Source of the DNA: an archaeon GW2011_AR15
Lineage (GTDB): Archaea; Nanobdellota; Nanobdellia; Woesearchaeales; GW2011-AR15
DNA: 64,000 nt
Reading direction: 5' to 3'
Assembly (NCBI GenBank): GCA_000830295.1
Contig: CP010425.1
Coordinates: forward strand, 35,927-99,926
Positions within the stretch are counted from its first letter, which is position 1. Every line of letters begins with the position of its first letter. The notes below the pieces were generated by a model. That model was not told the DNA's origin. It made no database searches and saw only the letters and a program-made list of their open reading frames with translations. Of this stretch, positions 1 through 64,000 are shown piece after piece. Position numbers and translations under genes: made by a program.

Positions 1-130
1 TAATATAAAAGAGGTCATGAACTATAAGTGGGTTGCTCCTGAAAAACTTCATGAAGATATTAAAAAGAACCCCGGCAGCTACACGCACTGGCTGAAGCTC
101 TGCCTGAGCAGGGTCATTTCTTTTTCCTGA
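1..130 (+). CDS. C-terminal fragment of a Nudix-type isopentenyl-diphosphate isomerase-like protein (partial, start outside window)
   Basis: Frame 2 is open from the window edge to TGA at 128-130. The tail ...[31 protein letters not shown] resembles the C-terminus of type 1 IPP isomerases. Confidence 0.3.
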
Positions 131-500
131 ACTCCAGGGCAGCGGAATTAATGCAGTACCTTTTTCCTGTCGAAATTGGTCCGTCATCAAAAACATGGCC
201 TAAGTGGCCACCGCATTTCCTGCAGGTGACTTCTGTCCTTACCATGCCGTGGCTTTCATCCCTCCTCAGCTCAACAGTCTCAGGCATTGATTCAAAAAAA
301 CTCGGCCAACCGCAGCCCGAGTCGAATTTTGCATCAGAAAAAAATAATTTCTGGCCGCAGCCAGCGCAAACATAAAAGCCTTTTTCTTTATGGAGATAAA
401 ATTTTCCTGTAAAGGGAAACTCTGTCCCTTTCTCTCTAAGTATGTGATACTGCTCTTTGGTCAGCTTCTTTTTCCAGTCTTTGTCTGGCATTGCAGGCAT
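114..500 (-). CDS. msrB: peptide-methionine (R)-S-oxide reductase MsrB
   Basis: SelR/MsrB domain with CGWPSF and two CxxC pairs ([21 protein letters not shown]). The start is trimmed to an internal Met (MPAMPDKDW) because the upstream 24 codons look like read-in. Confidence 0.8.
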
Positions 501-522
501 GATTAAAACATAGGCCGAGAAT

Positions 523-1020
523 TTATATAGTTTTTCCCTTCTTCCTCTCATAAACCCTGAAATAATAGTCATACGGGTTCTTCTCGTTCTTTGGCCCTTT
601 TTCTTCAGAGATAAGTTTCCACTCTTTCATGTCAAACTCAGGGAAGAAAATGTTTGCGTCAAAATTATGGTCGATGTAAGTCATGTATAATTTACCAACA
701 GTGGGCAGAAACTGCCTGTAGATGGATGCCCCGCCCATGATAAAAGCCTCATCATCATGCTTCAGCGTAGCAAGTGCGCCCTGTATTGAAATGAAGACCT
801 CGCAGCCGGGGATATTCATCTTCTCAAAGCTGAGGATGATATTCCTCCTTCCCGGCAGGGGCTTGCCGAGCGACCTGAATGTTGTAAGCCCCATGATGAC
901 AGGCTTGCCCATTGTTGTTTTCTTGAAATGCTTGAAGTCCTCAGGGATATGCCATGGTATCTGGAGATCTTTCCCAAGCTCCCTGTTTTTTCCCATTGCC
1001 CAGATCATAGAAAGTGCCAT
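523..1020 (-). CDS. folA: dihydrofolate reductase
   Basis: DHFR signatures IPW, [30 protein letters not shown] and IMGGASIY. The protein is 165 aa. Confidence 0.85.
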
Positions 1021-1029
1021 TCTAATTAC

Positions 1030-1923
1030 CTATACTGCCACATCGCCTTTTATTGCAGGATGCGGGTCATATCCGGTGAGCTCGAAATCCTCAAACCTGA
1101 AATCAAATATTGATTTCACCTTTGGATTTATTTTCATTACGGGAAGTTTCTTCGGCTCCCTTGTAAGCTGCAATTTCACTTGGTCAATATGGTTGAGGTA
1201 AATATGCGCATCCCCGAAGGTGTGGACAAAATCGCCCGGCTCAAGCCCGCAGACCTGTGCCACCATCATTGTCAATAGCGCGTATGAAGCTATGTTGAAA
1301 GGCACTCCCAAGAACACATCTGCGCTTCTTTGATACAGCTGGCAGCTCAGTTTCCCGTCAACAACATAAAACTGGAATAATGTATGGCAGGGCGGCAATC
1401 CTGCCTTTGACATTTCCTCAACTTCAGGGGGGTTCCATGCTGAAACTATAAGCCTTCTTCCGTTCGGGCTCTCCCTGTCCTTCTTTACTTTCTTTATTTC
1501 ATCAATAACCCACTTTATTTGGTCAACGCCGTTGAAATCCCTCCACTGCTTTCCGTAGACAGGGCCGAGCTCTCCCCATTTTTCCGCAAATTTCTCATCC
1601 TGCGCAACTTTCTCTGCAAATCCCTTTATATCTTCACCCCGGAATTCAGCACTTTCTTTATACCTTCTGTATGGCCATGCATCCCAGATATGGACATTGT
1701 TCTGCGCCAGGTATCTCAGGTTAGTGTCTCCCTGCAAAAACCACAGGAGCTCATGTATTATTCCCCTAAGATACACTTTTTTTGTGGTAAGAAGCGGGAA
1801 TCTCTCCTGGAGGCTGAACCTCATCTGGTAGCCGAAGACGCTTATCGTGCCTGTGCCTGTCCTGTCTTCTTTCTTTACTCCGTTATCGAGGATATGCCTG
1901 GCAAGCCTGAGGTATTGTTCCAT
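1030..1923 (-). CDS. thyA: thymidylate synthase ThyA
   Basis: [17 protein letters not shown] and [12 protein letters not shown] are present, along with the active-site [11 protein letters not shown]. Confidence 0.9.
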
Positions 1924-1977
1924 TGTAATTTTTCACTTTTAATTATTTAAAAAGATTGTGACATATTCTAATATCTG

Positions 1978-2562
1978 CTATGGCATCCACTTGGTGTCTT
2001 CCTTTCCCTGCCTGTGGCTGGCTAAACGGGCTGCTGTGAAAAGATAGTCTGAAAGCCTGTTCATGTATTTCAGGATGTTCTTTTCTATCTCCTCTTCCCT
2101 CATCAGCCTTATTATTTGTCTCTCCGCCCTCCTGCATACGACCCTTGCCATGTGAAGCAGTGCGCTTTCTTCAGTGCCTCCTGCAAGTATAAAATTCTTC
2201 AGCACAGGAAGCTCTTCCTCATACATGTCAATAAGCCTTTCAAGCTTCTTGACCATATCCTCTGTCACCCTTGGGATCTTGTTTGCCATCGGGTTTCCGT
2301 CTATCTTTGACTGTGAAAGCACAGAGGGGTATGCGAGATTTGAGGAGATTGCGTGCAGGTCTTTCTGTATATCCATAAGATGCGATTTAAGGTCCTCCTC
2401 TTCCAGCTTTACTATGGCAAGGCCCAAGAATGCATTGGTCTCGTCGAGCACTCCGTATGCCTCTACTCTCGTTGTATCCTTCAGTGTCCTTGAGCCGTCG
2501 CAGAGTGAAGTCTCTCCTGTATCCCCTCTTTTAGTGTAGATTTTTATCTTCCTATCTGCCAA
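1978..2562 (-). CDS. PduO-type ATP:cob(I)alamin adenosyltransferase
   Basis: The N-terminus KIYTKRGDTGETSL and the helical-bundle C-terminus are typical of the PduO/MMAB family. Confidence 0.8.
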   Translation of the reverse strand: MADRKIKIYTKRGDTGETSLCDGSRTLKDTTRVEAYGVLDETNAFLGLAIVKLEEEDLKSHLMDIQKDLHAISSNLAYPSVLSQSKIDGNPMANKIPRVTEDMVKKLERLIDMYEEELPVLKNFILAGGTEESALLHMARVVCRRAERQIIRLMREEEIEKNILKYMNRLSDYLFTAARLASHRQGKEDTKWMP

Positions 2563-4573
2563 TGTTTATCACCTGCTCGCTCAGGCTGCCTTCCCTGTAA
2601 ACTGTTATGCCCCTGCAGCCGAGCTCATATGCCAGCAGGAAGGATTTCTTTATGTCCTCGGTGGTTGAGCTCTTTTGGAAATTTATTGTCTTTGAGATTG
2701 CATTGTCGACATGCTTCTGGAAAACTGACTGCATCTTTATGTGCCACTCAGGCTTTATGTCATAGGCAGTCACAAATATCTTCTTCATATCCTCGGGAAG
2801 CGCAAGGTTCTCAAGCGAGTTTGACTGGATTATCTTCCTTATTATATCCTCTGAGAAATCAATGCCGTGCTCTTTTGAGACTTCCTCAAGCACCTTGTTC
2901 ACATGCGTTATCTCTGTGTTCCCAAGGACTTTCCTTGTATATCCGAGCGCAAAGTTGGGCTCTATCCCCGGAGAGGTGTCTGCAAGTATGCTCCTTGCTC
3001 CTGTAGGCGCGATTGCTATCAGCGAGCAGTTCCTCAGCTTTGCCTTGTTGCAGAATACGCTTTGCTTCCACATCGGGAAGACTCCTTTTTCCTCTGCCAG
3101 CTTCTCTGACTCATTCCTGGCTGTTGATGATATGAACTTCATGACCTTCTCAGCAACCGCAAGCCCCTCCTCGGAATTATAGGGAATCCTGAGTTTGTAG
3201 AGCATATCCGCAAATCCAAGCACTCCCAGCCCTATTCTTCTGTTGCCCTTGGCCATGTCCTCTATCTTTTTCACAGGGAACCTGCCAAGGTCGACTATAT
3301 TGTCCAAAAATCTTACAGAAGACCTTATGACTTTCTCGAGGTTCTTCCATCTTATCTGCTTCCTCAGCACGAACCTTGAAAGGTTTATTGCGCCGAGGTT
3401 CCCTGCGTCATAAGGAAGCAGGAGCTGGTCTCCGCACGGGTCGGTTGTTTCTATCTTCCCCATATCTGGGAAAGGATTTCCTTCATTTATCCTGTCTATG
3501 AAAAGCACTCCGGGGTCCCCTGTCTTCCATGCCATCGTAACAATGAGGTGGAATATGTTGTTGGCATCAGCCATCTCAATTACTTCGCCGGTTGCAGGGT
3601 TCTTTATTGCATATTCCTTCCTTTTCTTGACAGCTTCCATGAACTCGTCTGTCATCTCGACAGATATATTGAAGTTCTTTATTTCCCCCCTCTCTTTCAT
3701 AGTTATGAATTCTATTATGTCAGGGTGTTCCACGCTGAGCGAGCCCATGTTGGCAGGCTTCCTGTTTCCCGGGACAACTGTAAGGTCAGATGCATGGTCA
3801 AACAATTTTATGAATGCTATGGGCCCTGATGAAAATCCTGCTGTTGTCTCGAGCACCTGTCCTTTCGGCCTCAGCCTTGAAAATGAGAATCCTGTGCCTC
3901 CCCCCAGCCTCTGTATAAGGGCTTTGTCATAGAGTGCCCTGAAAATCCCTTTCATGCTGTCCTCAACAGGAATTACAAAGCTGCTGTAGAGCATCCTGTT
4001 TGATGTGCCTGCATTCGCAAGTATCCTTCCTGAAGGTATAAATTCAAGCGAAGACAATATTGTAAAGAAATCTTCCTCTATCTCCTCTGTCTGCTTCTCG
4101 CTTTTCTTATATTTCTTTTCTACAGAAGCGACTGCTTTTGCTACTCTCCTGAACATCTCTTTCGGCGTTTCAATGATATTGCTTTTCCTGTCCCTTGCCA
4201 GGTATCTGGATTTTGCTATCAGCAGCCCGTTCACGCTCAGCCTTGAGTCATCCATCCTGCCGAGTATGCTCTGTTTTAGTTTTCTTAATTCAGTCCTTTT
4301 CTGCCTGTAGAGGATGAATGCCTTTGCCATCTCAGACTGGCCGTTCTCCATAAGGACTTTCTCAACAATGTCCTGCACTTCCTCCACAGAGATGATGTGG
4401 CCGTCCTGGGCTTTCTTTTCTATCTCAAGGATGACTTTTCCGGCAATCATATCAGGGAGCTCCTGATTATCTATATTTACAGCCAGCATCGTCTTCTCTA
4501 TTGCAGAAGAAACCTTGGCAGGGTCAAAGTCTGCTATTGTCCCGTCCCTTTTCCTTATTTTAGAAATCCCCAT
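2552..4573 (-). CDS. nrdJ: class II (adenosylcobalamin-dependent) ribonucleotide reductase NrdJ, with N-terminal ATP-cone
   Basis: The N-terminal roughly 100 aa form an ATP-cone (KIRKRDGTIADFDPAKV...). The RNR barrel carries the motifs VIPVEDSM and PCGDQLL. The protein is 673 aa. Confidence 0.8.
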   Translation of the reverse strand: MGISKIRKRDGTIADFDPAKVSSAIEKTMLAVNIDNQELPDMIAGKVILEIEKKAQDGHIISVEEVQDIVEKVLMENGQSEMAKAFILYRQKRTELRKLKQSILGRMDDSRLSVNGLLIAKSRYLARDRKSNIIETPKEMFRRVAKAVASVEKKYKKSEKQTEEIEEDFFTILSSLEFIPSGRILANAGTSNRMLYSSFVIPVEDSMKGIFRALYDKALIQRLGGGTGFSFSRLRPKGQVLETTAGFSSGPIAFIKLFDHASDLTVVPGNRKPANMGSLSVEHPDIIEFITMKERGEIKNFNISVEMTDEFMEAVKKRKEYAIKNPATGEVIEMADANNIFHLIVTMAWKTGDPGVLFIDRINEGNPFPDMGKIETTDPCGDQLLLPYDAGNLGAINLSRFVLRKQIRWKNLEKVIRSSVRFLDNIVDLGRFPVKKIEDMAKGNRRIGLGVLGFADMLYKLRIPYNSEEGLAVAEKVMKFISSTARNESEKLAEEKGVFPMWKQSVFCNKAKLRNCSLIAIAPTGARSILADTSPGIEPNFALGYTRKVLGNTEITHVNKVLEEVSKEHGIDFSEDIIRKIIQSNSLENLALPEDMKKIFVTAYDIKPEWHIKMQSVFQKHVDNAISKTINFQKSSTTEDIKKSFLLAYELGCRGITVYREGSLSEQVINIGR

Positions 4574-4627
4574 CTATCAGCCCCCGATATAATAAAGAAA
4601 TAATAGAAGTATTTTTAAAAGTTGTTA

Positions 4628-4649
4628 TTGAAAATAAAGGCATTTTCAA
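4628..4649. promoter_or_regulatory. perfect palindrome TTGAAAAT-N6-ATTTTCAA upstream of the first RNR gene
   Basis: An 8-bp inverted repeat with a 6-bp spacer lies about 55-75 nt upstream of the nrdJ start at 4573. Confidence 0.3.
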
Positions 4650-4652
4650 TTC

Positions 4653-4690
4653 CGAAACCCGAATCATAAAATTGGTAAGTTCGGGTTTCG
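4653..4690 (-). terminator. perfect 11-bp-stem hairpin directly after the stop of the second RNR gene, followed by a U-rich tract in the transcript
   Basis: cgaaacccgaa at 4653-4663 and ttcgggtttcg at 4680-4690 are exact reverse complements with a 16-nt loop. The stop TAG (reverse strand) sits at 4691-4693. Confidence 0.45.
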
Positions 4691-6739
4691 CTATACAGTG
4701 CATACGCTGAAGCCGCAGTCCGGACATAGCACACACCCTTCCTGCTTGACAAGAGGCGCATCGCATTCCGGGCAGTTGGTCATCTGCTTTTTGTCGAAAC
4801 TCACCATGATTTTGCCTTCCGGCACCTTGTCATGCGCGGTTTTTCCTGACGATTCCACAACTATCACCTGTTCAGGCATCCCTTCAACTTCCAGCTCTTC
4901 TGTCTGGACAACTATTGTTTCCTCGGTCTCGACAACAACAGGCTCCGCTGAGCTCCTGGCCTCCTTCTTGACCTCTTTTATGTTCAGCACCTGGTTGCCC
5001 CTGCTTCCGTCCCTGTAGACTGTGCATCCCTTGCAGCCTGTCTTCCAGGCAAGCATGTATCCTTTCTTGACGTCATCTATGGTTGCGCTTGTGGCGAAAT
5101 TGATCGTCTTTGAGACTGCGTTTGTCACATATTTCTGGAATGCTGCCTGCATAAGTATGTGCTCCTCAGCTGATATGTTGAAAGAAACCTCAAACACTTT
5201 TTTCACATCTTCAGGGACTTCATCCAGGCCGTCAAGCGTTCCCTGCTCTGCAATCTTTTTCATAAGCTCTTCAGTATAGAATCCCCTTTCCCTGGCAACC
5301 CTCTCGAAGTGCTTATTCACGTAAGTGAACTGCTCTTTTATTGAATGGCTGTTCTTTATGTAGGCAAGGGCAAAGTTGGGCTCGCATCCTCCGCTTGTAT
5401 CCCCGACCATGCTGAGCGTCCCTGTCGGAGCAATTGCTGTTATGGCGCAGTTCCTAACTCTCCTGCCCTCTTTTTCAAATTCGCTGCCTTTCCATGCGGG
5501 AAAAACTTCCCTTTCCCTTGCAAGCTCTTCTGACATCTTCCAGCCTTCCTCATCAATAACTCTCATGACTTCTGAAGCCACCATCCTGCCTTCCTCGCTT
5601 GAATAGGGAAGCCCGAGCTGGTAGAGAAGGTCTGCAAATCCCAATACTCCAAGACCTATGCGCCTTGTCTTCTTGGCCATCCTGGTTATCTTCTCTGTAG
5701 GGTATTCCCCCGCATCTATGACATTGTCCAGGAAATGGATTGCTGTCCTGGTTGTCTTCCTGAGCTTATTCCAGTCAATCTCAATCCTGCCGTTGACTTT
5801 CCTGACCATCCTGTCAAGGTTTATTGAGCCGAGGTTGCATACCTCATAATCAAGAAGCCATATTTCCGCACAGGGATTTGTAGCCTTGAATAAGCCAATG
5901 TGCTTGATTTTATTGTGCCTGTTTGCTGTGTCTATGAAAAGCACGCCCGGCTCCCCTGTCTTCCAGGCGTGATATGCAATTTTGTTAAAGAGCTCTTTTG
6001 CCCTTACTGTTCTGGCAACCTGCATTGTGTGCGGATCTATGAGATCATACTCACCGTCAGCCTCGACTGCTTTCATGAATTTGTCGTCAAGCATGACTGA
6101 GATATTGAAATTTGTAAGCTGGGTAAGGTCATCCTTTGCTGTTATGAAATGCTCAATGTCAGGGTGGCTGATGTGGAATGTCCCCATCTGGGCCCCTCTC
6201 CTGTTGCCCTGCATTATTGTGCTGCACATTACATCAAATACCCTCATGAATGACAGTGGGCCTGAAGCAATCCCGCTGCATCCTGAAACCCATGAGCCGC
6301 CCGGCCTGAGTGTTGAGAAGCAGTATCCGACCCCGCCCCCCCTTTTCTGGATAAGCGCTGCCTCCTTGACTGCCTGGAATATGCCTTCCATGCTGTCCTC
6401 AACAGGGATTACAAAGCAGTTCGCAAGATTCTTTACAGGTGTGCCTGCATTTGCGATTGTCCTCCCGCCAGGGATGAACTCAAGCTTTGTAAGCATGTCA
6501 AGAAATTCTTTTTCTGTCTTTTCAACTTCCCCGTCTGGCCTGTACACTGCGTCCGGGCCTGCAATCTCCTTTGCTATTCTTTCGAACATGTCCAGAGGGG
6601 TCTCTACGACAGTCCCGTCTGCGTCCCTTTTCAGGTATTTTGCAAATATTATCCTAAGCTGGTTCTCGTTCAGCCCCAGTTTTTCTTCTTCACTGATGCT
6701 TTCCATAAATGTTTTGTAATCCTGCATTTTTCCGCTCAC
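4691..6739 (-). CDS. nrdJ: class II ribonucleotide reductase NrdJ paralogue, C-terminal zinc ribbon, no ATP-cone
   Basis: Clear paralogue of the upstream RNR (FVIPVEDSMEGIF, NPCAEIWL). It ends in CPECDAPLVKQEGCVLCPDCGFSVC. The protein is 682 aa. Confidence 0.8.
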   Translation of the reverse strand: MSGKMQDYKTFMESISEEEKLGLNENQLRIIFAKYLKRDADGTVVETPLDMFERIAKEIAGPDAVYRPDGEVEKTEKEFLDMLTKLEFIPGGRTIANAGTPVKNLANCFVIPVEDSMEGIFQAVKEAALIQKRGGGVGYCFSTLRPGGSWVSGCSGIASGPLSFMRVFDVMCSTIMQGNRRGAQMGTFHISHPDIEHFITAKDDLTQLTNFNISVMLDDKFMKAVEADGEYDLIDPHTMQVARTVRAKELFNKIAYHAWKTGEPGVLFIDTANRHNKIKHIGLFKATNPCAEIWLLDYEVCNLGSINLDRMVRKVNGRIEIDWNKLRKTTRTAIHFLDNVIDAGEYPTEKITRMAKKTRRIGLGVLGFADLLYQLGLPYSSEEGRMVASEVMRVIDEEGWKMSEELAREREVFPAWKGSEFEKEGRRVRNCAITAIAPTGTLSMVGDTSGGCEPNFALAYIKNSHSIKEQFTYVNKHFERVARERGFYTEELMKKIAEQGTLDGLDEVPEDVKKVFEVSFNISAEEHILMQAAFQKYVTNAVSKTINFATSATIDDVKKGYMLAWKTGCKGCTVYRDGSRGNQVLNIKEVKKEARSSAEPVVVETEETIVVQTEELEVEGMPEQVIVVESSGKTAHDKVPEGKIMVSFDKKQMTNCPECDAPLVKQEGCVLCPDCGFSVCTV

Positions 6740-6778
6740 CGTTCTCTTTAGTTTTTGTTATCCTTGAAATATACAAAC

Positions 6779-6826
6779 ACACAATATGTTGTGTCCCAAC
6801 ATATGAGAATCTACAATATGTTGTGT
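6779..6826. promoter_or_regulatory. tandem pair of NrdR-box-like 16-bp palindromes upstream of the second RNR gene
   Basis: ACACAATATGTTGTGT at 6779-6794 and CTACAATATGTTGTGT at 6811-6826 are 32 bp apart centre to centre. They match the acaCwAtATaTwGtgt NrdR consensus and abut a TATA-like GTATATTT next to the gene. Confidence 0.5.
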
Positions 6827-6901
6827 ATCATAATTAAGTAGGAAAATTAGTATTTAAACATTCCTACAAATGAAAATAGATAATGAAAAATATATTTTTA
6901 G

Positions 6902-7204
6902 TCATTTCTTTTTCCTGTGGCCTTGCTCAAGATGCTGCTTTATGGCATCCCTGAGAAGCTTTATCTCAAGCATATGCTCAGACTGCAGCATTGCAAGCTC
7001 CTCCTTCATGTTCTCTGATATCGCTGTCTGTATGACCACAAAGAGCAGCAGCATCCAGATGAACAGGGCTCCGAGCCTGACCCATGCAAGTATTGTCCCT
7101 GCCTGTTCTGCAAGGAATATGAGGTATAAGCCGATGAATATAAGCGCCATCCCTGCCGGAAGCAGCAGCTTCTCGAATAGATTTATTTTCCTGTTGCTAA
7201 ACAT
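6902..7204 (-). CDS. small membrane protein, unknown function
   Basis: 100-aa ORF with two hydrophobic helices and a charged C-terminus. Confidence 0.4.
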   Translation of the reverse strand: MFSNRKINLFEKLLLPAGMALIFIGLYLIFLAEQAGTILAWVRLGALFIWMLLLFVVIQTAISENMKEELAMLQSEHMLEIKLLRDAIKQHLEQGHRKKK

Positions 7205-7220
7205 TGATAACCACCCCTTT

Positions 7221-8099
7221 TTATCTGAACTGGACTGATGGGTTCAGGTTTATAAAATTTTCTTTCCCCATGCCAGAAAAAATAATGTCAAGGAATCCTT
7301 TCTTCTCTTCCAGCTCAAAAGCAGAGACTGTTATGTTATGCCTGGACGCTACAAAATCCAGCACATCCTTCCTTGTGCCCAGCTCATCAACCAGGCCGAG
7401 GTCTTTTGCTTCGCTTCCGAGGAAAATCTGGCCTGTTGCAAGCCTCCTTACGCTGATAACGCTCATGTTCCTGTTCTCTGCGACTTCCTTTATGAAGAAC
7501 TCATTCATCTTGTATATTATATCCTGGAATATCCTCCTCTCCTCTTCACTGGGCTCTTTGAAAGATGAGCCCATGTCCTTGAGCTCGCCTGAGACATACC
7601 TCTGGTAGGTTATGTTGTATTCCTCGAGGAATCCGGAAAAGTCAAGGTAGGAGCCTATCACTCCTATGCTTCCTGTCAATGACATCCTGTTTGCATACAC
7701 ATAGTCTGTCGAGCTCGCGACCCAGTATGCTGCGCTTGTTCCCATATCCCTTATCAGGGCGATTGTTGTCCTGTTGGCTGATTTTATCCTCTGGGCTATC
7801 TCATCAGCAGCAACCCCTGAGCCGCCCGGTGAGTTTATGTCAAATATTATCGCCTTTACACCCATGCCCTCTGCCTTGTCTATGGCTGCTATTACTGCCT
7901 GGCTGGAGATTGTGTCGCCTGTCAGGCCGCTGCTCTCCTCTACGCCTATGACTCCGTGTATCGGGATTATGGCAACATTACCTGTCCCAAGGCTCATATC
8001 AGGGCCGAACAGGAAGGATGTTGCAAAGCTTATAATCCAGAGTATCAAAAGTATCTTCAGGACCGGGAGTATCTTTTCCTTAAGGCCAGTTCCTATCAT
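7221..8099 (-). CDS. sppA: signal peptide peptidase SppA (ClpP-fold serine peptidase)
   Basis: N-terminal TM segment, then the SppA/ClpP-fold core (IIPIHGVIG, AIIFDINSPGGS, GTSAAYWVAS). The start is set at MIGTG, which overlaps the upstream stop in ATGA. Confidence 0.75.
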   Translation of the reverse strand: MIGTGLKEKILPVLKILLILWIISFATSFLFGPDMSLGTGNVAIIPIHGVIGVEESSGLTGDTISSQAVIAAIDKAEGMGVKAIIFDINSPGGSGVAADEIAQRIKSANRTTIALIRDMGTSAAYWVASSTDYVYANRMSLTGSIGVIGSYLDFSGFLEEYNITYQRYVSGELKDMGSSFKEPSEEERRIFQDIIYKMNEFFIKEVAENRNMSVISVRRLATGQIFLGSEAKDLGLVDELGTRKDVLDFVASRHNITVSAFELEEKKGFLDIIFSGMGKENFINLNPSVQFR

Positions 8100-8590
8100 A
8101 TTGAGATCTCCTCTATGATTTTTGTTTTTGTCAGCCTGTCTGAAAGCCTGCTGCCTGTTATGAAAAGGTATGCGGGGTCTGCTATCCAGAGCAGCCACAA
8201 GGGAAAAACAGGGAAGCATGCAAGATTCCTTATTGCCACATTGAGAAAAGTTATCCTCTCTTTTTTCTCGGTCTGGAGCTTCAGCCTCATTATCATCTTC
8301 CCGGGCGTCTGGCCGAACTTCAGCTCGAATATCACAAAATATGCAAACACCAGAAGGAACATGACAGCAAATGCGGGAATCAGGGAATTTATTGCATCAG
8401 GATTTGCCGCGATATAATTATAGTTCTGCGTGAAATCCCGGCTCGTGGGAATAACCCTCTGCACAACCCCTGAATACGGCATGAAAATCACGAACTGGAT
8501 AATCAGGATATCAATGGCAAAAGACAATGTGCGCTTCCATGCAGGAGCGTTTGCAGTCATTACCCTTTTCTTGGGAAGATTCAGGTCCAT
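8096..8590 (-). CDS. RDD-family membrane protein
   Basis: RDD-like topology (three TM segments; conserved R and DD positions). Confidence 0.5.
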   Translation of the reverse strand: MDLNLPKKRVMTANAPAWKRTLSFAIDILIIQFVIFMPYSGVVQRVIPTSRDFTQNYNYIAANPDAINSLIPAFAVMFLLVFAYFVIFELKFGQTPGKMIMRLKLQTEKKERITFLNVAIRNLACFPVFPLWLLWIADPAYLFITGSRLSDRLTKTKIIEEISI

Positions 8591-8625
8591 CAGCCCTGTT
8601 AATTGGAAGTGGTTTAAATTGTTTT

Positions 8626-9282
8626 CTAAAGAACTGTGCCAAGATCCACCATGGGCTTTGCTGTCCTTTTCGTGTCATCCCACCCTATTCTGGGGCAGGC
8701 TGTATTGACCCAGACATCGACAAAAGGGAAATCCTCTAACTTGTCAAACTCAATGGTGTCAAATGCAATATAGTAGAAATTTTTTTCAGGATATTTTTCT
8801 TTTAGTTTTAATGCCTGCTGGAGATAGCTCTGGCCTGATTTTGTGCTCACCAGAACCCCGATGTTCTCTTTCATCAGGAAGCTGGAGTAGGCTGCTTTCT
8901 GCCTCTTCACTTCTTTTTCCATCAGGGATTTTGTCACAACAGAATATTTTTTGTCCACAGGATTCCAGATGTGAACATGCTGCTCATTTCCCAGCACAAG
9001 CGCCTTTGGATGGAACAATCCGTCTCCGACATAGAGGAATGCATCCACCCCGTCAAATTTCTCAAGGTTGCACCCGTATATCTGGCCCGGCTGCTTTGTG
9101 TGCTTGCCTTTCAGCAGCTTCACTGTCCTGCCTGTCTTTTCTATATCTTTTTTTATTGATTCAAGCGAGTCAATGAACTGCACTGTGAAGAACAGCCCTA
9201 TTGTCTGCGGGAGCTTTTCTATCACGGATTTCGGCACTTTTATTATGCCGTCGTATTTTGCCTCGATAAAAAGGAATTTCAT
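8626..9282 (-). CDS. dph2: diphthamide synthesis Dph2-like protein (2-(3-amino-3-carboxypropyl)histidine synthase), lacking N-terminal domain 1
   Basis: Near-colinear with archaeal Dph2 domains 2 and 3 (GQIYGCN, VGDGLFHP, LEDFPFVDVWVNTACPRIGWDD). The ORF cannot extend further 5' (in-frame stop at 9298). Confidence 0.65.
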   Translation of the reverse strand: MKFLFIEAKYDGIIKVPKSVIEKLPQTIGLFFTVQFIDSLESIKKDIEKTGRTVKLLKGKHTKQPGQIYGCNLEKFDGVDAFLYVGDGLFHPKALVLGNEQHVHIWNPVDKKYSVVTKSLMEKEVKRQKAAYSSFLMKENIGVLVSTKSGQSYLQQALKLKEKYPEKNFYYIAFDTIEFDKLEDFPFVDVWVNTACPRIGWDDTKRTAKPMVDLGTVL

Positions 9283-9323
9283 GATGGGAAGAAACAAAAG
9301 TTAGTTTAAAAAAGCTTTCAAAA

Positions 9324-9806
9324 TCAGGGCTTGAGCCCTGTAAGCTCATAGATTACTGCCTGGGGCTCTGCATAAAAAAGATAATATGCCCAGAACTTAA
9401 AGCCGTCAAAATCTTCTGGCATCGCTCTGCTTGTCAGCTCATATCCCCAGTCTGTATGCCCGTCTGCTATATGGTAAATCTCATGCTTGAGGTCTGAAAC
9501 TGTTCCTGATACGGGGATTATAATTGTATACTCTTTTTCAGCTGATTTCCATGAGCATGATACTGTGGCATATCCATAGCATCCGTAAATATAGTCTGAA
9601 TTGAAGATGGCATTGATAAAAATATCTTCGCCTATCTCCAGACTGGCTCTTTCTTCACCTAATAGTTGCTCAAGCTGGCCCTGTGATTTGATTTCCGGGG
9701 AATTTAAGCTGGCAAGTTTGCTAAACCCCACAAGGGACCCTACATATAAAATACCTCCTGCTAATGTAACTCCTATTGCTCTCATTGCCGATTTAATTAA
9801 GCTCAT
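9324..9806 (-). CDS. hypothetical membrane-anchored protein with HExxH motif
   Basis: N-terminal TM helix; an HEIYH zinc-metallopeptidase-like motif lies inside LKHEIYHIADGH. Confidence 0.4.
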   Translation of the reverse strand: MSLIKSAMRAIGVTLAGGILYVGSLVGFSKLASLNSPEIKSQGQLEQLLGEERASLEIGEDIFINAIFNSDYIYGCYGYATVSCSWKSAEKEYTIIIPVSGTVSDLKHEIYHIADGHTDWGYELTSRAMPEDFDGFKFWAYYLFYAEPQAVIYELTGLKP

Positions 9807-9859
9807 CAGCCCTGAAAGAAAAAAGTTATTTATAAATTTAACAGAAGATTCTGATAGAC

Positions 9860-10822
9860 TTATTCATCCTGTATAAAAGTAACAATCTTGGTTATGTCCC
9901 CTATATGGGAGAGCATGTTAAAAATATCTATTGTCAGCCGGGTTGAGCTTGCGCTCTGGCTTTTCTTGTCATAATCCTCTATTTTTTTCATGAGCGCCTC
10001 GCGCTTTATAGATGCCTCAATCGCGTCCTTTGTGGAGTTTGAATAAAATGCATTCATGACTTCCACATAAAATGCGCTGATCTCGGTGAAAAGGCTGAGG
10101 AAATCCCCATGCTCTGATTTTTTGAGCCCTGATACTTCACTGGCAATGTATTTTATCCTGTCCCCGATTTTTTCAAGCATCATGTTGAGCTCCCAGTACT
10201 TCATTATATTCAGCCTTTCAAGGTTCAGGGATTCCTGGACATCCCTTCTCGCCTGGGCGGATTTGAGAATCTTTATAACTACATAGTGCAGCTTATTGAG
10301 TTCCCTGTCCCTGTCCCCGATTGCAAGCAGGAGTTCTTTGTCATCAACGGACTTTGTATCTGCAATCATAGACCTGACAATGTTATCCATCCGCCTCATG
10401 AGGACCTGGAGGTCAATGTCATGTATATTCAGGAAGCTTCTTGCGGTTATTTTTTTTGCTTCTTCCTCAACCACTTCAAGGGCTATGAACTCCGCTATCC
10501 TTTTCTTATAACTCTTTATTTTCTTCGGGAGCGTCTCTCCTTTCAGGACTATGTGCATGTAATCATTCAGGTAGGCGCAGGTAATCTCGCGGAAGATAAA
10601 ATCAAGTGGCTTGTTGTCCACATCAATAGTCTTTACCCTGTCGCTGATGCCCTTTTTCTTAATATCTGCCGTCAGCCTGAGATAATTATCAATTTCCTCA
10701 ATATATATCTCATCCCCGCCTTTCATAGAATTATCTTTTATCCAGCTTTTCGGCAGGGCGACTACCAGAGAAGAGAGCCCGCTTTTTACAAGTTTCCTGA
10801 TATACATGCTTTTGAAATACAT
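9860..10822 (-). CDS. phosphate uptake regulator PhoU-like with N-terminal AbrB/SpoVT-type domain
   Basis: A swapped-hairpin-like N-terminal domain (LVVALPKSWIKD) is followed by two PhoU-type helical repeats. The start is chosen at Met49 of the long ORF to avoid overlap. Confidence 0.6.
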   Translation of the reverse strand: MYFKSMYIRKLVKSGLSSLVVALPKSWIKDNSMKGGDEIYIEEIDNYLRLTADIKKKGISDRVKTIDVDNKPLDFIFREITCAYLNDYMHIVLKGETLPKKIKSYKKRIAEFIALEVVEEEAKKITARSFLNIHDIDLQVLMRRMDNIVRSMIADTKSVDDKELLLAIGDRDRELNKLHYVVIKILKSAQARRDVQESLNLERLNIMKYWELNMMLEKIGDRIKYIASEVSGLKKSEHGDFLSLFTEISAFYVEVMNAFYSNSTKDAIEASIKREALMKKIEDYDKKSQSASSTRLTIDIFNMLSHIGDITKIVTFIQDE

Positions 10823-10853
10823 ATTTGTATATATATAATTTTTGAATAACCTC

Positions 10854-11840
10854 CTAACTATAAAACCATTCTGGATGCACCCTGCCTTCGCCGGCATAAT
10901 CTTTTCTGAAGGACTCCAGCACATTGACTGCCCTTCCAAGCTTGTCTCCGTCAAGACAGAGCTCATCGCACAATAGCATTTTCCTGTAGCCTATATCATA
11001 TATCCATGAAAGCTCTGACAAGTCTGCAGCTGCAGGGACAGGATGATTGATTACAGAAAGGAGCATCCTTGAACCGATAACTGCTTCAGGGTCCTTTGCG
11101 ATAATCAGTTTCATGGCTTCCATCATATGATGCGGCTTGTCAATTTCCACATAAAGGTCTCCTCGGGCTGCGCAGAGATAGACGTTTTTCTGCTTCCTAT
11201 ACTCGTTCATTACATACTGGAGGCCTTTTTTGCTCTCAATCTTCAGCACAATTTCGGAATCCCCGACTATCTCCCTGAACTGGTCAACATCTTTCTGGGA
11301 TTCGACAAATGAAAGGTAATACCTGTCAAACCCCGCTGCTTTTGCCTTCTCTATTTTTTCTATCTCATAGTCAAGGAAAGTCGGACCTATCATATTATAG
11401 CTCGGATCTTTTATGTGCAGCGACTCTCCCCTATAGACCATGTACTGCGACCCGCCTTCAAAGACGAGCCTCTTCCCGCCTTCAATCCTGTTCAGCAGCG
11501 CATAATCCTCTCCTCCTTTAAAGAGGACCATCGTAGGCGTCCTGGCTTCAATAGGGTGGTTGAGTATAACTTCAAGATGGTCATTGTTCGGGACCACTTC
11601 CATCACCCTGAGCTGCCTTCCCTTTATATCAAAATAAAGAGGGACATGCCCGGCAAGCGCCTGGGCATCCTTCAGCTCTGTCCCTATCTCTGCTGCCTTG
11701 ATCATGGCTGTGTTCAGTCTTATCCCTGCAAGCCTCTCATCAGTTGCAAATTTCCGGAAATGGGGGAACGTGGGCCAGAGCGTCACAAGCAGCTCCAGGT
11801 CCCTCTCCTTCTTAAATAAGTGATTTAGATAATTCCTCAT
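10854..11840 (-). CDS. pyruvate-kinase-like TIM-barrel protein (no C-terminal regulatory domain)
   Basis: Pyruvate kinase (PK) barrel motifs are present: YFDIKGRQLR (compare LDTKGPEIR) and KIESKKGL...LCAARGDLYVEI (compare KIENQEG...MVARGDLGVEI). The protein is only 328 aa. Confidence 0.45.
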   Translation of the reverse strand: MRNYLNHLFKKERDLELLVTLWPTFPHFRKFATDERLAGIRLNTAMIKAAEIGTELKDAQALAGHVPLYFDIKGRQLRVMEVVPNNDHLEVILNHPIEARTPTMVLFKGGEDYALLNRIEGGKRLVFEGGSQYMVYRGESLHIKDPSYNMIGPTFLDYEIEKIEKAKAAGFDRYYLSFVESQKDVDQFREIVGDSEIVLKIESKKGLQYVMNEYRKQKNVYLCAARGDLYVEIDKPHHMMEAMKLIIAKDPEAVIGSRMLLSVINHPVPAAADLSELSWIYDIGYRKMLLCDELCLDGDKLGRAVNVLESFRKDYAGEGRVHPEWFYS

Positions 11841-12783
11841 TTCCGTCCCTCTGCATCACTGACTTTCCTGCATCCTTCCCCTTTATTTTGTCCGGAAGAA
11901 GATGGACATCGTGCAGCGACTTGTACACTGTCTTTACCTGGTTTGGCTTCTGCCTCCCTTCAAGCTCTCCCTTAAAGTAATCTACCCTGCCTGTTTCCTT
12001 TGCGAGGATGCCGAATATCACATCGACTACCCTGCCTGCTTCAGGAAGGTTGCAGATATGGTCTGCCCCAAGCAGCCCCTCCCACTGGGCATAAACTTTT
12101 TTGTCCTCGGAACTCATGGAATCTCCTGATGAGACATTATACGGCTTCCTGACAAGATATACAGAGTATTTGTTCTGGAGCTCGCTGAGCATCTGATTTG
12201 ATGAGAGCCTGCCCTCGATGTTCTGGCCGCAGATGTCTTTTGCCTGGTCTTTATCGACAAAATCGTAAAGCCCTTCATCCCCTATGAATATTAATATCGG
12301 GCTCACTGCATTTGGCATGCTGACATTCCTTGAATAATACATTGCCGCCAGGTCATAGCTTTCCATAATCTGCCCGCCCCCGCCGCCTTCAATCACAAGC
12401 TCTTTCAGCCTGTCCGCCAGCTCTGTGCCTTTTGTAAAAGGCCTTACCTGCAGAGGATAATTATCTGAGTATGCATCCCCTACTGCTGCAAAGCTTATCT
12501 CCATGTCCTTGCCGAGATATTCCTGGCCTTCGAGCTCAAGATACGGCAGTTTTGAAAATATTACTGCGGGCCACTCCCCCATCGAGCCTGTCACATCAGA
12601 TATTATCACCAGCGGGGTTGTGCTGCTGGTGCTTATGTTTTTCGGGAGCACGTCCTCCAAAGATTTGTTGCTCTTGAGGGCGCTGTCATAGCTCCTTCCG
12701 ACATGCACGTCGTATACTTTTCTTGCCTTGCCAAAATCATAACCCTTCCAAGGCCCCGGGTCAAAATCTCCTGCTTCGCTCAT
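11812..12783 (-). CDS. von Willebrand factor A (vWA) domain protein
   Basis: MIDAS-type motif in VIISDVTGSMGEW. Overall Rossmann-like vWA layout. Confidence 0.6.
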   Translation of the reverse strand: MSEAGDFDPGPWKGYDFGKARKVYDVHVGRSYDSALKSNKSLEDVLPKNISTSSTTPLVIISDVTGSMGEWPAVIFSKLPYLELEGQEYLGKDMEISFAAVGDAYSDNYPLQVRPFTKGTELADRLKELVIEGGGGGQIMESYDLAAMYYSRNVSMPNAVSPILIFIGDEGLYDFVDKDQAKDICGQNIEGRLSSNQMLSELQNKYSVYLVRKPYNVSSGDSMSSEDKKVYAQWEGLLGADHICNLPEAGRVVDVIFGILAKETGRVDYFKGELEGRQKPNQVKTVYKSLHDVHLLPDKIKGKDAGKSVMQRDGNEELSKSLI

Positions 12784-12795
12784 TTTTCCTACCTC

Positions 12796-13803
12796 CTAGA
12801 AGCCCGGTATGGGCTTCATGCCTGATCTCCTTCTTCCGAATTCTTTCTGCCTTATGTTTGAAATTGTTTCTGCCAGGTCCTCTTTTCTCCAGTTCGGCCT
12901 CTGGATGACGTCCCTGACAATAAGCTTCTTTATGAAATCGCAGAGTGAATCGGGAACATCAGCAGGGACTCTTCTCGTCAGCGGGTCGCCGCCAAGGGCA
13001 TACAGCATGGTCATCCCCAGGCTGTAAAAGTCTGACTCTGGGACAAGCGGCTTGCCTGATATCTGCTCAGGAGAGGCAAACATTGGTGTATATCCCTTGC
13101 TGGATGAATTCTCAGAAGGCCTTATCAGAGAAAGGCCGTAATCAACAAGCACAACCATGTGGGAGTCAGGCTGGACAATGAAGTTCTGGGGCTTCACATC
13201 GCCGTGCACAACACCGTTGTAATGAAGGTATTTCAGGGCATTAAGCGACCTTTCAGTTATCCATGCGACATTTTCAGGGTCCAGCTTCTTGTTTTTTTCT
13301 ATTATCCTGCCAAGAGTAGGGCCCGGGACATAGCTCATCACAAGCACAGGCGAGCCGTCCTCCAGTTTGAAAAAGTCCCTCATAGTAGGGATGCTGTAGT
13401 GCCTCAGGTCCCAGATGGATGCTGCCTCTTCCATCAGTATCCTCTCATCCTGCGGGGAAACATAATGGCCGTGCTTGAGGCATACGGGAGCGCCAAGCAT
13501 CACATGCTCCCCGTAATATGTTTTTCCAAATCCTCCGTCTGCAATTTCCTTTATCACCCTGTAATCTTTTATTATCTTGCCCTCTAGAGAAGACCTGTCC
13601 CTGTCATAATCTGCCCTGCTGGCAGGATTAAGCAGCGTGCCGCTTGCCTCATTGAGAAGCTGGGCAATATCGCCTTTCCCTTCATTTACATCAGGGTGGT
13701 AGAGCTTCATCAGGACTTTGTATGCTGCAGAAATAACCTCGGGCCTGGCTCTTGGGCTGACTTCCAGAACATCATAGTAGTTGACTTTTGTACCTGGTTT
13801 CAT
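12796..13803 (-). CDS. J-domain (DnaJ-like) fused to Hanks-type Ser/Thr protein kinase
   Basis: N-terminal J-domain signature YYDVLEVS...LYHPDVN. Kinase motifs GGFGKTY (the Gly-rich loop), a Lys in the VCLK context, HGDVKPQNF (the catalytic loop), and DYGLS plus SPE. The 13822-13824 codon is TTG, so the ATG at 13801-13803 is taken as start. Confidence 0.7.
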   Translation of the reverse strand: MKPGTKVNYYDVLEVSPRARPEVISAAYKVLMKLYHPDVNEGKGDIAQLLNEASGTLLNPASRADYDRDRSSLEGKIIKDYRVIKEIADGGFGKTYYGEHVMLGAPVCLKHGHYVSPQDERILMEEAASIWDLRHYSIPTMRDFFKLEDGSPVLVMSYVPGPTLGRIIEKNKKLDPENVAWITERSLNALKYLHYNGVVHGDVKPQNFIVQPDSHMVVLVDYGLSLIRPSENSSSKGYTPMFASPEQISGKPLVPESDFYSLGMTMLYALGGDPLTRRVPADVPDSLCDFIKKLIVRDVIQRPNWRKEDLAETISNIRQKEFGRRRSGMKPIPGF

Positions 13804-13912
13804 AGCATAATAGATGGAAAGCAAAAAATATATATTTAACGTACTTATTTAAAGTTTAATATGTTTTGTATATACTTAAGGTTTATTAAAAGAAAGCAAA
13901 ATCCCGGATATC

Positions 13913-14356
13913 CTACATCTTTTCCTTTGCAAAGAAATATCTTGCCCTTTGCAGGCTTTCTCCTTTAATCTGGGAAATGTAAAATCCCTGCTCCAGGAAG
14001 CAAAGCATAGGATGATAGTCAAGAAAAAAATCACTTACCTTCATCTTATCGCCAGAGTCCTTCCACATAACCCTTGCTACCGGCTTCTGGAGCCCGTCCC
14101 CATATTCAGCTCTTTGCGCAGTCGGCGAAAGCATGTATGCTATTGTATAAACTCCCGGGTTGGAGTCCTGCTCTTCCCAGAGAGTCTCCTCCTGCCCTGA
14201 TCCTGTCCCATAATAAAGATGAAACACCGGATTTTCTGAAAAATATTTCTGCAGCTCCACAAGAATCCCATGTTCCGGGACTTCCCATTCCCTGAGTGCA
14301 GGGATCGAAAGCATAATTTCTTCCAGTTTCTTGTCCATTGCTTTTTTTTCTGGCAT
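13913..14356 (-). CDS. hypothetical protein
   Basis: 147-aa ORF with no recognisable motifs. Confidence 0.35.
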   Translation of the reverse strand: MPEKKAMDKKLEEIMLSIPALREWEVPEHGILVELQKYFSENPVFHLYYGTGSGQEETLWEEQDSNPGVYTIAYMLSPTAQRAEYGDGLQKPVARVMWKDSGDKMKVSDFFLDYHPMLCFLEQGFYISQIKGESLQRARYFFAKEKM

Positions 14357-14440
14357 TAATACTAGTAGGCATAATTTATATTTAAATGCTTCCCAGACCG
14401 AACATTTTTTATATCATGACGGCTATAAGAGTATAAAAAG

Positions 14441-15706
14441 ATGGTGAGCCTTGGTTTTGAAAGCCAGATAGTTGTTGTTATCGGCCTCTGTCTGGTGTCC
14501 TCGTATCTTCTCAACCTTGTGTTAAATAAAAAATTTAAGCTTCCGCTGATGATTGCCCCGCTTATAGTCGGCCTGCTGCTGAATTATAATTTCTTTGACT
14601 ACCGCTACCTTGTCCCTGATTTCAGGACAGTAATTTCTGTGTTCGCCAACATGGGTGTTGCTGTTGTGCTTTTCTTCATCGGCCTGAAAGTCGATCTGAG
14701 ATATATGAAGGACCTGTCAAGGAGCGCCTCAGTAATAGCCCTCAGTTCCGGGCTTATCCCTTTTTTGCTTGGCTCTGCTGCAACTTTCCTGTACACCGGC
14801 AACCTCTTTGAATCCCTGTTCGTGGGAGTTGCGCTTGCAATCACGGCAGAGGAAGTATCCGTCGGAATACTTGATGAGCTGAAAATGCTCAAGAAAAGAA
14901 TCGGGCAGCTCATACTGGACGCAGGCATAATAGGCGATATTTTCGAGATAAGCATAATCGCGCTCCTGGGGATCCTGATCAGGTATAATTCCATGCAGGG
15001 CTCTGCCCTTTTCACTATGCTGCTGGAGATAGGTGTATTTCTGGCAGTCATACTCCTGATGAGGTATTTTGTGATTGACATGCTGCTCAGGATTGCAGAA
15101 AAGACAAAAAGGGGCTTTGATTATTTCGGCGTTGCCCTTATTACACTGCTGGTAATGACTGTGGCTTCGGAGCTGCTTAACTTCAGCATGGTCCTCGGCG
15201 CTTTATTGGCCGGGATTTTGCTGAAAGACAAGCTCGTAAAAGACAAGCTCTATTACGAGGAATACCAGATAACAGAAGCCCTCGAGGTTTTCAATTTCGG
15301 GATATTCCATCCGATTATATTCATCTGGATCGGGCTGAGCATTGATTTCAGCATAATTTACAATAACATCGGGTTCGGGCTGCTATTGACTTTCCTTGCT
15401 CTTGGCGGGAAACTGCTTGGAAGTGTATTCGGGAATTATCTTGTCAACGAGCCTGCGAGCGAGGGGATGCTGATAGGCTGGGGCCTGAATGCAAGGGGAG
15501 CGACAGGGCTGTTCGCCCTGCTTATAGCAAAGAATGTCGGGCTTGTCTCCCTCGGAGTTTTCTCAGCAATAGTTTTCATGGCCCTGGTAACAACAATCAT
15601 CTCCCCTGTTGTCTTCAAGATGCTTGCAATGAAGGGCTACGGGATTGTCAATCATGCTAATCATTACAAAGCGCACAGGCACAGGAAGAAGGTTGGGATT
15701 GTATAA
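14441..15706 (+). CDS. monovalent cation:proton antiporter (CPA2/KefB-like)
   Basis: A polytopic membrane protein of about 12 TM helices with the Na+/H+ exchanger family layout. The protein is 421 aa. Confidence 0.6.
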   Translation: MVSLGFESQIVVVIGLCLVSSYLLNLVLNKKFKLPLMIAPLIVGLLLNYNFFDYRYLVPDFRTVISVFANMGVAVVLFFIGLKVDLRYMKDLSRSASVIALSSGLIPFLLGSAATFLYTGNLFESLFVGVALAITAEEVSVGILDELKMLKKRIGQLILDAGIIGDIFEISIIALLGILIRYNSMQGSALFTMLLEIGVFLAVILLMRYFVIDMLLRIAEKTKRGFDYFGVALITLLVMTVASELLNFSMVLGALLAGILLKDKLVKDKLYYEEYQITEALEVFNFGIFHPIIFIWIGLSIDFSIIYNNIGFGLLLTFLALGGKLLGSVFGNYLVNEPASEGMLIGWGLNARGATGLFALLIAKNVGLVSLGVFSAIVFMALVTTIISPVVFKMLAMKGYGIVNHANHYKAHRHRKKVGIV

Positions 15707-15720
15707 AAAAAACAGAATGC

Positions 15721-16317
15721 TTATCTGGAACTATCCGCCTGTCTCTCCATCTCCAGTTTCTTGGAAATGGCTTTTGAGGTCGGGCTCATGCTGTATGCAC
15801 TTATAATCTCCTCAACCAAGTTGTCAACTGCATCTTTCTTGTTGTTGAATGATGCCTGGTAGACGCCCTGTACCATGTACTTCATAGCCTGGTCAACCCT
15901 TCTCTGCGGGGCGACTTCAACTGCCTTAGGATACCTTGCTCCCCCGTACTCGATTGTGATAATCTCCTCCCTCGGAGCTGCATTCTCAATTGCCTTTGCA
16001 AAAACCTCAATCGGGTTCTTGTTAAGCTTTTTTTCGATTCTCTTAAATGTCTCTTCCACAAGGTCATATGCAGAAAGCGCTTTTCCTGTGTTCCTTCCTG
16101 AAGAGATGACGTGCTTCTTGGCCTTGTGGCCTGCAACCATAAGCCTGTTCATAAGCCTTTCAACAATGAATGTCTTTGACTTGTGGAACCTGTTGCCTGC
16201 ATATCTTGCGCCTGTCCTTGGGACTATCCTTGGCTTCAGCGAGATGTAATTCTTAAGGCCGGGATCACTTATCTCAATGCCTTCCACACCCCACCTGTTA
16301 AATGCCTTAATGCTCAT
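15721..16317 (-). CDS. rps7: 30S ribosomal protein S7
   Basis: Archaeal/eukaryal-type S7 (S5e) sequence of about 198 aa. Confidence 0.85.
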
Positions 16318-16751
16318 TTTCTAGCCTTCTCCAGTTTTCCGTGAAGCAGTGCATGGAGCGACTGGTCGTTCACCTTGATGACCTGCCACCTGACGCCGGG
16401 AATATCTCCTTTTGACCTTCCCTTTGCTCCTCCGATGCATTCAATCATTACTTCATCGTGCTCGTCTACAAATTTGGTTGCCCCGTCTCCCGGAAGGAAT
16501 GCAGTGACCTGCTTCCCGTTCTTGATAAGCTGCACTTTTACGCACTTGATAAGCCCTGAGTGAGGCTGCTTCCTCTCAATCTGCGTCTTCTCTATGACGA
16601 TGCCGTTTGCCTGTGAGACTCCTCCCAGAGGGTCGGATTTCTTTCTCAGGCCAAGAAGCTTCCTCTTATACCTGATATCCTGCCACCTGGAGTTGATTCT
16701 CCTGCTTACCAGCTTGTTTGCTGCGTTTATCCCTGACGGTTTTTTTCCCAT
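16314..16751 (-). CDS. rps12: 30S ribosomal protein S12
   Basis: S12/S23e signature PKKPNSA-like region ([11 protein letters not shown]) and [16 protein letters not shown]. Confidence 0.9.
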
Positions 16752-16752
16752 A

Positions 16753-17172
16753 TCAAATTACCTTCAAATCCTGAACATCTTTAAAATACTTTCGCATGAT
16801 GTCGAGGTTGTTTTTTATGTTCGACTGGTTCCTTCCTATGAGGAAGGCCTTTGTCCTGGTGTCATCAGCCTTCATGGTGATGACCCCTTCTTTAAATTCC
16901 ACCTCTGCCCTAAGCGGGTGGATAAGGTTTTTTGCAAACTCTGCCTCTGATTCCGTAAAGCCTATGATCCTGACCTTCTTTTTTAGCATGGACTCCATCT
17001 TCCTGACGTTTGCCGCATGCTTGCCTATTGCCTTGCCCAGCATCTCCTGGGGGACAACAAAGTTCATCAGGTTATTGCTGTCTATGAAATAATCCTTTAC
17101 CCTTGTCCTTGTTATTTTTTCAAACAGGGTCATCACCTTTAAACTGTCTGCGTTATATGTGATACGGGACAT
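16753..17172 (-). CDS. nusA: archaeal NusA-like transcription termination protein (two KH domains)
   Basis: 139 aa with [13 protein letters not shown] and [11 protein letters not shown]-type GxxG loops. Sits in the conserved L30e-NusA-S12-S7 order. Confidence 0.8.
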
Positions 17173-17173
17173 G

Positions 17174-17443
17174 TTAGCTCAGTAACCCGATTACTGAAAT
17201 TGAATAGGGCCTCTTGCATTGGACGCCCAGCTCGTCGTTGGGAACTTCCAGCATCACTGCCTGCACACCTGCAAGCCTGGCATAATGCTCGATATCCCTG
17301 ACTACTTCTGCTGGCGCATTTGATGATATGAAAACCCTGCTCAGCTTCCTGAGCTTCAGATTCTTTATGGTGCTGTCAGTACCTATTACAAGCTTCTTTG
17401 TCTTCAGGTACTTTTTTATTTCTTCCAACCCTGTTTCTGTCAT
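17174..17443 (-). CDS. rpl30e: 50S ribosomal protein L30e
   Basis: L30e/L7Ae-fold sequence (KLVIGTDSTIKNLK..., 89 aa) at the head of the NusA-S12-S7 cluster. Confidence 0.8.
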   Translation of the reverse strand: MTETGLEEIKKYLKTKKLVIGTDSTIKNLKLRKLSRVFISSNAPAEVVRDIEHYARLAGVQAVMLEVPNDELGVQCKRPYSISVIGLLS

Positions 17444-17467
17444 CTTTCCTCATGAAAATTCCGACTG

Positions 17468-17481
17468 TTTATAAAGATTTT
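17468..17481 (-). promoter_or_regulatory. TATA box (TTTATAAA) plus purine-rich BRE-like stretch upstream of the L30e-NusA-S12-S7 operon, consistent with a leaderless transcript
   Basis: TTTATAAA at 17468-17475 is centred about 28 nt upstream of the L30e ATG (17441-17443). AAAATC lies immediately upstream in gene orientation. Confidence 0.4.
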
Positions 17482-17504
17482 GCTCTCGGACAGACAAGGA
17501 GAAA

Positions 17505-18020
17505 TCATTCAACATTCTGTATCTGGTCGTCGTTGTCTCTCCTGATAACCTTGACAGCATCCATCTTGACTGTAATAGGAATAGGGACTGCTGCCTGAAG
17601 CAGCTCGACAACAACTTCTTCCTTAAGCTTGTCAACCCTTATGATCTTGGCCTTCTCCCTCTTGAACGGCCCGCTTATTATCTCGGCAATGTCATTCTTC
17701 TGTATATTAACTTCCTTCTTGACCTGCTCAAGCATATGCTCTATCTCCTTGTACTGGACCTGCTTCGGAAGTATCCCCCTTGCATAAGGTATATTGAATG
17801 CTGCCTGCTCTGCATCTGACTTTGTGGCAGCTTCCAGGAAAATGTAGCCTCTCATGCCGTGCGGCCTTACGACTGCATATACTTCAAGCCCTTTTTTCTG
17901 GGCATTGCTTGTCACGAAATCCATGACCTGGTCTTCCCTGTTGGCAGTTGTCCTTAGTGCAAATATGTTCGGCTCGCTGCTCTGCGGCGCTGCTGCATTT
18001 TCTGTTGTTTCTTCCGGCAT
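17505..18020 (-). CDS. spt5: transcription elongation factor Spt5 (NusG homologue)
   Basis: An NGN domain (IFALRTTANREDQV) is followed by a KOW motif. The protein is 171 aa. Confidence 0.8.
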   Translation of the reverse strand: MPEETTENAAAPQSSEPNIFALRTTANREDQVMDFVTSNAQKKGLEVYAVVRPHGMRGYIFLEAATKSDAEQAAFNIPYARGILPKQVQYKEIEHMLEQVKKEVNIQKNDIAEIISGPFKREKAKIIRVDKLKEEVVVELLQAAVPIPITVKMDAVKVIRRDNDDQIQNVE

Positions 18021-18021
18021 T

Positions 18022-18192
18022 TTATATAAGCATCTCCTTTGCTATGAAAAGCAAAAAACCTACTGCACCTATCAGCAGTACACCCATCCCTGAAATCTTG
18101 AATATGTTCTTGAATTCAGTCCCGTCCGGCTTCTTTGTAACAGCCAGGACCCTTTTGCATTCTATGATAAATGTCTTTAGGTTGCTAATCAT
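18022..18192 (-). CDS. secE: protein translocase subunit SecE / Sec61-gamma
   Basis: Not in the supplied ORF track (56 aa). It translates as MISNLKTFIIECKRVLAVTKKPDGTEFKNIFKISGMGVLLIGAVGFLLFIAKEMLI, typical of archaeal Sec61-gamma. Sits in the conserved position directly upstream of spt5. Confidence 0.75.
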   Translation of the reverse strand: MISNLKTFIIECKRVLAVTKKPDGTEFKNIFKISGMGVLLIGAVGFLLFIAKEMLI

Positions 18193-18230
18193 TTGCTTAA
18201 AAGCAAAAACCCCTAGTATTTAAAGATTGC

Positions 18231-18794
18231 CTAAATGACCGGAGCAAGCAGATCATAGAGTGCGCTGAGCAGGGGAAGATAGATCACGAGGTTGAAGAAC
18301 ATCTGGGAAGTCTGGTGGGTAAAGCTCTCGAAAGGCGATATCCCGACCATCGTGAACCAGGGGAAGGCGATTACTGTCCTTATTATTATGGCAGCAAAGT
18401 AAGCGGTCGCAAAGGGCATGCCGAAGGCGCTGTGCATTGTCCCTGTAAGGAAGCCTGCCACTCCTGCAAGTATTATGGTGGAGACATAGGTTATTGAGAC
18501 AAAGCTGTTCATCACATAAGAGAACCCGCCTACTGCAAGGCCGTAGAATAACCCCACTATAGGGCCGAATATGTATCCTATAAAGCATGACATTGCCGTG
18601 TTGCTCTCAATCGAGATATGCGGCACCATCTTTGCATACCTTACAGTTATGAAAGTTATGGGGGCAAAGACGATGACAAGGAGTATTCCTGTGACATATC
18701 TTGACCAGATAAGCGCCACAAGAAGGATGACAAGGGCAATAAGAACGTTTCTGAGATTTAGGTATTTCCTAAAATCAATCTTCTTTTTGCTCAT
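18231..18794 (-). CDS. small polytopic membrane protein, paralogue 1 of a four-member local family
   Basis: Basic N-terminal tail, about 5 TM helices, shared motif VPHISIES...GYIFGPIVGLFYGLAVGG. Confidence 0.6.
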   Translation of the reverse strand: MSKKKIDFRKYLNLRNVLIALVILLVALIWSRYVTGILLVIVFAPITFITVRYAKMVPHISIESNTAMSCFIGYIFGPIVGLFYGLAVGGFSYVMNSFVSITYVSTIILAGVAGFLTGTMHSAFGMPFATAYFAAIIIRTVIAFPWFTMVGISPFESFTHQTSQMFFNLVIYLPLLSALYDLLAPVI

Positions 18795-18944
18795 TAAAAA
18801 ACAGAGTAAAATGCCTTCCTTTTTAAATATTCTGATAAGGGAGTTTATTCCCTCAGAAACTTTTAAATAGTGTAAACATCTTTCCGATTTTATGAAGGGT
18901 TGCTTTTATTGTAAATTCTCTGCTTCTGGGGGCGGCTGTGCTGG

Positions 18945-19517
18945 ATGACTAAGAAAAAGAAGATATATTTTGACAGCATAAAGAAGCATCTTACCCTGAG
19001 GAATTTCCTGATTGCGGGCATAGCCCTTATCATCTACCTTATGTTTGCAGACCTGGCAAAGGCAATATTATTTACAGCCCTCTTTGTCCCGCTCGGCACA
19101 GTCTCCATCAAGGTAACCAGGCTGCTGCCGCAGGCAAACATCGAGGTCATAACGCCTTGCAGCTTTTTCCTCGGCTACCTCTATGGCTGGCCCGTGGGCG
19201 TCTTTTACGGCGTAATCCTGGGCGCATACATGTGGTCAACCGCATACAGCATTTCCCAGTTCGTCGTCATGTCGCTGTTCCTGAACGGCGTTTCCGCATT
19301 TATGGGCCATTACTTCAGCACCTCTTTCGGATGGAGCTTTACATTCGCATATCTTCTGGCAATGGGCATAAGAAACATACTATATTTCACAATAGGCCTT
19401 CTTATAGGCGGCAATCCTGTGGAAAACACCATGCATACAATCACTGCCACCCTCACCAACATGCTGATTTTCCCTACTTTCATGATAATGCTGTATAACA
19501 TAGCAACAATAATCTAA
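18945..19517 (+). CDS. small polytopic membrane protein, paralogue 2
   Basis: Shares the core RLLPQANIEVIT...LGYLYGWPVGVFYGVILGAY with paralogues 1, 3 and 4. Confidence 0.6.
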   Translation: MTKKKKIYFDSIKKHLTLRNFLIAGIALIIYLMFADLAKAILFTALFVPLGTVSIKVTRLLPQANIEVITPCSFFLGYLYGWPVGVFYGVILGAYMWSTAYSISQFVVMSLFLNGVSAFMGHYFSTSFGWSFTFAYLLAMGIRNILYFTIGLLIGGNPVENTMHTITATLTNMLIFPTFMIMLYNIATII

Positions 19518-19527
19518 GGGAGCATGG

Positions 19528-20079
19528 ATGAAAAAGACAACAATCACTGAATTCATAAAGCAGAACGGGAAGATGCTTCTCCTTGCTGTTATCTCACTTA
19601 TAATTTTCAACAAGTATATCATAATAATCGGCGTCTTCATACTCTTCGGCATCCTGGGCATAATAAGCCTCCAGGTGACAAGGCTTATCCCCCATGTCTC
19701 AATAGAGACAATCTCGGCATCATCAATACTATTAGGCTATCTGTGGGGATGGAAGCTTGGGCTTGCATTCGGAGTCATTTTCGGGCTCTACGGCTACATG
19801 AAAATCTCGCTGATAAAGCTGAAGACAATTATTGCAGCAATGCTGATGGGCATCTGCGGCGTCATCGCTGCGATATTCGCCTCTCTCGGCTACTCTTTTG
19901 CCTCTGCATACCTGCTGACTTTCCTTATCAAGATGGGGCTCAACCAGATTATATTCCCCCTTGTGGAATCAAACATGACAGAAAACTTCATCCACTCTTT
20001 CGGAGACCCTATTTTCAACATGCTCATAACATTCCAATTAATGCAACTAATATATACTATACTCACTTTCATAGCATGA
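19528..20079 (+). CDS. small polytopic membrane protein, paralogue 3
   Basis: Shares the core RLIPHVSIETIS...LGYLWGWKLGLAFGVIFGLY with the other paralogues. Confidence 0.6.
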   Translation: MKKTTITEFIKQNGKMLLLAVISLIIFNKYIIIIGVFILFGILGIISLQVTRLIPHVSIETISASSILLGYLWGWKLGLAFGVIFGLYGYMKISLIKLKTIIAAMLMGICGVIAAIFASLGYSFASAYLLTFLIKMGLNQIIFPLVESNMTENFIHSFGDPIFNMLITFQLMQLIYTILTFIA

Positions 20080-20092
20080 GGAGGCATAAAAA

Positions 20093-20605
20093 ATGAAAAA
20101 CCTGTTCAAAAAACTTGACAAGATCGCCACGGATATTCCTGCATCAGAAATAATGGTCAAAGATATCAAGACAATAAATGAAACAGAAACTGCCCAGAAG
20201 GCTGTTGAGCTGATGTCAAAGCACTCAGTATCGGGGCTGATTGTGCAGGACACGACAGGAAAGACAATAGGGATAGTGAGCGAAGGCGACCTCCTGAAGA
20301 AAGTTTTCCTTAAGAAAAAAAGCCCTGCCAAAGTTAGAATCAGCGAAATTATGACGCGCGGCCTTGAGACAATCCCCCCTGAGAAAAGCATAGGGGAAAC
20401 TGCGCTGATGATGAAGAGGCTCGGAATAAGCAGGCTTCCTGTAGTCAAAAATAAAGAAATACTGGGCATGGTCACAAAGTCCGACCTGCTTGAGGAGCTG
20501 AACGAGATCTACAGGCAGAACAGGAGGCTGCTCTGGGTTGCAGCAGTAATAACCCTGCAGTTCATAATAATAGCCGTACTGGTTGCAATGCTCATAAGCA
20601 AGTGA
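20093..20605 (+). CDS. CBS-domain pair protein with C-terminal transmembrane anchor
   Basis: Two CBS repeats (IMVKDIKTINE..., ISEIMTRGLETI...PVVKNKEILGMVTKSDLL) are followed by a hydrophobic C-terminal helix. Confidence 0.7.
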   Translation: MKNLFKKLDKIATDIPASEIMVKDIKTINETETAQKAVELMSKHSVSGLIVQDTTGKTIGIVSEGDLLKKVFLKKKSPAKVRISEIMTRGLETIPPEKSIGETALMMKRLGISRLPVVKNKEILGMVTKSDLLEELNEIYRQNRRLLWVAAVITLQFIIIAVLVAMLISK

Positions 20606-20610
20606 AGATA

Positions 20611-21192
20611 ATGAAGAATCCAAATACAATAAAAAAGGAGAACCAGAGATACCAGAGGCTCTTTGATAAATATTTTAAGATAAGGTATATACTCATCGGG
20701 GTAATCCTTATTTTCCTGTTCTCGCTGTACACTGATTTTTTCAAGGTGCTCATCCTTGTTGCGATGTTCCTTCCGCTGGCAGCCTACAGCATGATAGCCA
20801 GCAAGTTCGTGCCTCATATTGCTGTTGAGACTCTCTCAGGCAGCGTCTTGCTGCTCGGGTATCTTTACGGGCCGATGGTTGCGCTGATATTCGGCATAAT
20901 CGCAGGCTTCTACGGGATGTACAAGTCAAGCCACATAAAATACCTCATGATTATAAGAGTGGTCGTCACTGCACTGGTCGGCTTTGTCATGGCTTTTTTT
21001 ACAAACATAGATTTCAACCTGAATTTCATCATCGGAATAATAGCCATGAATGTTATACTGTACTTCCTTTACCTCCTCGTTGACCCTGACCCGATACAGA
21101 ATTACACGCACAGGGCAAGCCACATACTCTCCAACATATTCCTTCTCAGGTATCTGTTTTTGCTTCTCTACAACATAATAAAAATAATTTAA
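20611..21192 (+). CDS. small polytopic membrane protein, paralogue 4
   Basis: Shares the core KFVPHIAVETLS...LGYLYGPMVALIFGIIAGFY. The track start at 20602 is GTG, so the ATG at 20611 is used. Confidence 0.55.
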   Translation: MKNPNTIKKENQRYQRLFDKYFKIRYILIGVILIFLFSLYTDFFKVLILVAMFLPLAAYSMIASKFVPHIAVETLSGSVLLLGYLYGPMVALIFGIIAGFYGMYKSSHIKYLMIIRVVVTALVGFVMAFFTNIDFNLNFIIGIIAMNVILYFLYLLVDPDPIQNYTHRASHILSNIFLLRYLFLLLYNIIKII

Positions 21193-21218
21193 TAAATGGG
21201 CAGTGGTTTTCTCCGGCT

Positions 21219-22001
21219 ATGAAAATACTGAAAATACCTTTGTCAGCAGGTAACCTGAAGCAGAAAAAAGGACTGGAGAAGGGGCCTGATGCCGTAGCAG
21301 GAGAAGTAAAGAATTTCTTCCTTAAGGAATCCGAAGTGCTGCCTTTCCTTGATGTAGAGGATGTAAAGATAAATAATTCCAATATAGAAGAGGCCAACAG
21401 GCAGATTGCAAAGGCTGTCTCCGGCCTTGACATGCCTGCAATACTTCTTGGGGGGGACCATTCAATGACATATTCTGCTTTCAGGGCATTCTCAAAAAAA
21501 TACAGCAACCCCGGACTTCTTGTCTTTGACGCGCATCTTGACTGCGAAAACGATTTCAGCCCGCCCACGCATGAGGATTACCTCAGGGTGCTTATAGGAG
21601 AAGGCCACCTGAAGAAAGAGAATGCTGTTGTCATAGGGGTGAGGAACATGCATACGAATGAACTTGAATTTGCAAAGAAGAGCAAGCTGAAGATTTTTTC
21701 AATGCCCGAGATATACCAGGAAGGGAGGCACGTGGTTGCCGACTCATTCATGTCAGTTGCAAGGAAATTTGATGCGCTCTACATCTCTGTTGATGTTGAT
21801 GTGCTGGATCCTGCTTTTGCCCCCGGCACAGGGTATACGGAACCTGGCGGGCTTACAACAAGGGAGCTGATCTATTTTATACAGCGGCTGAAGAACCTGA
21901 AGAACATCCAGATGTGGGACCTGGTTGAGGTCAATCCTGATAAGGATATTAATAATATTACTGTCATGGCTGCTGCAAAGCTGGTTGTTGAGATGAGCTG
22001 A
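21219..22001 (+). CDS. arginase/agmatinase-family ureohydrolase
   Basis: Metal-binding motifs GGDHS, DAHLD and SVDVDVLDPAFAPGTG. Confidence 0.75.
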   Translation: MKILKIPLSAGNLKQKKGLEKGPDAVAGEVKNFFLKESEVLPFLDVEDVKINNSNIEEANRQIAKAVSGLDMPAILLGGDHSMTYSAFRAFSKKYSNPGLLVFDAHLDCENDFSPPTHEDYLRVLIGEGHLKKENAVVIGVRNMHTNELEFAKKSKLKIFSMPEIYQEGRHVVADSFMSVARKFDALYISVDVDVLDPAFAPGTGYTEPGGLTTRELIYFIQRLKNLKNIQMWDLVEVNPDKDINNITVMAAAKLVVEMS

Positions 22002-22785
22002 GAGACGCATTCAGTATATTGTGAAGTCTGGGTGTCTCATTGAGCTGCTTGTATATCAGGGTAAAATATCTCGGGTTCTCTTTTGTGGAATAGGCAAAAT
22101 ATTTTCTTTTTACAACAGCCTCATACCCCATTCTTACGGCCGGCAGCGGGTCCCATGAAATCATCCCATAGAGCTCCCTGATTCCCGCTTCCCACATCTT
22201 ATGCTCAAATATATTTGCAAGTACTGGACCAAGCAGCCCTCCCCTGGCCTCCTGCCTAATGTTAAAGTGCATATGGCCCATTCTTCCCGGAAATTTCCAT
22301 TTCCTGTTTTTTGCCAGGTTGTGGACAAATATGTCAAGCTTGTAAGGTGCAAATGCCGGCACTGACGCAAGCAGTTTTATTATGAACCTCCTGTTCATTG
22401 AGTTGCTGTATTTGCCACCCTCCCAAAAATACTTACCGATATTTCCGGAAAACATTTTTACCCACAGTTTATTTCTTTCAGCATCAAACTTTTTTCCTGA
22501 TGCTGCAATCATATATCCGATTACCCTGTTGTCCTGGCTGGCTGCTACGTAGGCATTCTCAGCCTCTAAATCAAGGTAGGACTTTGTCAGCAGTCTTCCG
22601 TAGAAATCCCTGTCAGAAAAAAACCTGTCTATGCCGATGCCGCTGACTGCAGTATCGCAGCATATATCCTCTATATACTTCCTGTCAGCCTCTTCAAATT
22701 TCCTTATAGTAAACCTGCTGCCTATCCTTGGATCTGCATAAGTAAAGGGGATAAGCTCATCTATGCCGGATAATTTGCTGCCCAT
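21964..22785 (-). CDS. hypothetical protein, possibly GNAT-like acyltransferase
   Basis: 273 aa with weak GNAT-like segments (VIGYMIAA, ...RGGLLG). Convergent 38-nt overlap with the arginase-family gene. Confidence 0.3.
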   Translation of the reverse strand: MGSKLSGIDELIPFTYADPRIGSRFTIRKFEEADRKYIEDICCDTAVSGIGIDRFFSDRDFYGRLLTKSYLDLEAENAYVAASQDNRVIGYMIAASGKKFDAERNKLWVKMFSGNIGKYFWEGGKYSNSMNRRFIIKLLASVPAFAPYKLDIFVHNLAKNRKWKFPGRMGHMHFNIRQEARGGLLGPVLANIFEHKMWEAGIRELYGMISWDPLPAVRMGYEAVVKRKYFAYSTKENPRYFTLIYKQLNETPRLHNILNASLSSSQQPALQQP

Positions 22786-22811
22786 GCTAAAAATTAAAGA
22801 AAATGTTATAT

Positions 22812-23207
22812 TTAAAGCCTGTACTCAACCCACTTTATTTTCTTGCTTTCAATTGCCTCTTTCAGTTTTTTCTCTACATCTGAGAGTTTTGCATTCCCTG
22901 TCTTTATCTCAACAAACACAACTTCCTCAGGTTCTTTATTGTCAAGCCCCCTGAAAACAATAAGGTCAATCGGGCTGCCTATGAACCTTGATTCTGTCGG
23001 GGAATACGGGAAGTCCGGAAGATACGGGGCAAGCTGCTCTGAGAATTTTCCTGTCAATACTTGTCGTGATTTTTCCACAGAATCTTTTCTTAATTTCGGC
23101 AGGCTTTCTTTCCATTCCTGGTCTTTCACAACAGAGCCTATCCAGTACCCTATCCATATCAGCACCAGTGCACCTGCAAGAAGAAGGACAATTGTTAATG
23201 GATCCAT
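22812..23207 (-). CDS. membrane-anchored endonuclease distantly related to archaeal Holliday-junction resolvase (COG4741-like)
   Basis: An N-terminal TM helix is followed by a restriction-endonuclease-like core (SPIDLIVF...VVFVEIKTGNAKLS). Confidence 0.5.
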   Translation of the reverse strand: MDPLTIVLLLAGALVLIWIGYWIGSVVKDQEWKESLPKLRKDSVEKSRQVLTGKFSEQLAPYLPDFPYSPTESRFIGSPIDLIVFRGLDNKEPEEVVFVEIKTGNAKLSDVEKKLKEAIESKKIKWVEYRL

Positions 23208-23242
23208 GATGAAAAAATAAGAAAAGAAGTTAATATAAGTTT

Positions 23243-23716
23243 CTATTGGACTATGAGCCTTCCTCTCATTTCCTGATGGCCAGAGCCGCAGAAAACGTTG
23301 CAGAAGAATGTGAACTCTCCTGTCTTGTCAGCAACGAACTCAACTGTGACTTCCTCGCCTGGAGAAAGCTTCTCGCTCACTCCGAATTCAGGAATGGCAA
23401 ACCCGTGGTCAACATCAACGCTTGTTATCAGAAGCCTGACAGTGTCCCCTTTATTTACTGTGATTTCAGCAGGGTCAAATTCCCAGTTCTTTGCAACAAT
23501 GCTGAATTCCCTGACTTCAGCAGCTGCATTATCTGAAACATCTGCATTATCTGATGTTTCCTGCTCCTCTCCTACCGGCTGGTCTGCCTCTTCCTGTGTC
23601 CCTGCACTGACATCTGCCTCTGCCTCAACATCTGCATTATCTGCATTATTGCCTGATGTTGTGCATGCGGATATCAGAAATGCTATAACCAAAATAACTG
23701 CTAATATCTTCCTCAT
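23243..23716 (-). CDS. cupredoxin-fold lipoprotein with CuA-type copper-binding motif
   Basis: Signal peptide with lipobox LISAC, an acidic linker, and His (DVDHGF) plus CNVFCGSGHQEM, a C-x3-C-x3-H-x2-M CuA-like site. The start is trimmed to MRKIL at 23716. Confidence 0.6.
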   Translation of the reverse strand: MRKILAVILVIAFLISACTTSGNNADNADVEAEADVSAGTQEEADQPVGEEQETSDNADVSDNAAAEVREFSIVAKNWEFDPAEITVNKGDTVRLLITSVDVDHGFAIPEFGVSEKLSPGEEVTVEFVADKTGEFTFFCNVFCGSGHQEMRGRLIVQ

Positions 23717-23825
23717 GGTATCACCCGTCTTCTGGATAATGGAAATCCAATATAAAGTTTTCGAATTCCTCTGAATGCATAATTTTAAATATAAATTTCT
23801 TCTCGGGTAGCTTTGGGGAAATAAA

Positions 23826-24593
23826 ATGAGTCTGAAAAGGGGAATCATGGATGCGGGGTTTATAGTCCTGGATGACAAGGTCATGGGAATAAACCTTGGC
23901 TGGGATGCGGCTACTGAGCATGAAACTGGGATAAGAGAGTTAAGGAAATCATTCGGCATCGGGCTTGATGAAAAGCTTCTGGGCTATGAGGCAAGGAAAA
24001 ATACAGCAGTACCGAAAACTCTTTTTTACCATGAGGATGAGACAGCATCTCTTGTATTCGTTCCTTATTCTTCCATTAGCTCAATTGAAGAGGCATTGGG
24101 ATACATCCCAAAACTTTATGACGGGGAAGATCTTGCCACAGGATGGGAAAGCGATGCATTTGCAGTCAGGACTACATTAGAGCACGGCGCTGCTCTGAAA
24201 AATGTGTATGAGGCTTTCAGGAAAAAGAGCGGGATAATAATGCTCGGCAACAGGACAACGCCTTTTGCGAATCCCGGACTAATTCTTATGGACTACAGGA
24301 AAATACCTGAAGAATATCTTGAAAAAGCAAGGGAAATTGACAGGACACACAGGGAAGAACAGGCAAATTACAGGAGACTGGAAAAGGAAAGTGGAGTGTT
24401 TGAGCTTCTTGAGAAAGGAGGCAAAGAATATTTTGCCTTAAGCATAAGGGGTCTTGGCGAAAACGGAAAGCCAAGGTGGTGGCTGTACCCTGAGCAGCAG
24501 GATAGGTATGAAGCAGGGTGGTACTCTACAGAAGATTTAAAGCTGTGGGCAAAAAACAAGGGCCCTGTAATGAGAGAAGCGGACAGCAGGTAA
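23826..24593 (+). CDS. hypothetical protein
   Basis: 255-aa ORF with coding-like composition and no recognised motif. Confidence 0.35.
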   Translation: MSLKRGIMDAGFIVLDDKVMGINLGWDAATEHETGIRELRKSFGIGLDEKLLGYEARKNTAVPKTLFYHEDETASLVFVPYSSISSIEEALGYIPKLYDGEDLATGWESDAFAVRTTLEHGAALKNVYEAFRKKSGIIMLGNRTTPFANPGLILMDYRKIPEEYLEKAREIDRTHREEQANYRRLEKESGVFELLEKGGKEYFALSIRGLGENGKPRWWLYPEQQDRYEAGWYSTEDLKLWAKNKGPVMREADSR

Positions 24594-24643
24594 ATTCTTG
24601 CAATCACAAATTTAATAAAGGAATCCTGATAAGAAAAAAAGAG

Positions 24644-25114
24644 ATGGCATTAAAACAGAGAATAGAGATAATACGCTCCATCTATAAGCATAAGGAGGCG
24701 TTGCCGATTACAATTTTAGCGGGCTCCCTCATGGCTTTTGTGCTGTTCTATTTCACGTATTTCGAGCAGATATACTGGAGCATGGGAAAGCTGTATGCAT
24801 ATGCACAGGTCATTATCCAGATATTATTATCCGCGCTCTTCGGAATAAACATTGCGCTGCTATGGTTCAAGCTGAAATTTGCTGCTTCTGCTAATTCAGG
24901 AAAAGAGATAGGGAGCATAACAATAGCTTCAGTGATAAGCATCATTGTTTCAGGCTGCCCTGTGTGTGGGATAACTCTTGCGTATTATCTCGGAATAGCT
25001 TCAATATTCGCTTCATTCCCGCTGTACGGGCTTGAGCTGAAAATAATCGGGCTGCTGCTTTTACTTTATTCGACAAACCTGCTGGCAAAAGACCTTTACT
25101 CATGCAAAATCTAG
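24644..25114 (+). CDS. hypothetical membrane protein with CPVCG motif
   Basis: Four predicted TM helices. The start is taken at MALKQ. Confidence 0.35.
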   Translation: MALKQRIEIIRSIYKHKEALPITILAGSLMAFVLFYFTYFEQIYWSMGKLYAYAQVIIQILLSALFGINIALLWFKLKFAASANSGKEIGSITIASVISIIVSGCPVCGITLAYYLGIASIFASFPLYGLELKIIGLLLLLYSTNLLAKDLYSCKI

Positions 25115-25624
25115 AAAATTCCTTATAATCTTTTCATTCCTGACTTCGGGGTGGAACATTATGCCGCAGAGATTCTTTTTTTTGTGCTTCACTGCCTGGA
25201 CTGATTCTTCAGACTCTGCCAGCACATAAAATTCATTAAGGTTATCAACCCCGTTCCCGTGCAGGCTGTATGCTTCAAAGTTTCCTGAAAACAGCGGATT
25301 CTCCCTCAGTGTCTTTATTTTAGTCATGCCTATCTCTTTGTTTTCAGTGATTCGTGCGCCATAGAGCAAACATAGAATCTGCATGCCTGAACATATGCCA
25401 AGCACGGGAGAGATTGTTTCTTTTAGAAATAAAAAACCGTTAATATTTTTCAGATACTCATTATCTTTCAGTGCCGTGCCGCAAATAATTATTTTATCAT
25501 ATCCAGACACATCCTTGACATTTGTATAATGCTTTACATCACATTTCCCTGCAATCCCCACAATCGGTTTTACAAATTCCTCCTCGCTTAATTTGTCAGC
25601 GCAGGTGCTTACCACAAGTATCAT
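25100..25624 (-). CDS. class I glutamine amidotransferase (GATase1) subunit
   Basis: Catalytic triad context GICSGMQ and HPE near the C-terminus. 174 aa. Its start overlaps the stop of the upstream PP-loop gene. Confidence 0.65.
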   Translation of the reverse strand: MILVVSTCADKLSEEEFVKPIVGIAGKCDVKHYTNVKDVSGYDKIIICGTALKDNEYLKNINGFLFLKETISPVLGICSGMQILCLLYGARITENKEIGMTKIKTLRENPLFSGNFEAYSLHGNGVDNLNEFYVLAESEESVQAVKHKKKNLCGIMFHPEVRNEKIIRNFLDFA

Positions 25625-26295
25625 TCCAGCTCTGCCTCTTTTATTTCGAAAACACCGTGGTTGCCTGAAAATCTTGCGCTGCTTTTTTTCACATTAATTT
25701 TTTTCCTGAAAAAAGGCGCACTCAGTACAAAACTCTCAAATTCACCGCCCTCGCCTGCAGGGTTTATTTTGTATTTTTCCTTCAGCCCCGCCAGCTCTTT
25801 CACTGCTTTCCTGTCAAGTCTTTTTCCGAGCCATGACTCATCAAAGGGGTATGCTGCAACGCCCACTATTATTACTTCAAATTTATTTTTCAGCAGGTCA
25901 TCAAGAAGCTGCAGCTGGTCAAGCTGCCATAAAGGATTGAAGCACCACAGCCCGAGCTCGTCGCATATCTTCTGTATCCTTGCTGCCTGGTAGACTGACC
26001 CGATTGCGCCTGTGACAACACCCTCAATCCGGAAAAGCTCAACAGCTTTTTTTACTGCCTCCTTCAGGTCCGCCAGTTCTGCTTCTTTTTTCCCTTCTGT
26101 CTCCGCAACAATCAAGGGAAGCCCTGCTGCCTCTGCCTGCAGCTGCGTAATCCCTGTATTGGGAGTGTGGAACATGTAGCTCTCGGGATTTTTTGATTTT
26201 ATGGTAATAAGGCTCGCAATTTCATGAAGCTGCATTGCCCTGTATATTGCATACGCAGAATCCTTCCCGCCTGAGAACAAGCCTGCCAGTCTCAT
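25621..26295 (-). CDS. PP-loop ATP pyrophosphatase of the MJ0570 family (diphthine-ammonia ligase Dph6-like)
   Basis: SGGKDS P-loop at the N-terminus and AGEGGEFESFV. The start is trimmed to MRLAGLFSGGKDS (ATGA overlap with cbf5). Confidence 0.6.
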   Translation of the reverse strand: MRLAGLFSGGKDSAYAIYRAMQLHEIASLITIKSKNPESYMFHTPNTGITQLQAEAAGLPLIVAETEGKKEAELADLKEAVKKAVELFRIEGVVTGAIGSVYQAARIQKICDELGLWCFNPLWQLDQLQLLDDLLKNKFEVIIVGVAAYPFDESWLGKRLDRKAVKELAGLKEKYKINPAGEGGEFESFVLSAPFFRKKINVKKSSARFSGNHGVFEIKEAELE

Positions 26296-27275
26296 TTTAT
26301 CCTTGGATATGTGCCCGGCTCCATTATTACCTTGCCTGCTTCCACTGCCATGCCCTTTTCTCCCATCATCTCTTTTGAGGTAAAGATAGCTTTCCCGTAG
26401 CATACAAGCTCGTCTTTCAGTGTGAATACTGCGACCATCTCCCCCTGGCTTATCCCTGATTCCAGCTTTGCTATCCCGGGAACTGCAAGAGAGGCTCCGT
26501 GGCACAGGCTGTCAACAGTGGTGTCCATCACCCATACCTTCGGGAGATGCCTCACAGCCTCCTCAACAGGCCTGATAACCTTTCTTATGAATTTCTCATT
26601 GTGGTGCTTCTTGTAGTAATACCATGCATCGGCGACATCCTGCAGGGTAAACAGCCCTTCTTCGCTGAAAGGCCCTGCCCTTGTCCTTCTCAGCTCTGCC
26701 ATGTGCGCCCCGCACTTCAGCTCCTGTCCCATGTCATGCACCAGCTTCCTGATGTATGTCCCTGCCTGGCAGCCGACCCTGAAAAGCACGTCCTGCTTTT
26801 CCAGGCCAAGCACTTCAATATAGTATATCCTCCTCTCCCTCAGCTGCCTTTTCACAGAGCTTTTTATCGGGGGCAGCTGCTTTATTTTTCCTGTGAATTT
26901 TTCAAATGCCTGGTAAAGCTCGTATTCAGGGACTTCCCTGTGGAGGTGCATCAGGCAGACATATTCTTTTCCTGCATTCAGCAGCGTCTGGATCACTTTC
27001 GTGGCCTTGCTTACTGCAACAGGCAGCACTCCTGTGACATTGGGGTCAAGCGTGCCTGAGTGCCCTCCCTTTTTTACCCCGAGAATCTTCTGGAGATAAG
27101 CAGAAACCTGATGGCTTGTCGGGCCCGCAGGTTTATCTATATTTATTACCCCGAGATTGAGAAGCTGCTCTACTGTCCTTTTGCCGGGATAAACCCCGAA
27201 CTTGTCGCTTGTCTCTGAGTCCTTCCTTACAAGAATCTCCCTTTTATTCTTCTCAAAAGGCAGTGTCGTTTCCAT
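26292..27275 (-). CDS. cbf5: H/ACA RNP pseudouridine synthase Cbf5
   Basis: TruB catalytic motif GHSGTLDPNVTGVLPV and a PUA domain at the C-terminus. The protein is 327 aa. Confidence 0.85.
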   Translation of the reverse strand: METTLPFEKNKREILVRKDSETSDKFGVYPGKRTVEQLLNLGVINIDKPAGPTSHQVSAYLQKILGVKKGGHSGTLDPNVTGVLPVAVSKATKVIQTLLNAGKEYVCLMHLHREVPEYELYQAFEKFTGKIKQLPPIKSSVKRQLRERRIYYIEVLGLEKQDVLFRVGCQAGTYIRKLVHDMGQELKCGAHMAELRRTRAGPFSEEGLFTLQDVADAWYYYKKHHNEKFIRKVIRPVEEAVRHLPKVWVMDTTVDSLCHGASLAVPGIAKLESGISQGEMVAVFTLKDELVCYGKAIFTSKEMMGEKGMAVEAGKVIMEPGTYPRIK

Positions 27276-27292
27276 AAGAGCAGGGATTGAAG

Positions 27293-27607
27293 TTATTTAT
27301 ATAAATGTCGCGATTTCCTTTTCCTGGATTTTTTCCCGCCCCTGTTCTGGTAAAGATAATAGCCAAGGAGCAGAGCGTTTGCAGCAGCAGAGTATACCCA
27401 GACATTCATCCGGGAAAGCCCGCCCGTAATCCTGTATGTGAATTCATTAAAGCCAAGGATAACCCCGAGGGCTGTTGTGAAACCTATGCTCATAAGCACA
27501 ACGAGAGCTATTTTTTCAAGCAGAGGCTCATCCTTAAAGAAGATCATTGTAAGCAGGAATCCCGGGACAACAAACACAAAAAGAAAGCCAAGAAACTGCA
27601 GAATCAT
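27293..27607 (-). CDS. small membrane protein
   Basis: Three TM helices and a basic C-terminal tail. Confidence 0.35.
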   Translation of the reverse strand: MILQFLGFLFVFVVPGFLLTMIFFKDEPLLEKIALVVLMSIGFTTALGVILGFNEFTYRITGGLSRMNVWVYSAAANALLLGYYLYQNRGGKKSRKRKSRHLYK

Positions 27608-28980
27608 TCTTTTTCCTCTACAAGCTTAAATGAGAACTGGATAAACCTTTTGTACAGCTCCCTGTTGAACATCAGCGTCATCGCGACATAGAGCCCCAGG
27701 CCCAATACTATGAAAAAGACGAGAGAGATTAAGCCTGTTATAGGGAACCATTCCTTCAGCAGCCCCAGAAGGAGGGCAGTTCCCACGCCTGAAAAGAATA
27801 TGTAAAAGTAATCCCTGGAAACTGTCAGTATGTCCAGCCTTGTCAGCTTCTCGGCTGTGCCGAGGTAAAGGAGGGAGCTTGCGACAGAGGATATTGCTGC
27901 TGAGAGCGCAATCCCCTGTATGCCTATCCTGCTGTAAAGGAGGAATGAGAGCAGCACAAGCAGGCCTGACTCTATATATCTTATCCTGTGCATGACGTCC
28001 TGCTTTTCCTCAGTGAAAAACACAAGCCTCGTAACCTCTGCTATGCTCTTCAGCATGCCTGCAAACAGGAACATTATAAAAATCTCTGAAAAATTCCCCC
28101 ATGTAAGGAAATACTGTATAAATTCTTCTGAAAGCACCATGAGGACAAGCGAGCAGGGAACAGCAACAAGGGCAGTGTATTCAATCAGCCTTATCAGGTT
28201 GAATTTGAAGACATCATAGCCCATCTCAGCAAACTTATTCTGGAGATGGCCGGCAAGGAAAAGAGTGATGTTCCTGTATAAGAAAGAGCCTATGACAAAT
28301 GAGATGAAAAGGAAGGAAAACTCCCTGAGGCCTATGAAAAACCCGGTGAGGATAAGCACCACATAGACAAGGTCAATCCCCAGCATGCCTTTCCAGAGCT
28401 GAATTAAAATCCTGTTCAGCTCTGCCCTGTGCTTTTCCAGTTTTATCTTTATCGGGAAGTTTTTCCAGAGCAGGAAGGCTGCAATTGCCTGCACTGCCAG
28501 ATATCCTGCAATAGCTGAGTAAAATCCGAATTTAAAGAGCACAAGCACAGCCATGAGGGGCAGGGCAATCGTATATGCCCTTGAATATGCCCTGTAAACT
28601 TTTTTGGGAGACTTGTCCAGGTAATAGACCTCAGGCATTGTCTTCAGCCCTATGAATATTGCAATGGCTGATGAGAGCATAAATGATATGTAAAGCTGGC
28701 TGGAGACTGAGGAAAGCAGGATCATGATGCCTGCTATTACAATTCCCAGGAATATTGAGATTATGTTCAGGACATTATAGAATTTATTCTCTTCATTTTC
28801 CCCGCTGCTGTGCCTGGCTGTGTCCAGGAAGGATGTCAGAAAAGTCAGCGTCAGCAGGGGGATGAATGCGATTGCGAAATCAGGCCTTGAGAGGAACCTT
28901 GCAAAGAAAAGTATGGCAATTATTTCCAAAGATTTCCAAAGATAGAAATATCCTACCTTGCTTAATTTCCTGGCTGCCAT
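27604..28980 (-). CDS. MOP-superfamily polysaccharide/oligosaccharide flippase (Wzx-like)
   Basis: 458 aa with about 12-14 TM helices. Confidence 0.5.
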   Translation of the reverse strand: MAARKLSKVGYFYLWKSLEIIAILFFARFLSRPDFAIAFIPLLTLTFLTSFLDTARHSSGENEENKFYNVLNIISIFLGIVIAGIMILLSSVSSQLYISFMLSSAIAIFIGLKTMPEVYYLDKSPKKVYRAYSRAYTIALPLMAVLVLFKFGFYSAIAGYLAVQAIAAFLLWKNFPIKIKLEKHRAELNRILIQLWKGMLGIDLVYVVLILTGFFIGLREFSFLFISFVIGSFLYRNITLFLAGHLQNKFAEMGYDVFKFNLIRLIEYTALVAVPCSLVLMVLSEEFIQYFLTWGNFSEIFIMFLFAGMLKSIAEVTRLVFFTEEKQDVMHRIRYIESGLLVLLSFLLYSRIGIQGIALSAAISSVASSLLYLGTAEKLTRLDILTVSRDYFYIFFSGVGTALLLGLLKEWFPITGLISLVFFIVLGLGLYVAMTLMFNRELYKRFIQFSFKLVEEKE

Positions 28981-29020
28981 ATATGCTGATTAAGGGTTAT
29001 TCACTATAAATATTTTTGCA

Positions 29021-29671
29021 TTATTTATTCTCAGCAAAAGCAAATCCCAGCTCTTTTCCTGTCCGGGGGTCTTTGACCCTTGAAGTCATATCCACGCTAT
29101 CTGCAGCAACCGCCAGCTTTTTCGGCGGCCTGCTCTTGTGGTGCACCCTTGCAATTATCTCCTGACCGACAAAGCATCCCTTCTGGTAGGAAACATAATC
29201 CTCTGAGACATTCAGGAGCATCTCGCTGTCATAGTCAATGCCGTGGAGCGGGATATTGTTCTTCAGCCTGAAAAGAGTAAACTCCTCATCTGAAACAGTT
29301 GTTTCCAGCTCTTTTTCTGTAATGACCAGCTGCCCTTTTTTCTGGGGGATTGCGATGCCCTCTCTTATTTTGCCATCCAGGTCAAAATAAACTTTCAGTT
29401 TTGTTTTCCCGGCCTCTGCCTTGACCAGCTTCATGTATTTTTCAATGGCTGCCATGAGCCTGCCGTAGAATTTCGGGTTGATGATGATAAAAAATTCCTC
29501 TCCTTTCCTGAACTGCTCAAACGTGACTATTATCTTTCCAAATCTGTCAAGCAGCGCATTCCTGTCAGCATCCAGGGTATTTGAGGTTACATTTCCCAGA
29601 AGCCTGTCTGCCCTGGTTATTTTCAGGACAAGCTTGTCCAGCCTGTAGATTCTTTCCATCTGATTCTGCAT
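29021..29671 (-). CDS. folate-binding aminomethyltransferase-like protein (YgfZ/GcvT family)
   Basis: The C-terminal KGCFVGQEIIARV matches the YgfZ/GcvT KGCYxGQE motif. Confidence 0.5.
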   Translation of the reverse strand: MQNQMERIYRLDKLVLKITRADRLLGNVTSNTLDADRNALLDRFGKIIVTFEQFRKGEEFFIIINPKFYGRLMAAIEKYMKLVKAEAGKTKLKVYFDLDGKIREGIAIPQKKGQLVITEKELETTVSDEEFTLFRLKNNIPLHGIDYDSEMLLNVSEDYVSYQKGCFVGQEIIARVHHKSRPPKKLAVAADSVDMTSRVKDPRTGKELGFAFAENK

Positions 29672-29752
29672 CCCGTAGAGGGAAAATGGCTGAGCGTTTA
29701 AATAAATTTGTGTAAAAGTTTAAATATGAGAATGAGCATTAAATGGTGCTGA

Positions 29753-30385
29753 ATGGGGTTTATAGCGGCTGCAGTAGAGCATGGCACATTTACAGCAGAT
29801 TACGACAAGTTTCTGAATGATCATTACAACCGTTCCCTCTCCCCGCTTCTAAGGAGGCTTGCCAGAAAAAAAGAGATTATTGACAAGTCTTTTTTTGAGT
29901 CCTGCTATGCGCTCTATTCCCTTGGCCTTGATACAAGCAAAGAAAAAAATGCCGCATTTTACGACAGAGGGTTCTACAGGCTGATAAGGGTAGCGAGGAA
30001 TGTCAATAATATAGGCTACAGAGACAGGATAGAAGAAGCTCATTCGGATTTCCCGATGTGGCTTCTCCCTACTGAGTTTATGAGCAGAACCATGCTTGAA
30101 GCAGAATATGTCTACAGCCTGCTCTACGATACCGACACAGAGCCGGAGATAAGAAGGACCCTTGATAGTGTTTTCCTCGGTTCTTATTATTTCGGCAGGG
30201 GGCGCTACGGGAGCACAGTGCACACCGGCCTCCTTATGATGGAAATAAAGGCAAAGCACGCAATCGGGAGAGACCTGGCTGAGAAATATTTCTACGGCAA
30301 CGGGCTCGATAAGAAACTGAAGCAGATGGCCTTCGACAAAAGGATAGATGAGATTGCTAAAATATATCTGAACAATCAAACATAG
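29753..30385 (+). CDS. hypothetical protein
   Basis: 210-aa ORF, no motif recognised. Confidence 0.35.
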   Translation: MGFIAAAVEHGTFTADYDKFLNDHYNRSLSPLLRRLARKKEIIDKSFFESCYALYSLGLDTSKEKNAAFYDRGFYRLIRVARNVNNIGYRDRIEEAHSDFPMWLLPTEFMSRTMLEAEYVYSLLYDTDTEPEIRRTLDSVFLGSYYFGRGRYGSTVHTGLLMMEIKAKHAIGRDLAEKYFYGNGLDKKLKQMAFDKRIDEIAKIYLNNQT

Positions 30386-30464
30386 CCCCGCAGTTAGGGC
30401 AGAGAACCTTGCAGTGCCTTTCATACATCTCATAGCCGCATCGTACACAGTGCATTTTCTTCAT
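30357..30464 (-). CDS. possible zinc-ribbon mini-protein (35 aa)
   Basis: Translation MKKMHCVRCGYEMYERHCKVLCPNCGAMFDCSDIF gives a CxxC...CxxC arrangement, reminiscent of RpoP-type ribbons. It overlaps the 3' end of the convergent ORF. Confidence 0.25.
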   Translation of the reverse strand: MKKMHCVRCGYEMYERHCKVLCPNCGAMFDCSDIF

Positions 30465-30590
30465 AGATAGAGAAAAGCAGCATTGCAATATAATATTTTT
30501 TAATTTTTAAGTTATCAGAGGGAAGTATCCCTCCGAACCACCCTCTGCTTATTCGAAACTTTTTTAATCTGGAAGGTTATTGGATAGGCT

Positions 30591-31139
30591 ATGAAGATAA
30601 AAATAGGCGTGATGGGCTCTTCTGAAAAAATCAATGATATGACTCTCGTGCGCAGGGCCAGGGAAGTTGGAAAGCATATTGCCAGGCACAACTGCATCCT
30701 TGTAAATGGGGCAACAACAGGTCTGCCTGACCAGGCTGCGCAGGGCGCAAAAGAGGCAGGCGGATTTGTCCTTGGGATTTCCCCGGCCGAGAACATGAAG
30801 GAGCACAAGAAAAGGTACAAGCTTCCTTCAAAAGGATATGACGCAATAATATTCACCGGATTCGGATTCAACCAGAGGAACATCCTCAACATAAGGACTT
30901 CTGATGCCCTTGTTTTCTTAAGGGGCTCTCTGGGAACACTGAATGAGTTCACAATTGCATTTGAGGACGGGAAGGTTATAGGCGTCCTGGAAAACATGGG
31001 CGGGATATCCAGCTTCTTTGACGAGCTTATCCAGCTTACAAAAAAGAAGACAGGAGCAAAGATAATCTACGAGGCAGACCCAAAAATTCTCATCAGCAGG
31101 CTTGTAAAGGAAGTAAAAGCAAGAGACAGCCGGCGCTGA
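30591..31139 (+). CDS. LOG/TIGR00725-family Rossmann-fold protein
   Basis: KIGVMGSS...GATTGLP and the GSLGTLNEF motif typical of the LOG/YvdD/TIGR00725 fold. Confidence 0.55.
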   Translation: MKIKIGVMGSSEKINDMTLVRRAREVGKHIARHNCILVNGATTGLPDQAAQGAKEAGGFVLGISPAENMKEHKKRYKLPSKGYDAIIFTGFGFNQRNILNIRTSDALVFLRGSLGTLNEFTIAFEDGKVIGVLENMGGISSFFDELIQLTKKKTGAKIIYEADPKILISRLVKEVKARDSRR

Positions 31140-31312
31140 TGTGTCCTAAACAACAGAAATAATTATAAACAAAAAAATATATCTCCTTATTTTCAGAATG
31201 AGCAATACAGGCTGTTCTGAAAAAATTTCTCAGGCACTTTGCTTTGTTCATCGCGTTAAGTCAGCAGGTTAGGGAATAAAATAAGGGGGTAGCAGCTCTT
31301 CAGGGAGAGTGA

Positions 31313-32239
<927 letters not shown>

Positions 32240-32240
32240 A

Positions 32241-32696
32241 ATGGCAGAAGAAAAAGTCGTGAAGATGGCTGTAACTGCGCTGAAAGAGGGTACTGTGATA
32301 GACCACGTACCTGCGGGCCAGGTTTTCAAGGTTGTTGATGTCATGAACCTCTATGAGTACAAGAAGGCGCTGAGGATCGGCATGTATCTTGACAGCAAAA
32401 CCTATGGAAAAAAAGATATCCTGAAGATTGAGGACAGGTATCTCACCCAGGACGAGGCCAATATGATTGCGCTAATAGCGCCGAATGCCACGATAAACAT
32501 AATCAAGGACTGGAAGGTCGCAAAGAAAATACAGGTCTCTGTCCCAGATGTTGTGACAGGGCTGAGGTGCGGCAACCCGAGATGCATAACAAGGTATGAT
32601 AAAATAAAGACCGTGTTCAGCGTGCTGGACAAAAAAACCCTGAAAGTAAGGTGCCACTACTGCGAGCATGTTTTCGGGAAAGAGGAAGTGATCTGA
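32241..32696 (+). CDS. pyrI: aspartate carbamoyltransferase regulatory subunit
   Basis: C-terminal zinc domain CGNPRC...CHYCEH. Lies immediately after pyrB. Confidence 0.85.
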   Translation: MAEEKVVKMAVTALKEGTVIDHVPAGQVFKVVDVMNLYEYKKALRIGMYLDSKTYGKKDILKIEDRYLTQDEANMIALIAPNATINIIKDWKVAKKIQVSVPDVVTGLRCGNPRCITRYDKIKTVFSVLDKKTLKVRCHYCEHVFGKEEVI

Positions 32697-33601
32697 TGAA
32701 AAAAGATTTCCTGAAGATGACCGACCTGACATCTCAGGAGCTGAAAGAAGTTATTGAGCTGGCTGTCCGGATAAAAAAAAATCCTGAGAAGTATTCCAAG
32801 AGTCTTTCCGGTAAAACTTTGCTGATGATTTTCGCCAAGCCTTCACTGAGGACAAGGGTGAGCTTTGAGACAGGCATGACAAAGTTAGGGGGGCATGCAA
32901 TATATTATGACATTGCGACTTCTCCTCTCGGCAGGGGCGAGACAATAGCTGATACTGCAAAGTGCTCTTCGCGCTATGTTGATATTATCTCTGCCAGGCT
33001 GTTTGAGCATGCTGATATTGTTGAACTGGCTAAGAATTCAGATGCCCCTGTCATAAACATGCTTACAAATCTTACACACCCGTGCCAGGGGCTTGCTGAT
33101 TTGATGACAATTAAGGAAAAGAAAGGAAAGCTGGAAGGGCTTAAGCTGGCATACCTGGGCGACGGGAACAATAATGTAACCCATTCTCTCCTGCTTGGCT
33201 GCGCTTTGAGCGGGATTAATATTTCTGTTGCAAGCCCCGAGGGAATGATGCCTGATGCTTCAATTGTTGCAGAGGCAAAGAAATTGGGAAAGGTTGTGAT
33301 TACGCATAATGCCGGGGAAGCGGCAAAAGACGCAGATGTCATTGTCACAGACACATGGATGAGCTACCACATCAGGCCCGAGAAAAAAGAAGAAAGGGTG
33401 AAAAAATTCAGGCCATACCAGGTCAATTCCAAGATAATGAAGCTGGCAAAGAAGGATGCCATTTTCATGCACTGCCTTCCTGCCTACAGGGATTATGAAG
33501 TAACTGCAGAGGTCATAGACGGCCCCCAGTCAGTTGTTTTTGACGAGGCAGAAAACAGGATGTGGACTGAGATGGCGCTTATGGTTGCACTGCTAAAATG
33601 A
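32696..33601 (+). CDS. ornithine-carbamoyltransferase-family enzyme with atypical substrate loop
   Basis: SLRTR, HPCQ, LGDGNNNVTHS and HCLPAY place it in the OTC-like clade. The canonical DxWxSMG loop reads TDTWMSYH. The ATG overlaps the pyrI stop by 1 nt. Confidence 0.65.
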   Translation: MKKDFLKMTDLTSQELKEVIELAVRIKKNPEKYSKSLSGKTLLMIFAKPSLRTRVSFETGMTKLGGHAIYYDIATSPLGRGETIADTAKCSSRYVDIISARLFEHADIVELAKNSDAPVINMLTNLTHPCQGLADLMTIKEKKGKLEGLKLAYLGDGNNNVTHSLLLGCALSGINISVASPEGMMPDASIVAEAKKLGKVVITHNAGEAAKDADVIVTDTWMSYHIRPEKKEERVKKFRPYQVNSKIMKLAKKDAIFMHCLPAYRDYEVTAEVIDGPQSVVFDEAENRMWTEMALMVALLK

Positions 33602-34818
33602 TAATAAAGGGCGGGAATGTTTTTCTTGACAGCAGGTTTGTTAAGAGGGATCTTTTTATTTCAGGGGAAAAGATAGTTTCTTCTTCATCCGGTGAAGTTA
33701 TAGATGCTTCAGGAAAATATGTTGTGCCCGGCCTGGTTGACATGCATGTACATTTCCGAGATTTTGGCGAGGAGCATAAGGAAGATTGGAGGAGCGGCTC
33801 TGAGGCTGCTCTTGCTGGAGGGATTACGACTGTGTTTGACATGCCCAACAATAAGGTTCCGATAACTTCTAAAAAGCTTTTAGATCAAAAGAGAGACAAA
33901 GTTTCTTCCAAAGCCCTTGTTGATTTTGAGCTATATATTTCTGTGAACAATTCCAATGTTGATGAGATTAATGAGAACAAAATTAAATTTGTCAAGCTGT
34001 ATTACGGCCATACAACAGGGGATAATAAGGTTGATGATGCCGGGGATATCTTCAAGAGAATCTCAAAGGATATTGTGATAGTTGTCCATGCCGAGGATAA
34101 CAGGGTGATGGAGGAGAACAGGAAGAAGTTTGATGTTTCAGAGAAGAGATATCATTCTCTGGTCAGGGATAATAAAGCAGAATACACTGCTGTAAAGGAT
34201 TTGATTGGGTTTGCTGAGAGGTATGGCAATAAACTGCATATTACCCATGTGAGCTGCAAGGAATCTGCTGAAATGATAAAAAATGCTAAGAAGAGAGGAG
34301 TTAAGGTTACCTGTGATACCTGTCCGCACTATCTTTTTTTAGATGATTCGCTTTATGATAAGATAGGGAACAGGGCAAAGGTAAACCCTGCCCTGAAGTC
34401 TGGAGAAGACAGAGAAGCATTGTGGAAATATCTGAATGACGGAACAATAGATTGTGTGTGTAGTGATCATGCGCCACATACATTGGAGGAGAAAAACAGG
34501 GATTATGAGAATTGCCCTTCCGGCTTTCCCGGAGTCGAGACAACACTGCCTTTAATGCTCACTGCTGTAAATGAGGGAAAGATAAAGCTTGAAGATTTTA
34601 TTCCAAAGATGACAACAGCGCCTGCAAAGATATTCGGCCTGGAGAGAAAAGGACAGCTTAAAGAAGGTTTTGATGCTGACGTTGTTATTATTGATTTGAA
34701 CAAGGAAGGAGCTATCTCCGGCAACAAATTGCAGACAAAGGTTAAGTGGAGTCCGTTTGAGGGGATGAAAACACAGGGGAGTAGCGTTAGAGTAATTATT
34801 ACTGACAAAGTATATTAG
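33598..34818 (+). CDS. pyrC: dihydroorotase
   Basis: Amidohydrolase metal motif DMHVHFR. 406 aa within the pyr cluster. Confidence 0.75.
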   Translation: MIIKGGNVFLDSRFVKRDLFISGEKIVSSSSGEVIDASGKYVVPGLVDMHVHFRDFGEEHKEDWRSGSEAALAGGITTVFDMPNNKVPITSKKLLDQKRDKVSSKALVDFELYISVNNSNVDEINENKIKFVKLYYGHTTGDNKVDDAGDIFKRISKDIVIVVHAEDNRVMEENRKKFDVSEKRYHSLVRDNKAEYTAVKDLIGFAERYGNKLHITHVSCKESAEMIKNAKKRGVKVTCDTCPHYLFLDDSLYDKIGNRAKVNPALKSGEDREALWKYLNDGTIDCVCSDHAPHTLEEKNRDYENCPSGFPGVETTLPLMLTAVNEGKIKLEDFIPKMTTAPAKIFGLERKGQLKEGFDADVVIIDLNKEGAISGNKLQTKVKWSPFEGMKTQGSSVRVIITDKVY

Positions 34819-34828
34819 AGCAAAACGG

Positions 34829-35383
34829 CTACGCAGTAATCCTGCTGTTTCTCAGAGCATTCTGGTACCAAGCTAGATTCGCACTAATGAGCTGGCTGTT
34901 TTGTTCCGATGGTAGCTTTAATACATCAACGCCATATTTCCCCAAAACATAAAACGCCCCTATATCAGCAACCAGTTCTTTTTCATCGTGAGAGCATTTT
35001 TCAAAATGCTCATATCCACTAAGTTCTATATCAAGTCCTTTCTGCTCTAGTTTTTCCTGGAGCAGATAGATTTGCCCTATCGCGTGCAGGACATGAGCCT
35101 GCTCATGCCCAAGCCTGTATAGGTTAGTTATGTTGCTGGCAGAATACTGGTAGAAAGCAATCCATATTGTATTATTGTCTAAAGTTAAAGACATAACTCT
35201 TGCCCCTGGTTTTTCATGCCTGTATTTTTCCAGCTCTTTCTCTATCCCTTCTTCAGAGCCCATCCACATTTTGTACACTTGTTTTGTAAACTCTGTGACA
35301 TCAGGGACAAAGCCAAGATCCAGATAAGCATGGTTCTCTCTCTGCACTGTTATTCCTAAAGCTGTCAGTTGAATATCAGTCAT
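34829..35383 (-). CDS. hypothetical protein with HExxH motif
   Basis: An HEQAH zinc-metallopeptidase-like motif lies inside GHEQAHVLHAIG. Confidence 0.35.
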   Translation of the reverse strand: MTDIQLTALGITVQRENHAYLDLGFVPDVTEFTKQVYKMWMGSEEGIEKELEKYRHEKPGARVMSLTLDNNTIWIAFYQYSASNITNLYRLGHEQAHVLHAIGQIYLLQEKLEQKGLDIELSGYEHFEKCSHDEKELVADIGAFYVLGKYGVDVLKLPSEQNSQLISANLAWYQNALRNSRITA

Positions 35384-35430
35384 AACCAGGCAAAAACAAC
35401 TGCAATTTATAAATATTATTGTTTTAGTTA

Positions 35431-36501
35431 CTACTCAGTACTAACATCTATCCCGACAGCCTCTCTGACATTCCTGAAGCCGTCCCTCTTCAGAAATCCC
35501 ACAATCCCTCTGTTTATGTTTTTAGCCATCATAGGCCCTTCATAAATAAACCCGGTATAGACCTGGACCAAAGAAGCGCCTGCCTTAATCTTCTCATAAG
35601 CATCCTCTGCTGTGAACACTCCGCCTACTCCGATAATAGGCAGCTTCCCTTTTGTCTTCTTATAGATATGCCTGATAAACTCTGTTGCTGTCCTTGTCAA
35701 TGGCCTGCCGCTCAACCCTCCGGCCTCATTTATTTTAGTCCTCAGCCCTTTCCTCGAAACTGTGCCGTTGACAGCTATCACGCCTGATATTTTTGTCTGC
35801 ATGCACACATCAACAAATTCATCCAGCTCTTCCCACGTCAGGTCAGGCGAGACCTTGACGAACAGGGGCTTATTCTTCCTGTTGGCCTTCTGCAGTGTTT
35901 TTATTATTTTCAATAAACTGCTCTTGTCCTGCAGCTTCCTCAGCCCCTGTGTATTAGGGGAGGAAACATTTATTGTCATGAAATCAGCAAAATCATAGAG
36001 CTTCTCATAGGTATAGAGATAATCCAAATAAGCCTCTTCAAGGGAGGTGTCTTTTGATTTCCCGATATTGAGCCCGACTATGAGCCTCTTATGTTTCACA
36101 GCTCTTAATTTCCCGGCTGCCCTGTCCGCGCCCATGTTGTTGAAGCCCATCCTGTTTATCAGGGCAAGGTCCTTCGGTAGCCTGAATATCCTCGGCTTCT
36201 CATTTCCCGGCTGCTCATTCCTTGTTATTGCGCCTACCTCAATGTGGCCGAAGCCAAGGGAGGGCATAATCTCTATCAGCCTGCATTCCTTGTCAAAGCC
36301 TGCAGCTATGCCCATGGGATTGTCAAACTTCATGCCTGCGACCTCTGTCCTCAGCATCGGATGGGAGTAGCCATAGAGTGATTTCAGCAGGCGTCTGGTC
36401 AGGGCAAATTTCCCGAAAAAAGAGAGTGAAGACGAGACAAAACCATGGATTTTTTCAGGGTCGGCTTTGAAAAGAATCGGCCTTATAATAGCTTTATACA
36501 T
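35431..36501 (-). CDS. pyrD: dihydroorotate dehydrogenase (class 2-like)
   Basis: DHOD barrel motifs GIAAGFDK, GFGHIEVG, NVSSPNT and GVGG. The start is trimmed to MYKAII. Confidence 0.8.
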   Translation of the reverse strand: MYKAIIRPILFKADPEKIHGFVSSSLSFFGKFALTRRLLKSLYGYSHPMLRTEVAGMKFDNPMGIAAGFDKECRLIEIMPSLGFGHIEVGAITRNEQPGNEKPRIFRLPKDLALINRMGFNNMGADRAAGKLRAVKHKRLIVGLNIGKSKDTSLEEAYLDYLYTYEKLYDFADFMTINVSSPNTQGLRKLQDKSSLLKIIKTLQKANRKNKPLFVKVSPDLTWEELDEFVDVCMQTKISGVIAVNGTVSRKGLRTKINEAGGLSGRPLTRTATEFIRHIYKKTKGKLPIIGVGGVFTAEDAYEKIKAGASLVQVYTGFIYEGPMMAKNINRGIVGFLKRDGFRNVREAVGIDVSTE

Positions 36502-36586
36502 GCTAAAATGATAATAAGCCCAAGGTAGTATATATAATTGATTGTTGGATAAAAAATATAAACTAAGGATTTTTACCTTATCCCAA

Positions 36587-37228
36587 ATGAAAGAGAGAGT
36601 CGCTGAGATACTTCTTAAGATAAAAGCTGTCGAGATATGCCCAAACAGCCCTTTCACGTACACATCAGGCATGATAAGCCCGATCTACATAGACAACAGG
36701 AAGATAATCTCCTATCCTGAAGAGAGAAGAAAGATACTTGAAGACCTGTGCGTCCTGATAGGCTCCCTCAATATAAAATTTGATGTGATTGCAGGAGTGG
36801 CGACAGCAGGCATACACTGGGCAGCATGGCTCTCAGAAAAATACAACAAGCCCATGGTATACATAAGGGACAGCGCAAAGGGCCATGGAAAGCAGAACCA
36901 GATCGAAGGCTATCTGGAAAAAGGAAAGAAAGTCCTTGTCATAGAGGACCACATAAGCACAGGCGGAAGCTCAATAGCTGCTGTGAAGGCTGTAAGGGAG
37001 TTTGGCTGCGAAGTGACTGACTGCATTGCAATAACAACATATGAATTCAGGGAAGCAAAGGAAAAATTTGATGAGGAAAAATGCGGCCTGCATACGCTGA
37101 CTGATTTCACGACCCTGATAAAGACAGCTGCTGAAAAGGGATATATCAGCAGTGAAGACGAGAAAAAAGTGCTGGAATGGAATAAATCCCCCCAGAAATG
37201 GGGAAAAAAGCACGGCTTTGAAAAATGA
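36587..37228 (+). CDS. pyrE: orotate phosphoribosyltransferase
   Basis: PRPP-binding motif VLVIEDHISTGGS. The start is taken at MKERV. Confidence 0.8.
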   Translation: MKERVAEILLKIKAVEICPNSPFTYTSGMISPIYIDNRKIISYPEERRKILEDLCVLIGSLNIKFDVIAGVATAGIHWAAWLSEKYNKPMVYIRDSAKGHGKQNQIEGYLEKGKKVLVIEDHISTGGSSIAAVKAVREFGCEVTDCIAITTYEFREAKEKFDEEKCGLHTLTDFTTLIKTAAEKGYISSEDEKKVLEWNKSPQKWGKKHGFEK

Positions 37229-38043
37229 GCTATCTTGACATCCTGAAAGAGAAAGCAGAAGAAGCAAACAGCATCCTCTGCTTCGGCATTGACCCTGTGC
37301 TTGAGAAGATGCCTGAGAAAGATATTGTAAACTTCTATTCAGACATATTTAACGCTATGGAAGGCGAGGATGTTTCTGTCCCATCAGTAAAGCCGAACAT
37401 TGCATTCTTTGAACAGTACGGACTGGAGGGATTATCCTCATTAAAGAAATTGCTTGAAGACATAAAAAAAAGAGACATCAGCATCATACTTGACGCAAAG
37501 AGGGGAGACATAGGGACAACAGCAAAGGCCTATGCAAAATCTGTTTTTGAATACTGGCAGGCAGATGCAGTAACCCTTCACCCCTATCTCGGCCATGATT
37601 CAATATCTCCCTTCCTTGAATACAAAAACAAGGGCGCATATGTGCTCAACAGGACTTCCAACAAAAGTGCTGTTGAGGTGCAGGATCTGAAATCAGACGG
37701 CAAGCCTGTCTATGAAAAAGTCTCTGAATTAATACTGAAATGGCATTCTCCCGGGCTTGGCTCTGTAATAGGCGCAACATATCCTAAAGAGCTTGAGCAT
37801 CTCTCAAATTTATTTGTAAAATCAGGAAAACAGGTGCCATTATTGATCCCCGGAGTCGGAAGCCAGGGAGGAAGCGCTGAGGAGGTTGTTTCCATTCTGA
37901 AAAAGACAAACAATCCTCTTTGGCTGCACAGGGTCAACAGCTCTTCGGGCATAAGCTATGCCTATCTGGAAAAAGACACTGGTGATTATGCAGGCGCGGC
38001 TGTTAAAGAGATGAAAAGGCTGAATAAAATTCTGAAATTATAG
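37225..38043 (+). CDS. pyrF: orotidine 5'-phosphate decarboxylase (type 2)
   Basis: DAKRGDIGTT motif. 272 aa. ATGA overlap with pyrE. Confidence 0.8.
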   Translation: MSYLDILKEKAEEANSILCFGIDPVLEKMPEKDIVNFYSDIFNAMEGEDVSVPSVKPNIAFFEQYGLEGLSSLKKLLEDIKKRDISIILDAKRGDIGTTAKAYAKSVFEYWQADAVTLHPYLGHDSISPFLEYKNKGAYVLNRTSNKSAVEVQDLKSDGKPVYEKVSELILKWHSPGLGSVIGATYPKELEHLSNLFVKSGKQVPLLIPGVGSQGGSAEEVVSILKKTNNPLWLHRVNSSSGISYAYLEKDTGDYAGAAVKEMKRLNKILKL

Positions 38044-38078
38044 AAAGGCTTAAATAATACTACCTTTCAATAGTAACA

Positions 38079-39095
38079 ATGCGAAAAGCCAGCATGAAAA
38101 TTTATTATGATCCTCACCAATTCTCTGATGTTAAGGCACTCATGAATCTGTACTGGTATACGGCCGGTAAAAGCAGCAAGGCGATATTATTCAAAGATTC
38201 CCCTGTAGTAAATGACCATAACAGCGTATCTGAAGAAAAACTTCCTATAGCAGAGACTTGGAGAGGCAATACGCTTTGTATCAGCACTTACGCAGATTTT
38301 TCTAATTCATTGAACTCGGGCGGTTTAACCCTTCAGATAGATGCAAAACTTCTCCATAACTGCGGCTCTGTTTCTTCATTGGAGGATAAAATAAAGGCAA
38401 GAAAAAAACTGGACATTCCAGATGATATGCCTATTGTAGTGATAGGGTTTGTGAAAGGATCAAACATTGGCTTGCTTAACCATCTGCTGAAAAAGATTTC
38501 AGAGCTAAGCAGGATATATCTCTTTCCCAGCTGGGGGACACTGGGCACTCTGCCGCATAACCCAAACTTGATGAAGCATCCGAATATAGAAATAATAGAT
38601 ACATATGGTGAGCTTGAGAATTATTTTAAGTGTGCTGATATCGCCCTTTATGCTGACACAATTTCACCAAGGGAGGGGATAATGCACAATTATATTGAGG
38701 CAACAGCAGGCGGATTGCTTTACTGCGTTGAGCCAAGCAGGTCAAGAAGCCAGTATGGATTCAAGGAACTGCTCAAGGGAGGCTCAATAGTTTCATGCCA
38801 AAGTCTAGATGAGGTGAGCAACAGGATTGCAGTGCATCTTGGGTGCGGGACTCTGGAAAAAGATATCGAAGCCTCACAGATACCGAGAGATCGGCACATA
38901 AAAAAAACTATTGACACCTATCTCCCTGTATTAGCAAAATGGATAAACTTTATATCAGATGCAGGAAACCATGCTGAAATAGAAGGGTTTCCTGCTGCAG
39001 ACCTTAAAGTGTACTGGAGAAAAGACCCTCTTGTTGTCAGGCTTCTGCATCCTGTCAGCAGATATAAAGGAGTGTCAGACAGTATAGTGCCTTAA
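38079..39095 (+). CDS. hypothetical protein, weak resemblance to GT-B glycosyltransferase C-terminal half
   Basis: The segment RKKLDIPDDMPIVVIGFV resembles the GT1/GT4 nucleotide-sugar domain. Confidence 0.3.
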   Translation: MRKASMKIYYDPHQFSDVKALMNLYWYTAGKSSKAILFKDSPVVNDHNSVSEEKLPIAETWRGNTLCISTYADFSNSLNSGGLTLQIDAKLLHNCGSVSSLEDKIKARKKLDIPDDMPIVVIGFVKGSNIGLLNHLLKKISELSRIYLFPSWGTLGTLPHNPNLMKHPNIEIIDTYGELENYFKCADIALYADTISPREGIMHNYIEATAGGLLYCVEPSRSRSQYGFKELLKGGSIVSCQSLDEVSNRIAVHLGCGTLEKDIEASQIPRDRHIKKTIDTYLPVLAKWINFISDAGNHAEIEGFPAADLKVYWRKDPLVVRLLHPVSRYKGVSDSIVP

Positions 39096-39103
39096 TTCTG
39101 TTA

Positions 39104-39134
39104 TCAAGCACACAATTAAAAAAAATGGGCCTGA
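39104..39134. repeat. 31-bp direct repeat copy 1 (duplicate of the tRNA-Ile 3' end plus downstream 22 bp)
   Basis: tcaagcacacaattaaaaaaaatgggcctga differs at a single position from copy 2. Confidence 0.7.
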
Positions 39135-39189
39135 CTTGATTCCCACCAATCCTTTTCAGCATTGATGGGGAAAGTGTGTTTCCCTTCGG
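39135..39189 (-). repeat. conserved tRNA-trailer element, copy A (downstream of tRNA-Ile)
   Basis: In tRNA orientation it contains TTTCCCCATCAATGCTGAAAAGGATTGGTGGGAATCA, about 85 percent identical to the element downstream of tRNA-Ser. Confidence 0.55.
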
Positions 39190-39220
39190 TCAAGCACACA
39201 ATTAAAAAAAGTGGGCCTGA
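39190..39220. repeat. 31-bp direct repeat copy 2 (overlaps the genuine 3' end of tRNA-Ile)
   Basis: tcaagcacacaattaaaaaaagtgggcctga. It is 55 bp from copy 1. Confidence 0.7.
39204..39210 (-). terminator. oligo-T tract directly after tRNA-Ile
   Basis: T7 on the transcribed strand begins 2 nt after the discriminator base. Confidence 0.5.
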
Positions 39221-39315
39221 GCGGATTTGAACCGCCGACCAATGGCTTTCTTAGATAACATGTACCAATGGCGGTCATATAAGACCATCGCTCCACCAGG
39301 CTAAGCTACAGGCCC
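39212..39315 (-). tRNA. tRNA-Ile with anticodon UAU, containing a 30-nt canonical BHB intron (plus-strand 39248-39277) after position 37
   Basis: Folded by hand. Acceptor GGGCCTG/CAGGCCC; D-stem GCTT/GAGC; anticodon stem ATGGT/GCCAT; loop CTTATA|intron|A; T-arm GGCGG-TTCAAAT-CCGCT. Loop nt 32-35 (CTTA) pair perfectly with intron TAAG, giving 3-nt bulges at both splice sites. Confidence 0.65.
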
Positions 39316-39365
39316 GTAAAAAGACCCTGGTGTGATGCCATGGAAACTTAATCGATTTTTATAGT

Positions 39366-39668
39366 TTACTCATTCCCGACGACTTCATTGTGCTGGGTTT
39401 CGAGTTTCTTCACGAAGAAGTTGAGGCAGTCTAGCCCGCAGAAAGTTGCTTTTTTCCTGAAATCCTCAGGGCCGAAAAATAATGCGTATCTGGGCTCGCC
39501 TTCATGGACTGTGCCGCAGGTGGCGCATATGTTGGAAGGGAATTTTTTCTCAAACCCCTCCAGCCTGGCCTTCAGCAGCCTGGCTATGTTGCCCTCATAC
39601 AGGTCCTTCTCTATTGCTTTTAAGTCCTTATAATTCATAGAACTAATCATGTTTGAGAGCCGGTTCAT
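39366..39668 (-). CDS. hypothetical small Cys-containing protein
   Basis: 100 aa with CATCG...CGLDC pairs, a possible zinc-binding fold. Lies between the two tRNA genes. Confidence 0.35.
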   Translation of the reverse strand: MNRLSNMISSMNYKDLKAIEKDLYEGNIARLLKARLEGFEKKFPSNICATCGTVHEGEPRYALFFGPEDFRKKATFCGLDCLNFFVKKLETQHNEVVGNE

Positions 39669-39798
39669 ATGTAAATCCTATATAGGAGTGCTGTTTATAT
39701 TCTTTTTCCTTTTCCAATTATGAAAATTCACTGAAATCTCTTTTTGTAGTGAATTTTCAACTTGAAAATCAGCTAAAGTGATTTTCAATTAAGAAAAC

Positions 39799-39806
39799 TA
39801 TAAAAA
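39799..39806 (+). promoter_or_regulatory. TATA box (TATAAAAA) with upstream purine-rich BRE-like GAAAAC for tRNA-Ser
   Basis: Ends 26 nt upstream of the first tRNA nucleotide (39832). Confidence 0.45.
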
Positions 39807-39831
39807 ACAACATGAATTACTTGGATAATAT

Positions 39832-39958
39832 GCCGCGGTCGCATAGCCCGGCCATTGCGATGGATTGCTAGGAGCTTTTGTTCCTCAGAAACCTACACTG
39901 GCCCACAAATATCCATTGTCCTTTTTGGGACACGTGAGTTCAAATCTCACCCGCGGCG
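39832..39958 (+). tRNA. class II tRNA-Ser(GCU) with about 40-nt intron (39871-39910) in the anticodon loop
   Basis: Acceptor GCCGCGG/CCGCGGC; anticodon stem ATGGA/TCCAT; loop TTGCTA|intron|A; long variable arm GTCC-TTTTTG-GGAC; T-arm GTGAG-TTCAAAT-CTCAC. The BHB is relaxed (3 of 4 central pairs). Confidence 0.55.
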
Positions 39959-39960
39959 TC

Positions 39961-39967
39961 TTTTTTT
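39961..39967 (+). terminator. oligo-T tract directly after tRNA-Ser
   Basis: T7 begins 3 nt after the discriminator base. Confidence 0.5.
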
Positions 39968-39969
39968 CA

Positions 39970-40046
39970 AGTGTGGCTAAGTGAAACGCATGCCGCACCT
40001 GTTTTCCATCAATGCTTTTTCTAAAAGGATTGGTAAGAATCACACT
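39970..40046 (+). repeat. conserved tRNA-trailer element, copy B (downstream of tRNA-Ser), flanked by CGCGGCGyCTTTTTTCA direct repeats
   Basis: Contains TTTTCCATCAATGCT...AAAAGGATTGGTAAGAATCA. The direct repeat at 39952-39969 recurs at 40047-40063. Confidence 0.55.
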
Positions 40047-40099
40047 TCGCGGCGCTTTTTTCATCAGTTTTATAAACCAGCACTGATTTTCTATATGCC

Positions 40100-40858
40100 A
40101 TGAAAAGCAAAATATTCCTTCTCTTCATAGGCACATTGTTCTTAATAGCTGCATGCACAAAAACACAGAATATTACCTCATTTGAGGAATGCGCAGCAGC
40201 AGGCTATCCTGTAATGGAAAGCTATCCGAGGCAGTGCAGGGCAAACGGAGAATTATTTGTTGAAGAAATGGTTGAACTTGCATGGACAGGATTTATTCAA
40301 TGCCCTGATGAAAAGCCTGAAGTATGTACAGCAGATTATAGACCAGTATGCGCGCTAAAAGACAACGGTCTCAGATGTATCAAAGCACCATGCCAGAGCT
40401 TTGATGCTGTAACAATGGGCAATGACTGTACAGCCTGCGGAGATGCAGAGGTATTTGGGTATTATCCTGGTGAGTGTGAATACAGAAGGTTTGTAATATG
40501 TGAAGAAACAGAAAAAGGATTTAATATAACAAAAATGGCAGAAGAATATGGGTGGGATTGTGTGGACATCTGCCCCGGCAACTATGATGAGTATTATACG
40601 CAGATAGGGTCAACGGCATGCATAATCCATTACGGAGAGGAAGAGATAAGTGAGTGGGAAACCTGCGATAGGTCTTCTGATTCTTGCAACTGCGTCAAGG
40701 CATATGAGACAACAGATGGTCACAAGAGTGCAGAAGAAGTGCAGGTTGAAAACGCAAAATTCAGGTGCGTGCCTGAGGAGTATGCTGAAAGGCTGCTGTT
40801 CAGGGGCGGGCAGGAAAGATTAGATGAGAACGGCGAATCCTCCACTATAATTGCCTAA
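40100..40858 (+). CDS. secreted Cys-rich lipoprotein with Kazal-like protease-inhibitor-type domain
   Basis: Signal peptide plus lipobox LIAAC. CTADYRPVCALKDNGLRCIKAPC matches the Kazal Y-x-PVC...C spacing. There are more than 20 Cys. Confidence 0.5.
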   Translation: MKSKIFLLFIGTLFLIAACTKTQNITSFEECAAAGYPVMESYPRQCRANGELFVEEMVELAWTGFIQCPDEKPEVCTADYRPVCALKDNGLRCIKAPCQSFDAVTMGNDCTACGDAEVFGYYPGECEYRRFVICEETEKGFNITKMAEEYGWDCVDICPGNYDEYYTQIGSTACIIHYGEEEISEWETCDRSSDSCNCVKAYETTDGHKSAEEVQVENAKFRCVPEEYAERLLFRGGQERLDENGESSTIIA

Positions 40859-40909
40859 GTATTCTGCTTTGATAAAGTATTTATACTCCTTCTGTTCAAT
40901 AATACTAAA

Positions 40910-41647
40910 ATGCTGAACAAAGTTGCTGTTGTGACCGGGGCTGTAAAGGGAATCGGCCTGGGCATAGCAGAAGAATTTGCAAGGCAGGGTTCTTATGTTG
41001 TCATAGCTGACCTTGAAAAAGAGGAGTGCGATAAGACAGCAAAGGAGATTGAGGCAAAATTCAAAGTAATGGCCCTCGGGATAAAATGCGACATGGCCAG
41101 CCAGAAGGATGTGAAAAACCTTGTCAGCCAGACAGTAAAGAAATTCGGGAAGCTGGATATTTTCGTCAATAATGCAGGCATCTATCCTTTCAAGCCTATT
41201 CTTGAAATAACTGAGCAGGATTGGGACAAAGTCCTGGATATCAACCTTAAGGGCTCATTCTTCAGCATATCAGAGGCTGCAAAAGCCATGCAGCCAGGAG
41301 GAAAGATTGTCATAATCTCCTCAATCGCATCACTGGTCGGCTTCAGCGGGCTGAGCCATTACTGCGCTTCAAAAGGCGGAGTAAACGGGTTAGTGAGGGC
41401 TGCTGCCCTGGAGCTTGCAGCGAAAAAAATAAATGTAAATGCTGTTGCACCCGGAGCAATAGAGACACCAGGGGCAACAGGAGCAATGGATGAGAAAGCA
41501 AGACAGCAGACTATGGCTGCAATCCCATGGAAAAGATGGGGCCAGCCGGAAGATATTGCCCACGCTGCAGTATTCCTGTGCTCAGAAAAAGCAGACTACA
41601 TCACCGGCCAGGTAATTGTTGTGGACGGCGGCTGGACTTTACAGTAG
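40910..41647 (+). CDS. short-chain dehydrogenase/reductase (FabG-like)
   Basis: TGAVKGIG, NNAG and YCASK motifs. Confidence 0.8.
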   Translation: MLNKVAVVTGAVKGIGLGIAEEFARQGSYVVIADLEKEECDKTAKEIEAKFKVMALGIKCDMASQKDVKNLVSQTVKKFGKLDIFVNNAGIYPFKPILEITEQDWDKVLDINLKGSFFSISEAAKAMQPGGKIVIISSIASLVGFSGLSHYCASKGGVNGLVRAAALELAAKKINVNAVAPGAIETPGATGAMDEKARQQTMAAIPWKRWGQPEDIAHAAVFLCSEKADYITGQVIVVDGGWTLQ

Positions 41648-41713
41648 GTTTCTATAAAACAAAATCAATAAAAAAAAATTATATTGAGAATTCTTTTAAT
41701 CAAGAACCTGTGT

Positions 41714-41905
41714 TTACGCTTTTGACACGTTGACAGCTTTAGGGCCTTTGTCGCCCGTGGCTACGTCAAAAGTTACTTTGTCATTCTCACGAATTGAAAC
41801 GCCGTCATTTAATCCGGTCTGGTGGACAAAATACTCTGTTCCATCATCGCCGGCTATGAAGCCGAATCTCTTCATGTTGTTAAAGAACTTAACAACTCCT
41901 TCCAT
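41714..41905 (-). CDS. cold-shock protein (CspA family)
   Basis: GVVKFFNNMKRFGFI and VHQTGL carry the RNP1/RNP2 motifs. 63 aa. Confidence 0.8.
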   Translation of the reverse strand: MEGVVKFFNNMKRFGFIAGDDGTEYFVHQTGLNDGVSIRENDKVTFDVATGDKGPKAVNVSKA

Positions 41906-41972
41906 TATTCTCCCTCCTGGTGTGTTTTAATAAGTCTAATAAGTGTGCAATATTGAACTTGTTTATAAAGCT

Positions 41973-43157
41973 TCATCTTCTGCCGTGCCTGAACCCGCTT
42001 TTTCTGAAGAATCTCCCTTCTCTTCTCTGCGGGGCTTCTATCATGATCCTGTCGATTCTCGGGACATCCACTTTCTGTATGTTGATGCTCGTATCCCTCA
42101 GCACCCTGTCAAAATTCTCATAATCCCTTTCAGTGAGTATGCTTATTGCTTTCCCCTCGTGCCCTGCTCTTGCAGTCCTTCCTATCCTGTGGATATACTG
42201 CTTGCTCTCTTTCGGGATGTCGTAATTATAGACATGGGAAACCCCCTCTATATGGAGCCCCCTGGCTGCAACATCAGTGCATACCAGCACCCCGACTTTG
42301 CCTTCGTGGAATCTTTCCATGGTATGGTTCCTTTTTGACTGGGACAGGCCGCCATGTGTTGCCATTGCCTGGATTCCCTGCTTCTGCAGGTTCCTGGCCA
42401 CAACATCAGTAAACCTCTGCGTGTTGCAGAACACCATCACGAGCCCTGATGTCTCGTTCTTAAGAAGGTGGGCAAGCAGCGAGAATTTCATGTTCACCGG
42501 CACCTGGTAATAGAACTGCTCCAGTTTTGAAGGATCAACATATGCTTCAACCCTGAGGACAACCGGATCCCTCATATATCTCTGGGCAATACCGCGGATA
42601 TCGCTTGATATCGTGGCAGAATATAATAAAGTCTGTCTGTCTGCCGGGCATTCCCTAAGTATATTATTGACATCGTCAATGAATCCCATGTCCAGCATCC
42701 TGTCAGCCTCGTCAAGCACAGCAATCCTGATTTTGCTTAGGTCCAGCGTCCCTCTTGACATGTGGTCCAGGACCCTGCCCGGGGTGCCGACAACAACCTC
42801 TGCGCTGTGGAGCTTTTCCATCTGCGGGTTTATTGAGACTCCGCCGTATATGGACGCAACCCTCAGCCTTTTGTATTTTGAAAAAAGAACCATTGACTCT
42901 GATACCTGCTCTGCAAGCTCCCTTGTCGGCGTGAGTATGATTGCCTGTATGCCTTGTCCGGGCTCAACTATTTTTATGACTGCGCTTGCAAATGCCAGTG
43001 TCTTCCCTGAGCCTGTCGCAGAACCTGCGATAACATCCTTCCCTGAAAGTATGACAGGGATTGATTTCTCCTGTATTTCTGTGGGATCCTGAAAGCCCTG
43101 CTCCTCAATGGATTTCAGCACAGGCTCTATTATTCCTAATTCCCTAAATGTTTTCAT
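41973..43157 (-). CDS. DEAD-box ATP-dependent RNA helicase
   Basis: Q-motif, GSATGSGKT, DEAD, SAT and HRIGRTAR. Confidence 0.85.
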   Translation of the reverse strand: MKTFRELGIIEPVLKSIEEQGFQDPTEIQEKSIPVILSGKDVIAGSATGSGKTLAFASAVIKIVEPGQGIQAIILTPTRELAEQVSESMVLFSKYKRLRVASIYGGVSINPQMEKLHSAEVVVGTPGRVLDHMSRGTLDLSKIRIAVLDEADRMLDMGFIDDVNNILRECPADRQTLLYSATISSDIRGIAQRYMRDPVVLRVEAYVDPSKLEQFYYQVPVNMKFSLLAHLLKNETSGLVMVFCNTQRFTDVVARNLQKQGIQAMATHGGLSQSKRNHTMERFHEGKVGVLVCTDVAARGLHIEGVSHVYNYDIPKESKQYIHRIGRTARAGHEGKAISILTERDYENFDRVLRDTSINIQKVDVPRIDRIMIEAPQRREGRFFRKSGFRHGRR

Positions 43158-43380
43158 TTAATTTACCTCTTGAAAATCTGCAATTATGTAAAGAAAAAGT
43201 CGGGTTGTAACTGCCTTTTCTTTCTAACCAGTTTTCTGTATTATTATGAAGAGTTGGCCCTCTCTATATAAAGCTATGCATTCAGAGGAGAAAAACAGCT
43301 TTTTCCGTCGGGAGTTTTCGGTAAAAAGATTTATATACTATTATACCCTAATATGATAAAAATCTAAAAGGTGAAAATCA

Positions 43381-43575
43381 ATGGAAGAACATGAACACAC
43401 ACATGGCTGTATGGGAAGTAAGTGGCTGGTCGTAGGCCTGCTTGTAATAGCAAACAACTATTACGCATGGTTTGACTGGTGGTATTTCCTGGGTGGCCTG
43501 TTGGTGCTTAAAGGGCTCTGGCTGCTGGTAATGAAGGGCCACTGCATGTGTCACGGGAAAAAATCCAAGAAATAG
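43381..43575 (+). CDS. small two-TM protein with His/Cys-rich termini
   Basis: N-terminus MEEHEHTHGC and C-terminus GHCMCHGKK flank a W-rich hydrophobic core. Confidence 0.35.
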   Translation: MEEHEHTHGCMGSKWLVVGLLVIANNYYAWFDWWYFLGGLLVLKGLWLLVMKGHCMCHGKKSKK

Positions 43576-43583
43576 GATACCCT

Positions 43584-43751
43584 ATGATACATAATGCTGT
43601 TAAGATAGTTTCACTAATTTTTATTTTTCTTCTTTCCCTTAACCTGCTGCTTCTGGCTTTGGGAAAAATAAGCGTCCTGCTTTTCTGGATCATACTCCTG
43701 CTTGGGGCAGTTGCATCATTTCTCATAAACAGGGTCATAAAACAAAAGTAA
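43584..43751 (+). CDS. small membrane protein
   Basis: Two TM helices. The start is taken at MIHNAVK. Confidence 0.3.
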   Translation: MIHNAVKIVSLIFIFLLSLNLLLLALGKISVLLFWIILLLGAVASFLINRVIKQK

Positions 43752-43779
43752 TTTATACATACCCCTAATCTAGATAAGC

Positions 43780-44139
43780 ATGGCATATCCGGGACAACCT
43801 GGCGGGCATGGTCATGGGCTTAAGCACGGCGATGACCACGGCCATTATCCTGAAGAGGAGCTTCTCAAGCAGATGGGAAACAGGGCATACAGCCTGACCC
43901 ATAATGAAAAAGAGAATGTAGATGAGATTGAAAGGCAGCTGAAATCAGGAAACCGGTTTTCGCATGATGAGCTTCACCAGTTCCAGCATTACCTTGAGCA
44001 TGCAAGCCACGAGCTGAAAGAAATACTCCAGGAAGAGCAGGAGGACCATATACATAACCTCCAGCTTGAAAAAGACCTCAGGCGGGTAGCACAGCTGCTC
44101 GGGGAAGTATCAATGCTTCTTGAGAGGCACCATCACTGA
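43780..44139 (+). CDS. His-rich soluble protein
   Basis: N-terminus PGGHGHGLKHGDDHGHYP, multiple HxxxH and H-x-x-E spacings, C-terminal HHH. Confidence 0.4.
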   Translation: MAYPGQPGGHGHGLKHGDDHGHYPEEELLKQMGNRAYSLTHNEKENVDEIERQLKSGNRFSHDELHQFQHYLEHASHELKEILQEEQEDHIHNLQLEKDLRRVAQLLGEVSMLLERHHH

Positions 44140-45291
44140 GTCCAGGACTTTCCTTATCCCTTCTGATGTTTTCTCCCAGGTATAGTTTTTTACTATTGTC
44201 TCCCTTGCTTTTTTCCCCATTCTCTCCCTTGCTGCTTCATTTTCCATAAGGTAAACTATCTTCGTATAGAGGGCATACGAGTTCTTTTTAGGGAATATCA
44301 GGCCGTTGGCGCCGTCATTGATATATTCCCTTATGAAACCCACAGGCGTAACTATGACAGGGACTTCGCAGGCCATTGCCTCCATTGTTGTAAGGGAGGT
44401 TGTTTCAATAAGGCTTGGCAGGACATAGACATCCATTGCCTGGTAATACGGCACAAGGTTGTCTTTTGGCCCTGTTATTATTATATTTTCTTTTCCCCTG
44501 AAAAGCCTTTCAATCTCCGGCCTTCCTCCGCCTGCTATCAGAAGAATGCAGTTGTCGTATTTTTTTGTAAGCCTGATAAACGCCCTGTGGAGGGTCTTCA
44601 GGTCTTTCTCAAGGCTTACTCTCCCGCCGTAGCCAACCACAAACTTTCTCGGGTCAATGCCTATATCCTCCTTTGCCTTTTCTTTGCTCTGCGGCGGCTT
44701 GTAGAGATTTATATCAACCCCCAGATGGACAACGCGCTTCTCTGAGTTTATCCTCAGCAGGCTGAGAAGCTCTGCGTGGTCAGATGAAGGGACTATTATT
44801 ATTGTGCACATATTGTACAGCCATATTGCGATTGCCTTTGTAATTATGTTAATCGGCAGCTTTATGAAATCAATGCCCTGGCTGTTAGGGAAGACTTCCC
44901 ATTCCAGCATGTGGTTGTACATTATTACGGGCTTCCTGTGCCTTTTTCCCGCAATTATCCCTGCAATGCCTATCGGGCCTATGCACTGCACCCAGACTAA
45001 ATCTGCCTTCTGCACTTCTTTGGAAACTGTCCTATAATCCACAATTGCAGAATAATAATTGTCAGCCAGCCTTACTTTCAGTATCTTAAACCTTATTATC
45101 CTTGCCTTGTACTTGGGGGCAAGCTCTCCCAGGTCAGGTGCAATCACAGTCAGCTGGTAATCATCCTCAATCCTCGGGATGAGCTCATTAAGGAAGCTTG
45201 AGATGCCGTCCCATCTCGGAAGGAAGCCGTCTGTTGCAATCAGCAGTTTTTTCATTTTATTCGGGTCCCCCGGATATTTGAAAATTTTCAA
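44110..45291 (-). CDS. glycosyltransferase family 4 (GT-B, group 1)
   Basis: The C-terminal EAMACEVPVIVTPVGFIREYINDGANGLIF matches the GT4 E-x7-E region. Confidence 0.75.
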   Translation of the reverse strand: MKIFKYPGDPNKMKKLLIATDGFLPRWDGISSFLNELIPRIEDDYQLTVIAPDLGELAPKYKARIIRFKILKVRLADNYYSAIVDYRTVSKEVQKADLVWVQCIGPIGIAGIIAGKRHRKPVIMYNHMLEWEVFPNSQGIDFIKLPINIITKAIAIWLYNMCTIIIVPSSDHAELLSLLRINSEKRVVHLGVDINLYKPPQSKEKAKEDIGIDPRKFVVGYGGRVSLEKDLKTLHRAFIRLTKKYDNCILLIAGGGRPEIERLFRGKENIIITGPKDNLVPYYQAMDVYVLPSLIETTSLTTMEAMACEVPVIVTPVGFIREYINDGANGLIFPKKNSYALYTKIVYLMENEAARERMGKKARETIVKNYTWEKTSEGIRKVLDSVMVPLKKH

Positions 45292-45299
45292 TTTTCATT

Positions 45300-45950
45300 T
45301 TACTTTATTTTATAAAATACCTCTGCATATTTCACATGGTTGTTGAATCCCTGGGTTATTGCCTGGAAGTAGATGTTCCACATAAGGGAGAGTCTTGACG
45401 GCAGCTGGCTCTTGTGCTTGTTGAATGCCTCAATCTTTACCTTGAAAGTGTCTGTTATGTCCACCACAAGCTTCGGCTGCTCCCTCTTCCTGAAATTGAG
45501 GAAAAAATTCCAGATGTTGAAAGAATACACTTCCCCTTTGTAGCTGATCTTTTCAATCAGGTCCATCGTGAACCTGTAGACTGCCCTGTGGTCAGGGTGC
45601 GGGTCGTCAAGGGAATGAGTGAATATCTTTGCAGGCTTTATTCTTTTTATTATCTCCCAGACTTTCTCATCAATCTTCCTCTCTGCAATCTCCTCTGCAA
45701 AATTCCCCTCTCTGATGCCCAGATAATAGACTTCATCTTCTCCCAGGAGTTTTGCTGCCCTCTTGGATTCCTTGACTCTTGTTTTCCTTGAAAATTCCTC
45801 CTGTATGTGGGGAAGCGAGGTCTCGCCGAAGGAAAATATCAGGGTAACTATTTTCTTGCCCTCCTTGGCATATTTTGCTATTGTCCCCCCTGCGCCAACC
45901 AGCTGGTCGTCATTATGCGCGCACAGGAAAAGCACTGATTCAGGCTCCAT
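45300..45950 (-). CDS. PIG-L/LmbE-family N-acetylglucosaminyl deacetylase
   Basis: The zinc-site motifs AHNDDQLVGAGGT and HPDH are present. Confidence 0.7.
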   Translation of the reverse strand: MEPESVLFLCAHNDDQLVGAGGTIAKYAKEGKKIVTLIFSFGETSLPHIQEEFSRKTRVKESKRAAKLLGEDEVYYLGIREGNFAEEIAERKIDEKVWEIIKRIKPAKIFTHSLDDPHPDHRAVYRFTMDLIEKISYKGEVYSFNIWNFFLNFRKREQPKLVVDITDTFKVKIEAFNKHKSQLPSRLSLMWNIYFQAITQGFNNHVKYAEVFYKIK

Positions 45951-45987
45951 TGCAGCTTTTATAGAGAAGGGGATTATTTAAAGTTTG

Positions 45988-46347
45988 TTATAGGAGAGAA
46001 AGGAGAGAGATGCCAAGAATCAGCCCCGCAACAACAACTGCAATCACATAGAATACTGCTATGAAAACAAACTGCAGCAGCCATGCAACAAAAGCCTTCC
46101 ACCATTTCAGCCTGAATATCTCCCTGTATATCCATATCATCAGCACAAATGCTATTATCCCGCCGAAAGTCCTGAAGAGGTATCTTACGGCTGAGACAAC
46201 TATCCCTGTAATGAACATGACAAGAAGCGTTGTGAATATGGTTGTTTTTCCGCCAAGGAGCCTCACTGCAAAATAGAGGGGGAGGGCAGAAATAATCATG
46301 ACTACAATTATAATCAGTATTGGGATAAGCACCTCTGATAATGCCAT
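45988..46347 (-). CDS. hypothetical membrane protein
   Basis: 119 aa with three to four TM helices. Confidence 0.35.
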   Translation of the reverse strand: MALSEVLIPILIIIVVMIISALPLYFAVRLLGGKTTIFTTLLVMFITGIVVSAVRYLFRTFGGIIAFVLMIWIYREIFRLKWWKAFVAWLLQFVFIAVFYVIAVVVAGLILGISLLSLL

Positions 46348-46471
46348 CCGGTGAGGGAAGTGAAATAACTATAAAAATATTACCTGAGGGGTATAAAAAG
46401 CATACAACAGCAACCTTTATAATATTCCCCAATGTTCTTTTTACTAAAATAAATTATTTAAAAAATATTAG

Positions 46472-47476
46472 GTGATATATATGCCAAAACATTCAGACCA
46501 GAGGGTCGGAGTATTTATAGACGTACAAAACTTATATTACAGCGCCAAGCAGCTGTACAATGCCAAAGTTAATTTTGCGCACATCCTTAAGAGGGCTGTG
46601 GCCGGAAGGAGACTTATCAGGGCAATTGCCTATGTCATTAAGGCAGACATAAAAGAGGAGCACAATTTCTTTGAAGCCCTTGAAAAGATAGGCTATGATG
46701 TGAGGTCAAAAGACCTGCAGACATTCTACACCGGAGCAAAGAAAGGTGACTGGGATGTGGGCATTGCCATGGATATAATGAGGATGGCAGCAAAGCTTGA
46801 CGTTATTGTTCTTGTCTCAGGAGACGGGGATTTCAAGGACCTGCTTGAGCACGTGAAAGCACTTGGCTGCAGGGCCGAAGTGCTGGCTTTCGGAAAGACA
46901 TCCTCTTCAAGATTAATAGGGGAAGCTGATGAGTTCGGCGACCTTGGAAAAGAGCTTGACAAGGTGCTGATAAAGGGGAACAGCAAGGCATTCAGGACTG
47001 ACAATAAGCCTGCAGCAAGCAGCGGGGGAACTACCGTGACCGCCGTACCAGCAGAAAACAGGCCCGAGAGCAGTGGCAGGGCTGAAAGCAGTGTAATCGC
47101 TGCCAATGATATCAGGAATGAGATGAGCAGGGAGCGCAGAAATTTCAGGCATGACAGGATGAGAGGGAACAGGGGTTTCAGAAGGCCTGACAGGAATATG
47201 GGGGGAGGCAGGGATTTCAGGAGGCCAATGGAGCCTTCAGACAGCGCATCCCTTCTTCAGAAGATAAATATGGACCAGCCGGTTCTTGAGCCAAGGAAAG
47301 AAGAGGCAAAGCTGGTCATGCCAAAAGACGAACCGAAAAAAGAAGAGCCCAAGAAAGAAGAGCCGAGAAGAGAAGAGCCAAAAGAAAGGGCTCCTGAAAA
47401 GCCTGCTGAGCAGCCGGAGGCAAAAAAAACAGCAAAAAAGCCGGCGAAAAAGGCTGTTCCGAAGAAAAAGAAATAA
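46472..47476 (+). CDS. NYN/LabA-like (DUF88) nuclease-fold protein with RG-rich and KEEP-repeat basic tail
   Basis: A NYN core (VGVFIDVQNL...VLVSGDGDF) is followed by an RGxRG segment and tandem KKEEPKKEEPRREEPKE repeats. Confidence 0.6.
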   Translation: MIYMPKHSDQRVGVFIDVQNLYYSAKQLYNAKVNFAHILKRAVAGRRLIRAIAYVIKADIKEEHNFFEALEKIGYDVRSKDLQTFYTGAKKGDWDVGIAMDIMRMAAKLDVIVLVSGDGDFKDLLEHVKALGCRAEVLAFGKTSSSRLIGEADEFGDLGKELDKVLIKGNSKAFRTDNKPAASSGGTTVTAVPAENRPESSGRAESSVIAANDIRNEMSRERRNFRHDRMRGNRGFRRPDRNMGGGRDFRRPMEPSDSASLLQKINMDQPVLEPRKEEAKLVMPKDEPKKEEPKKEEPRREEPKERAPEKPAEQPEAKKTAKKPAKKAVPKKKK

Positions 47477-47508
47477 TCTTTAAATATAAATTTCCATAGC
47501 CTCTTATA

Positions 47509-47835
47509 ATGCTGTCCGCAAAGCTGCTGGAACATAGTGCTATGGATTTTTTCTACAGCATGCTTGAGAGATATGCCAGGTATGGCATCACTCCCGATAA
47601 GATAGAAGGCATAGTCACGGATGAGATCAAAAAAGAGGTTGAATACTGGTGGCAGTACTATCAGGAGGTCGGGGCCAATCCAGGCTGGAACGAAGGCAAG
47701 AGAGAGCTTGTCCTTGACATATATACAATATGGCTGAAGCTTGACGATCTTTCCGGGAACCTCCTGGAAAAAACAGATTACAGTACATTCTATAACTGGC
47801 ATCAGCTGAAAAAACCTCTTCAGGGAGTGAACTGA
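47509..47835 (+). CDS. hypothetical protein
   Basis: 108-aa ORF. Confidence 0.3.
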   Translation: MLSAKLLEHSAMDFFYSMLERYARYGITPDKIEGIVTDEIKKEVEYWWQYYQEVGANPGWNEGKRELVLDIYTIWLKLDDLSGNLLEKTDYSTFYNWHQLKKPLQGVN

Positions 47836-47837
47836 GG

Positions 47838-48368
47838 ATGAGAACCCTGCAGCAGAAGGCAGATGAGCTCTTTGAAAGCCTTGAATGGATGTACAGCGAT
47901 ATTTTCACAGACAGGAAAATAAAGGCGCCTTCTGCCAGGTACAGCATAAGGGTAAGCCCGAAGATAAACAGCAGGGGGCTCGTAGAAATCCATATGGCAA
48001 AATTTGCCATGCTTCCCCAATACCATGATGAAGAGCTTGCTATCCACACCATCTCTATCTGTGATGTTTCTGAAATGTATCCGTTCAGGCTGAGGCTGAA
48101 AAGGAATCCTGATTTTGATGATTATGCCCTTGATATGTTTCTGCTTGATGAGTTCGGGATAGAATATGTTGTCCAGACAACTGACAGGAAAAGATATGTC
48201 GATGACGCCACATTATTCGCCGGAAACATGGATGAGGAAAACAGGATTCACAGCAATTTCCAGACTGCCGGAAATTTTGAGGAGAAGGTTCTTGACAGGG
48301 TCATGAAAAGAGCAATGAAATATCTCCCTCCTGAAAACGAAAGCTATCTTTCTGCATACAGCTCATAA
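47838..48368 (+). CDS. hypothetical protein
   Basis: 176-aa ORF, immediately after the preceding ORF. Confidence 0.35.
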   Translation: MRTLQQKADELFESLEWMYSDIFTDRKIKAPSARYSIRVSPKINSRGLVEIHMAKFAMLPQYHDEELAIHTISICDVSEMYPFRLRLKRNPDFDDYALDMFLLDEFGIEYVVQTTDRKRYVDDATLFAGNMDEENRIHSNFQTAGNFEEKVLDRVMKRAMKYLPPENESYLSAYSS

Positions 48369-48418
48369 GAAAACTTTAAATAGTTTCATCGCGATTCCTA
48401 ACTCAGGTGATTTAAAAC

Positions 48419-48727
48419 ATGGGAGAACTTTACGATAAGGAATACAAAGAAGGCACAAAAAAATTTCTGGATGAGACAAAGGAAGCTGCAGAGGCATACA
48501 AGCAGTACCAAAAGGCTCTTTCTGACACCAGCCCGTTTGACAAGAAGACAAATGAGCTTATCATGGTTGCTGTCAGCGCAGCACTGCAGTGCGATTACTG
48601 CATTGAGACGCATTCAAAAAGGGCAAAGCTCGCAGGCGCAACAGACAAAGAGATTGCTTTTGCAGTGCATCTTGCGGCTTCTGTAAAGCACGGGGCAACT
48701 GTAAGCTACGGAGTGAAAGCCCTCTGA
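48419..48727 (+). CDS. AhpD-like carboxymuconolactone decarboxylase family protein
   Basis: CDYCIETH motif (CxxC...H) of the AhpD core. Confidence 0.6.
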   Translation: MGELYDKEYKEGTKKFLDETKEAAEAYKQYQKALSDTSPFDKKTNELIMVAVSAALQCDYCIETHSKRAKLAGATDKEIAFAVHLAASVKHGATVSYGVKAL

Positions 48728-48728
48728 G

Positions 48729-49604
48729 ATGCAATCCGTAATTATGAAGCCCGAGTGGCTCAGGATAATGCCTCCAAAGGAAAAGTTCAGTGAGGTAAAA
48801 GGGATAATAAGCAGCCACAGGCTCAACACTGTCTGCCAGGAAGCGCACTGCCCAAATATGTCAGAGTGCTGGTCTTCTGGGACAGCAACATTCATGCTGA
48901 TGGGAGACACCTGCACAAGAGGATGCAGGTTCTGCGCTGTAAAGACAGGAAAGCCGGGAGAGCTTGACAGGACAGAGCCGGCGAGGCTGGCAAAGGCAAT
49001 AAAAGAGCTCGGGGTCTTTGATTATGTTGTGCTTACTTCTGTTGACCGCGATGACCTTGAAGACCAGGGCGCCAATCATCTTGCCGAATGCATAAGGGAA
49101 ATAAAAAAGCAGTATCCGGGGATTATTGTTGAAATCCTTATCCCTGATTTCAGGGGAGACAAAGAGCTTCTCAGAATTATAGCTGATGCCGGGCCTGAGG
49201 TAATTGCGCACAATGTTGAGACTGTTGAAAGGCTTCAGAGGAAAGTGAGGGATTACAGGGCAAACTACATGCAGTCATTGTCAGTTCTCCGGAATGTGAA
49301 AAAGCTCAGCAGAAAAATCTATACAAAAACTTCCATAATGCTCGGGCTTGGTGAAAAAGAGGATGAAGTAATCCAGGCAATGAAGGATTTAAGAGCCATT
49401 GATGTTAATATTATAACATTTGGGCAATACCTAAGACCATCACAGAAACATTTGGCAGTCAGCGAATATGTAAAGCCAGAAAAATTTAAATATTATGAAG
49501 AGGTTGCCAATAGCCTGGGGTTTTTATATTGCGCGTCTGGCCCTTTTGTAAGGAGCTCATATAAAGCAGGGGAATTATTTTTGAAGGGGAAAATAAATGG
49601 TTAA
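48729..49604 (+). CDS. lipA: lipoyl synthase
   Basis: CPNMSEC auxiliary-cluster motif, radical SAM CTRGCRFC, and KPEWL at the N-terminus. Confidence 0.9.
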   Translation: MQSVIMKPEWLRIMPPKEKFSEVKGIISSHRLNTVCQEAHCPNMSECWSSGTATFMLMGDTCTRGCRFCAVKTGKPGELDRTEPARLAKAIKELGVFDYVVLTSVDRDDLEDQGANHLAECIREIKKQYPGIIVEILIPDFRGDKELLRIIADAGPEVIAHNVETVERLQRKVRDYRANYMQSLSVLRNVKKLSRKIYTKTSIMLGLGEKEDEVIQAMKDLRAIDVNIITFGQYLRPSQKHLAVSEYVKPEKFKYYEEVANSLGFLYCASGPFVRSSYKAGELFLKGKING

Positions 49605-50661
49605 GAAAGTCATAGGGAAATTCGAGGTTGAATACCTGCAGGTTCTTGATGAGGAAGGCAATGCTGATGAGGCCCTCATGCCGAAGCTGACAGGCAGGCA
49701 GATAAAAGAGCTCTATGAAAACATGATCCTTGTCAGGACTTTTGATGACAAGGCTTTCTCAATGCAGAGACAGGGGAGGATAGGCTCATACCTCCAGGTA
49801 AAGGGGCAGGAAGCAGCACAGGTGGGCTCTGTCTATGCCCTACAGGACAAGGACTGGCTGTTCCCTATGTACAGGAGCAGTGGGGCATTGCTTGCAAGGA
49901 AGCAGCCCATGCATCTTCTCTATCTTTACTGGGGCGGAGATGAACGCGGTTTGAAAAGTCCGGAGAATGTGAATAATTTTCCCATTGCAATACCTGTCGG
50001 GACGCAGATACCTCATGCAGTAGGTGCTGCCTGGGCATCAAATCTCCTTGGAAAAAAAGAAGTCTCGCTGGTATTCTTCGGAGAAGGCGCAACATCAAAG
50101 GCAGATTTCCACACTGCAATGAATTTTGCAGGAGTCTATCAGGTTCCGTGCATTCTTGTCTGCGAGAACAACCAGTGGGCAATTTCTGTGCCGAGAAAAA
50201 TACAGACGCATTCAGAGACAATAGCACAGAAGGGAATTGCATACGGGGTTAAGGGAATCCAGGTCGACGGGAACGATATTTTTGCAGTCTACAAAGCAGT
50301 AAAAGAGGCTGTTGATGATGCAAGAGCAGGCAAAGGCCCTGCATTAATAGAGTGCATGACCTACAGGATAGGGGACCACAGCACAAGCGATGACGCAAAA
50401 AAATACAGGGGCGAAAAAGAAGTCGAGGAGTGGGCGAAAAAAGACCCTGTGCTCAGGCTTGAGAGATATATGAAAAAGAAAAAGCTGCTTGATGAAGCGT
50501 ATAAGAAAAAAGTCCTTGAGAATGCAAAAGAGACTGTTGAGAAAGAAGTGAAGAAATATGAGGAGTATCCTGCGCCTGACAGGGAAGATATCTTCAAGTA
50601 CACATTTGCGGAGATGCCGCAGCAGCTGAAAGAGCAGTTTGAGGAGTTCAAGAATGGTTAG
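49597..50661 (+). CDS. pdhA: 2-oxoacid (pyruvate) dehydrogenase E1 alpha subunit
   Basis: TPP-binding GDG...N region and a phosphorylation-loop-like YRIGDHSTSDD. Confidence 0.8.
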   Translation: MVKKVIGKFEVEYLQVLDEEGNADEALMPKLTGRQIKELYENMILVRTFDDKAFSMQRQGRIGSYLQVKGQEAAQVGSVYALQDKDWLFPMYRSSGALLARKQPMHLLYLYWGGDERGLKSPENVNNFPIAIPVGTQIPHAVGAAWASNLLGKKEVSLVFFGEGATSKADFHTAMNFAGVYQVPCILVCENNQWAISVPRKIQTHSETIAQKGIAYGVKGIQVDGNDIFAVYKAVKEAVDDARAGKGPALIECMTYRIGDHSTSDDAKKYRGEKEVEEWAKKDPVLRLERYMKKKKLLDEAYKKKVLENAKETVEKEVKKYEEYPAPDREDIFKYTFAEMPQQLKEQFEEFKNG

Positions 50662-51625
50662 CATGAATAATGTAGAAGCAGTGAGATCCGCGCTTGACCA
50701 GGCGCTGAAATCTGATAAGAGTGTTGTTGTGCTTGGGGAAGATGTCGGAGTAAACGGCGGAGTCTTCAGGGCAACTGACGGGCTGCAGAAAAAATACGGA
50801 AAAGACAGGGTAATTGACACTCCGCTGAGCGAGGAAGGCATTGTGGGAATGGCAATAGGCCTGGCTGTCACCGGGGTAAAGCCTGTTGCAGAGATACAGT
50901 TCTCTGGATTTTTGCCTGCTGCATTTGACCAGATATTCAGCCATGCCGCAAGGATAAGGTCAAGGAGCAGGGGAAGGTTTACATGCCCGATGGTGATAAG
51001 GGCGCCTGCAGGCGGGGGAATACGGGCTCTTGAGCTTCACTGCGAAATGCCGGAAGCGCTGTTTGCGCATATCCCTGGGATAAAGGTTGTCTGCCCGAGT
51101 ACGCCTTATGACACAAAAGGCCTGCTGCTGGCTGCAATAAAAGACCCTGACCCTGTGATATTTTTAGAGCCTATGAGGATCTACAGGGCAGTAAAGCAGG
51201 ATGTCCCTGAAAAGGAATACACAATTCCGCTGGGAAAAGCCAATGTCATAAAAGAAGGAACTGACATCACAATAATAACCTGGGGCTCAATGGTGAAATA
51301 CACCCTTGATGCTGTTGCCGGGCTTGATGATGTTGATGCTGAGGTAATTGATCTGCGGACAATATATCCTTTTGATACTGAGGCGATAATAAAGAGCGTC
51401 GGGAAAACAGGCAGGGCGGTTGTCGTGCATGAGGCCCCGAAGACCTCCGGGTTCGGAGCTGAGATTGTGGCAACAATAAATGAGAAAGCTCTTGACTCCC
51501 TGGATGCGCCTGTGCTGAGAGTTACAGGCTATGACACTGCGCTTCCGTTTGCAAGGCTGGAGATGCAGTTCATACCGAGCAAAGAAAGGATTATAAAGGC
51601 AATTAACGAGGTTATGGATTATTAA
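50654..51625 (+). CDS. pdhB: 2-oxoacid dehydrogenase E1 beta subunit
   Basis: Transketolase-like pyrimidine-binding and C-terminal domains. Start taken at MVSMNN. Confidence 0.8.
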   Translation: MVSMNNVEAVRSALDQALKSDKSVVVLGEDVGVNGGVFRATDGLQKKYGKDRVIDTPLSEEGIVGMAIGLAVTGVKPVAEIQFSGFLPAAFDQIFSHAARIRSRSRGRFTCPMVIRAPAGGGIRALELHCEMPEALFAHIPGIKVVCPSTPYDTKGLLLAAIKDPDPVIFLEPMRIYRAVKQDVPEKEYTIPLGKANVIKEGTDITIITWGSMVKYTLDAVAGLDDVDAEVIDLRTIYPFDTEAIIKSVGKTGRAVVVHEAPKTSGFGAEIVATINEKALDSLDAPVLRVTGYDTALPFARLEMQFIPSKERIIKAINEVMDY

Positions 51626-51637
51626 TTGAAAAATAGA

Positions 51638-52846
51638 ATGGTATTTGATTTTAAGTTCCCGGATGTTGGAGAAGGCATTACTGAAGGGACTATTGTAAAG
51701 TGGAAAGTAAAAGCAGGCGATTCTGTCAAGGCTGATGAGCCTATTGCTGAAATCGAGACAGACAAGGCAATTGTTGATATCCCTACGCCAAAGGCCGGAG
51801 TAATCCTGAAAATCAATCACAGAGAGGGAGAAACAATAAAAGTCGGGGAGACCCTTGCAGTTATTGGCGAGAAGGGAGAGAAGGCAGGAGAAACAAAAGA
51901 AAAAAAAGAAGGCAGGGAAGATGAGCACTACACAGGCAGTGTCGTCGGCTTCCTTGAAGAGGCAAAGGATGAGTTTAAGCCAGGAAGAAGCTCCAAAAAA
52001 GAGTCGGAGTCTTCAGAGAAAAGAATAAGGGCCACCCCGAAAATAAGAATGCTTGCAAAAGAGCTCAATGTTGAGCTGAAAAATATTGTCCCGACAGGCC
52101 ACGGCGGAAGAATAAGTGAGGAAGACATCAGGAAGTCTGTTAAAAAAGCAGCTAAAAGAGAATATCACGGCAAGGTTACAAGGAGGGAACTGAAAGGGGT
52201 AAGAAAAACTATTGCAAAAAACCTTGTTGAAGCCCACCTGGCAACTGTTCCTGTAACCACAATGCATGACGCTGATGTAACAGGGCTCTGGGAAGCAAGG
52301 GAAAAAGAAAAAATAAGCGCAGAAAAGAAGGGAGTAAAGCTTACCTTCCTCCCATATATAATAAAAGCAGCAACTGAAGCGCTGAAAAAGCATCCTGAGA
52401 TAAACTCAACTCTTGAGGGTGATGAAATTGTGCTGAAAAACTACTATCATATAGGGTTTGCCGTTGATACTGATGACGGGCTTATAGTGCCTGTGGTAAA
52501 AGACGCTGACAAGAAATCCCTGATGGAACTTGCGAAAGAACTGGCAGAGCTGGGAGAAAAGGCAAGGGCAAGGAAGCTTGGGATAGATGAAATAAAAGGG
52601 GGTTCTTTCTCAATAACTAATTTAGGCTCTGTGGGAGTGAAATATTTTACGCCGGTAATTAATTATCCTGAAAGCGCCATACTCGGCCTGGGAAGCATCG
52701 GGAACATGCCGGTCGCATCAGAGAATGACATCAAAATAAGAAAAATACTCCCTCTTTCGCTTACATTCGATCACAGGGTAATAGACGGCGCGCAGGCGTC
52801 AAGGTTCATGCTGGATTTAATCAAAAATCTGGAAAGCATAAAATAG
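51638..52846 (+). CDS. dihydrolipoamide acyltransferase E2 (lipoyl domain, E3-binding domain, catalytic domain)
   Basis: Lipoyl-lysine context IETDKA, a PSBD segment, and the catalytic DHRVIDG motif. The track start at 51626 is TTG, so the ATG at 51638 is used. Confidence 0.8.
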   Translation: MVFDFKFPDVGEGITEGTIVKWKVKAGDSVKADEPIAEIETDKAIVDIPTPKAGVILKINHREGETIKVGETLAVIGEKGEKAGETKEKKEGREDEHYTGSVVGFLEEAKDEFKPGRSSKKESESSEKRIRATPKIRMLAKELNVELKNIVPTGHGGRISEEDIRKSVKKAAKREYHGKVTRRELKGVRKTIAKNLVEAHLATVPVTTMHDADVTGLWEAREKEKISAEKKGVKLTFLPYIIKAATEALKKHPEINSTLEGDEIVLKNYYHIGFAVDTDDGLIVPVVKDADKKSLMELAKELAELGEKARARKLGIDEIKGGSFSITNLGSVGVKYFTPVINYPESAILGLGSIGNMPVASENDIKIRKILPLSLTFDHRVIDGAQASRFMLDLIKNLESIK

Positions 52847-52861
52847 AGTAAATAAAAAACA

Positions 52862-53284
52862 TTGGGGGTGCAAAAAAAAATGGTAAACTGGTTATCTGTA
52901 CTAGGAACTGCATTAGCAGGCTTTTTGCTGGGATGGATTTGGTATGGCCCGTTGTTCGGAAAACAGTGGATGAAGCTGATGAAAATATCCAAGAAAGACA
53001 TGCAAAAAGCAAAGAAGAAAAGCATGGTTACACCGATGGTCGGCGGGTTCCTTGCTACGGTTGTTATGGCTTATGTGCTTGATACATTCGTTAGACTTGT
53101 GGCTGCCACAACTTTTGTTGAGGGAGCAATCCTCGGATTCTGGCTGTGGCTGGGGTTCGTGGCAACTGTTCTCCTGGGAAAAGTCCTGTGGGAGAACAAA
53201 TCATTCAGCCTCTACCTTATTGACTCGCTGCATTATCTTGCTGTGCTTGGGTTGATGGGCGGTCTATTGGCTGTCTGGATATAA
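52862..53284 (+). CDS. DUF1761-like membrane protein
   Basis: 140 aa with four TM helices. Confidence 0.35.
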   Translation: MGVQKKMVNWLSVLGTALAGFLLGWIWYGPLFGKQWMKLMKISKKDMQKAKKKSMVTPMVGGFLATVVMAYVLDTFVRLVAATTFVEGAILGFWLWLGFVATVLLGKVLWENKSFSLYLIDSLHYLAVLGLMGGLLAVWI

Positions 53285-53351
53285 TTCTTTTTTTATTTTT
53301 TATTAGTTAACTTTAAATATAGTTTAATTACTGGGTTGCTGGGGAAAACTT

Positions 53352-54206
53352 ATGGCAGAAAACAGGGTTGTTGTTATCGGCGGTTCCGGTGTGCATGACA
53401 GCCCCGGCTTCAAAGAGGCTGTATGGGAAACACTGGATTTGGGAACACCTTATGGCAGGATAGAATATCAGGAAAGAGAAGATGGTGTAGTCTTTATACC
53501 AAGGCATGGCCATAATGTGAAATATGCCCCCCATCTTACGCAGTATATTGAAAACAGCCTGGCAGCAGCCCATCTTGGTGATGTCGTTATAGCCACCAGC
53601 GCAGTAGGGACATACCATCCTGAAAAAATCAAAGTCAAAGGCCTGGTTATTCCTGATGACTATATAGACATGACAACAGGAAGGAAATCTGACCCTTATG
53701 GCGAGGGAATTACGGTCCATGCAAACCCAAGGCCTGCATTTACTGAAGAAGTCAGGAAAATTCTTCTTGAGAGCGGGAAGAAGCATTCGCATGCTTTTAA
53801 TGGAGTTACAGATGGCGGCACATACCTGACTATGGACGGATCGAGGTTCGGCACAAGAGCTGAAGGGAACATGAGGGCATATTATGCTGACCTTGCGGGA
53901 ATGACCTGCAATCCTGAAGCTGAGATAATGATGTATCTTGATATGCCTTATGCACTTGCTGCATTTGTTGTTGATGAGGATGTTGACGCTGACCACGAAC
54001 TGTCAACAATGGCTGTTATGAAAGAGCTTTCACAGCCTGATAAAGTCCCTGCTTTCATAGAGACTGCAATTGAGCTTGCAAAAGAAATGAAACTGCCTGA
54101 ACGTGACCCGAGAATTGCAACAGGAATAATAGAACAGGGTCTGGAAAGGATCGCCAATAAATACGCAAGACAAAGAGCAGGATATCTTATGCAGAAATAC
54201 AAGTAA
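53352..54206 (+). CDS. 5'-methylthioadenosine/purine nucleoside phosphorylase (PNP family 1)
   Basis: VVIGGSG, RHGHN and SAVG motifs of the MTAP/PNP family. Confidence 0.7.
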   Translation: MAENRVVVIGGSGVHDSPGFKEAVWETLDLGTPYGRIEYQEREDGVVFIPRHGHNVKYAPHLTQYIENSLAAAHLGDVVIATSAVGTYHPEKIKVKGLVIPDDYIDMTTGRKSDPYGEGITVHANPRPAFTEEVRKILLESGKKHSHAFNGVTDGGTYLTMDGSRFGTRAEGNMRAYYADLAGMTCNPEAEIMMYLDMPYALAAFVVDEDVDADHELSTMAVMKELSQPDKVPAFIETAIELAKEMKLPERDPRIATGIIEQGLERIANKYARQRAGYLMQKYK

Positions 54207-54950
54207 TTATTTCATGAAATTCCACTCTCTTGTGGAATATTTTTCTTCTACCAGCTGCCTTGCCCGCTTAATCTCCTCTTCAGCAAGCTCCCCGAAGCTG
54301 AATTCCTTCCCTTCTGTAAATCCCTTGAGCAGGGCATTATATGTATCTTCCCTCGTAACTTTTTTGTAATCTATCACTCTTGTAACCCTTTCTTCAACAG
54401 ACTTTATTATTTTATCGCGGATTTTCTCATCAGGAATTTTGAGAACAGTGAACATCCTCTTCACATCAACATCATATAATATTGTGCCGTGCTGCAGCAA
54501 TACGTTATTCCTCCTTGTCTGCGCATTGCCTGATATCTTCTTATTTCCGACAACAATATCATTTATAGGCACAAACTGCGCATCAATCCCTATATTTTTC
54601 AGCCCTTTGACCACCCAGCCGCATATTTCTTTATAGCTCTCGATTATATTTTTCGGGAACATTCCAACCGGACCAATTACGGAATAAGTTATCTCTCCGT
54701 CATGGGAATGATAGACTGCCCCGCCGCCTGTCCTTCTTCTCACTATGCTGATGCCAAGCTTCCTGCATTTTCTCGCGTCAACAACATCATCCATGCTCTG
54801 GAAATATCCTATGGAAACCGCACTCGGAAGCCATCTGTAGAATCTTATTGTCGGCTCTCCCCCTTCTGCAACTGATTCAGAGACTGCCTCATCTATCGCC
54901 ATATTCATGAAAGCATGGTCCATTTCCAGGGGTATGACTCTCCACTTCAT
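54207..54950 (-). CDS. lplA: lipoate-protein ligase A, catalytic (N-terminal) domain protein
   Basis: BPL/LPL catalytic motifs RRTGGGAVYH and KISGNAQ. Confidence 0.8.
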   Translation of the reverse strand: MKWRVIPLEMDHAFMNMAIDEAVSESVAEGGEPTIRFYRWLPSAVSIGYFQSMDDVVDARKCRKLGISIVRRRTGGGAVYHSHDGEITYSVIGPVGMFPKNIIESYKEICGWVVKGLKNIGIDAQFVPINDIVVGNKKISGNAQTRRNNVLLQHGTILYDVDVKRMFTVLKIPDEKIRDKIIKSVEERVTRVIDYKKVTREDTYNALLKGFTEGKEFSFGELAEEEIKRARQLVEEKYSTREWNFMK

Positions 54951-55219
54951 TTTTGATCAACTGCCTTTTTCAGCACTCTTGCTATTGCGGCCGCATCCAG
55001 GCCTATCAGCTGGTAGCCCTTTTCTGCTATGACTTTCTGCAGCTCTTCTGCAATCTCTTTTTCATCAAAATCCTTTTTTATGCCCGCCAGTCTTTTCTCT
55101 ATCTCTTTTATTGATTCTTCAGGGTGCGCAAAGAAATCGCCTGTAATATCAACTTTCTCTATTTTGTCACCGAAATCTACTTTTATAACTAGAAGTTTTC
55201 CGCCCTCAACTTTCTCCAT
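54947..55219 (-). CDS. lipoate-protein ligase C-terminal domain protein (LplB-like)
   Basis: A small acidic protein encoded directly upstream of, and overlapping, the LplA catalytic-domain gene. Confidence 0.5.
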   Translation of the reverse strand: MEKVEGGKLLVIKVDFGDKIEKVDITGDFFAHPEESIKEIEKRLAGIKKDFDEKEIAEELQKVIAEKGYQLIGLDAAAIARVLKKAVDQK

Positions 55220-55415
55220 TGCCTGAGTGTGCACAATAAATGAAAGTGATTCACTTATAAATATGTTTCCAAATACAAAATATCAATTTGGAAAATCTTA
55301 AATAGAAAATATCCTTACCCAGGCCTAAAAGGGGGTGGAATATGAGGCGAGCATATCGCTTTATAGTCAATAGTTTAGTTCTTAATAGTTCTTTTAATAG
55401 AGGGGGTAATCTGAA

Positions 55416-57524
55416 ATGAAAAAAATATTGTTTGTAGTGTTAGCTTTGATAATGATTGTTTCTGCAGCGGCTGTTCAGGATAATATTGAGAGAAAGGACG
55501 GCGGGATAAAGACTGAGAACAAGGATTTTGTCCTTGACTGGGACTTGGAAGTTACAGGCTACAGCCCGCACTCAGGGAAATTCATACTTGAAGGGACTGC
55601 GCTGAGAAGCAAGGAAACAGATAGGAAAGCAGATATTGCAATAATCAGTCCCGTCCCTCTGGTGTCGATGAGCAGCGCTGTTGTATGGGAAGATATTGAA
55701 GAAGTTTTAACTGAGGAGAAAATTTATCCCTGTGACGGTCAATACGGCTGGAATAATGAAGAACACACCCAGATTTATTGTGCAAGAACATACACAAGGT
55801 TAAATAATCAGACCGAGCAAATAGAGAACTATACTTCAACTTCAGTCATTGATGTTAACTCCGGAATATCTGTTACTGATTTGGGGGATTCAATTGCATG
55901 GAACAACACAAAAACAGTAAAAAGGATATCTGAGAATGTAATATCATCAAAAATATCTTCCATTGAACATAAGACAGATTATGGAAATTACGTCTACTAT
56001 GTAAAAAACAATACTTTCAAAGCAGATGAAGATTACAGGTTCAGGTTTGAGATTGATGTAGCTAAAGAGATGCTTCCTGTAAAATATACTGTTTGTATAG
56101 GTGATGCAGAAGCCAACATATATTATTTCTGCCTAGACCCTACAATTGTCGATGCAAGGACATGGACAACTGATGCTGACTTCACGAACGGAACAACACT
56201 TCTTAATTTGACTGCGGAGAATGATGATTTAAGGTTGGATATTGACAATGATGCTGCCTATTCAGATAGTCTAATTCATTATTATTCGTTTGATTCTAAT
56301 GCCAGTGATAGTGTTGGCAGTCTTGACGGAAGCGTGGATGGAGCAACCAGCACTACAGCCAAGAACAATAATGGGTACTCCTTTGATGGAACTAATGATA
56401 GAATAACTTATGATGGTGGCAGTAGATTTTATGATGATTCTGGCGATTTTTCAGTTTCTTATTGGGTATACATAGATTCTGATGGAACAGGAGTCCAAAA
56501 GCACATTTCAGCTCTTCAATGTGACTCTAATGCGGGAATGGCATATTACTATACTCATACAGGAGACATATATCACGTTCAGATGAATAATGTAGGAGAC
56601 ATTTTAAGTGATAGTGCATTAACAGAGGATGCATGGACACATATTGTCTTTACAAGGAATGTCTCAGGGACAATCCAGAACGCACTATACATAAATGGGG
56701 TATCTCAAACTTTAAGTGCTTCAGAACAAACCTACGACCCGATTTCCGGTGGTAGTTCATATACTAATGTTATAGGTGCACAACAGAGTGATTGCTTTTC
56801 ATATGTTCAGTTTACAAAAGGGGATATTGACGAAATTGCTTTCTGGAACAGGTCTTTGACAGAAGAAGAGGTAGTATCTCTCAATAATTCCCATTTCTAC
56901 TCTCCAGGGAGTTCAGAAACATTCTCACAGGGATTATACAGCGATGTTCAAGGTTGGTATCCTCAGAATGGATCAAAGCTAACAAGTGTTGATGTGCAAA
57001 CTGTGCTCGCTGTTGATAGCTCTATCTTATTTAAATATAACAGCACTAATGCTTCACTGGACAGTTCTGAGTGGATAAATCTTACTACTAATGGAACTAA
57101 CATAATCAGTTTAGATCTGTCTAATGACCAGCCAATCTACTATCAGTTCAAGCTAATAGGGCCTGTTTCAACACCAAGTGTAACTTCATATACTCTTCAG
57201 GAGACGATATATTCTGAGTCAGGAGCCAACAATTTTATTGATTTGGGTATACAACAGAGCTCAGCATGGCCTGAAGCGAATGTGTATAATGGCCAACAAG
57301 TTTACCTGAGAAACCTCAATAATGACCAAATATTAGCAACCGTAGACAGAGTTGTGGTGTATGGGAATAAAAGATGGATTATCAACTATGCACTACCAAA
57401 TGAATCTCTTGTGGGTTTGACTTTCAACATAACTCCGGTTGTTTATGTTCTTGATATGGCAAACCTGTCTTCGACAGAGCTAACCACAACAGTAAAAAAT
57501 CTCATAGACGCAACCATTAACTAA
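55416..57524 (+). CDS. secreted LamG/concanavalin-A-like lectin domain protein, N-glycosylation-sequon rich
   Basis: Signal peptide. LamG-like core (YSFDGTNDRITYDGG...FSVSYWVYID...AFWNRSLTEEEV). Many N-x-S/T sequons. Confidence 0.6.
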   Translation: MKKILFVVLALIMIVSAAAVQDNIERKDGGIKTENKDFVLDWDLEVTGYSPHSGKFILEGTALRSKETDRKADIAIISPVPLVSMSSAVVWEDIEEVLTEEKIYPCDGQYGWNNEEHTQIYCARTYTRLNNQTEQIENYTSTSVIDVNSGISVTDLGDSIAWNNTKTVKRISENVISSKISSIEHKTDYGNYVYYVKNNTFKADEDYRFRFEIDVAKEMLPVKYTVCIGDAEANIYYFCLDPTIVDARTWTTDADFTNGTTLLNLTAENDDLRLDIDNDAAYSDSLIHYYSFDSNASDSVGSLDGSVDGATSTTAKNNNGYSFDGTNDRITYDGGSRFYDDSGDFSVSYWVYIDSDGTGVQKHISALQCDSNAGMAYYYTHTGDIYHVQMNNVGDILSDSALTEDAWTHIVFTRNVSGTIQNALYINGVSQTLSASEQTYDPISGGSSYTNVIGAQQSDCFSYVQFTKGDIDEIAFWNRSLTEEEVVSLNNSHFYSPGSSETFSQGLYSDVQGWYPQNGSKLTSVDVQTVLAVDSSILFKYNSTNASLDSSEWINLTTNGTNIISLDLSNDQPIYYQFKLIGPVSTPSVTSYTLQETIYSESGANNFIDLGIQQSSAWPEANVYNGQQVYLRNLNNDQILATVDRVVVYGNKRWIINYALPNESLVGLTFNITPVVYVLDMANLSSTELTTTVKNLIDATIN

Positions 57525-57534
57525 AGGAGGAAAC

Positions 57535-60500
57535 ATGAAGAAAACTAGTTTCCTCCTGCTTTTTGTATTTTTATTAGTGATTAGTGTGAGCTATGCGGCT
57601 GATACGTACAAGCCTTACATACACAAAGCCAATCTTCCTGAACACCCTAAAATAATCCTGTACGGCCAGTACAGGACCAGCCTGTTTCCTGGGGCAGCCA
57701 CTTATTCTTACGGCATTGAAGTTCCTAGAGGAACAAACGGGCTGCAGCCTCTGGTTTTTGCCAGCTACAACAGCCAGTCTGCATCACAAAGGCCCGGGAT
57801 ACTTGGAAGCGGCTGGGCAGAAAGCAGCATATGGACGATTCCTGAGGATTTCATAAACAGCTCAGGAGACACAGGCATCAGGGTTATAGATATTAATGGA
57901 GATGGTCTGCCTGATATCCTGCAGGGCGCAGCCAGTACTAAAAAAGCATGGCTCAACAATGCAAGCGGCTGGGAAAATTATGATGCAGTGTGGCAGCCGC
58001 CGACCTCTTTTATAGACGGAAACGGGAAAGACGAGGGAACAAGGTTTATAGATGCCAATCTTGACGGGCTGGTTGATATCATAAAGCAGGATGATTCAGC
58101 ATGGCTCAACAATGGCTCAGGCTGGCAGGCTACTGATGGCTGGAAATCGCCTGCAGATTTCATTGTCAGTAATGAAAACCTTGGCAGGAGCATCGCAGAT
58201 GTCAACGGAGACGGGTTTGCCGATATAATCATTTCAACTTCAGGAGGGAATACAACATGGATTAAGAATTCAACATATCCTCAAATGCTGAAAAACATAG
58301 AGAATGAATATGGCGGGATTACAAATATAAGCTATGCCAGCTCAACACAGTTCAATAATTCAGAAAATGTGACTTCCCAGCTTGGCTTTAATATTTATGT
58401 TGTTTCCAATGTAACAACAGCAAACGGGCTTTCGGATGATTTTAACTTTGCTACTTCAACATCTTATAATTATTCTCTTGGAAAATACAATTACGGAAAC
58501 TCTGAGTTCAGGGGTTTCGGAGTTTCTAAAGAGATAATGCCGTCAAAGATTGTCAGCCATTATTTCCATCAAGATAATCCTAGAAGGAGCAAGGAGTTTA
58601 AGACTCAGATATATGATACGAATTTAAGCATCTTTTCAAAAAGCGAGAAAGAATATGCGGTTGTGTTTTCTGATGGTGTTTATAATATAAGTCTTGATTC
58701 TTCTGCTGAATATCTCTATGATGGTTCTAATTCTCCTGTAATTACAAATAAAAGCTATACCTATGACTGGTACGGCAACCTGCTTTATTTAGAAGATCAA
58801 GGAGATGTTTCTGTTGCCGAAGATGAGAGATATTTCAACTATAGCTATGGTTTTGACAAGCAAAACTGGATAATGGATAGGGCTGCGAGAGAAACTATCT
58901 ATGATGATGAATTAGAGAAAGTAAGCGAGACAAAATACTATTATGATAATTTGGGCCTGGAAGGAGTGAGCGGCTATGGCAGACTGACTAAAACAGAAAG
59001 ATGGGATTCAGGCGGAGATAATGTGTTTACTTACTTTAGTTATGATGGTTTTGGGAATGTGATTAAGAAAACAGATAGTTTAGGGAACAGCTATAAGTTT
59101 TCGTACGACAGCACGCACACCTATCCTGTTACAGAGATAAATCCCCTGGGGCATATTACCACAAGGGTTTTTGATTTACGGACAGGGAATGTTTTGTCTT
59201 TCACACAGAATGATATTACCGCAAGCTTTGTTTATGATGCTCATGGAAGAATAGCTAAAGAGGTCATGCCTTTTGACACGAATTTCTCTCCGACAAAAGA
59301 GTATGAGTATAGCTTTGATGGGGCGGCTCCTGAGAAGGTAAAGGTTAGTATGAAAACAACAGCTAACAGGACAGACCGCATGTCCTATTTCTATGACGGG
59401 TTTGCCAATCTTATTCAGGTCAAGTCAGAGGTTGAAGATGGCCGGGAGATTGTCAAGAATATCTTCTATGATTCTGAATACAGGGTTGAGAGTGAGCAGA
59501 ACCTTTATTTTGCTGATTATTCTTTAGAGCTAAGTCCTGCGGACAATGAAAGCAATTATGTTTTCTATAACTATGATGCTTTAGATAGAGTTGTTTCTGT
59601 AACTAATCCTGACGGGACTTCTAAGACTGTCAGCTTTGAAAAGTACAATATAAGCTCTTATGATGAAAACGGGAACAGGCATGATTACCTATTGGATGCG
59701 TTCGGCAGGATTGCTGAGGTCCACGAGTATAACACAAATGATGTCGGCCTGCAGAAAGTCTATAACACAACCTATGAATATGACTCCAATGACAATCTGG
59801 TTAGAATTACAGATGAGGAAGGCAATGAGTTTTTGTTCTTCTATGATTCGCTGTCGAGGAAAACAGCAATGGATGACCCTGATCTGGGCAGCTGGAGTTA
59901 TGGCTATGACAAGAATTCAAACCTGATCAGCCAGACAGATGCAAAGAATAATACTATCAGACTTGGCTATGATGCCCTGAACAGGGTAACAGAAAAAAAC
60001 AGCTCAGACGTTAACATTACTTTCAGCTATGACGGGGCTTACTCCGGTGTGCTGACAAATATGAGTATGAATGATATCAATTTCAGCTTTGAATATGATG
60101 ATAGGTTAAGACTTATAGAGATGATCATGCTGGCAGATGACCAGTCTTTTACAACTGAATTTATCTATGATTCCCAAAACAGGCTTATCTCAAAAGTTGG
60201 ATTAGGAGAACTGGATTTTATATTCAACAGGCAAGGCAAAGTAAGGAAAATCCCGGGATTTGTTACAGATTCTTCTTATAATGCCTTTGGCAGTATTTTG
60301 AATAGAACTTATGGCAATGGCCTGATACAGCAGTTCAGTTATGATGAGGAGAATAACAGGCTTACAAACATCTATATTTCAGGAGTCCAGAACTTGACTT
60401 ATGATTATGATTCTGTAGAAAACATTATCTCCATACTTGACCCTGTGAATAATAGAAACCACTATCTTGGCTATGATGGATTAAACAGGCTGATCAATGC

Positions 60501-62001
60501 CACAATAGGAGATGATGTCTACAAGTATTCTTACAACCCCTTAGGAAACATGATGAAGATAGTGCATAACAACGAAAGCAAGAAATTCGTTTACAATGGC
60601 GATCAGGCTCACGCCCCATCCCAGATAATCGAAGGGGAAGCTGGAGTGGACGTCTATAACCCAAGGGAGATAGACACAGGCAGGAAATCCCGATTAACTG
60701 AATTCTGGTTATTGAATGACAAAAACACAAGCATTCTGGCCAACATATCTGTCTGGTTTGATGATAATAAGAATTTCACGAATAATTCCATTACTCTCGA
60801 CAGCAACATTTGGTTCCTTGTTGAGAACAACTACAGCTATGGCAGGGATTACAGCGTCAATATAACAGCAGATTCAGAGAACATATCAGACAGCCAGCTA
60901 TACAGTATAAAATTCGGCACACGGGCAAAATCCCTTAAGGTTATAGATCCAAATGTCTCAGTCAAGACATTTGAGTTCATTATCGAGAATGATGTCTCTG
61001 ATAAGGTCTATAACGTAAGCTGGAACTGCTCTAATGACATAGACACGATATATTCGACTGATTTGGCAGGAAATCAAAGCCTGTATGACTATCTCCAGCA
61101 CAATTACACTCTGCCTGGAGAAAAGACATTTACATGCACAGTCACAAGCAATGACGGGACAGAATCAGAGACAGTAGAATTTACTTTAAACGGCCTGGAG
61201 ATAGAAGATTATGACATCCTGCTGACAAACATAAGCAGGAGAGTTGTTGCCTATGATGTTGTGAACTATTTCACGCCGATAGAGGCCAATATTTCAATGG
61301 AGGACGAGACTGCCTCATTCTCCAGGATAACAACTCTTGAATCAGACGAGGATGTGATGGTTTTCGTCGAGACAAACTATTCCTCAGACGGCTCAAAGAC
61401 ATTCAGCATTGATGTCTCGTCAAGCAATTATTCTAATTCGTACAGCGAATCATTTGATTTAGAGAGTGTCTCAATAGAGAATTATGAGAGGGTAAATCAA
61501 AATACCGGTCAGATATTAGTGTTCGGCATCAGGAACAAATGGTATTCTGGGGTGGTAAACTGGTCAGTGTCAGAGCCCAGCATACAGAACCTTAGCACTT
61601 TGAACACAGGCGAATTATTATTGGTTGCAATTGAGCATAATTATACTCAGGGCAGCAAAACACCGAGAATAACTGCTGTTGTGTCTTCTGTTCAGGACGA
61701 GGTAACAGATTATTTCTCTGTTACTCCTCTTGAAATCAGCAGTTTAGCAGTGATATCAGAAGACCGTTCCAAAGCAGTTTCCGAGCTGGTTGTGCTTAAT
61801 AAGCTGGATGACAGCCAGCAGTTTTCATGGAGACTGGATACGGAGATAGAGAACATAACCTCCTCCTTAATCAATCTCACTGGCAATGTTTTCATCTATA
61901 TTGGCAGCTATTACAACACAGAAGGCATCTACAGGCAGGTTGCAGTGATAAACAGCAGCAGCTACGATGACAATGAGAGCATCGGGGTGGTTATCTCGTG
62001 A
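57535..62001 (+). CDS. RHS/YD-repeat protein (N-terminal FG-GAP/integrin-like repeats, central YD-repeat shell, C-terminal sequon-rich beta-domains), no RHS core
   Basis: Signal peptide. Repeated DINGDGLPDI, DANLDGLVDI and DVNGDGFADI units. More than 15 YD repeats (GYDALNRVTEK, YEYDSNDNLVRITDEEGN and similar). The protein ends without a DPxGL core. Confidence 0.8.
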   Translation: MKKTSFLLLFVFLLVISVSYAADTYKPYIHKANLPEHPKIILYGQYRTSLFPGAATYSYGIEVPRGTNGLQPLVFASYNSQSASQRPGILGSGWAESSIWTIPEDFINSSGDTGIRVIDINGDGLPDILQGAASTKKAWLNNASGWENYDAVWQPPTSFIDGNGKDEGTRFIDANLDGLVDIIKQDDSAWLNNGSGWQATDGWKSPADFIVSNENLGRSIADVNGDGFADIIISTSGGNTTWIKNSTYPQMLKNIENEYGGITNISYASSTQFNNSENVTSQLGFNIYVVSNVTTANGLSDDFNFATSTSYNYSLGKYNYGNSEFRGFGVSKEIMPSKIVSHYFHQDNPRRSKEFKTQIYDTNLSIFSKSEKEYAVVFSDGVYNISLDSSAEYLYDGSNSPVITNKSYTYDWYGNLLYLEDQGDVSVAEDERYFNYSYGFDKQNWIMDRAARETIYDDELEKVSETKYYYDNLGLEGVSGYGRLTKTERWDSGGDNVFTYFSYDGFGNVIKKTDSLGNSYKFSYDSTHTYPVTEINPLGHITTRVFDLRTGNVLSFTQNDITASFVYDAHGRIAKEVMPFDTNFSPTKEYEYSFDGAAPEKVKVSMKTTANRTDRMSYFYDGFANLIQVKSEVEDGREIVKNIFYDSEYRVESEQNLYFADYSLELSPADNESNYVFYNYDALDRVVSVTNPDGTSKTVSFEKYNISSYDENGNRHDYLLDAFGRIAEVHEYNTNDVGLQKVYNTTYEYDSNDNLVRITDEEGNEFLFFYDSLSRKTAMDDPDLGSWSYGYDKNSNLISQTDAKNNTIRLGYDALNRVTEKNSSDVNITFSYDGAYSGVLTNMSMNDINFSFEYDDRLRLIEMIMLADDQSFTTEFIYDSQNRLISKVGLGELDFIFNRQGKVRKIPGFVTDSSYNAFGSILNRTYGNGLIQQFSYDEENNRLTNIYISGVQNLTYDYDSVENIISILDPVNNRNHYLGYDGLNRLINATIGDDVYKYSYNPLGNMMKIVHNNESKKFVYNGDQAHAPSQIIEGEAGVDVYNPREIDTGRKSRLTEFWLLNDKNTSILANISVWFDDNKNFTNNSITLDSNIWFLVENNYSYGRDYSVNITADSENISDSQLYSIKFGTRAKSLKVIDPNVSVKTFEFIIENDVSDKVYNVSWNCSNDIDTIYSTDLAGNQSLYDYLQHNYTLPGEKTFTCTVTSNDGTESETVEFTLNGLEIEDYDILLTNISRRVVAYDVVNYFTPIEANISMEDETASFSRITTLESDEDVMVFVETNYSSDGSKTFSIDVSSSNYSNSYSESFDLESVSIENYERVNQNTGQILVFGIRNKWYSGVVNWSVSEPSIQNLSTLNTGELLLVAIEHNYTQGSKTPRITAVVSSVQDEVTDYFSVTPLEISSLAVISEDRSKAVSELVVLNKLDDSQQFSWRLDTEIENITSSLINLTGNVFIYIGSYYNTEGIYRQVAVINSSSYDDNESIGVVIS

Positions 62002-63290
62002 GAACCGCCAGATATATAAAGAGAATTGCCCTGTTCTTCATCATGCTTATTGCTCTTCAATCTGTTGTTTTTGCTGGAACATTAAATTTAGAATATGACG
62101 CTAATGGCAATTTAGTTAGCGGAGACGGCCTTTTCAGGGAGTATAACTCACTGAACCAGTTATGGAGAGTGTATAATGGCTCAAATTCCTCTGGTGATTT
62201 ATTGCAGGAATACACATATCATCCTACAGAAGAGAGAGCCCTTATAAAGAAAACATACAATAATTCTGTTCTGGTTGAGAGAGCCTATTACGTTGATGAA
62301 AACTTTGTCAGGATCATAAATCTATCTGGAACTTTCGATTTTACGTATGTGTATCATAACGGACAACAGATAGCACAGATACTGCCTTCAGGAGATAAAG
62401 AATTCATCCACGCAGACCATATCGGCTCTTCCAGTGTTGTAACTAATGAAGCCGGTCAAGTTATTGAGAATACTACGTATGCTCCTTTTGGCTCAATTGT
62501 CTCAGGAGGAGAAGAGACGAGATATGATTACGAGAATAAGGAATATGATGAAACAATAGGCACTTACGACTTCCATTTCAGGCAGTACAACCCAGAGTTC
62601 GGGATATTCATGCAGCCGGACACGCTCATACAGAATGTCTATGACCCGCAGTCTCTAAATAGATATGCGTTTGAGAGGAATAATCCGTATAACAGGGTTG
62701 ATCCGACAGGTCATTTTGAACTAGTTTCTGGTACTGTTTTTGTTGGGGCTCTTGCAGTAGCATCTATAGCAGCATTCATTGCATGGTCGAGTCCCATTAT
62801 TGGACCTAGTATTGATTGGTATAAGTCATCAAGACAGGTTCTTCAAGCAAAAGCCACGGAGAATAAAGCTAAATCTCTTTATGATTTGGGAGAAAAATGG
62901 TATCAATACTATGAGGATGATACTCCAGAAAACTTTAAGAAAGCACTTCTAGAAACAGCTGGTTTTGCTGTAGATGAGATAATTAGTAGTGGATTACAAA
63001 GAACAGCAGGTAAAGTCTTTTCAGATTATTACGAGGCTAATCAAGGCATGGGAGGGATAACAATAAATGTTTTAAATAATATACTTGATTGGAATAATCA
63101 AGCCAATGAAATAATTGGTATCTCATCATCAGAAAAAGGTTCAAAAGCATTACTTCGCTCAAGAAGAAGTGGAGGATATAGTCTAGTAGAAAGTAATGCC
63201 AATGGAGAAACGAATACTTATACAGGTAATATCTATGACATTAATGGTGAAAAAAGATTTATTGGAATAAGACCAGTCAGTAGAGACTGA
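61998..63290 (+). CDS. RHS repeat-associated core plus C-terminal polymorphic toxin domain
   Basis: Additional YD repeats, then an RHS core hallmark (FRQYNPEFGIFMQPD...NRYAFERNNPYNRVDPTGH) and about 190 aa of unrelated C-terminal sequence. It starts at a GTG that overlaps the upstream stop. Confidence 0.7.
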   Translation: MRTARYIKRIALFFIMLIALQSVVFAGTLNLEYDANGNLVSGDGLFREYNSLNQLWRVYNGSNSSGDLLQEYTYHPTEERALIKKTYNNSVLVERAYYVDENFVRIINLSGTFDFTYVYHNGQQIAQILPSGDKEFIHADHIGSSSVVTNEAGQVIENTTYAPFGSIVSGGEETRYDYENKEYDETIGTYDFHFRQYNPEFGIFMQPDTLIQNVYDPQSLNRYAFERNNPYNRVDPTGHFELVSGTVFVGALAVASIAAFIAWSSPIIGPSIDWYKSSRQVLQAKATENKAKSLYDLGEKWYQYYEDDTPENFKKALLETAGFAVDEIISSGLQRTAGKVFSDYYEANQGMGGITINVLNNILDWNNQANEIIGISSSEKGSKALLRSRRSGGYSLVESNANGETNTYTGNIYDINGEKRFIGIRPVSRD

Positions 63291-63328
63291 GACACATATT
63301 TAAATAGAAAAACATCCTAATAGCATAA

Positions 63329-63778
63329 ATGGTATTTTTTATCCAACAAAACATTGAAGCCATACTGCTTTATGTAGGTCTTTTCTCACTGCAAATTAGT
63401 TTTTTAATAACAAGTATTCTTGGTTGGAAAGTATATAAAAACAAAACTAAACTAGTACACAAAAAGAAACTAAATCACGATGTTGCTGAGGATAATTTTC
63501 TTCTAGTTTTCTATATTTTAACAATATTACTGCCAATATTTTTTACTTATGTAATTTTTTCTCAAAATACCTATTTAGGTTTCATTAATGTGTTCATATT
63601 ATTCATATACTCAGTTGGAGTACATAGATTATCGATTTCAGAATTTGAAAAAATAATTTATTCAAGAAGACTAATAAACCCAAAATTTAAAAAAAATATT
63701 TATAATTTAATTTTTAGACCATACATATATTTCGGCATAGCATTTTTTTGTTTAATAATAAACCTAATAATTAGATAA
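63329..63778 (+). CDS. candidate immunity protein (polytopic membrane protein) downstream of toxin tip
   Basis: 149 aa with four TM helices, very AT-rich codon usage, sitting in the canonical immunity position. Confidence 0.45.
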   Translation: MVFFIQQNIEAILLYVGLFSLQISFLITSILGWKVYKNKTKLVHKKKLNHDVAEDNFLLVFYILTILLPIFFTYVIFSQNTYLGFINVFILFIYSVGVHRLSISEFEKIIYSRRLINPKFKKNIYNLIFRPYIYFGIAFFCLIINLIIR

Positions 63779-63779
63779 A

Positions 63780-64000
63780 ATGACAAACACAAAAACATTG
63801 AAAGTGTTTTATTTAGGGTTAACATTAATTGTATTTATCATTCTAACTATCTCTTTAATAATTAATATTAGTATCCCCTTTATTGGGTGGGTTTTTGGAT
63901 TGTCTGGTATAGGACTCTCAATCTTCCTATTTTTTTATATTGATTCAACTAAGAAAATCAACAAGGACACAAATCAAATTTTTCATATTCTAGAAGAAAA
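63780..64000 (+). CDS. second small membrane protein, partial (runs off window end)
   Basis: The ATG at 63780 opens a hydrophobic ORF (MTNTKTLKVFYLGLTLIVFIILT...) that reaches the window edge. It lies in the AT-rich island. Confidence 0.3.
   Translation, partial: MTNTKTLKVFYLGLTLIVFIILTISLIINISIPFIGWVFGLSGIGLSIFLFFYIDSTKKINKDTNQIFHILEE

Follow-up and report, generated by a model that had tools for sequence, protein, structure and literature searches.

The 64-kb stretch of DNA analysed here (the window) carries two nrdJ paralogues, nrdJ1 and nrdJ2, separated by a gap of 117 nt and followed, past nrdJ2, by genes for a PduO-type adenosyltransferase, ThyA, DHFR and MsrB. The coordinates of both genes and of the elements around them are collected in Table 1. 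The original prediction had named the nrdJ paralogue downstream of the promoter region as a class II ribonucleotide reductase (RNR), and Pfam agrees with this assignment. NrdJ1 displays the canonical active-site motifs NCFV, NPCAE and CNLG together with a C-terminal Cys-rich tail (CPEC...CPDC), and no ATP-cone was recognized in it by Pfam.

The proteins encoded in the window are identical to those of archaeon GW2011_AR15 (AR15) and of the metagenome-assembled genomes (MAGs) GCA_013331675.1 and GCA_018303605.1 (Candidatus Woesearchaeota archaeon), and they recur in several assemblies from groundwater. Genes for diphthamide synthesis, Spt5-NGN, Cbf5 and Hjc in the window confirm that the host is an archaeon. 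The archaeal context proposed in the original prediction is thus borne out, specifically as DPANN (Woesearchaeota).

Two regions of the window (approximately 30000-39000 and 48700-52900) hold metabolic gene sets, including a complete pyrimidine biosynthesis cluster (pyrB, pyrI, pyrC, pyrD, pyrE, pyrF), a pyruvate/2-oxoacid dehydrogenase E1/E2 set, a lipoate ligase and a cupredoxin/COX2-like protein; for a DPANN genome, the metabolism represented by the pyrimidine and 2-oxoacid dehydrogenase sets is fairly rich. At the end of the window (55416-64000, plus strand), and also in the loci L089-L091, L173 and L174, the gene of a LamG-domain protein precedes a cluster of very large RHS/YD-repeat (TcdB/SpvB-like) genes accompanied by small downstream ORFs. 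The boundaries of these genes vary by strain: the product has 1488 aa in the window but 1871 aa in two assemblies, and the gene is split in DUFY01. A 430-aa product (61998-63290) is recorded for the two MAGs alone and not for the 1.158-Mb GW2011_AR15 contig. This cluster is a predicted polymorphic-toxin-like locus in a DPANN archaeon.

Table 1. Features of the nrdJ1 promoter region, the two nrdJ genes and the NrdJ2 orthologues. Positions refer to the window, except for the orthologues, which are numbered in their own loci.
Feature	Position	Strand	Description
nrdJ2	2552..4573	-	673 aa; Pfam PF03477 (ATP-cone), PF00317, PF02867
TATA-like CTTTTAAAAATA	4610..4621	-	Upstream of nrdJ2
Hairpin AAACCCGAA/TTCGGGTTT	4655..4688	-	9-bp stem directly after the nrdJ1 stop codon; read from the sequence
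nrdJ1	4691..6727	-	Class II RNR, 678 aa; Pfam PF00317, PF02867; gene under the predicted operator
Shine-Dalgarno-like GGTGA	6736..6740	-	8 nt before the ATG at 6727; read from the sequence
TATA-like string GTATATTT	6767..6774	-	TATA-like element of the original prediction
Predicted operator	6779..6826		48-bp element comprising both boxes and the linker
Predicted NrdR box 2 (promoter-proximal)	6779..6794	-	ACACAATATGTTGTGT on the plus strand, ACACAACATATTGTGT in gene orientation
Linker between boxes	6795..6810	.	16 bp, canonical 15-16 bp length
Predicted NrdR box 1 (promoter-distal)	6811..6826	-	CTACAATATGTTGTGT on the plus strand, ACACAACATATTGTAG in gene orientation
Predicted archaeal TATA box TTTAAATA	6851..6858	-	24 nt upstream of box 1; putative promoter element
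AT-rich block AAAATATATTTTTCATTAT	6880..6898	-	Just past the stop of the upstream 100-aa ORF; conserved in the five aligned family loci
NrdJ2 orthologue, L175	13528-15543		Degenerate signature
NrdJ2 orthologue, L176	12075-14078		Degenerate signature
NrdJ2 orthologue, L177	18478-20493		Degenerate signature

Directly upstream of nrdJ1 lie two 16-bp boxes that have an identical 14-mer in common and start 32 bp apart, the end of box 2 being 51 nt from the ATG. The original prediction had described here two NrdR-box-like palindromes at this distance, and both could be located. NrdR operators have been reported to be made up of a pair of partially palindromic 16-bp boxes in which C4, A6, A8, T9, T11 and G13 are highly conserved, joined by a linker of mostly 15-16 bp, less often 26-27 bp, the length of which is conserved but not the sequence (PMC13584703). 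Box 1 and box 2 each contain all six of these residues, and the key positions, the palindromy and the linker agree with the earlier claim that the sequence and the three-helical-turn spacing match the NrdR operator. At 32 bp, three turns, the two boxes are on the same face of the helix.

The published regular expression for NrdR boxes was not significant when used alone, producing around 3 pairs per random 64-kb window; because it is too loose, a position weight matrix (PWM) was used in place of it. The matrix was derived from 46 boxes found as pairs at most 350 nt upstream of nrdJ or nrdR in other, mostly bacterial, organisms, with every copy of the AR15 locus left out. With this independent PWM, box 2 (20.2 bits) and box 1 (19.3 bits) are the first and second sites of the 64-kb window, the third-best site reaching only 10.3 bits, and the median of the training boxes is 15.1 bits. 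The pair scores 39.5 bits, whereas the best pair in 300 Markov-1 random 64-kb sequences reaches 9.1 ± 2.9 bits, with a maximum of 19.7; this comparison with background had been proposed along with the original prediction and speaks in its favour. Among the 171 nrdJ loci compared, the AR15 box pair ranks first by PWM pair score.

Closer relatives of NrdJ1 were obtained by protein search and locus look-up and not from scans of genome and metagenome contigs, among whose listed matches to the NrdJ1 query most were relatives of about 50% identity and two were close (L007, 75%; L092, partial, 69%). The protein search recovered an orthologue clade 69-80% identical to NrdJ1, assigned to Woesearchaeota or Nanoarchaeota where named. 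We define as the family the window plus five sister loci (L007, L175, L176, L177 and L178), corresponding to six loci and species with NrdJ1 proteins 69-78% identical. The gene order RDD, NfeD, small ORF, nrdJ1 is common to the five sister loci.

One of these, L007 (CAZHYZ010000004.1), is labelled 'uncultured Methanosarcinales archaeon'. It is syntenic with and homologous to the window, with identities of 77% for Dph2, 54% for NfeD, 50% for RDD, 60% for orf100 and 75% for NrdJ1. Given that L007 is homologous gene by gene to a Woesearchaeota window, we rejected the Methanosarcinales label as a taxonomic guide; it is probably a binning or naming error.

All six family loci have a box pair at exactly 32 bp (16-bp linker) directly upstream of nrdJ1, and those of the five sister loci score 25-38 bits with the PWM. 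Mean pairwise identities, calculated from a box-anchored alignment of the window and four sister loci (five in all), are 0.73 for box 1 and 0.72 for box 2, in comparison with 0.32 for the linker, 0.35 for the 45 nt upstream and 0.31 for the 22 nt downstream. The linkers of the window and L007 are identical at only 4 of 16 positions. The sixth locus, L178, which lies outside these identity values, keeps the box pair too. Three of the family boxes differ at a key position, in each case only at the central dinucleotide, where changes are tolerated in NrdR boxes (PMC13584703, 2026). Since the boxes were kept in five sister species while the linker and flanks diverged, the site is under purifying selection and, judged by this pattern, functional, displaying the predicted footprint of a protein-binding site whose spacing is constrained but whose linker sequence is not.

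In gene orientation, the stop codon of the upstream 100-aa membrane-protein ORF (6902) is followed by the AT-rich block, the TATA-like TTTAAATA, 24 nt, box 1, the 16-nt linker, box 2, 4 nt, the string GTATATTT, GGTGA and the ATG of nrdJ1. The motif TTTAWAWA, preceded by AAT, is located 21-33 nt upstream of box 1 in 6 of 6 family loci and is, apart from the boxes, the sole other conserved promoter element. Three other loci from Woesearchaeota/Nanoarchaeota (L009, L180 and L182) have it as well, at 26-27 nt upstream of box 1, and in a fourth (L067) it is 3 nt upstream; altogether, 9 of 11 Woesearchaeota-type loci have it at 21-33 nt. In archaea, the transcription start is usually found about 22-25 nt past the TATA box. 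From the 24 nt that separate TTTAAATA from box 1, the start is predicted, probably, at the edge of box 1, which would place the operator at approximately +1 to +48.

The remaining elements of this region are less distinctive. The RDD-NfeD-orf100 genes upstream may have an oligo-T terminator in the AT-rich block, or the block may serve as a second promoter element, but either assignment is a guess. The Shine-Dalgarno-like GGTGA is replaced by GGTGG/GGGG in the sister loci. A sigma-70 promoter scan of the nrdJ1 upstream region gave matches no more frequent than in shuffled sequences, and a bacterial sigma-70 promoter was rejected on this result.

The original prediction had pointed to GTATATTT as the TATA-like element. 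The string is present and abuts box 2, but it is unconserved and probably not the promoter. Were it the promoter, the same NrdR operator would lie upstream of the TATA box, and NrdR would occlude BRE/TATA or block read-through from the upstream genes as a roadblock. Its distance of 39 nt from the ATG is a plausible TATA-to-start spacing that would leave a short leader, and a weak sigma-70-like match ends there, though at the frequency of shuffles. Against this arrangement, the string is not conserved in L007, L175, L176, L177 or L178, whereas all family loci have kept the TTTAWAWA motif upstream of box 1. Furthermore, box 2 ends only 21 nt before the ATG in L176 and 16 nt before it in L177, which is too short for a TATA box plus 25 nt, so that GTATATTT cannot be a promoter shared by the family. 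We consider this alternative unlikely, and we interpret the 48-bp element as very probably an NrdR operator within the archaeal promoter of nrdJ1, the class II RNR gene of a Woesearchaeota (DPANN) archaeon.

The extent of the control exerted by this predicted operator can be judged from the elements between the two nrdJ genes. Judging by the hairpin that follows the stop codon of nrdJ1, the NrdR-controlled unit may end past this gene. Upstream of nrdJ2, the TATA-like CCTTTAAAAA(TA) is conserved in L175 and L177, two loci in which other genes lie between nrdJ1 and nrdJ2, and no NrdR box pair was found upstream of nrdJ2 in the window, L175 or L177. nrdJ2 seems to have a separate, NrdR-independent promoter. 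Given the hairpin and the conserved TATA-like element free of boxes, the predicted operator would certainly govern nrdJ1, while its control of nrdJ2 and the genes downstream is doubtful.

The nrdJ2 product itself is unusual. Both redox-active cysteines are replaced (NCFV to SSFV and CNLG to GNLG), NPCxE is changed to DPCGD, and there is no C-terminal Cys-rich tail, but NrdJ2 retains the thiyl cysteine and the ATP-cone. This degenerate signature (SSFV, DPCGD, GNLG) is found in all four orthologues compared, and nrdJ2 always adjoins the cobalamin adenosyltransferase gene. Similar degenerate signatures are present in P0411, P0433, P0463, P0464, P0533 and P0544, which are 50%-identity cluster representatives near NrdJ2. 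NrdJ2 is probably a conserved, nucleotide-sensing partner to the cone-less NrdJ1 and not itself catalytic, and no paper was found on a degenerate paralogue of this type. A related arrangement is displayed by the Woesearchaeota-type locus L180 (9143-16547), where a box pair is followed by nrdR, a cone-less nrdJ, two other genes, an nrdJ with ATP-cone and CobA. In the ATP-cone NrdJ of this locus the first redox cysteine is kept (LISCFVLP). Pairs of NrdJ paralogues with and without the cone are thus not restricted to the AR15 family.

The regulator expected at such boxes is widespread. The original prediction had considered NrdR to be essentially bacterial, which is contradicted by its occurrence in 22% of archaeal genomes, next to 77% of bacterial ones (PMC13584703), and by the many NrdRs of Woesearchaeota. 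In L009, L067, L180 and L182, nrdR lies directly behind the box pair and adjoins nrdJ (in the order box pair, nrdR, nrdJ). The NrdR from L009 matches over its full length the structures of the E. coli (9gex, E = 3e-37) and S. coelicolor (7p37, 2.8e-32) proteins, and in the Woesearchaeota NrdRs the zinc-binding cysteines C3, C6, C31 and C34 and the motifs DSR, RRRR and RFTT are invariant, with Pfam domains PF22811 and PF03477. By these features, the comparator proteins are genuine NrdRs, with a predicted zinc ribbon ahead of an ATP-cone. When two Woesearchaeota NrdRs were used as a profile, at least 120 NrdR clusters were retrieved, several of them named Woesearchaeota or Nanoarchaeota by NCBI. 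Among the archaeal nrdJ loci from outside DPANN (Bathyarchaeia, Nitrososphaeria, Methanoperedens, Thermoplasmata, Altiarchaeales and Hodarchaeota), no box pair of at least 17 bits was found.

In the AR15 family, nrdR is not a neighbour of the operator. Searches of all six-frame ORFs with an HMM of 239 NrdRs, and by phmmer with the E. coli protein, found no nrdR in the 64-kb window, and none was present in the 10 kb beyond each of its ends (approximately 84 kb covered in all) or within 10 kb of nrdJ1 in the fetched sister loci. Across about 170 loci the HMM detected nrdR in other organisms only; later loci were judged for nrdR by their Pfam gene tables. In two NrdR profile searches of a collection of 5.8 billion proteins, no GW2011_AR15 protein was among the best 120 of at least 8000 matches. 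Comparing candidate NrdRs with the family NrdJ1s by accession and assembly, and opening the multi-member clusters, linked no NrdR to the family, and a heuristic based on amino-acid composition was non-discriminating. Considering that the operator is strong and conserved and that NrdR is prevalent in the phylum, we infer that nrdR is in all likelihood encoded elsewhere in the AR15 genome, outside the approximately 84 kb examined.

A variant of the system was observed in locus L184 (4115-6442; P0385; GCA_053532335.1, JAIYPE010000104.1), where an NrdR-type zinc ribbon (MKCPSCGSAETKVIDTRES...) is fused directly to the ATP-cone of NrdJ. The NrdJ part is catalytically canonical. This gene has TTTAAATA upstream, together with two NrdR boxes that are 30 bp apart and separated by a 14-bp linker, each box having the six key positions. 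The fusion is on record on one contig only and may thus be an assembly artefact, although the single ATP-cone shared by its two parts argues for a true fusion. From this layout, the enzyme may bind its own operator and repress its own gene.

With P0385 in mind, the AR15 family could possess a strongly selected NrdR operator but no canonical NrdR, the boxes being read by another zinc-ribbon protein, for instance a rearranged or RNR-linked one. We regard this as improbable; the milder reading, in which a bacterial-type nucleotide-sensing repressor would be wired to the +1 region of TBP/TFB promoters, is much more likely.

The operator might also be an orphan, descended from an ancestor with box pair, nrdR and nrdJ, in which NrdR was lost and the site is a relic or decaying. 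That nrdR adjoins nrdJ in L009, L067, L180 and L182 but is missing from this place in 6 of 6 family loci would fit such a history, as would the failure to find nrdR within the approximately 84 kb examined. A relic would nevertheless decay like its flanks, whereas the AR15 boxes are the top-scoring pair of the data set and were kept at about 72% identity and an exact 32-bp spacing across six species amid near-random flanks, which makes an orphan operator very improbable.

The same negative search, together with P0385, in which NrdJ carries a zinc ribbon and whose gene has a box pair, could be taken to mean that in the AR15 lineage the boxes are read by a different DNA-binding protein and not by a canonical zinc-ribbon/ATP-cone NrdR. 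Neither NrdJ1 nor NrdJ2 of AR15 has an N-terminal zinc ribbon, and the retention of the six NrdR-critical positions and of the linker length points to the same reader as elsewhere, so we give this proposal very little credence. That the element works at the RNA level in the nrdJ1 leader, as hairpins or a riboswitch, or is a repeat arisen by chance, can be practically dismissed, for although both palindromes would be transcribed and foldable if transcription started at box 1, a structured leader or RNA family was rejected because Rfam yielded nothing above threshold in the leader (best score 16.2 bits vs a gathering score of 37.4) and its folding was no better than that of shuffles (z = -0.30), the covariation expected of a conserved leader structure is not visible in the six loci, and a chance repeat is excluded by the PWM pair statistics and the conservation in sister loci.

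An operator read by NrdR also raises the issue of its origin. The original prediction had suggested, as one of two options, that the RNR cassette was acquired together with its operator. In a crude neighbour-joining tree, built without support values from 614 trimmed columns of 56 NrdJ sequences, the family NrdJ1 proteins form their own clade beside the NrdJ2 clade and DPANN sequences and are nested in no bacterial group. This placement and the archaeal TATA promoter argue against a bacterial cassette having been acquired recently along with its operator, a scenario that finds no support here. Archaeal NrdR may still have an ancient bacterial origin.

In bacteria, NrdR binds both boxes as a tetramer once the outer site of the ATP-cone holds dATP in place of ATP (PMC13584703; PMC9110341), and the box pairs lie in the promoter region of RNR operons, where they overlap the transcription start or the site bound by the polymerase. 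Applied to AR15, this model would have a tetramer of NrdR loaded with dATP and ATP occupy both boxes when dNTPs are plentiful. Positioned at +1 to +48, behind a TATA box bound by TBP/TFB, the repressor would block the recruitment or escape of RNA polymerase, and the synthesis of the catalytic NrdJ1 would be shut off; NrdR carrying ATP only would not bind DNA, and nrdJ1 would be expressed. NrdR binding, its dependence on dATP/ATP, the transcription start and repression as the direction of the effect are in this model predicted by analogy with the bacterial system.

The AR15 locus shares with the bacterial NrdR systems (S. coelicolor nrdRJ and nrdAB; E. coli nrdAB, nrdHIEF and nrdDG) the two 16-bp boxes, the six conserved positions and the 15-16-bp linker, as well as, by prediction, the location of the boxes in an RNR promoter overlapping the RNA polymerase region. 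S. coelicolor nrdRJ has a class II RNR as its target too. Unlike these systems, the AR15 promoter is archaeal, with a TATA box 24 nt upstream of box 1 and no -35/-10 elements, and hence the machinery occluded would be TBP/TFB/RNAP. In addition, nrdR is unlinked to nrdJ1 in AR15, where the regulation is predicted from the sequence.

The archaeal repressors MDR1, Phr, LrpA and TrmB bind at or past the TATA box and block the recruitment of RNA polymerase. The predicted AR15 operator resembles theirs in its place between the TATA box and the region that is transcribed early, with steric exclusion as the likely mode of action; MDR1, Phr, LrpA and TrmB differ from the predicted AR15 NrdR in belonging to unrelated families with unrelated operators and in having no nucleotide sensing by an ATP-cone. 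Closer to AR15 are the loci L009, L067, L180 and L182, which belong to the same phylum-level group and have a 31-32-bp spacing, a class II target and the same layout of TATA box and box pair, with the TATA box 26-27 nt upstream of box 1 in 3 of 4. In these loci, unlike the AR15 family, where the pair stands directly before nrdJ1, it precedes nrdR and then nrdJ, so that NrdR is presumably autoregulated. An association of NrdR with RNR in archaea is likewise seen in the haloarchaeal nrdR-nrdAB and nrdR-nrdBA operons, which are of class I, have nrdR adjacent and were judged to be transferred from bacteria (PMC3019208). For AR15 the association depends on an NrdR predicted to be encoded elsewhere, and it differs from the haloarchaeal case in its class II target and in a clade that is not nested in bacteria.

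The presence of NrdR in archaea is already in the literature, so that the AR15 locus is a clean further example and leaves the understanding of NrdR itself unchanged. Box surveys and all experiments in the recent NrdR papers concern bacteria only, and their supplementary files contain nothing on archaeal taxa. Our literature search found no paper in which NrdR is connected with DPANN archaea or archaeal promoters, no experimental study of NrdR with the archaeal transcription machinery, and no description of the archaeal promoter geometry combined with an unlinked nrdR. The NrdJ2-type paralogue, with an ATP-cone but no redox cysteines, and the fusion of a zinc ribbon to NrdJ may be more novel than the operator.

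The AR15 locus and its ten relatives provide a concrete conserved layout, with a TATA box, a distance of approximately 24-27 nt and two boxes at a predicted +1 to +48. The first part of it, from the TATA box to box 1, is a defined geometry amenable to in vitro work. The layout would show how a bacterial-type repressor fits onto the archaeal basal machinery, and it predicts that the dNTP supply of genome-reduced DPANN archaea would be under nucleotide-sensing transcriptional control.

What the first reader, a model, noticed from the sequence alone, without database searches (positions are those of the whole stretch)
11812..13803. J-domain fused to a Hanks-type kinase, adjacent to a vWA protein
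The kinase gene begins with a complete DnaJ J-domain. That is an unusual fusion, which would recruit Hsp70 to a kinase or its substrates. It sits 12 bp downstream of a vWA/MIDAS protein. vWA-kinase pairings recur in prokaryotic signalling and conflict systems. A PK-like barrel protein and a PhoU-AbrB regulator continue the same strand.
Basis: partly seen in the sequence, partly recalled or inferred. Interest (0 to 1): 0.5.

Follow-up and report, generated by a model that had tools for sequence, protein, structure and literature searches.

The report
J-domain kinase, vWA, mini-pyruvate-kinase operon
The kinase carrying a chaperone-recruiting J-domain is real, but it is one gene of a three-gene unit (kinase, metal-dependent vWA adaptor, shortened pyruvate-kinase-like enzyme) conserved in many ultra-small archaea and bacteria and one giant phage, with no function on record.

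Summary

The PK-like gene (10854-11840) is an obligate third member. The order kinase, vWA, PK-like is kept in 41 of 41 assessable related loci. These include DPANN archaea, proven CPR bacteria and a 485-kb phage.

Deeper relatives (30-45% identity) have the same triad without a J-domain, sometimes with PP2C. The J-domain is therefore a later add-on. HPD is degenerate or the domain absent in 15 of 41 species-level loci, while the kinase motifs never vary. No Hsp70 gene lies in the window or near any locus.

Bxz1-like mycobacteriophages carry a J-like (pseudo)kinase plus this vWA next to PurA. Protists fuse this vWA to U-box.

Best reading: a TerY-P-like phospho-switch controlling a PEP-dependent phosphotransferase that lacks the C domain, with optional DnaK coupling. 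The function is inferred, not shown. I rate it a new variant of a known kind, interest about 0.6.

The parts
13828..13839 (-). TATA-like element (TTAAATATATAT), 25-36 nt upstream of the kinase ATG. Putative archaeal promoter of the three-gene operon. Inferred only.
   Evidence: Sequence read. The AT-rich 109-nt spacer follows the upstream 147-aa ORF. No transcript data.
12796..13803 (-). J-domain / Hanks-type Ser/Thr kinase gene (335 aa plus stop).
   Evidence: Pfam DnaJ 2.5e-12 and Pkinase 3.9e-31. There are 897 homologous clusters, and the top 120 are 57-99% identical with the same architecture. Public gene calls match.
13603..13782 (-). J-domain (residues 8-67). HPD is at residues 36-38, window 13690-13698.
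   Evidence: The Pfam match covers the whole model. HPD located. The J-fold core (Y10, L13, A19, A27, L31, A53, L57, Y66, D67) is conserved even in members that have lost HPD.
12904..13563 (-). Kinase catalytic domain (about residues 81-300). It is a non-RD kinase (HGD). K110, E126, D202, K204, N207, D221-Y-G223 and E246 are all present.
   Evidence: These residues are kept in 164-165 of 165 family sequences.
12799..12903 (-). Conserved C-terminal tail of the kinase, ending in the motif FGRxxSxMKPIPG. It is a candidate docking or autophosphorylation segment (inferred).
   Evidence: F322, R324 and S327 are nearly invariant. An FGR(R)xS-like motif is also present in J-less orthologues.
12784..12795 (-). 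12-nt spacer with the Shine-Dalgarno-like GGAGGT between the kinase stop and the vWA start. It suggests translational coupling.
   Evidence: Sequence read.
11812..12783 (-). Cytoplasmic vWA/MIDAS protein gene (323 aa plus stop). It has a conserved N-terminal MSExGDYxPGxW segment, a vWA core, a C-terminal three-helix region, and a disordered tail with the motif GKSVM and a terminal KSL[LI].
12583..12597 (-). MIDAS motif D63-V-T65-G-S67.
   Evidence: D63 and S67 in 162 of 162 sequences, T65 in 161 of 162. Also kept in distant, phage and eukaryotic relatives.
10854..11840 (-). Short pyruvate-kinase-like gene (328 aa plus stop). It has the A (TIM barrel) domain and a shortened B domain but no C-terminal regulatory domain. 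It overlaps the vWA gene by 29 nt.
   Evidence: Pfam PK 3.7e-10. AlphaFold2 pLDDT 89.4. Foldseek finds pyruvate kinases at E 4e-18, TM about 0.7. Alignment to E. coli PykF shows R32, N34, D66, K68, R73, K220, E222 and D246 equivalents invariant and T278 replaced by an invariant Ser. The K+ site S36 is Ala and K156 is Leu or Ile.

Best explanation
The J-domain kinase and the vWA protein are the first two genes of a conserved three-gene operon. The third gene is a pyruvate-kinase homologue that lacks the allosteric C domain.

Proposed mechanism. The shown and inferred steps are marked in the For line.
- The soluble, constitutively competent (non-RD) Ser/Thr kinase and the MIDAS-bearing vWA protein form a phosphorylation-dependent switch of the TerY-P / ArnB-ArnC kind.
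- The kinase phosphorylates a conserved disordered tail. The best candidate site is S308 in the GKSVM motif of the vWA protein. A PP2C phosphatase, encoded next door in some genomes, reverses this.
- This changes what the MIDAS site binds, and so controls the assembly or activity of the mini-pyruvate kinase.
- That enzyme keeps the PEP/Mg2+ catalytic residues but has lost the usual allosteric domain. It probably transfers phosphate from PEP to a nucleoside diphosphate, giving ATP or NTP regeneration.
- The J-domain is a later N-terminal addition in the CPR/DPANN/huge-phage branch. Where HPD is intact, as in this window, it can couple the switch to DnaK, for example to take the complex apart or remodel it. 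It is not essential to the module.
For: SHOWN
1. Domain content and fold of all three proteins.
2. Strict linkage and gene order in 41 of 41 assessable loci out of 44, with similar family sizes of 897, 1086 and 914 clusters. No other neighbouring gene is conserved.
3. Presence in archaea. The window has Spt5, L7Ae, S12, S7 and diphthamide synthase.
4. Presence in true bacteria: EF-Tu and uL16 (L038), DnaB/MraZ/RsmH (L031), EF-P (L013), LigA (L044), PNPase (L032) and an ECF sigma factor (L039).
5. Kinase catalytic residues and the MIDAS are invariant, and the PK catalytic residues are invariant.
6. Deeper triads with J-less kinases that are 40-45% identical across residues 78-330, including the tail. 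The vWA is 34-39% and the PK-like 30-33% identical. vWA plus PK-like is also adjacent in L068-L071.
7. PP2C lies next to the module in L015, L029, L037, L044 and L061.
8. The vWA tail (residues 297-323) is disordered in the model, yet GKSVM and the terminal KSL[LI] are conserved across subfamilies.
9. There is a precedent for a Hanks-type kinase acting on a vWA protein. ArnC phosphorylates the C-terminal domain of ArnB (PMC6509490). The TerY-P definition is in PMC10542128.

INFERRED
- The substrate of the kinase.
- The ligand of the MIDAS.
- The reaction of the PK-like enzyme.
- Any role of DnaK.

CONTEXT
In 123 complete Woesearchaeales genomes, enolase (122) and PGK (123) are near-universal, but pyruvate kinase K00873 is called in only 39 (preprint 10.64898/2026.05.13.725050). 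This leaves room for an unrecognised PEP-consuming enzyme.
Against: - No experiment or expression data exist.
- No physical interaction was modelled.
- The PK-like protein differs from true pyruvate kinases. The K+ site Ser is Ala, the B-domain Lys that contacts ATP (PykF K156) is Leu or Ile, and the B domain is shortened. Its acceptor may therefore not be ADP.
- It scores 45.9 bits against an NCBIfam pyruvate-kinase cut-off of 306.
- In phages the same vWA type sits next to PurA rather than PK. In protists it is fused to U-box, SAM or NUDIX. The vWA may therefore be a general adaptor rather than a PK regulator.
- The module is also on phage genomes. That fits a conflict or host-takeover role as well as a housekeeping one.
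Confidence: 0.45

Rival explanations
1. It is a TerY-P-like conflict or anti-phage module, or the phage's counter-weapon. The vWA/kinase pair senses an invader-derived signal, and the PK-like enzyme acts as effector or nucleotide-pool manipulator. The module moves horizontally between CPR bacteria, DPANN archaea and phages.
For: - The architecture resembles TerY-P triads. Some of these are stand-alone defence systems (PMC10542128).
- PP2C is linked in some loci.
- Flanking genes differ in nearly every genome.
- The distribution crosses domains, with the archaeal clade nested among bacterial ones in an NJ tree.
- A complete copy lies in a 485-kb phage.
- Related J-like (pseudo)kinase plus vWA pairs occur in 201 Mycobacterium phage records. 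The vWA alone occurs in Vibrio and Rhizobium phages.
- The kinase domain matches the PADLOC kinase models mad6 and PD-T4-6.
Against: - The vWA and PK-like proteins match no PADLOC model, and the kinase hits reflect generic kinase-domain similarity.
- The kinase has no zinc ribbon or OB fold.
- There is no nuclease, pore or other toxic effector.
- All three proteins are 45-75% identical across deep lineages. That is unusual for fast-evolving defence genes.
- The module is single-copy and sits among housekeeping genes in very small genomes.
- Only 1 of 50,697 phage records carries the PK-like and J-kinase genes.
Confidence: 0.2
2. The essential job is chaperone targeting: the J-domain brings Hsp70 to the kinase or its substrates (clients held by the vWA protein), and the other genes are accessory.
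For: - The J-domain is complete with HPD in the window.
- HPD is intact in 129 of 165 family sequences.
- HPD is also intact in the huge-phage copy.
- Many DPANN genomes encode bacterial DnaK-DnaJ-GrpE (PMC8204110).
- A J-like segment with HPD is also found on the mycobacteriophage homologue.
Against: - Orthologous triads work without any J-domain.
- The J-domain was lost secondarily in L024 and L026 and is absent in L042.
- HPD is degenerate in 12 further species-level loci, including proven bacteria (L031, L039).
- The J-fold core stays conserved when HPD is lost. This points to an Hsp70-independent structural role.
- No Hsp70 or GrpE gene was found by motif in the 64-kb window or within 10 kb of any of 53 loci.
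Confidence: 0.12
3. It is a nucleotide-supply module of viral origin. The PK-like enzyme (or PurA in phages) boosts ATP, NTP or adenine-nucleotide pools, and the vWA/kinase pair tunes it. CPR and DPANN cells, which salvage nucleotides, domesticated it, for example as a substitute NDP kinase.
For: - The partner enzymes are all nucleotide-related. They are PK-like in cells and adenylosuccinate synthetase directly after the vWA gene in two unrelated phage groups.
- Other neighbours are NAD kinase (L070), NAD-salvage genes (L062), and NUDIX, CoaE and ADP-ribosylglycohydrolase (L058).
- One eukaryotic relative is fused to NUDIX.
- From my own knowledge, pyruvate kinase is known to phosphorylate other NDPs and to replace Ndk in mycoplasmas.
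Against: - The evidence is entirely contextual.
- The PurA adjacency could be coincidental synteny within phage lineages.
- Only one phage in the collection has the PK-like gene.
- No test of ndk presence or absence was possible.
Confidence: 0.15

Closest known systems
TerY-P triad (TerY-like vWA + PP2C phosphatase + Ser/Thr kinase). Anantharaman et al. 2012, as summarised in PMC10542128.
   Same: A cytoplasmic vWA/MIDAS protein is encoded next to a Hanks-type kinase. PP2C is adjacent in some members (L015, L029, L037, L044, L061). TerY-P is a predicted metal- and phosphorylation-dependent switch, which is how I read this module.
   Different: - The kinase has no C-terminal zinc ribbon or OB fold. 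Instead it has an N-terminal J-domain and an FGRxxS tail.
- The vWA is not recognised by Pfam VWA models or PADLOC models.
- PP2C is absent from the window and from most loci.
- A pyruvate-kinase-like enzyme is an obligate third gene.
ArnA/ArnB/ArnC archaellum regulatory module of Sulfolobus acidocaldarius (PMC6509490).
   Different: - There is no FHA partner and no beta-sandwich domain.
- The genes here are one operon with a metabolic-type enzyme.
- The distribution is CPR, DPANN and phage, not Crenarchaeota.
Pyruvate kinase (for example E. coli PykF, PDB 1pky).
   Same: It has the same A-domain barrel and an inserted B domain. The PEP, Mg2+ and phosphate-binding residues are conserved.
   Different: - It has no C-terminal allosteric and tetramerisation domain.
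- The B domain is shortened.
- The K+ site Ser is Ala, and the ATP-contacting Lys is Leu or Ile.
- Identity is about 18%, and it scores far below the NCBIfam cut-off.
vWA adaptor plus chaperone ATPase pairs (MoxR-type: CbbQ/CbbO, NorQ/NorD, RavA/ViaA) and the eukaryotic kinase/J-domain protein GAK (auxilin-2). Both are recalled from my own knowledge and were not tested here.
   Different: - The chaperone here would be Hsp70 acting through a J-domain, not an AAA+ protein.
- The domain order and partners differ from GAK.
- There is no sequence relationship beyond the shared domains.
Bxz1-like mycobacteriophage gp262/gp263 (phrog_3043 'kinase' and phrog_2971 'unknown function').
   Same: gp262 is homologous to the J-kinase across J helix II, HPD and the kinase core (hhalign probability 98.6%, E 1e-15). 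gp263 is homologous to the vWA protein with the MIDAS kept (probability 99.7%, E 2e-26). The two genes are adjacent and in the same order.
   Different: - The phage kinase has HGA in place of HGD, T in place of the catalytic-loop K, and DWC in place of DFG. It is probably a pseudokinase.
- The nearby enzyme gene, one small ORF further on, is adenylosuccinate synthetase, not PK-like.
- The DnaJ match is sub-threshold (E 0.0015).

Membership tests
J-domain proteins (Hsp40/DnaJ class) | J-domain recognised by the PF00226 model above its gathering score. | tested here: met
   47.1 bits against a cut-off of 27.8, E 2.5e-12, model positions 1-63 of 63.
J-domain proteins (Hsp40/DnaJ class) | HPD tripeptide between helices II and III. 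| tested here: met
   Present in the window protein (residues 36-38). Across the family it is intact in 129 of 165 sequences, and degenerate or absent in 15 of 41 species-level loci.
J-domain proteins (Hsp40/DnaJ class) | A cognate Hsp70 in the same genome whose ATPase the J-domain stimulates. | not testable with these tools
   No Hsp70 motif in the 64-kb window or in 53 related loci. The rest of the genome could not be read. The literature says many DPANN have DnaK-DnaJ-GrpE (PMC8204110).
Hanks-type (eukaryotic-like) Ser/Thr protein kinases | Pkinase fold with the catalytic Lys, alphaC Glu, HxD Asp, Asn, DFG Asp and APE Glu. | tested here: met
   PF00069 at 108.8 bits. K110, E126, D202, N207, D221 and E246 are kept in 164-165 of 165 sequences. 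It is a non-RD type (HGD).
vWA / MIDAS domain proteins | Recognition by curated vWA sequence models. | tested here: not met
   No Pfam or NCBIfam hit for the window protein. VWA_CoxE matches only weakly, in 3 of 35 relatives. No PDB sequence hit.
vWA / MIDAS domain proteins | vWA (Rossmann-like alpha/beta) fold. | tested here: met
vWA / MIDAS domain proteins | MIDAS residues DxSxS ... T ... D. | tested here: met
   D63-x-T65-x-S67, S/T142 (157 of 162) and D169 (162 of 162). The spatial clustering of these residues was not inspected.
TerY-P triad | vWA, Ser/Thr kinase and PP2C phosphatase encoded together. | tested here: not met
   There is no PP2C among the window genes scanned around the operon. 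PP2C is adjacent in only 4 of 44 family loci, plus L061.
TerY-P triad | Kinase fused at its C-terminus to a zinc ribbon or OB fold, and recognition by TerY/defence models. | tested here: not met
   The C-terminus is a 35-residue FGRxxS tail with no extra domain. PADLOC finds nothing for the vWA and only generic kinase models for the kinase.
Pyruvate kinase (EC 2.7.1.40) | A-domain barrel with the catalytic Arg, Asn, Asp, Lys, Glu, Asp and Thr residues. | tested here: met
   PF00224 at 39.8 bits against a cut-off of 30. Foldseek E 4e-18 to pyruvate kinases. Equivalents of PykF R32, N34, D66, K68, R73, K220, E222 and D246 are invariant, and T278 is an invariant Ser.
Pyruvate kinase (EC 2.7.1.40) | Full A+B+C architecture and the equivalog score. 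| tested here: not met
   328 aa with no C domain and a shortened B domain. TIGR01064 scores 45.9 bits against a cut-off of 306.4.
Pyruvate kinase (EC 2.7.1.40) | Catalyses PEP + ADP -> pyruvate + ATP. | not testable with these tools
   This needs an enzyme assay.

The most novel reading that the evidence does not exclude
An ancient, mobile three-part device (Ser/Thr kinase, MIDAS vWA adaptor, mini-pyruvate kinase) is a previously unrecognised regulator or generator of ATP and NTP from PEP in the two radiations of ultra-small symbionts, CPR bacteria and DPANN archaea. It would have been exchanged between them and with huge phages. It could be the 'missing' pyruvate kinase or NDP kinase of these cells. 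The J-domain branch adds Hsp70 control. Cousins of the same vWA were recruited by mycobacteriophages (with a J-like pseudokinase and PurA) and by protists (fused to a U-box ubiquitin ligase).
Probability: 0.25. Interest if true: 0.8.

Novelty: new variant of a known kind. Interest (0 to 1): 0.62.

Why it matters
CPR bacteria and DPANN archaea make up a large share of microbial diversity, yet they have tiny genomes full of unannotated genes. A three-gene operon kept at 45-75% identity across both groups is likely to do something central to their way of life. It also occurs on a 485-kb phage.

Suppose the short PK-like enzyme is active. It would then bear directly on an open gap in their predicted energy metabolism: PEP is made in nearly all Woesearchaeales, but a pyruvate kinase is called in only about a third. 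It would also show allosteric control replaced by a kinase/vWA (and Hsp70) switch.

The vWA protein defines a large family with no Pfam model, 1532 clusters at 50% identity. It links prokaryotic, phage (phrog_2971) and eukaryotic (U-box-fused) proteins.

Tried and rejected
1. Pfam, NCBIfam, PADLOC and a PDB sequence-profile search gave nothing. The only PDB hits were spurious TAF5 matches at E 0.3. Structure prediction settled the question instead.
2. Looking for DnaK. Hsp70 and GrpE motif scans of the six-frame window and of the ORFs of the 53 loci from the genome scan were negative. Whole genomes could not be read, so the genome-level check was not possible. I rely on PMC8204110 for DPANN in general.
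3. Rosetta-stone fusions inside the trio family. Longer vWA and PK-like variants carry no extra Pfam domain.
4. Looking for a fourth conserved gene. Clustering all neighbours found none. PhoU/AbrB is in 7 loci, an aminoacyl-tRNA synthetase in 6 and PP2C in 4.
5. Literature. Three searches that together named a J-domain/kinase fusion or a pyruvate kinase/vWA pairing, each combined with DPANN, archaea or CPR, returned no paper.
6. The afdb50 fold library was unavailable. The BFVD viral fold search gave only generic vWA hits.
7. PhoU/AbrB as part of the system. Rejected on conservation and on its own promoter-like element.
8. The small ORFs upstream of J-less kinases (L061 116 aa, L062 160 aa) as stand-ins for the J-domain. 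They have no Pfam domain worth noting and no similarity to each other.
9. The NJ trees are distance-based with no support values. I treat the CPR-to-DPANN direction of transfer as tentative.


Full report
WHAT IS IN THE WINDOW

The window comes from a DPANN archaeon.
- The flanking genes are Spt5, L7Ae/L30e, S12, S7 and diphthamide synthase.
- Identical proteins are on record as hypothetical proteins of Candidatus Woesearchaeota MAGs, on contigs of up to 1.16 Mb.

Four genes follow one another on the minus strand.

1. 12796-13803, 335 aa. This is the J-domain kinase.
   - Pfam DnaJ at E 2.5e-12 covers the whole model. Pkinase is at E 3.9e-31.
   - HPD is residues 36-38.
   - The ATG at 13803, not the upstream TTG, is the start used by public gene calls and by the homologues.
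2. 11812-12783, 323 aa.
   - It starts 12 nt after the kinase stop, behind a GGAGGT.
3. 10854-11840, 328 aa.
   - It overlaps gene 2 by 29 nt and matches the pyruvate kinase barrel (E 3.7e-10).
4. 9860-10807, 315 aa.
   - It has a PhoU domain and an AbrB-like N-terminus.
   - A TATA-like TTATATATATAC sits between genes 3 and 4, so gene 4 probably has its own promoter.
   - A similar element, TTAAATATATAT, lies 25-36 nt upstream of the kinase ATG.

So the coordinates and the domain calls of the finding hold. One correction: the kinase gene is upstream of the vWA gene, not downstream of it.

IS GENE 2 A vWA PROTEIN?

Sequence models say nothing.
- It has no Pfam, NCBIfam or PADLOC hit, and no PDB relative by profile search.
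- VWA_CoxE matches weakly in only 3 of 35 relatives.

Structure prediction settles it.
- An AlphaFold2 model built on 35 homologues is confident (pLDDT 81.8, pTM 0.83).
- In 162 family sequences D63 and S67 are invariant and T65 is in 161 of 162. S or T at 142 is in 157 of 162. D169-E170 is invariant. That is a complete MIDAS.
- The protein has no signal peptide or membrane segment visible in its sequence.
- After the vWA core come three helices and a disordered tail (297-323). The tail nevertheless keeps a GKSVM motif, with S308 present in every sequence that has a tail, and a terminal KSL[LI].

GENE 3 IS A TRUNCATED PYRUVATE-KINASE HOMOLOGUE

- The model (pLDDT 89.4) matches pyruvate kinases over its full length (Foldseek E 4e-18, TM about 0.7, about 18% identity).
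- Aligned to E. coli PykF, the equivalents of R32, N34, D66, K68, R73, K220, E222 and D246 are invariant in the family. T278 is an invariant Ser.
- Three positions differ. The K+ site S36 is Ala, T67 is Ile or Val, and the B-domain K156 is Leu or Ile.
- The B domain is shortened and the C-terminal allosteric domain is missing.
- It passes the Pfam threshold but is far below the NCBIfam pyruvate-kinase cut-off (45.9 bits against 306).

I therefore call it PK-like: probably an active PEP/Mg2+-dependent phosphotransferase, but not a demonstrated pyruvate kinase.

THE UNIT IS THREE GENES, AND IT IS STRONGLY CONSERVED

- The kinase has 897 homologous clusters. The top 120 are all about 335 aa, all DnaJ plus Pkinase, and 57-99% identical.
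- The vWA has 1086 homologous clusters and the PK-like protein has 914.
- A scan of one genome per GTDB species returned 44 family loci.
- In all 41 loci whose contig extends far enough, the three genes are together. In 39 the order is kinase, vWA, PK-like on one strand. In L029 and L044 the vWA/PK-like pair is divergent from the kinase.
- Clustering every neighbouring ORF found no fourth conserved gene. PhoU/AbrB is nearby in 7 loci, an aminoacyl-tRNA synthetase in 6 and a PP2C phosphatase in 4.

The pair always co-occurs.

THE MODULE CROSSES THE DOMAIN BOUNDARY

Many record titles name CPR/Patescibacteria, so I checked the flanks.
- L038 has EF-Tu and bacterial uL16 in an S10-type operon.
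- L031 has DnaB, MraZ and RsmH.
- L013 has EF-P.
- L044 has NAD-dependent LigA.
- L032 has PNPase.
- L039 has an ECF sigma factor.

All of these score above the NCBIfam cut-offs. These are real bacteria, and their trio proteins are 43-65% identical to the archaeal ones.

An NJ tree of the concatenated trio, rooted on J-less relatives (described below), gives this order from the root:
1. the J-less L042 at the base;
2. a huge phage;
3. a grade of bacterial lineages;
4. the remaining archaeal loci as one nested clade.

This suggests one transfer from CPR bacteria into DPANN archaea. That would fit the many bacterial systems reported in Woesearchaeota (PMC8204110). The tree has no support values, so the direction is tentative.

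THE J-DOMAIN IS AN ADD-ON, NOT THE CORE

Across 165 family sequences the kinase residues K110, E126, H-G-D200-202, K204, N207, D221, G223 and E246 are present in 164 or 165. HPD is intact in only 129.

Among the 41 species-level loci that can be judged:
- 12 have a degenerate tripeptide. Examples are RPE, SNS, SKD and GPD in archaea, and SSE and RFA in the proven bacteria L031 and L039.
- 3 have no J-domain at all: L024, L026 and L042.

Where HPD is lost, the J-fold core residues stay conserved. The domain therefore also seems to have a structural role that does not need Hsp70.

No Hsp70 or GrpE signature is present in the window or within 10 kb of the module in any of the 53 loci from the genome scan. 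I could not read whole genomes. Whether this organism has DnaK therefore remains open, although many DPANN do (PMC8204110).

A WIDER FAMILY CHANGES THE PICTURE

An exhaustive profile search with the vWA alignment found 1532 clusters at 50% identity, 320 of them at E <= 1e-30. Members that are 30-40% identical fall into two kinds.

(a) Prokaryote-type proteins with the same C-terminal tail. Every one I could look up lies beside a PK-like gene:

| Locus | Gene order |
|---|---|
| L061 | PP2C, small ORF, kinase (261 aa), vWA, vWA paralogue, PK-like |
| L062 | kinase (254 aa), vWA, PK-like, next to NAD-salvage genes |
| L068 | vWA, PK-like |
| L069 | vWA, small ORF, PK-like |
| L070 | NAD kinase, vWA, PK-like |
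| L071 | kinase, vWA, PK-like |

The kinases of L061 and L062, and of the phage-like contig L058, have no J-domain. They are 40-45% identical to residues 78-330 of the window protein, including the FGR(R)xS tail. The next-best ordinary Hanks kinases are about 30% identical.

So the ancestral unit is kinase plus vWA plus PK-like. The vWA/PK-like pair is the most persistent part. The J-domain was fused on in one branch.

(b) Eukaryotic proteins.
- They start with MGG, which looks like a myristoylation signal (my inference).
- The same vWA is fused to U-box, SAM, NUDIX or a RanBP zinc finger.
- One is an MMETSP transcript.
- Another lies among genes for a mitochondrial carrier, a La protein and ribosomal protein L35Ae.

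PHAGES

- The 485-kb uncultured phage LR745208.1 carries the complete trio in the same order, with an intact J-domain and HPD. Identity to the window proteins is 42%, 41% and 48%. It is the only one of 50,697 phage records with the PK-like gene.
- The vWA type (phrog_2971, unknown function) is also in 201 Mycobacterium phage records (Bxz1-like) and in some Vibrio and Rhizobium phages.
- In phage ArcherS7 the annotated 'ser-thr kinase' gp262 sits directly upstream of the vWA homologue gp263. A PurA homologue follows one small gene later.
- gp262 aligns to the J-kinase family from J helix II and HPD through the kinase core (hhalign probability 98.6%, E 1e-15). Its catalytic HGD is HGA and its DFG is DWC, so it looks like a pseudokinase. 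Pfam's DnaJ match is sub-threshold.
- gp263 aligns at probability 99.7% with the MIDAS kept.
- In Vibrio phage Va1 the vWA gene is followed directly by adenylosuccinate synthase.

HOW IT MOST LIKELY WORKS

The closest described systems are two.
- The TerY-P triad is vWA plus PP2C plus Ser/Thr kinase. It is read as a metal- and phosphorylation-dependent switch (PMC10542128).
- In the Sulfolobus ArnA/ArnB/ArnC module, a Hanks-type kinase phosphorylates the C-terminal region of a MIDAS-bearing vWA protein and so changes its partnerships (PMC6509490).

By analogy, and given the strict linkage, I propose the following.
1. The kinase, with PP2C where present, sets the phosphorylation state of a conserved disordered tail. 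The vWA GKSVM motif is the best candidate.
2. The MIDAS site then binds or releases a partner.
3. The controlled partner is the mini-pyruvate kinase, which has lost its own allosteric domain.
4. The J-domain lets DnaK act on this complex in the branch that has it.

Only the parts list, the conservation and the residue patterns are shown. The substrate, the ligand, the reaction and the chaperone step are inferred. I put this at 0.45.

The nucleotide-related company the vWA keeps suggests that the output is nucleotide or energy supply. That company is PK-like, PurA, NAD kinase, NAD salvage and NUDIX.

A recent survey of 123 complete Woesearchaeales genomes found enolase in 122 and PGK in 123, but pyruvate kinase (K00873) in only 39. 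It also found puzzling 'pyruvate kinase' calls in Pacearchaeales, which lack glycolysis (preprint 10.64898/2026.05.13.725050). The short PK-like protein could account for both observations. That is a testable idea, not a result.

RIVALS

- **Defence or counter-defence role (0.2).** This is kept alive by the TerY-P resemblance, the phage copies, the variable flanks and the cross-domain spread. Against it are the absence of PADLOC matches for two of the three proteins, the lack of an effector, and 45-75% identity across deep lineages.
- **Nucleotide-supply module of viral origin (0.15).** This overlaps with my main model.
The J-less orthologues and the repeated HPD loss make this unlikely.

NOVELTY AND VERDICT

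- Three full-text searches that together named a J-domain/kinase fusion or a pyruvate kinase/vWA pairing, each combined with DPANN, archaea or CPR, found no paper. The library is incomplete, so this is weak evidence of novelty.
- The vWA/kinase switch is a known kind. Three things appear to be new:
  - the obligate PK-like partner;
  - the J-domain fusion;
  - the distribution across CPR, DPANN, huge phage and mycobacteriophage, with eukaryotic U-box cousins.
- I rate it a new variant of a known kind, with interest 0.62.

Noticed in passing
window 39212-39315 (-): Rfam finds a 104-nt tRNA (54.3 bits), presumably carrying an intron. ARAGORN in its bacterial mode found no tRNA in the whole window.
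   Followed up: partly
window 13913-14356 (-): A 147-aa ORF lies directly upstream of the operon. It has no Pfam, NCBIfam or PADLOC hit and no homologue in any of the 44 related loci. It is an orphan gene of this lineage.
   Followed up: partly
window 18231-20079 (both strands): There are three neighbouring genes for similar small multi-pass membrane proteins (187, 190 and 183 aa). Each starts with a lysine-rich N-terminus. They look like a tandem paralogue family of unknown function.
   Followed up: no
window about 2500-6739 (-): Two adjacent ribonucleotide reductase large-subunit-like genes (678 and 673 aa; one has an ATP-cone) are followed by a Cob(I)alamin adenosyltransferase-like gene and thymidylate synthase (gene calls).
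   Followed up: no
window 9860-10807 (-): The PhoU-domain protein has an AbrB/SpoVT-like N-terminus. It is next to the trio only in the closest Woesearchaeota relatives (7 of 44 loci). In those it is usually upstream and on the opposite strand. It appears to have its own TATA-like promoter element.
   Followed up: yes
L066 (Mycobacterium phage ArcherS7) 3613-5798: The annotated 'ser-thr kinase' gp262 of Bxz1-like phages has an unannotated J-like N-terminal segment with HPD. Its catalytic motifs are mutated (HGA, DWC). It is paired with the vWA homologue gp263 (phrog_2971). PurA follows one small gene later.
   Followed up: partly
P0488, P0496, P0507, P0481 (U-box); P0489 (NUDIX); P0490 (SAM); P0500 (RanBP zinc finger); locus L059: Eukaryotic (protist) proteins that start with MGG carry the same vWA type, at 29-35% identity. 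It is fused to U-box E3-ligase or other domains. L059 has a eukaryotic gene context: a mitochondrial carrier, a La protein and L35Ae.
   Followed up: partly
L033 8405-11502; L061 2554-4795: Some genomes carry tandem duplicates of the vWA gene inside the module. L033 has two paralogues (P0179 and P0209). L061 has two that are 59% identical to each other.
   Followed up: partly
L009 4110-5777; L010 9912-11096: In a clade labelled 'Spirochaetales' that groups with the archaeal loci, the vWA ORF is extended to 555 and 394 aa. The extension has no Pfam domain.
   Followed up: partly
L062 1039-6540; L070 96-1136; L058: NAD-related genes recur beside distant members of the module. They are NrtR-like NUDIX, NAPRTase, nicotinamidase and NAD synthase in L062; NAD kinase in L070; and ADP-ribosylglycohydrolase, NUDIX and CoaE-like genes in the phage-like L058.
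   Followed up: no
record titles of L002, L006, L009, L010, L012, L013, L017, L020, L041, L043: Several public MAG labels (Methanosarcinales, Spirochaetales, Gammaproteobacteria, Bdellovibrionota, Binatia) do not fit the gene content or the position of the locus in the tree. They are probably mis-assigned CPR or DPANN bins.
   Followed up: partly

Follow-up and report, generated by a model that had tools for sequence, protein, structure and literature searches.

The window analysed here is a 64,000-nt stretch of the genome of Woesearchaeota archaeon GW2011_AR15. Its minus strand carries three consecutive genes in the order cbf5, dph6 and a gene encoding a class I glutamine amidotransferase (GATase) (Table 1). 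Our reading of the sequence confirmed the preliminary description of this cluster, according to which the three open reading frames overlap each other's stop and start codons, as both junctions consist of an ATGA in which the TGA stop codon of one gene overlaps the ATG start codon of the next. By its sequence, the overlap between dph6 and the GATase gene is a translational-coupling junction. A longer PP-loop ORF of 294 aa, starting at a GTG at position 26505, was rejected, as its upstream part runs within cbf5 in another frame and the homologues begin at MRL or MKL. Furthermore, every member of the family alignment opens with M-[KR]-L-x-[VG]-L-F-SGGKDS, which supports the ATG start codon retained here.

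Table 1. Genes and gene junctions of the cbf5-dph6-GATase cluster (positions counted from the first nucleotide of the window).
Feature	Position	Strand	Remarks
cbf5 (box H/ACA RNP pseudouridine synthase)	26292-27275	minus	327 aa; NF003280, 431 bits
cbf5/dph6 junction, ATGA (cbf5 stop TGA + dph6 start ATG)	26292-26295	minus	read from sequence
dph6 (Dph6, MJ0570/DUF71 PP-loop ATP pyrophosphatase; putative synthetase subunit)	25621-26295	minus	224 aa from ATG at 26295; AJF60937.1
dph6/GATase junction, ATGA (dph6 stop TGA + GATase start ATG)	25621-25624	minus	read from sequence
Class I GATase, candidate glutaminase subunit of diphthamide synthetase	25100-25624	minus	174 aa; AJF60936.1, exact public-record match

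The product of the second gene had been attributed to the MJ0570 family of PP-loop ATPases, and several observations bear this out. Both signature motifs are present, SGGKDS at residues 8-13 and GEGGEFES at residues 181-188, and both are invariant in our alignments A2 and A3. The protein scored 283.8 bits against TIGR03679, the Dph6_archaeal equivalog (cutoff 197.3), and 248.3 bits against PF01902, which was matched over model positions 1-218 of 219 and was the sole Pfam match at E <= 0.01. In contrast, the other two DUF71-type NCBIfam models yielded 67 and 59 bits for cutoffs of 250. Comparison with the solved Pyrococcus Dph6 proteins PF0828 (PDB 3rjz) and PH1257 (2d13) gave 197 bits and ~50% identity. 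On these scores, the window protein belongs to the Dph6 subgroup, not to DUF71-B12 or the other paralogue groups, and is taken as a true Dph6 orthologue. GMP synthase subunit B, which the preliminary description had singled out for exclusion by HMM, was ruled out by the TIGR03679 score above cutoff and by PF01902 standing alone in Pfam, with no GuaA-type family (e.g. PF00958) found among the Pfam or NCBIfam matches.

The third gene encodes a class I GATase, as had been proposed. Its product matched PF00117 with 59.5 bits (gathering threshold 22.8) and the catalytic triad is intact, carried by the motifs LGICSGMQ (C78) and FHPE (H158 and E160), which are of the G-x-C-x-G-x-Q and H-P-E types, respectively. 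G49, C78, H158 and E160 are invariant across 31 diverse stand-alone homologues, as are the family-specific residues E16 and P20; this glycine and the triad, the latter numbered C324/H404/E406, are also invariant in 86 natural fusions to Dph6. Given that neither the G-x-C-x-G-x-Q motif nor the triad varies among the members, the GATase should not be a pseudoenzyme, and the window protein appears catalytically competent.

Comparison with characterised families set this GATase apart. Its best NCBIfam match, the GuaA subunit A model NF001975, scored 70.8 bits for a cutoff of 198, and TIGR00888, another model of this subunit, scored 60.1 bits (cutoff 172). Assignment as GMP synthase subunit A (GuaAA) was rejected on these scores. 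When a profile of the GATase family was used, the top 150 cluster representatives scored 159-263 bits and 253 clusters were recovered at E <= 1e-30, while the best solved GuaA subunit A reached 78.9 bits. The GATase also bears a family-specific N-terminal motif, L-S-E-x-E-F-V-x-P-I, and the partner PP-loop protein, whether adjacent or fused, belongs to PF01902, not to GuaAB/GMP_synt_C (Pfam). These profile comparisons indicate that the GATase constitutes a family of its own. The names given to its members vary: JGI and some NCBI records label them 'GMP synthase (glutamine-hydrolysing)', and other NCBI names are 'gamma-glutamyl-gamma-aminobutyrate hydrolase family' and 'C26 family cysteine hydrolase'.

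The GATase could be a general or shared glutaminase, either a diverged subunit A of GMP synthase or a TrpG/PabA-like protein, that lies beside dph6 by operon history only. TrpG and PabA are known shared glutaminase subunits, the nearest characterised relatives of the GATase in sequence and in fold are GuaA subunit A proteins, and the GMP synthase labels point the same way. However, the gap between the NF001975 score and the GuaAA equivalog cutoff, and the separation of the family's own members (>=159 bits) from true GuaAA (79 bits), argue against this possibility, and so does the genomic context of the gene.

We assessed this context in two sets of loci. The GATase-selected set comprised the best 80 genome matches to the GATase query, 77 of which had upstream DNA; the Dph6-selected set comprised the best 80 metagenome matches to the Dph6 query, 72 of which had enough downstream DNA. 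Among these best matches, dph6 lies directly upstream of the GATase gene in 74/77 GATase-selected loci, all 77 have a same-strand dph6 no more than 6 kb away, and the GATase gene lies directly downstream of dph6 in 63/72 Dph6-selected loci; no GATase was found close by in the other 9 of these 72 close relatives. At least 12 labelled archaeal lineages are represented among the GATase-selected loci, namely Bathyarchaeia, Woesearchaeota, Poseidoniia/MGIII, Thermoplasmatota, Nanohalarchaeota, Aenigmatarchaeota, Heimdallarchaeota, Theionarchaea, Hydrothermarchaeota, Thermococci, Methanomicrobiales and 'Methanobacteriota'. The 4-nt ATGA/GTGA overlap, mostly ATGA, was observed in 123/140 independent pairs (65/77 genome loci and 58/63 metagenome pairs). 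Our results thus confirmed that the adjacency and the overlap of the two genes exceed chance in many archaeal phyla, well beyond the genome in which the pair was noticed. At one locus (L001), a third gene is inserted between the two, with a 4-nt overlap on either side.

The presence of dph6 nearby in every one of these 77 loci, and of guaAB in none, is hard to reconcile with a shared glutaminase, as are the maintenance of the 4-nt overlap across phyla and the repeated covalent fusion of the GATase to Dph6. We therefore consider a shared role very improbable. The same loci separated cbf5 from the pair. The preliminary description had grouped Cbf5 with the two proteins, and its gene does overlap dph6 in the window, but this adjacency is not conserved: among the best 80 matches of each set, the 6-kb flanks of the GATase-selected loci contained cbf5 once (1/80), and the 3-kb flanks of the Dph6-selected loci did not contain it (0/80). 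Cbf5 was thus rejected as a member of the module; its gene is a co-oriented local operon neighbour that lies outside the conserved unit.

The two proteins also occur as natural fusions, in which an N-terminal Dph6 domain is joined by a linker of 16-67 aa to a C-terminal GATase domain. Such fusions account for 7 of the top 150 profile matches, and >100 fusion clusters were recovered when a fusion was used as the query. They are carried by Methanothrix, Aenigmarchaeota, Micrarchaeota, Woesearchaeota and others, and are spread over ~5 separate clades in rough neighbour-joining trees. One triple fusion carries an additional SAM methyltransferase domain.

AlphaFold2 models of two natural fusions reached pLDDT values of 94.9 and 94.5 and a pTM of 0.93 each, the two runs being based on essentially the same 86-sequence alignment and hence not independent. 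A pTM of 0.93 would be out of reach if the domains were not confidently placed relative to each other, and the models predict compact two-domain proteins with confidently packed domains. In Foldseek searches against the PDB, the N-terminal domain superposed on PH1257 with a TMt (TM-score normalised to target length) of 0.95 and an rmsd of 1.2 A, and the nearest solved fold to the GATase domain was GuaAA (TMt 0.75-0.80). The domains were matched separately, and no solved chain spanning both was found in the PDB.

Cotranscription and fusion might also reflect co-regulation only, with Dph6 acting on free ammonia and the GATase-fold protein being an unrelated hydrolase, e.g. a C26-type gamma-glutamyl hydrolase, or having a structural or regulatory role. 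A Peptidase_C26 Pfam match and the hydrolase names that NCBI gives to some members would fit such a reading, as would the fact that the Dph6 of cultured archaea manages without a GATase neighbour. Yet the C26 match is weak (27 bits), covers the generic triad region only and is outscored by PF00117, and the glutamine-binding motif G-x-C-x-G-x-Q is invariant together with the triad. The pairing of a GATase with a PP-loop enzyme is an established amidotransferase design, found in GuaA and others, and the confident packing of the domains in the fusion models suggests a functional interface. Mere co-regulation thus seems most unlikely to us.

A third possibility bears on the substrate. The pair could be a glutamine-dependent amidotransferase acting on a carboxylate other than that of diphthine-EF-2, the DUF71 protein being a neofunctionalised paralogue that acts, for example, on a cofactor intermediate, as proposed for the DUF71-B12 subgroup. 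DUF71 proteins are not isofunctional (PMC3541065), and the SAM methyltransferase domain of the triple fusion could be read in this sense. Furthermore, no dph2, dph5 or EF-2 gene was found among the ~35 window ORFs scanned, and in the related loci the surroundings of the pair contain no further gene shared between phyla (dph2, dph5, EF-2 and guaAB included), as neighbour clustering gave lineage-specific synteny only. However, the absence of other dph genes nearby carries little weight because dph genes are mostly unclustered in archaea (PMC3541065). The window protein passes the Dph6_archaeal equivalog cutoff and falls far short of the other DUF71-type models, its identity to PF0828 and PH1257 places it with the Dph6 subgroup, and genes for the transport or salvage of B12 were not found among the conserved neighbours of the pair. 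Overall, we give another substrate little credence.

The established features of the system, namely the identity of both proteins, their intact catalytic residues, the conserved adjacency and overlap of their genes, the natural fusions and the confident predicted packing of the fused domains, point to a common function. We propose that dph6 and the GATase gene together specify a two-subunit diphthamide synthetase (diphthine amidotransferase) that hydrolyses glutamine, a reading to which we assign a probability of roughly 0.8. Dph6 would bind ATP and adenylate the diphthine carboxylate on EF-2. The GATase would split glutamine on Cys78, with His158 and Glu160 completing the triad and Gly49 at the oxyanion-hole position, and the nascent ammonia would pass from the GATase to the Dph6 active site, where its attack on the acyl-adenylate would yield diphthamide, AMP and PPi. 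The 4-nt stop/start overlap would couple the translation of the subunits and thereby set their stoichiometry; in several lineages, the subunits are instead joined in one chain. We infer that the separate subunits form a complex, that ammonia is channelled between them, that glutamine is used and that diphthine-EF-2 is the substrate.

The glutaminase and the synthetase are genomically linked by the conserved operon, the overlap and the >100 fusion clusters. We find it likely that a considerable proportion of archaea physiologically derive the diphthamide amide from glutamine and not from free ammonia, the nitrogen being supplied through a class I glutaminase subunit or domain docked on Dph6. 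The lineages concerned would probably include Bathyarchaeia, several groups of the small-genome superphylum DPANN, Poseidoniia along with further Thermoplasmatota, some of the Heimdallarchaeota and also Methanothrix, in which the two domains are fused.

The layout of the proposed enzyme would parallel that of the split archaeal GMP synthase (M. jannaschii; P. horikoshii PH1346/PH1347), in which a GuaAA glutaminase serves a GuaAB PP-loop synthetase. Both systems comprise a free-standing class I GATase of ~180 aa and a PP-loop adenylating enzyme, our GATase has its closest solved relative in GuaAA, both by sequence and by fold, and by analogy the same chemistry is expected, whereby an oxygen is adenylated and AMP is displaced by glutamine-derived NH3. 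The two nevertheless differ in several respects. The synthetase described here is of the MJ0570/DUF71 family (PF01902), whereas that of archaeal GMP synthase is of the GuaA ATPPase family; the putative substrate is a protein-bound carboxylate, diphthine on EF-2, instead of XMP; the GATase falls below the GuaAA equivalog cutoff and has a motif of its own; and the fusions run from synthetase to GATase, the reverse of the order in fused GuaA. A glutaminase is likewise combined with a PP-loop adenylating domain in GAT-QueC of Crenarchaeota, glutamine-dependent NAD+ synthetase and asparagine synthetase B. These enzymes belong to other PP-loop families and have small-molecule or tRNA substrates, and to our knowledge none of them acts on a protein side chain.

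The window PP-loop protein is orthologous to the Dph6 enzymes grouped under EC 6.3.1.14 (yeast YLR143W; PF0828 and PH1257) and shares their motifs. In contrast to the enzyme proposed here, characterised Dph6 enzymes are described as ammonia users, and the Dph6 of cultured Thermococcales and Methanocaldococcus lacks a GATase neighbour. Because no adjacent GATase was found in cultured Pyrococcus, Thermococcus and Methanocaldococcus, and because yeast Dph6 functions with ammonium in vitro, the partner is not a requirement for every Dph6.

The origin of the amide nitrogen has so far been a matter of speculation, involving RidA domains and AsnB fusions. Eukaryotic Dph6 carries two C-terminal RidA/YjgF domains that are essential in yeast, and an ammonia-supply module for Dph6 was earlier proposed on the basis of these domains and of AsnB fusions (PMC3541065, PMC3585130). 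Specifically, AsnB(GAT-II)-DUF71 fusions were described in Methanohalophilus, Methanosalsum and Nanosalinarum, with the suggestion that the GAT might be the source of NH3 in diphthamide formation (de Crecy-Lagard et al. 2012, PMC3541065). In those few species, a class II (Ntn) GAT and a second PP-loop domain are located N-terminally, whereas the partner described here is an unrelated class I (triad) GATase that is encoded downstream or fused C-terminally in many phyla. The preliminary description had suggested that a dedicated glutaminase would be an unrecognised amide-donor subunit. A putative glutaminase partner is supported by the adjacency, the fusion clusters and the AlphaFold2 models; the claim of novelty needs narrowing, as glutamine-fed archaeal Dph6 as a general concept dates from 2012 (PMC3541065) and it is the class I partner that is new. 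Our literature search (diphthine, glutamine-dependent, GATase) returned no paper describing a class I GATase partner of Dph6, the 2012/2013 papers that it returned do not mention one, and databases give the partner no name of its own.

Diphthamide on EF-2 is common to archaea and eukaryotes, and the final step of its synthesis was the last to have an enzyme assigned. In vitro, diphthine-EF-2 can already be prepared by using Dph2 and Dph5 from Pyrococcus. For archaeal Dph6, the assignment is still bioinformatic (PMC8305020). If the proposed function holds true, the archaeal pathway, now listed as Dph2, Dph5 and Dph6 only, would gain an additional subunit, and the enzyme of the glutamine-donor lineages would be of the EC 6.3.5 type, not EC 6.3.1.14. 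Hundreds of proteins currently annotated as 'GMP synthase-like', 'C26 hydrolase' or 'hypothetical' would be reannotated, together with fusions named merely 'diphthine--ammonia ligase'. The enzyme would also be an unusual glutamine amidotransferase, with a protein side chain as its target, and would provide a testable model for the need of eukaryotic Dph6 for extra domains.

The preliminary description had reported overlapping genes for Cbf5, a PP-loop ATPase and a 174-aa class-I glutamine amidotransferase (GATase), and both the coordinates (see table) and the junctions were verified in the sequence. At the cbf5/dph6 and dph6/GATase boundaries, the downstream ATG overlaps the upstream TGA as ATGA. 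A longer 294-aa dph6 ORF starting at GTG 26505 was discarded, as its extension falls within cbf5 in another frame. All homologues start at M-[KR]-L...SGGKDS, and we therefore consider the 224-aa form to be the real gene. Identical public entries from the Woesearchaeota archaeon GW2011_AR15 exist for the GATase (AJF60936.1, 'Glutamine amidotransferase class-I'), Dph6 (AJF60937.1, 'hypothetical protein' or 'diphthine--ammonia ligase') and Cbf5 (AJF60938.1), the last being unambiguous from its family match. The convergent hydrophobic ORF shares 15 nt with the 3' end of the GATase gene and has no family match above noise in Pfam or NCBIfam.

Features of the window (+, forward strand; -, reverse strand)
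Feature	Position	Strand	Length	Match or remark
Tandem ribonucleotide reductase large-subunit ORFs	2552-4573, 4691-6739	-	673 and 682 aa	ATP-cone in first ORF only
DnaJ/kinase protein	12796-13824	-	342 aa	DnaJ domain N-terminal, Ser/Thr protein kinase domain
Convergent hydrophobic ORF	24518-25114	+	198 aa
GATase	25100-25624	-	174 aa	PF00117, 59.5 bits
Dph6 (PP-loop protein)	25621-26295	-	224 aa	PF01902, TIGR03679
cbf5	26292-27275	-	327 aa	NF003280, 431 bits
Pyrimidine-type cluster	31322-36672
Aspartate/ornithine carbamoyltransferase-fold gene 1	31322-32239			pyrimidine-type cluster
Aspartate/ornithine carbamoyltransferase-fold gene 2	32651-33601			pyrimidine-type cluster
Amidohydrolase	33598-34818			pyrimidine-type cluster
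Dihydroorotate dehydrogenase	35431-36672			pyrimidine-type cluster
tRNA	39212-39315	-	104 nt	Rfam, 54.3 bits
2-oxoacid dehydrogenase E1 and E2 genes	49597-52846
RHS-repeat protein, then overlapping 430-aa ORF	57535-63290	+	1488 aa	RHS repeats, TcdB toxin mid/N region, FG-GAP repeats

Elsewhere in the window, the RHS/TcdB region resembles a polymorphic-toxin-type locus, here in a DPANN archaeon; its 430-aa ORF has no Pfam match, and GC content falls to 0.33 at 62-64 kb. ARAGORN found no tRNA in the whole window, and the one matched by Rfam probably contains an intron.

The assignment of the PP-loop protein as Dph6-like was borne out. PF01902 is its sole Pfam match (248 bits), it exceeds the cutoff of the Dph6_archaeal equivalog model TIGR03679 (283.8 bits vs 197.3), and it carries the motifs SGGKDS and GEGGEFES. 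Of the Pfam and NCBIfam models, none of GuaA type matched it, which, together with the TIGR03679 score, excludes GMP synthase subunit B. The protein is also about 50% identical, end to end, to the solved Pyrococcus proteins PF0828 (3rjz/3rk1) and PH1257 (2d13). On these sequence criteria it qualifies as a bona fide Dph6, and its TIGR03679 score and its resemblance to PF0828 both speak against a neofunctionalised DUF71 protein acting on a substrate other than diphthine, an explanation that we disfavour.

The nearest named relative of the GATase is GMP synthase subunit A, at 70.8 bits, far under the curated cutoff of 198, which rules out a GuaAA identity; no NCBIfam model matched at or above its own cutoff. 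An alignment of 31 diverse homologues revealed that the nucleophile Cys78 (LGICSGMQ), His158 and Glu160 (FHPE) and Gly49 are invariant, as are E16 and P20, two family-specific positions of an N-terminal L-S-E-x-E-F-V-x-P-I motif. A family profile searched against 1.84 billion cluster representatives retrieved 253 clusters at E <= 1e-30, the best 150 scoring 159-263 bits, whereas the best solved GuaA subunit A reached only 78.9 bits. By these scores the GATase constitutes a distinct and widespread family, whose members bear generic names in the source databases ('GMP synthase-like glutamine amidotransferase', 'C26 family cysteine hydrolase', 'gamma-glutamyl-gamma-aminobutyrate hydrolase family' or 'hypothetical').

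Adjacency of dph6 and the GATase gene is conserved across archaea and is not unique to GW2011_AR15, whether loci are selected by one protein or by the other. For the GATase, we took the best 80 of at least 422 relatives, with one genome per GTDB species. These metagenome-assembled genomes (MAGs) are labelled Bathyarchaeia, Woesearchaeota, Poseidoniia/MGIII, Thermoplasmatota, Nanohalarchaeota, Aenigmatarchaeota, Heimdallarchaeota, Theionarchaea, Hydrothermarchaeota, Thermococci, Methanomicrobiales and others. Three loci lack upstream DNA; the remaining 77 all have a co-oriented dph6 upstream, immediately adjoining in 74, and its stop overlaps the GATase start by 4 nt (ATGA/GTGA) in 65. Two of the three non-adjoining loci have gaps of 1.7 and 3.4 kb (L006, L067). 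In the third, the Woesearchaeota MAG locus L001, a 176-aa P-loop kinase-like gene (5474-6004) is inserted with a 4-nt overlap at each side, so that the operon is kept intact.

For Dph6, the best 80 metagenome loci by alignment were taken, 72 of which have at least 550 bp downstream. The GATase gene follows immediately in 63 of these (58 with a 4-nt overlap, one as a single fused ORF). It was not found in the 0.7-3 kb downstream of dph6 in the other nine (L087, L097, L105, L109, L112, L127, L142, L147 and L156), whose downstream genes are unrelated and whose Dph6 is 53-61% identical to that of the window. When every ORF of the 80 genome loci was clustered, only the Dph6 and GATase families proved to be conserved across phyla; the next commonest neighbours occur in at most 35 of 80 loci and reflect lineage-specific synteny. 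Cbf5, initially listed as a companion of the pair, did not hold up: it lies nearby in 1/80 GATase-selected and 0/80 Dph6-selected loci, its linkage being local to the lineage of GW2011_AR15 and irrelevant to the module.

Natural fusions join the two proteins as well. Seven of the best 150 GATase-profile matches are 411-470 aa long, with Diphthami_syn_2 N-terminal and the GATase C-terminal in Pfam, and one of them, P0130, used as a query, listed well over 100 clusters (90% identity) of the same architecture among its matches. They come from Methanothrix (including a 3.0-Mb single-contig genome), Aenigmarchaeota, Micrarchaeota, Woesearchaeota and Nanobdellota, and are entered at NCBI as 'diphthine--ammonia ligase', 'TIGR00289 family protein' or 'GMP synthase subunit A'. 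Their linkers of 16-67 residues rule out frameshift read-through at an ATGA junction, and the fusions are therefore real. Across 86 aligned fusions, the triad is invariant or almost so, as is an L-x-x-x-E-F-x-x-P motif. Since fused forms fall in about five separate clades in rough neighbour-joining trees of either domain, repeated fusion or fission is suggested, as a rough indication. A 689-aa protein, P0371 (locus L082, 4001-6070; GCA_964500685.1, CAZCOY010000059.1), adds a SAM-dependent methyltransferase to Dph6 and the class-I GATase; this domain is class-I, of Methyltransf_11/25/31 type, and does not have the Dph5 fold. That the GATase acts as a shared or GuaAA-like glutaminase is disfavoured by the fusions to Dph6, by the family scores and by its exclusive association with dph6 in the sampled loci (77/77).

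AlphaFold2 gave compact two-domain models for two fusions of different clades, P0130 (pLDDT 94.9, pTM 0.93) and the Woesearchaeota P0355 (pLDDT 94.5, pTM 0.93), both run on one 86-sequence alignment and thus not independent. A pTM of 0.93 for about 225 + 180 residues plus linker places the domains confidently, and a fixed Dph6-GATase interface is therefore predicted. In PDB comparisons, the N-terminal domain superimposes on PH1257/PF0828 (TM-score 0.95, rmsd 1.2 A) and the C-terminal domain on GuaA subunit A structures (TM-score 0.75-0.80; both normalised to target length), and no solved chain spans both domains. This predicted interface and the invariant catalytic residues of the GATase argue against a linkage serving co-regulation only, which we also disfavour.

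A precedent for coupling a glutaminase to an adenylating synthetase is provided by split GMP synthase and by further amidotransferases of the GATase/PP-loop kind. By analogy, Dph6 would adenylate the carboxylate of diphthine on EF-2, while the GATase would split glutamine via a Cys78 thioester and hand NH3 to the diphthine adenylate, 1:1 assembly being secured by translational coupling or fusion. We consider it likely, with a probability of about 0.8, that the two form such a glutamine-dependent diphthamide synthetase. Where the subunits are separate, they would act as a complex channelling ammonia, with glutamine as donor and EF-2 as substrate. The dedicated glutaminase proposed for Dph6 at the outset thus finds strong comparative genomic support in the conserved pair, the overlap and the fusions, its activity being predicted.

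Supply of NH3 to Dph6 from an attached module was already suggested by De Crecy-Lagard et al. 2012 (PMC3541065), who named N-terminal AsnB fusions in a few archaea and RidA domains in eukaryotes; RidA-type domains are essential in yeast (Uthman et al. 2013, PMC3585130). The AsnB fusions place a class-II GAT and a second PP-loop at the N-terminus, whereas the partner described here is a class-I GATase, which is absent from both studies. Later work still lists only Dph2, Dph5 and Dph6 for archaeal diphthamide synthesis (PMC6143161, PMC8305020). We found no such partner in the full-text literature, which leaves out most subscription-journal papers, so that an earlier description is possible. The dph6 flanks of P. 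horikoshii (PH1257 itself), T. kodakarensis and Methanocaldococcus indicus encode no GATase, and this is probably why the 2012 comparative-genomic study of DUF71, which drew on cultured genomes, left it unreported. In two of these species another gene overlaps the dph6 stop by 4 nt, for a TRAM-domain tRNA U54-type methyltransferase in P. horikoshii (locus L163, 3681-4913) and an FAD-binding flavoprotein in M. indicus (locus L165, 3666-5258).

The pair would thus bring a familiar design, a glutaminase with a PP-loop synthetase, to a step for which free ammonia has been assumed, through a partner family that databases do not recognise. This prediction is directly checkable with in vitro diphthamide assays that already exist.
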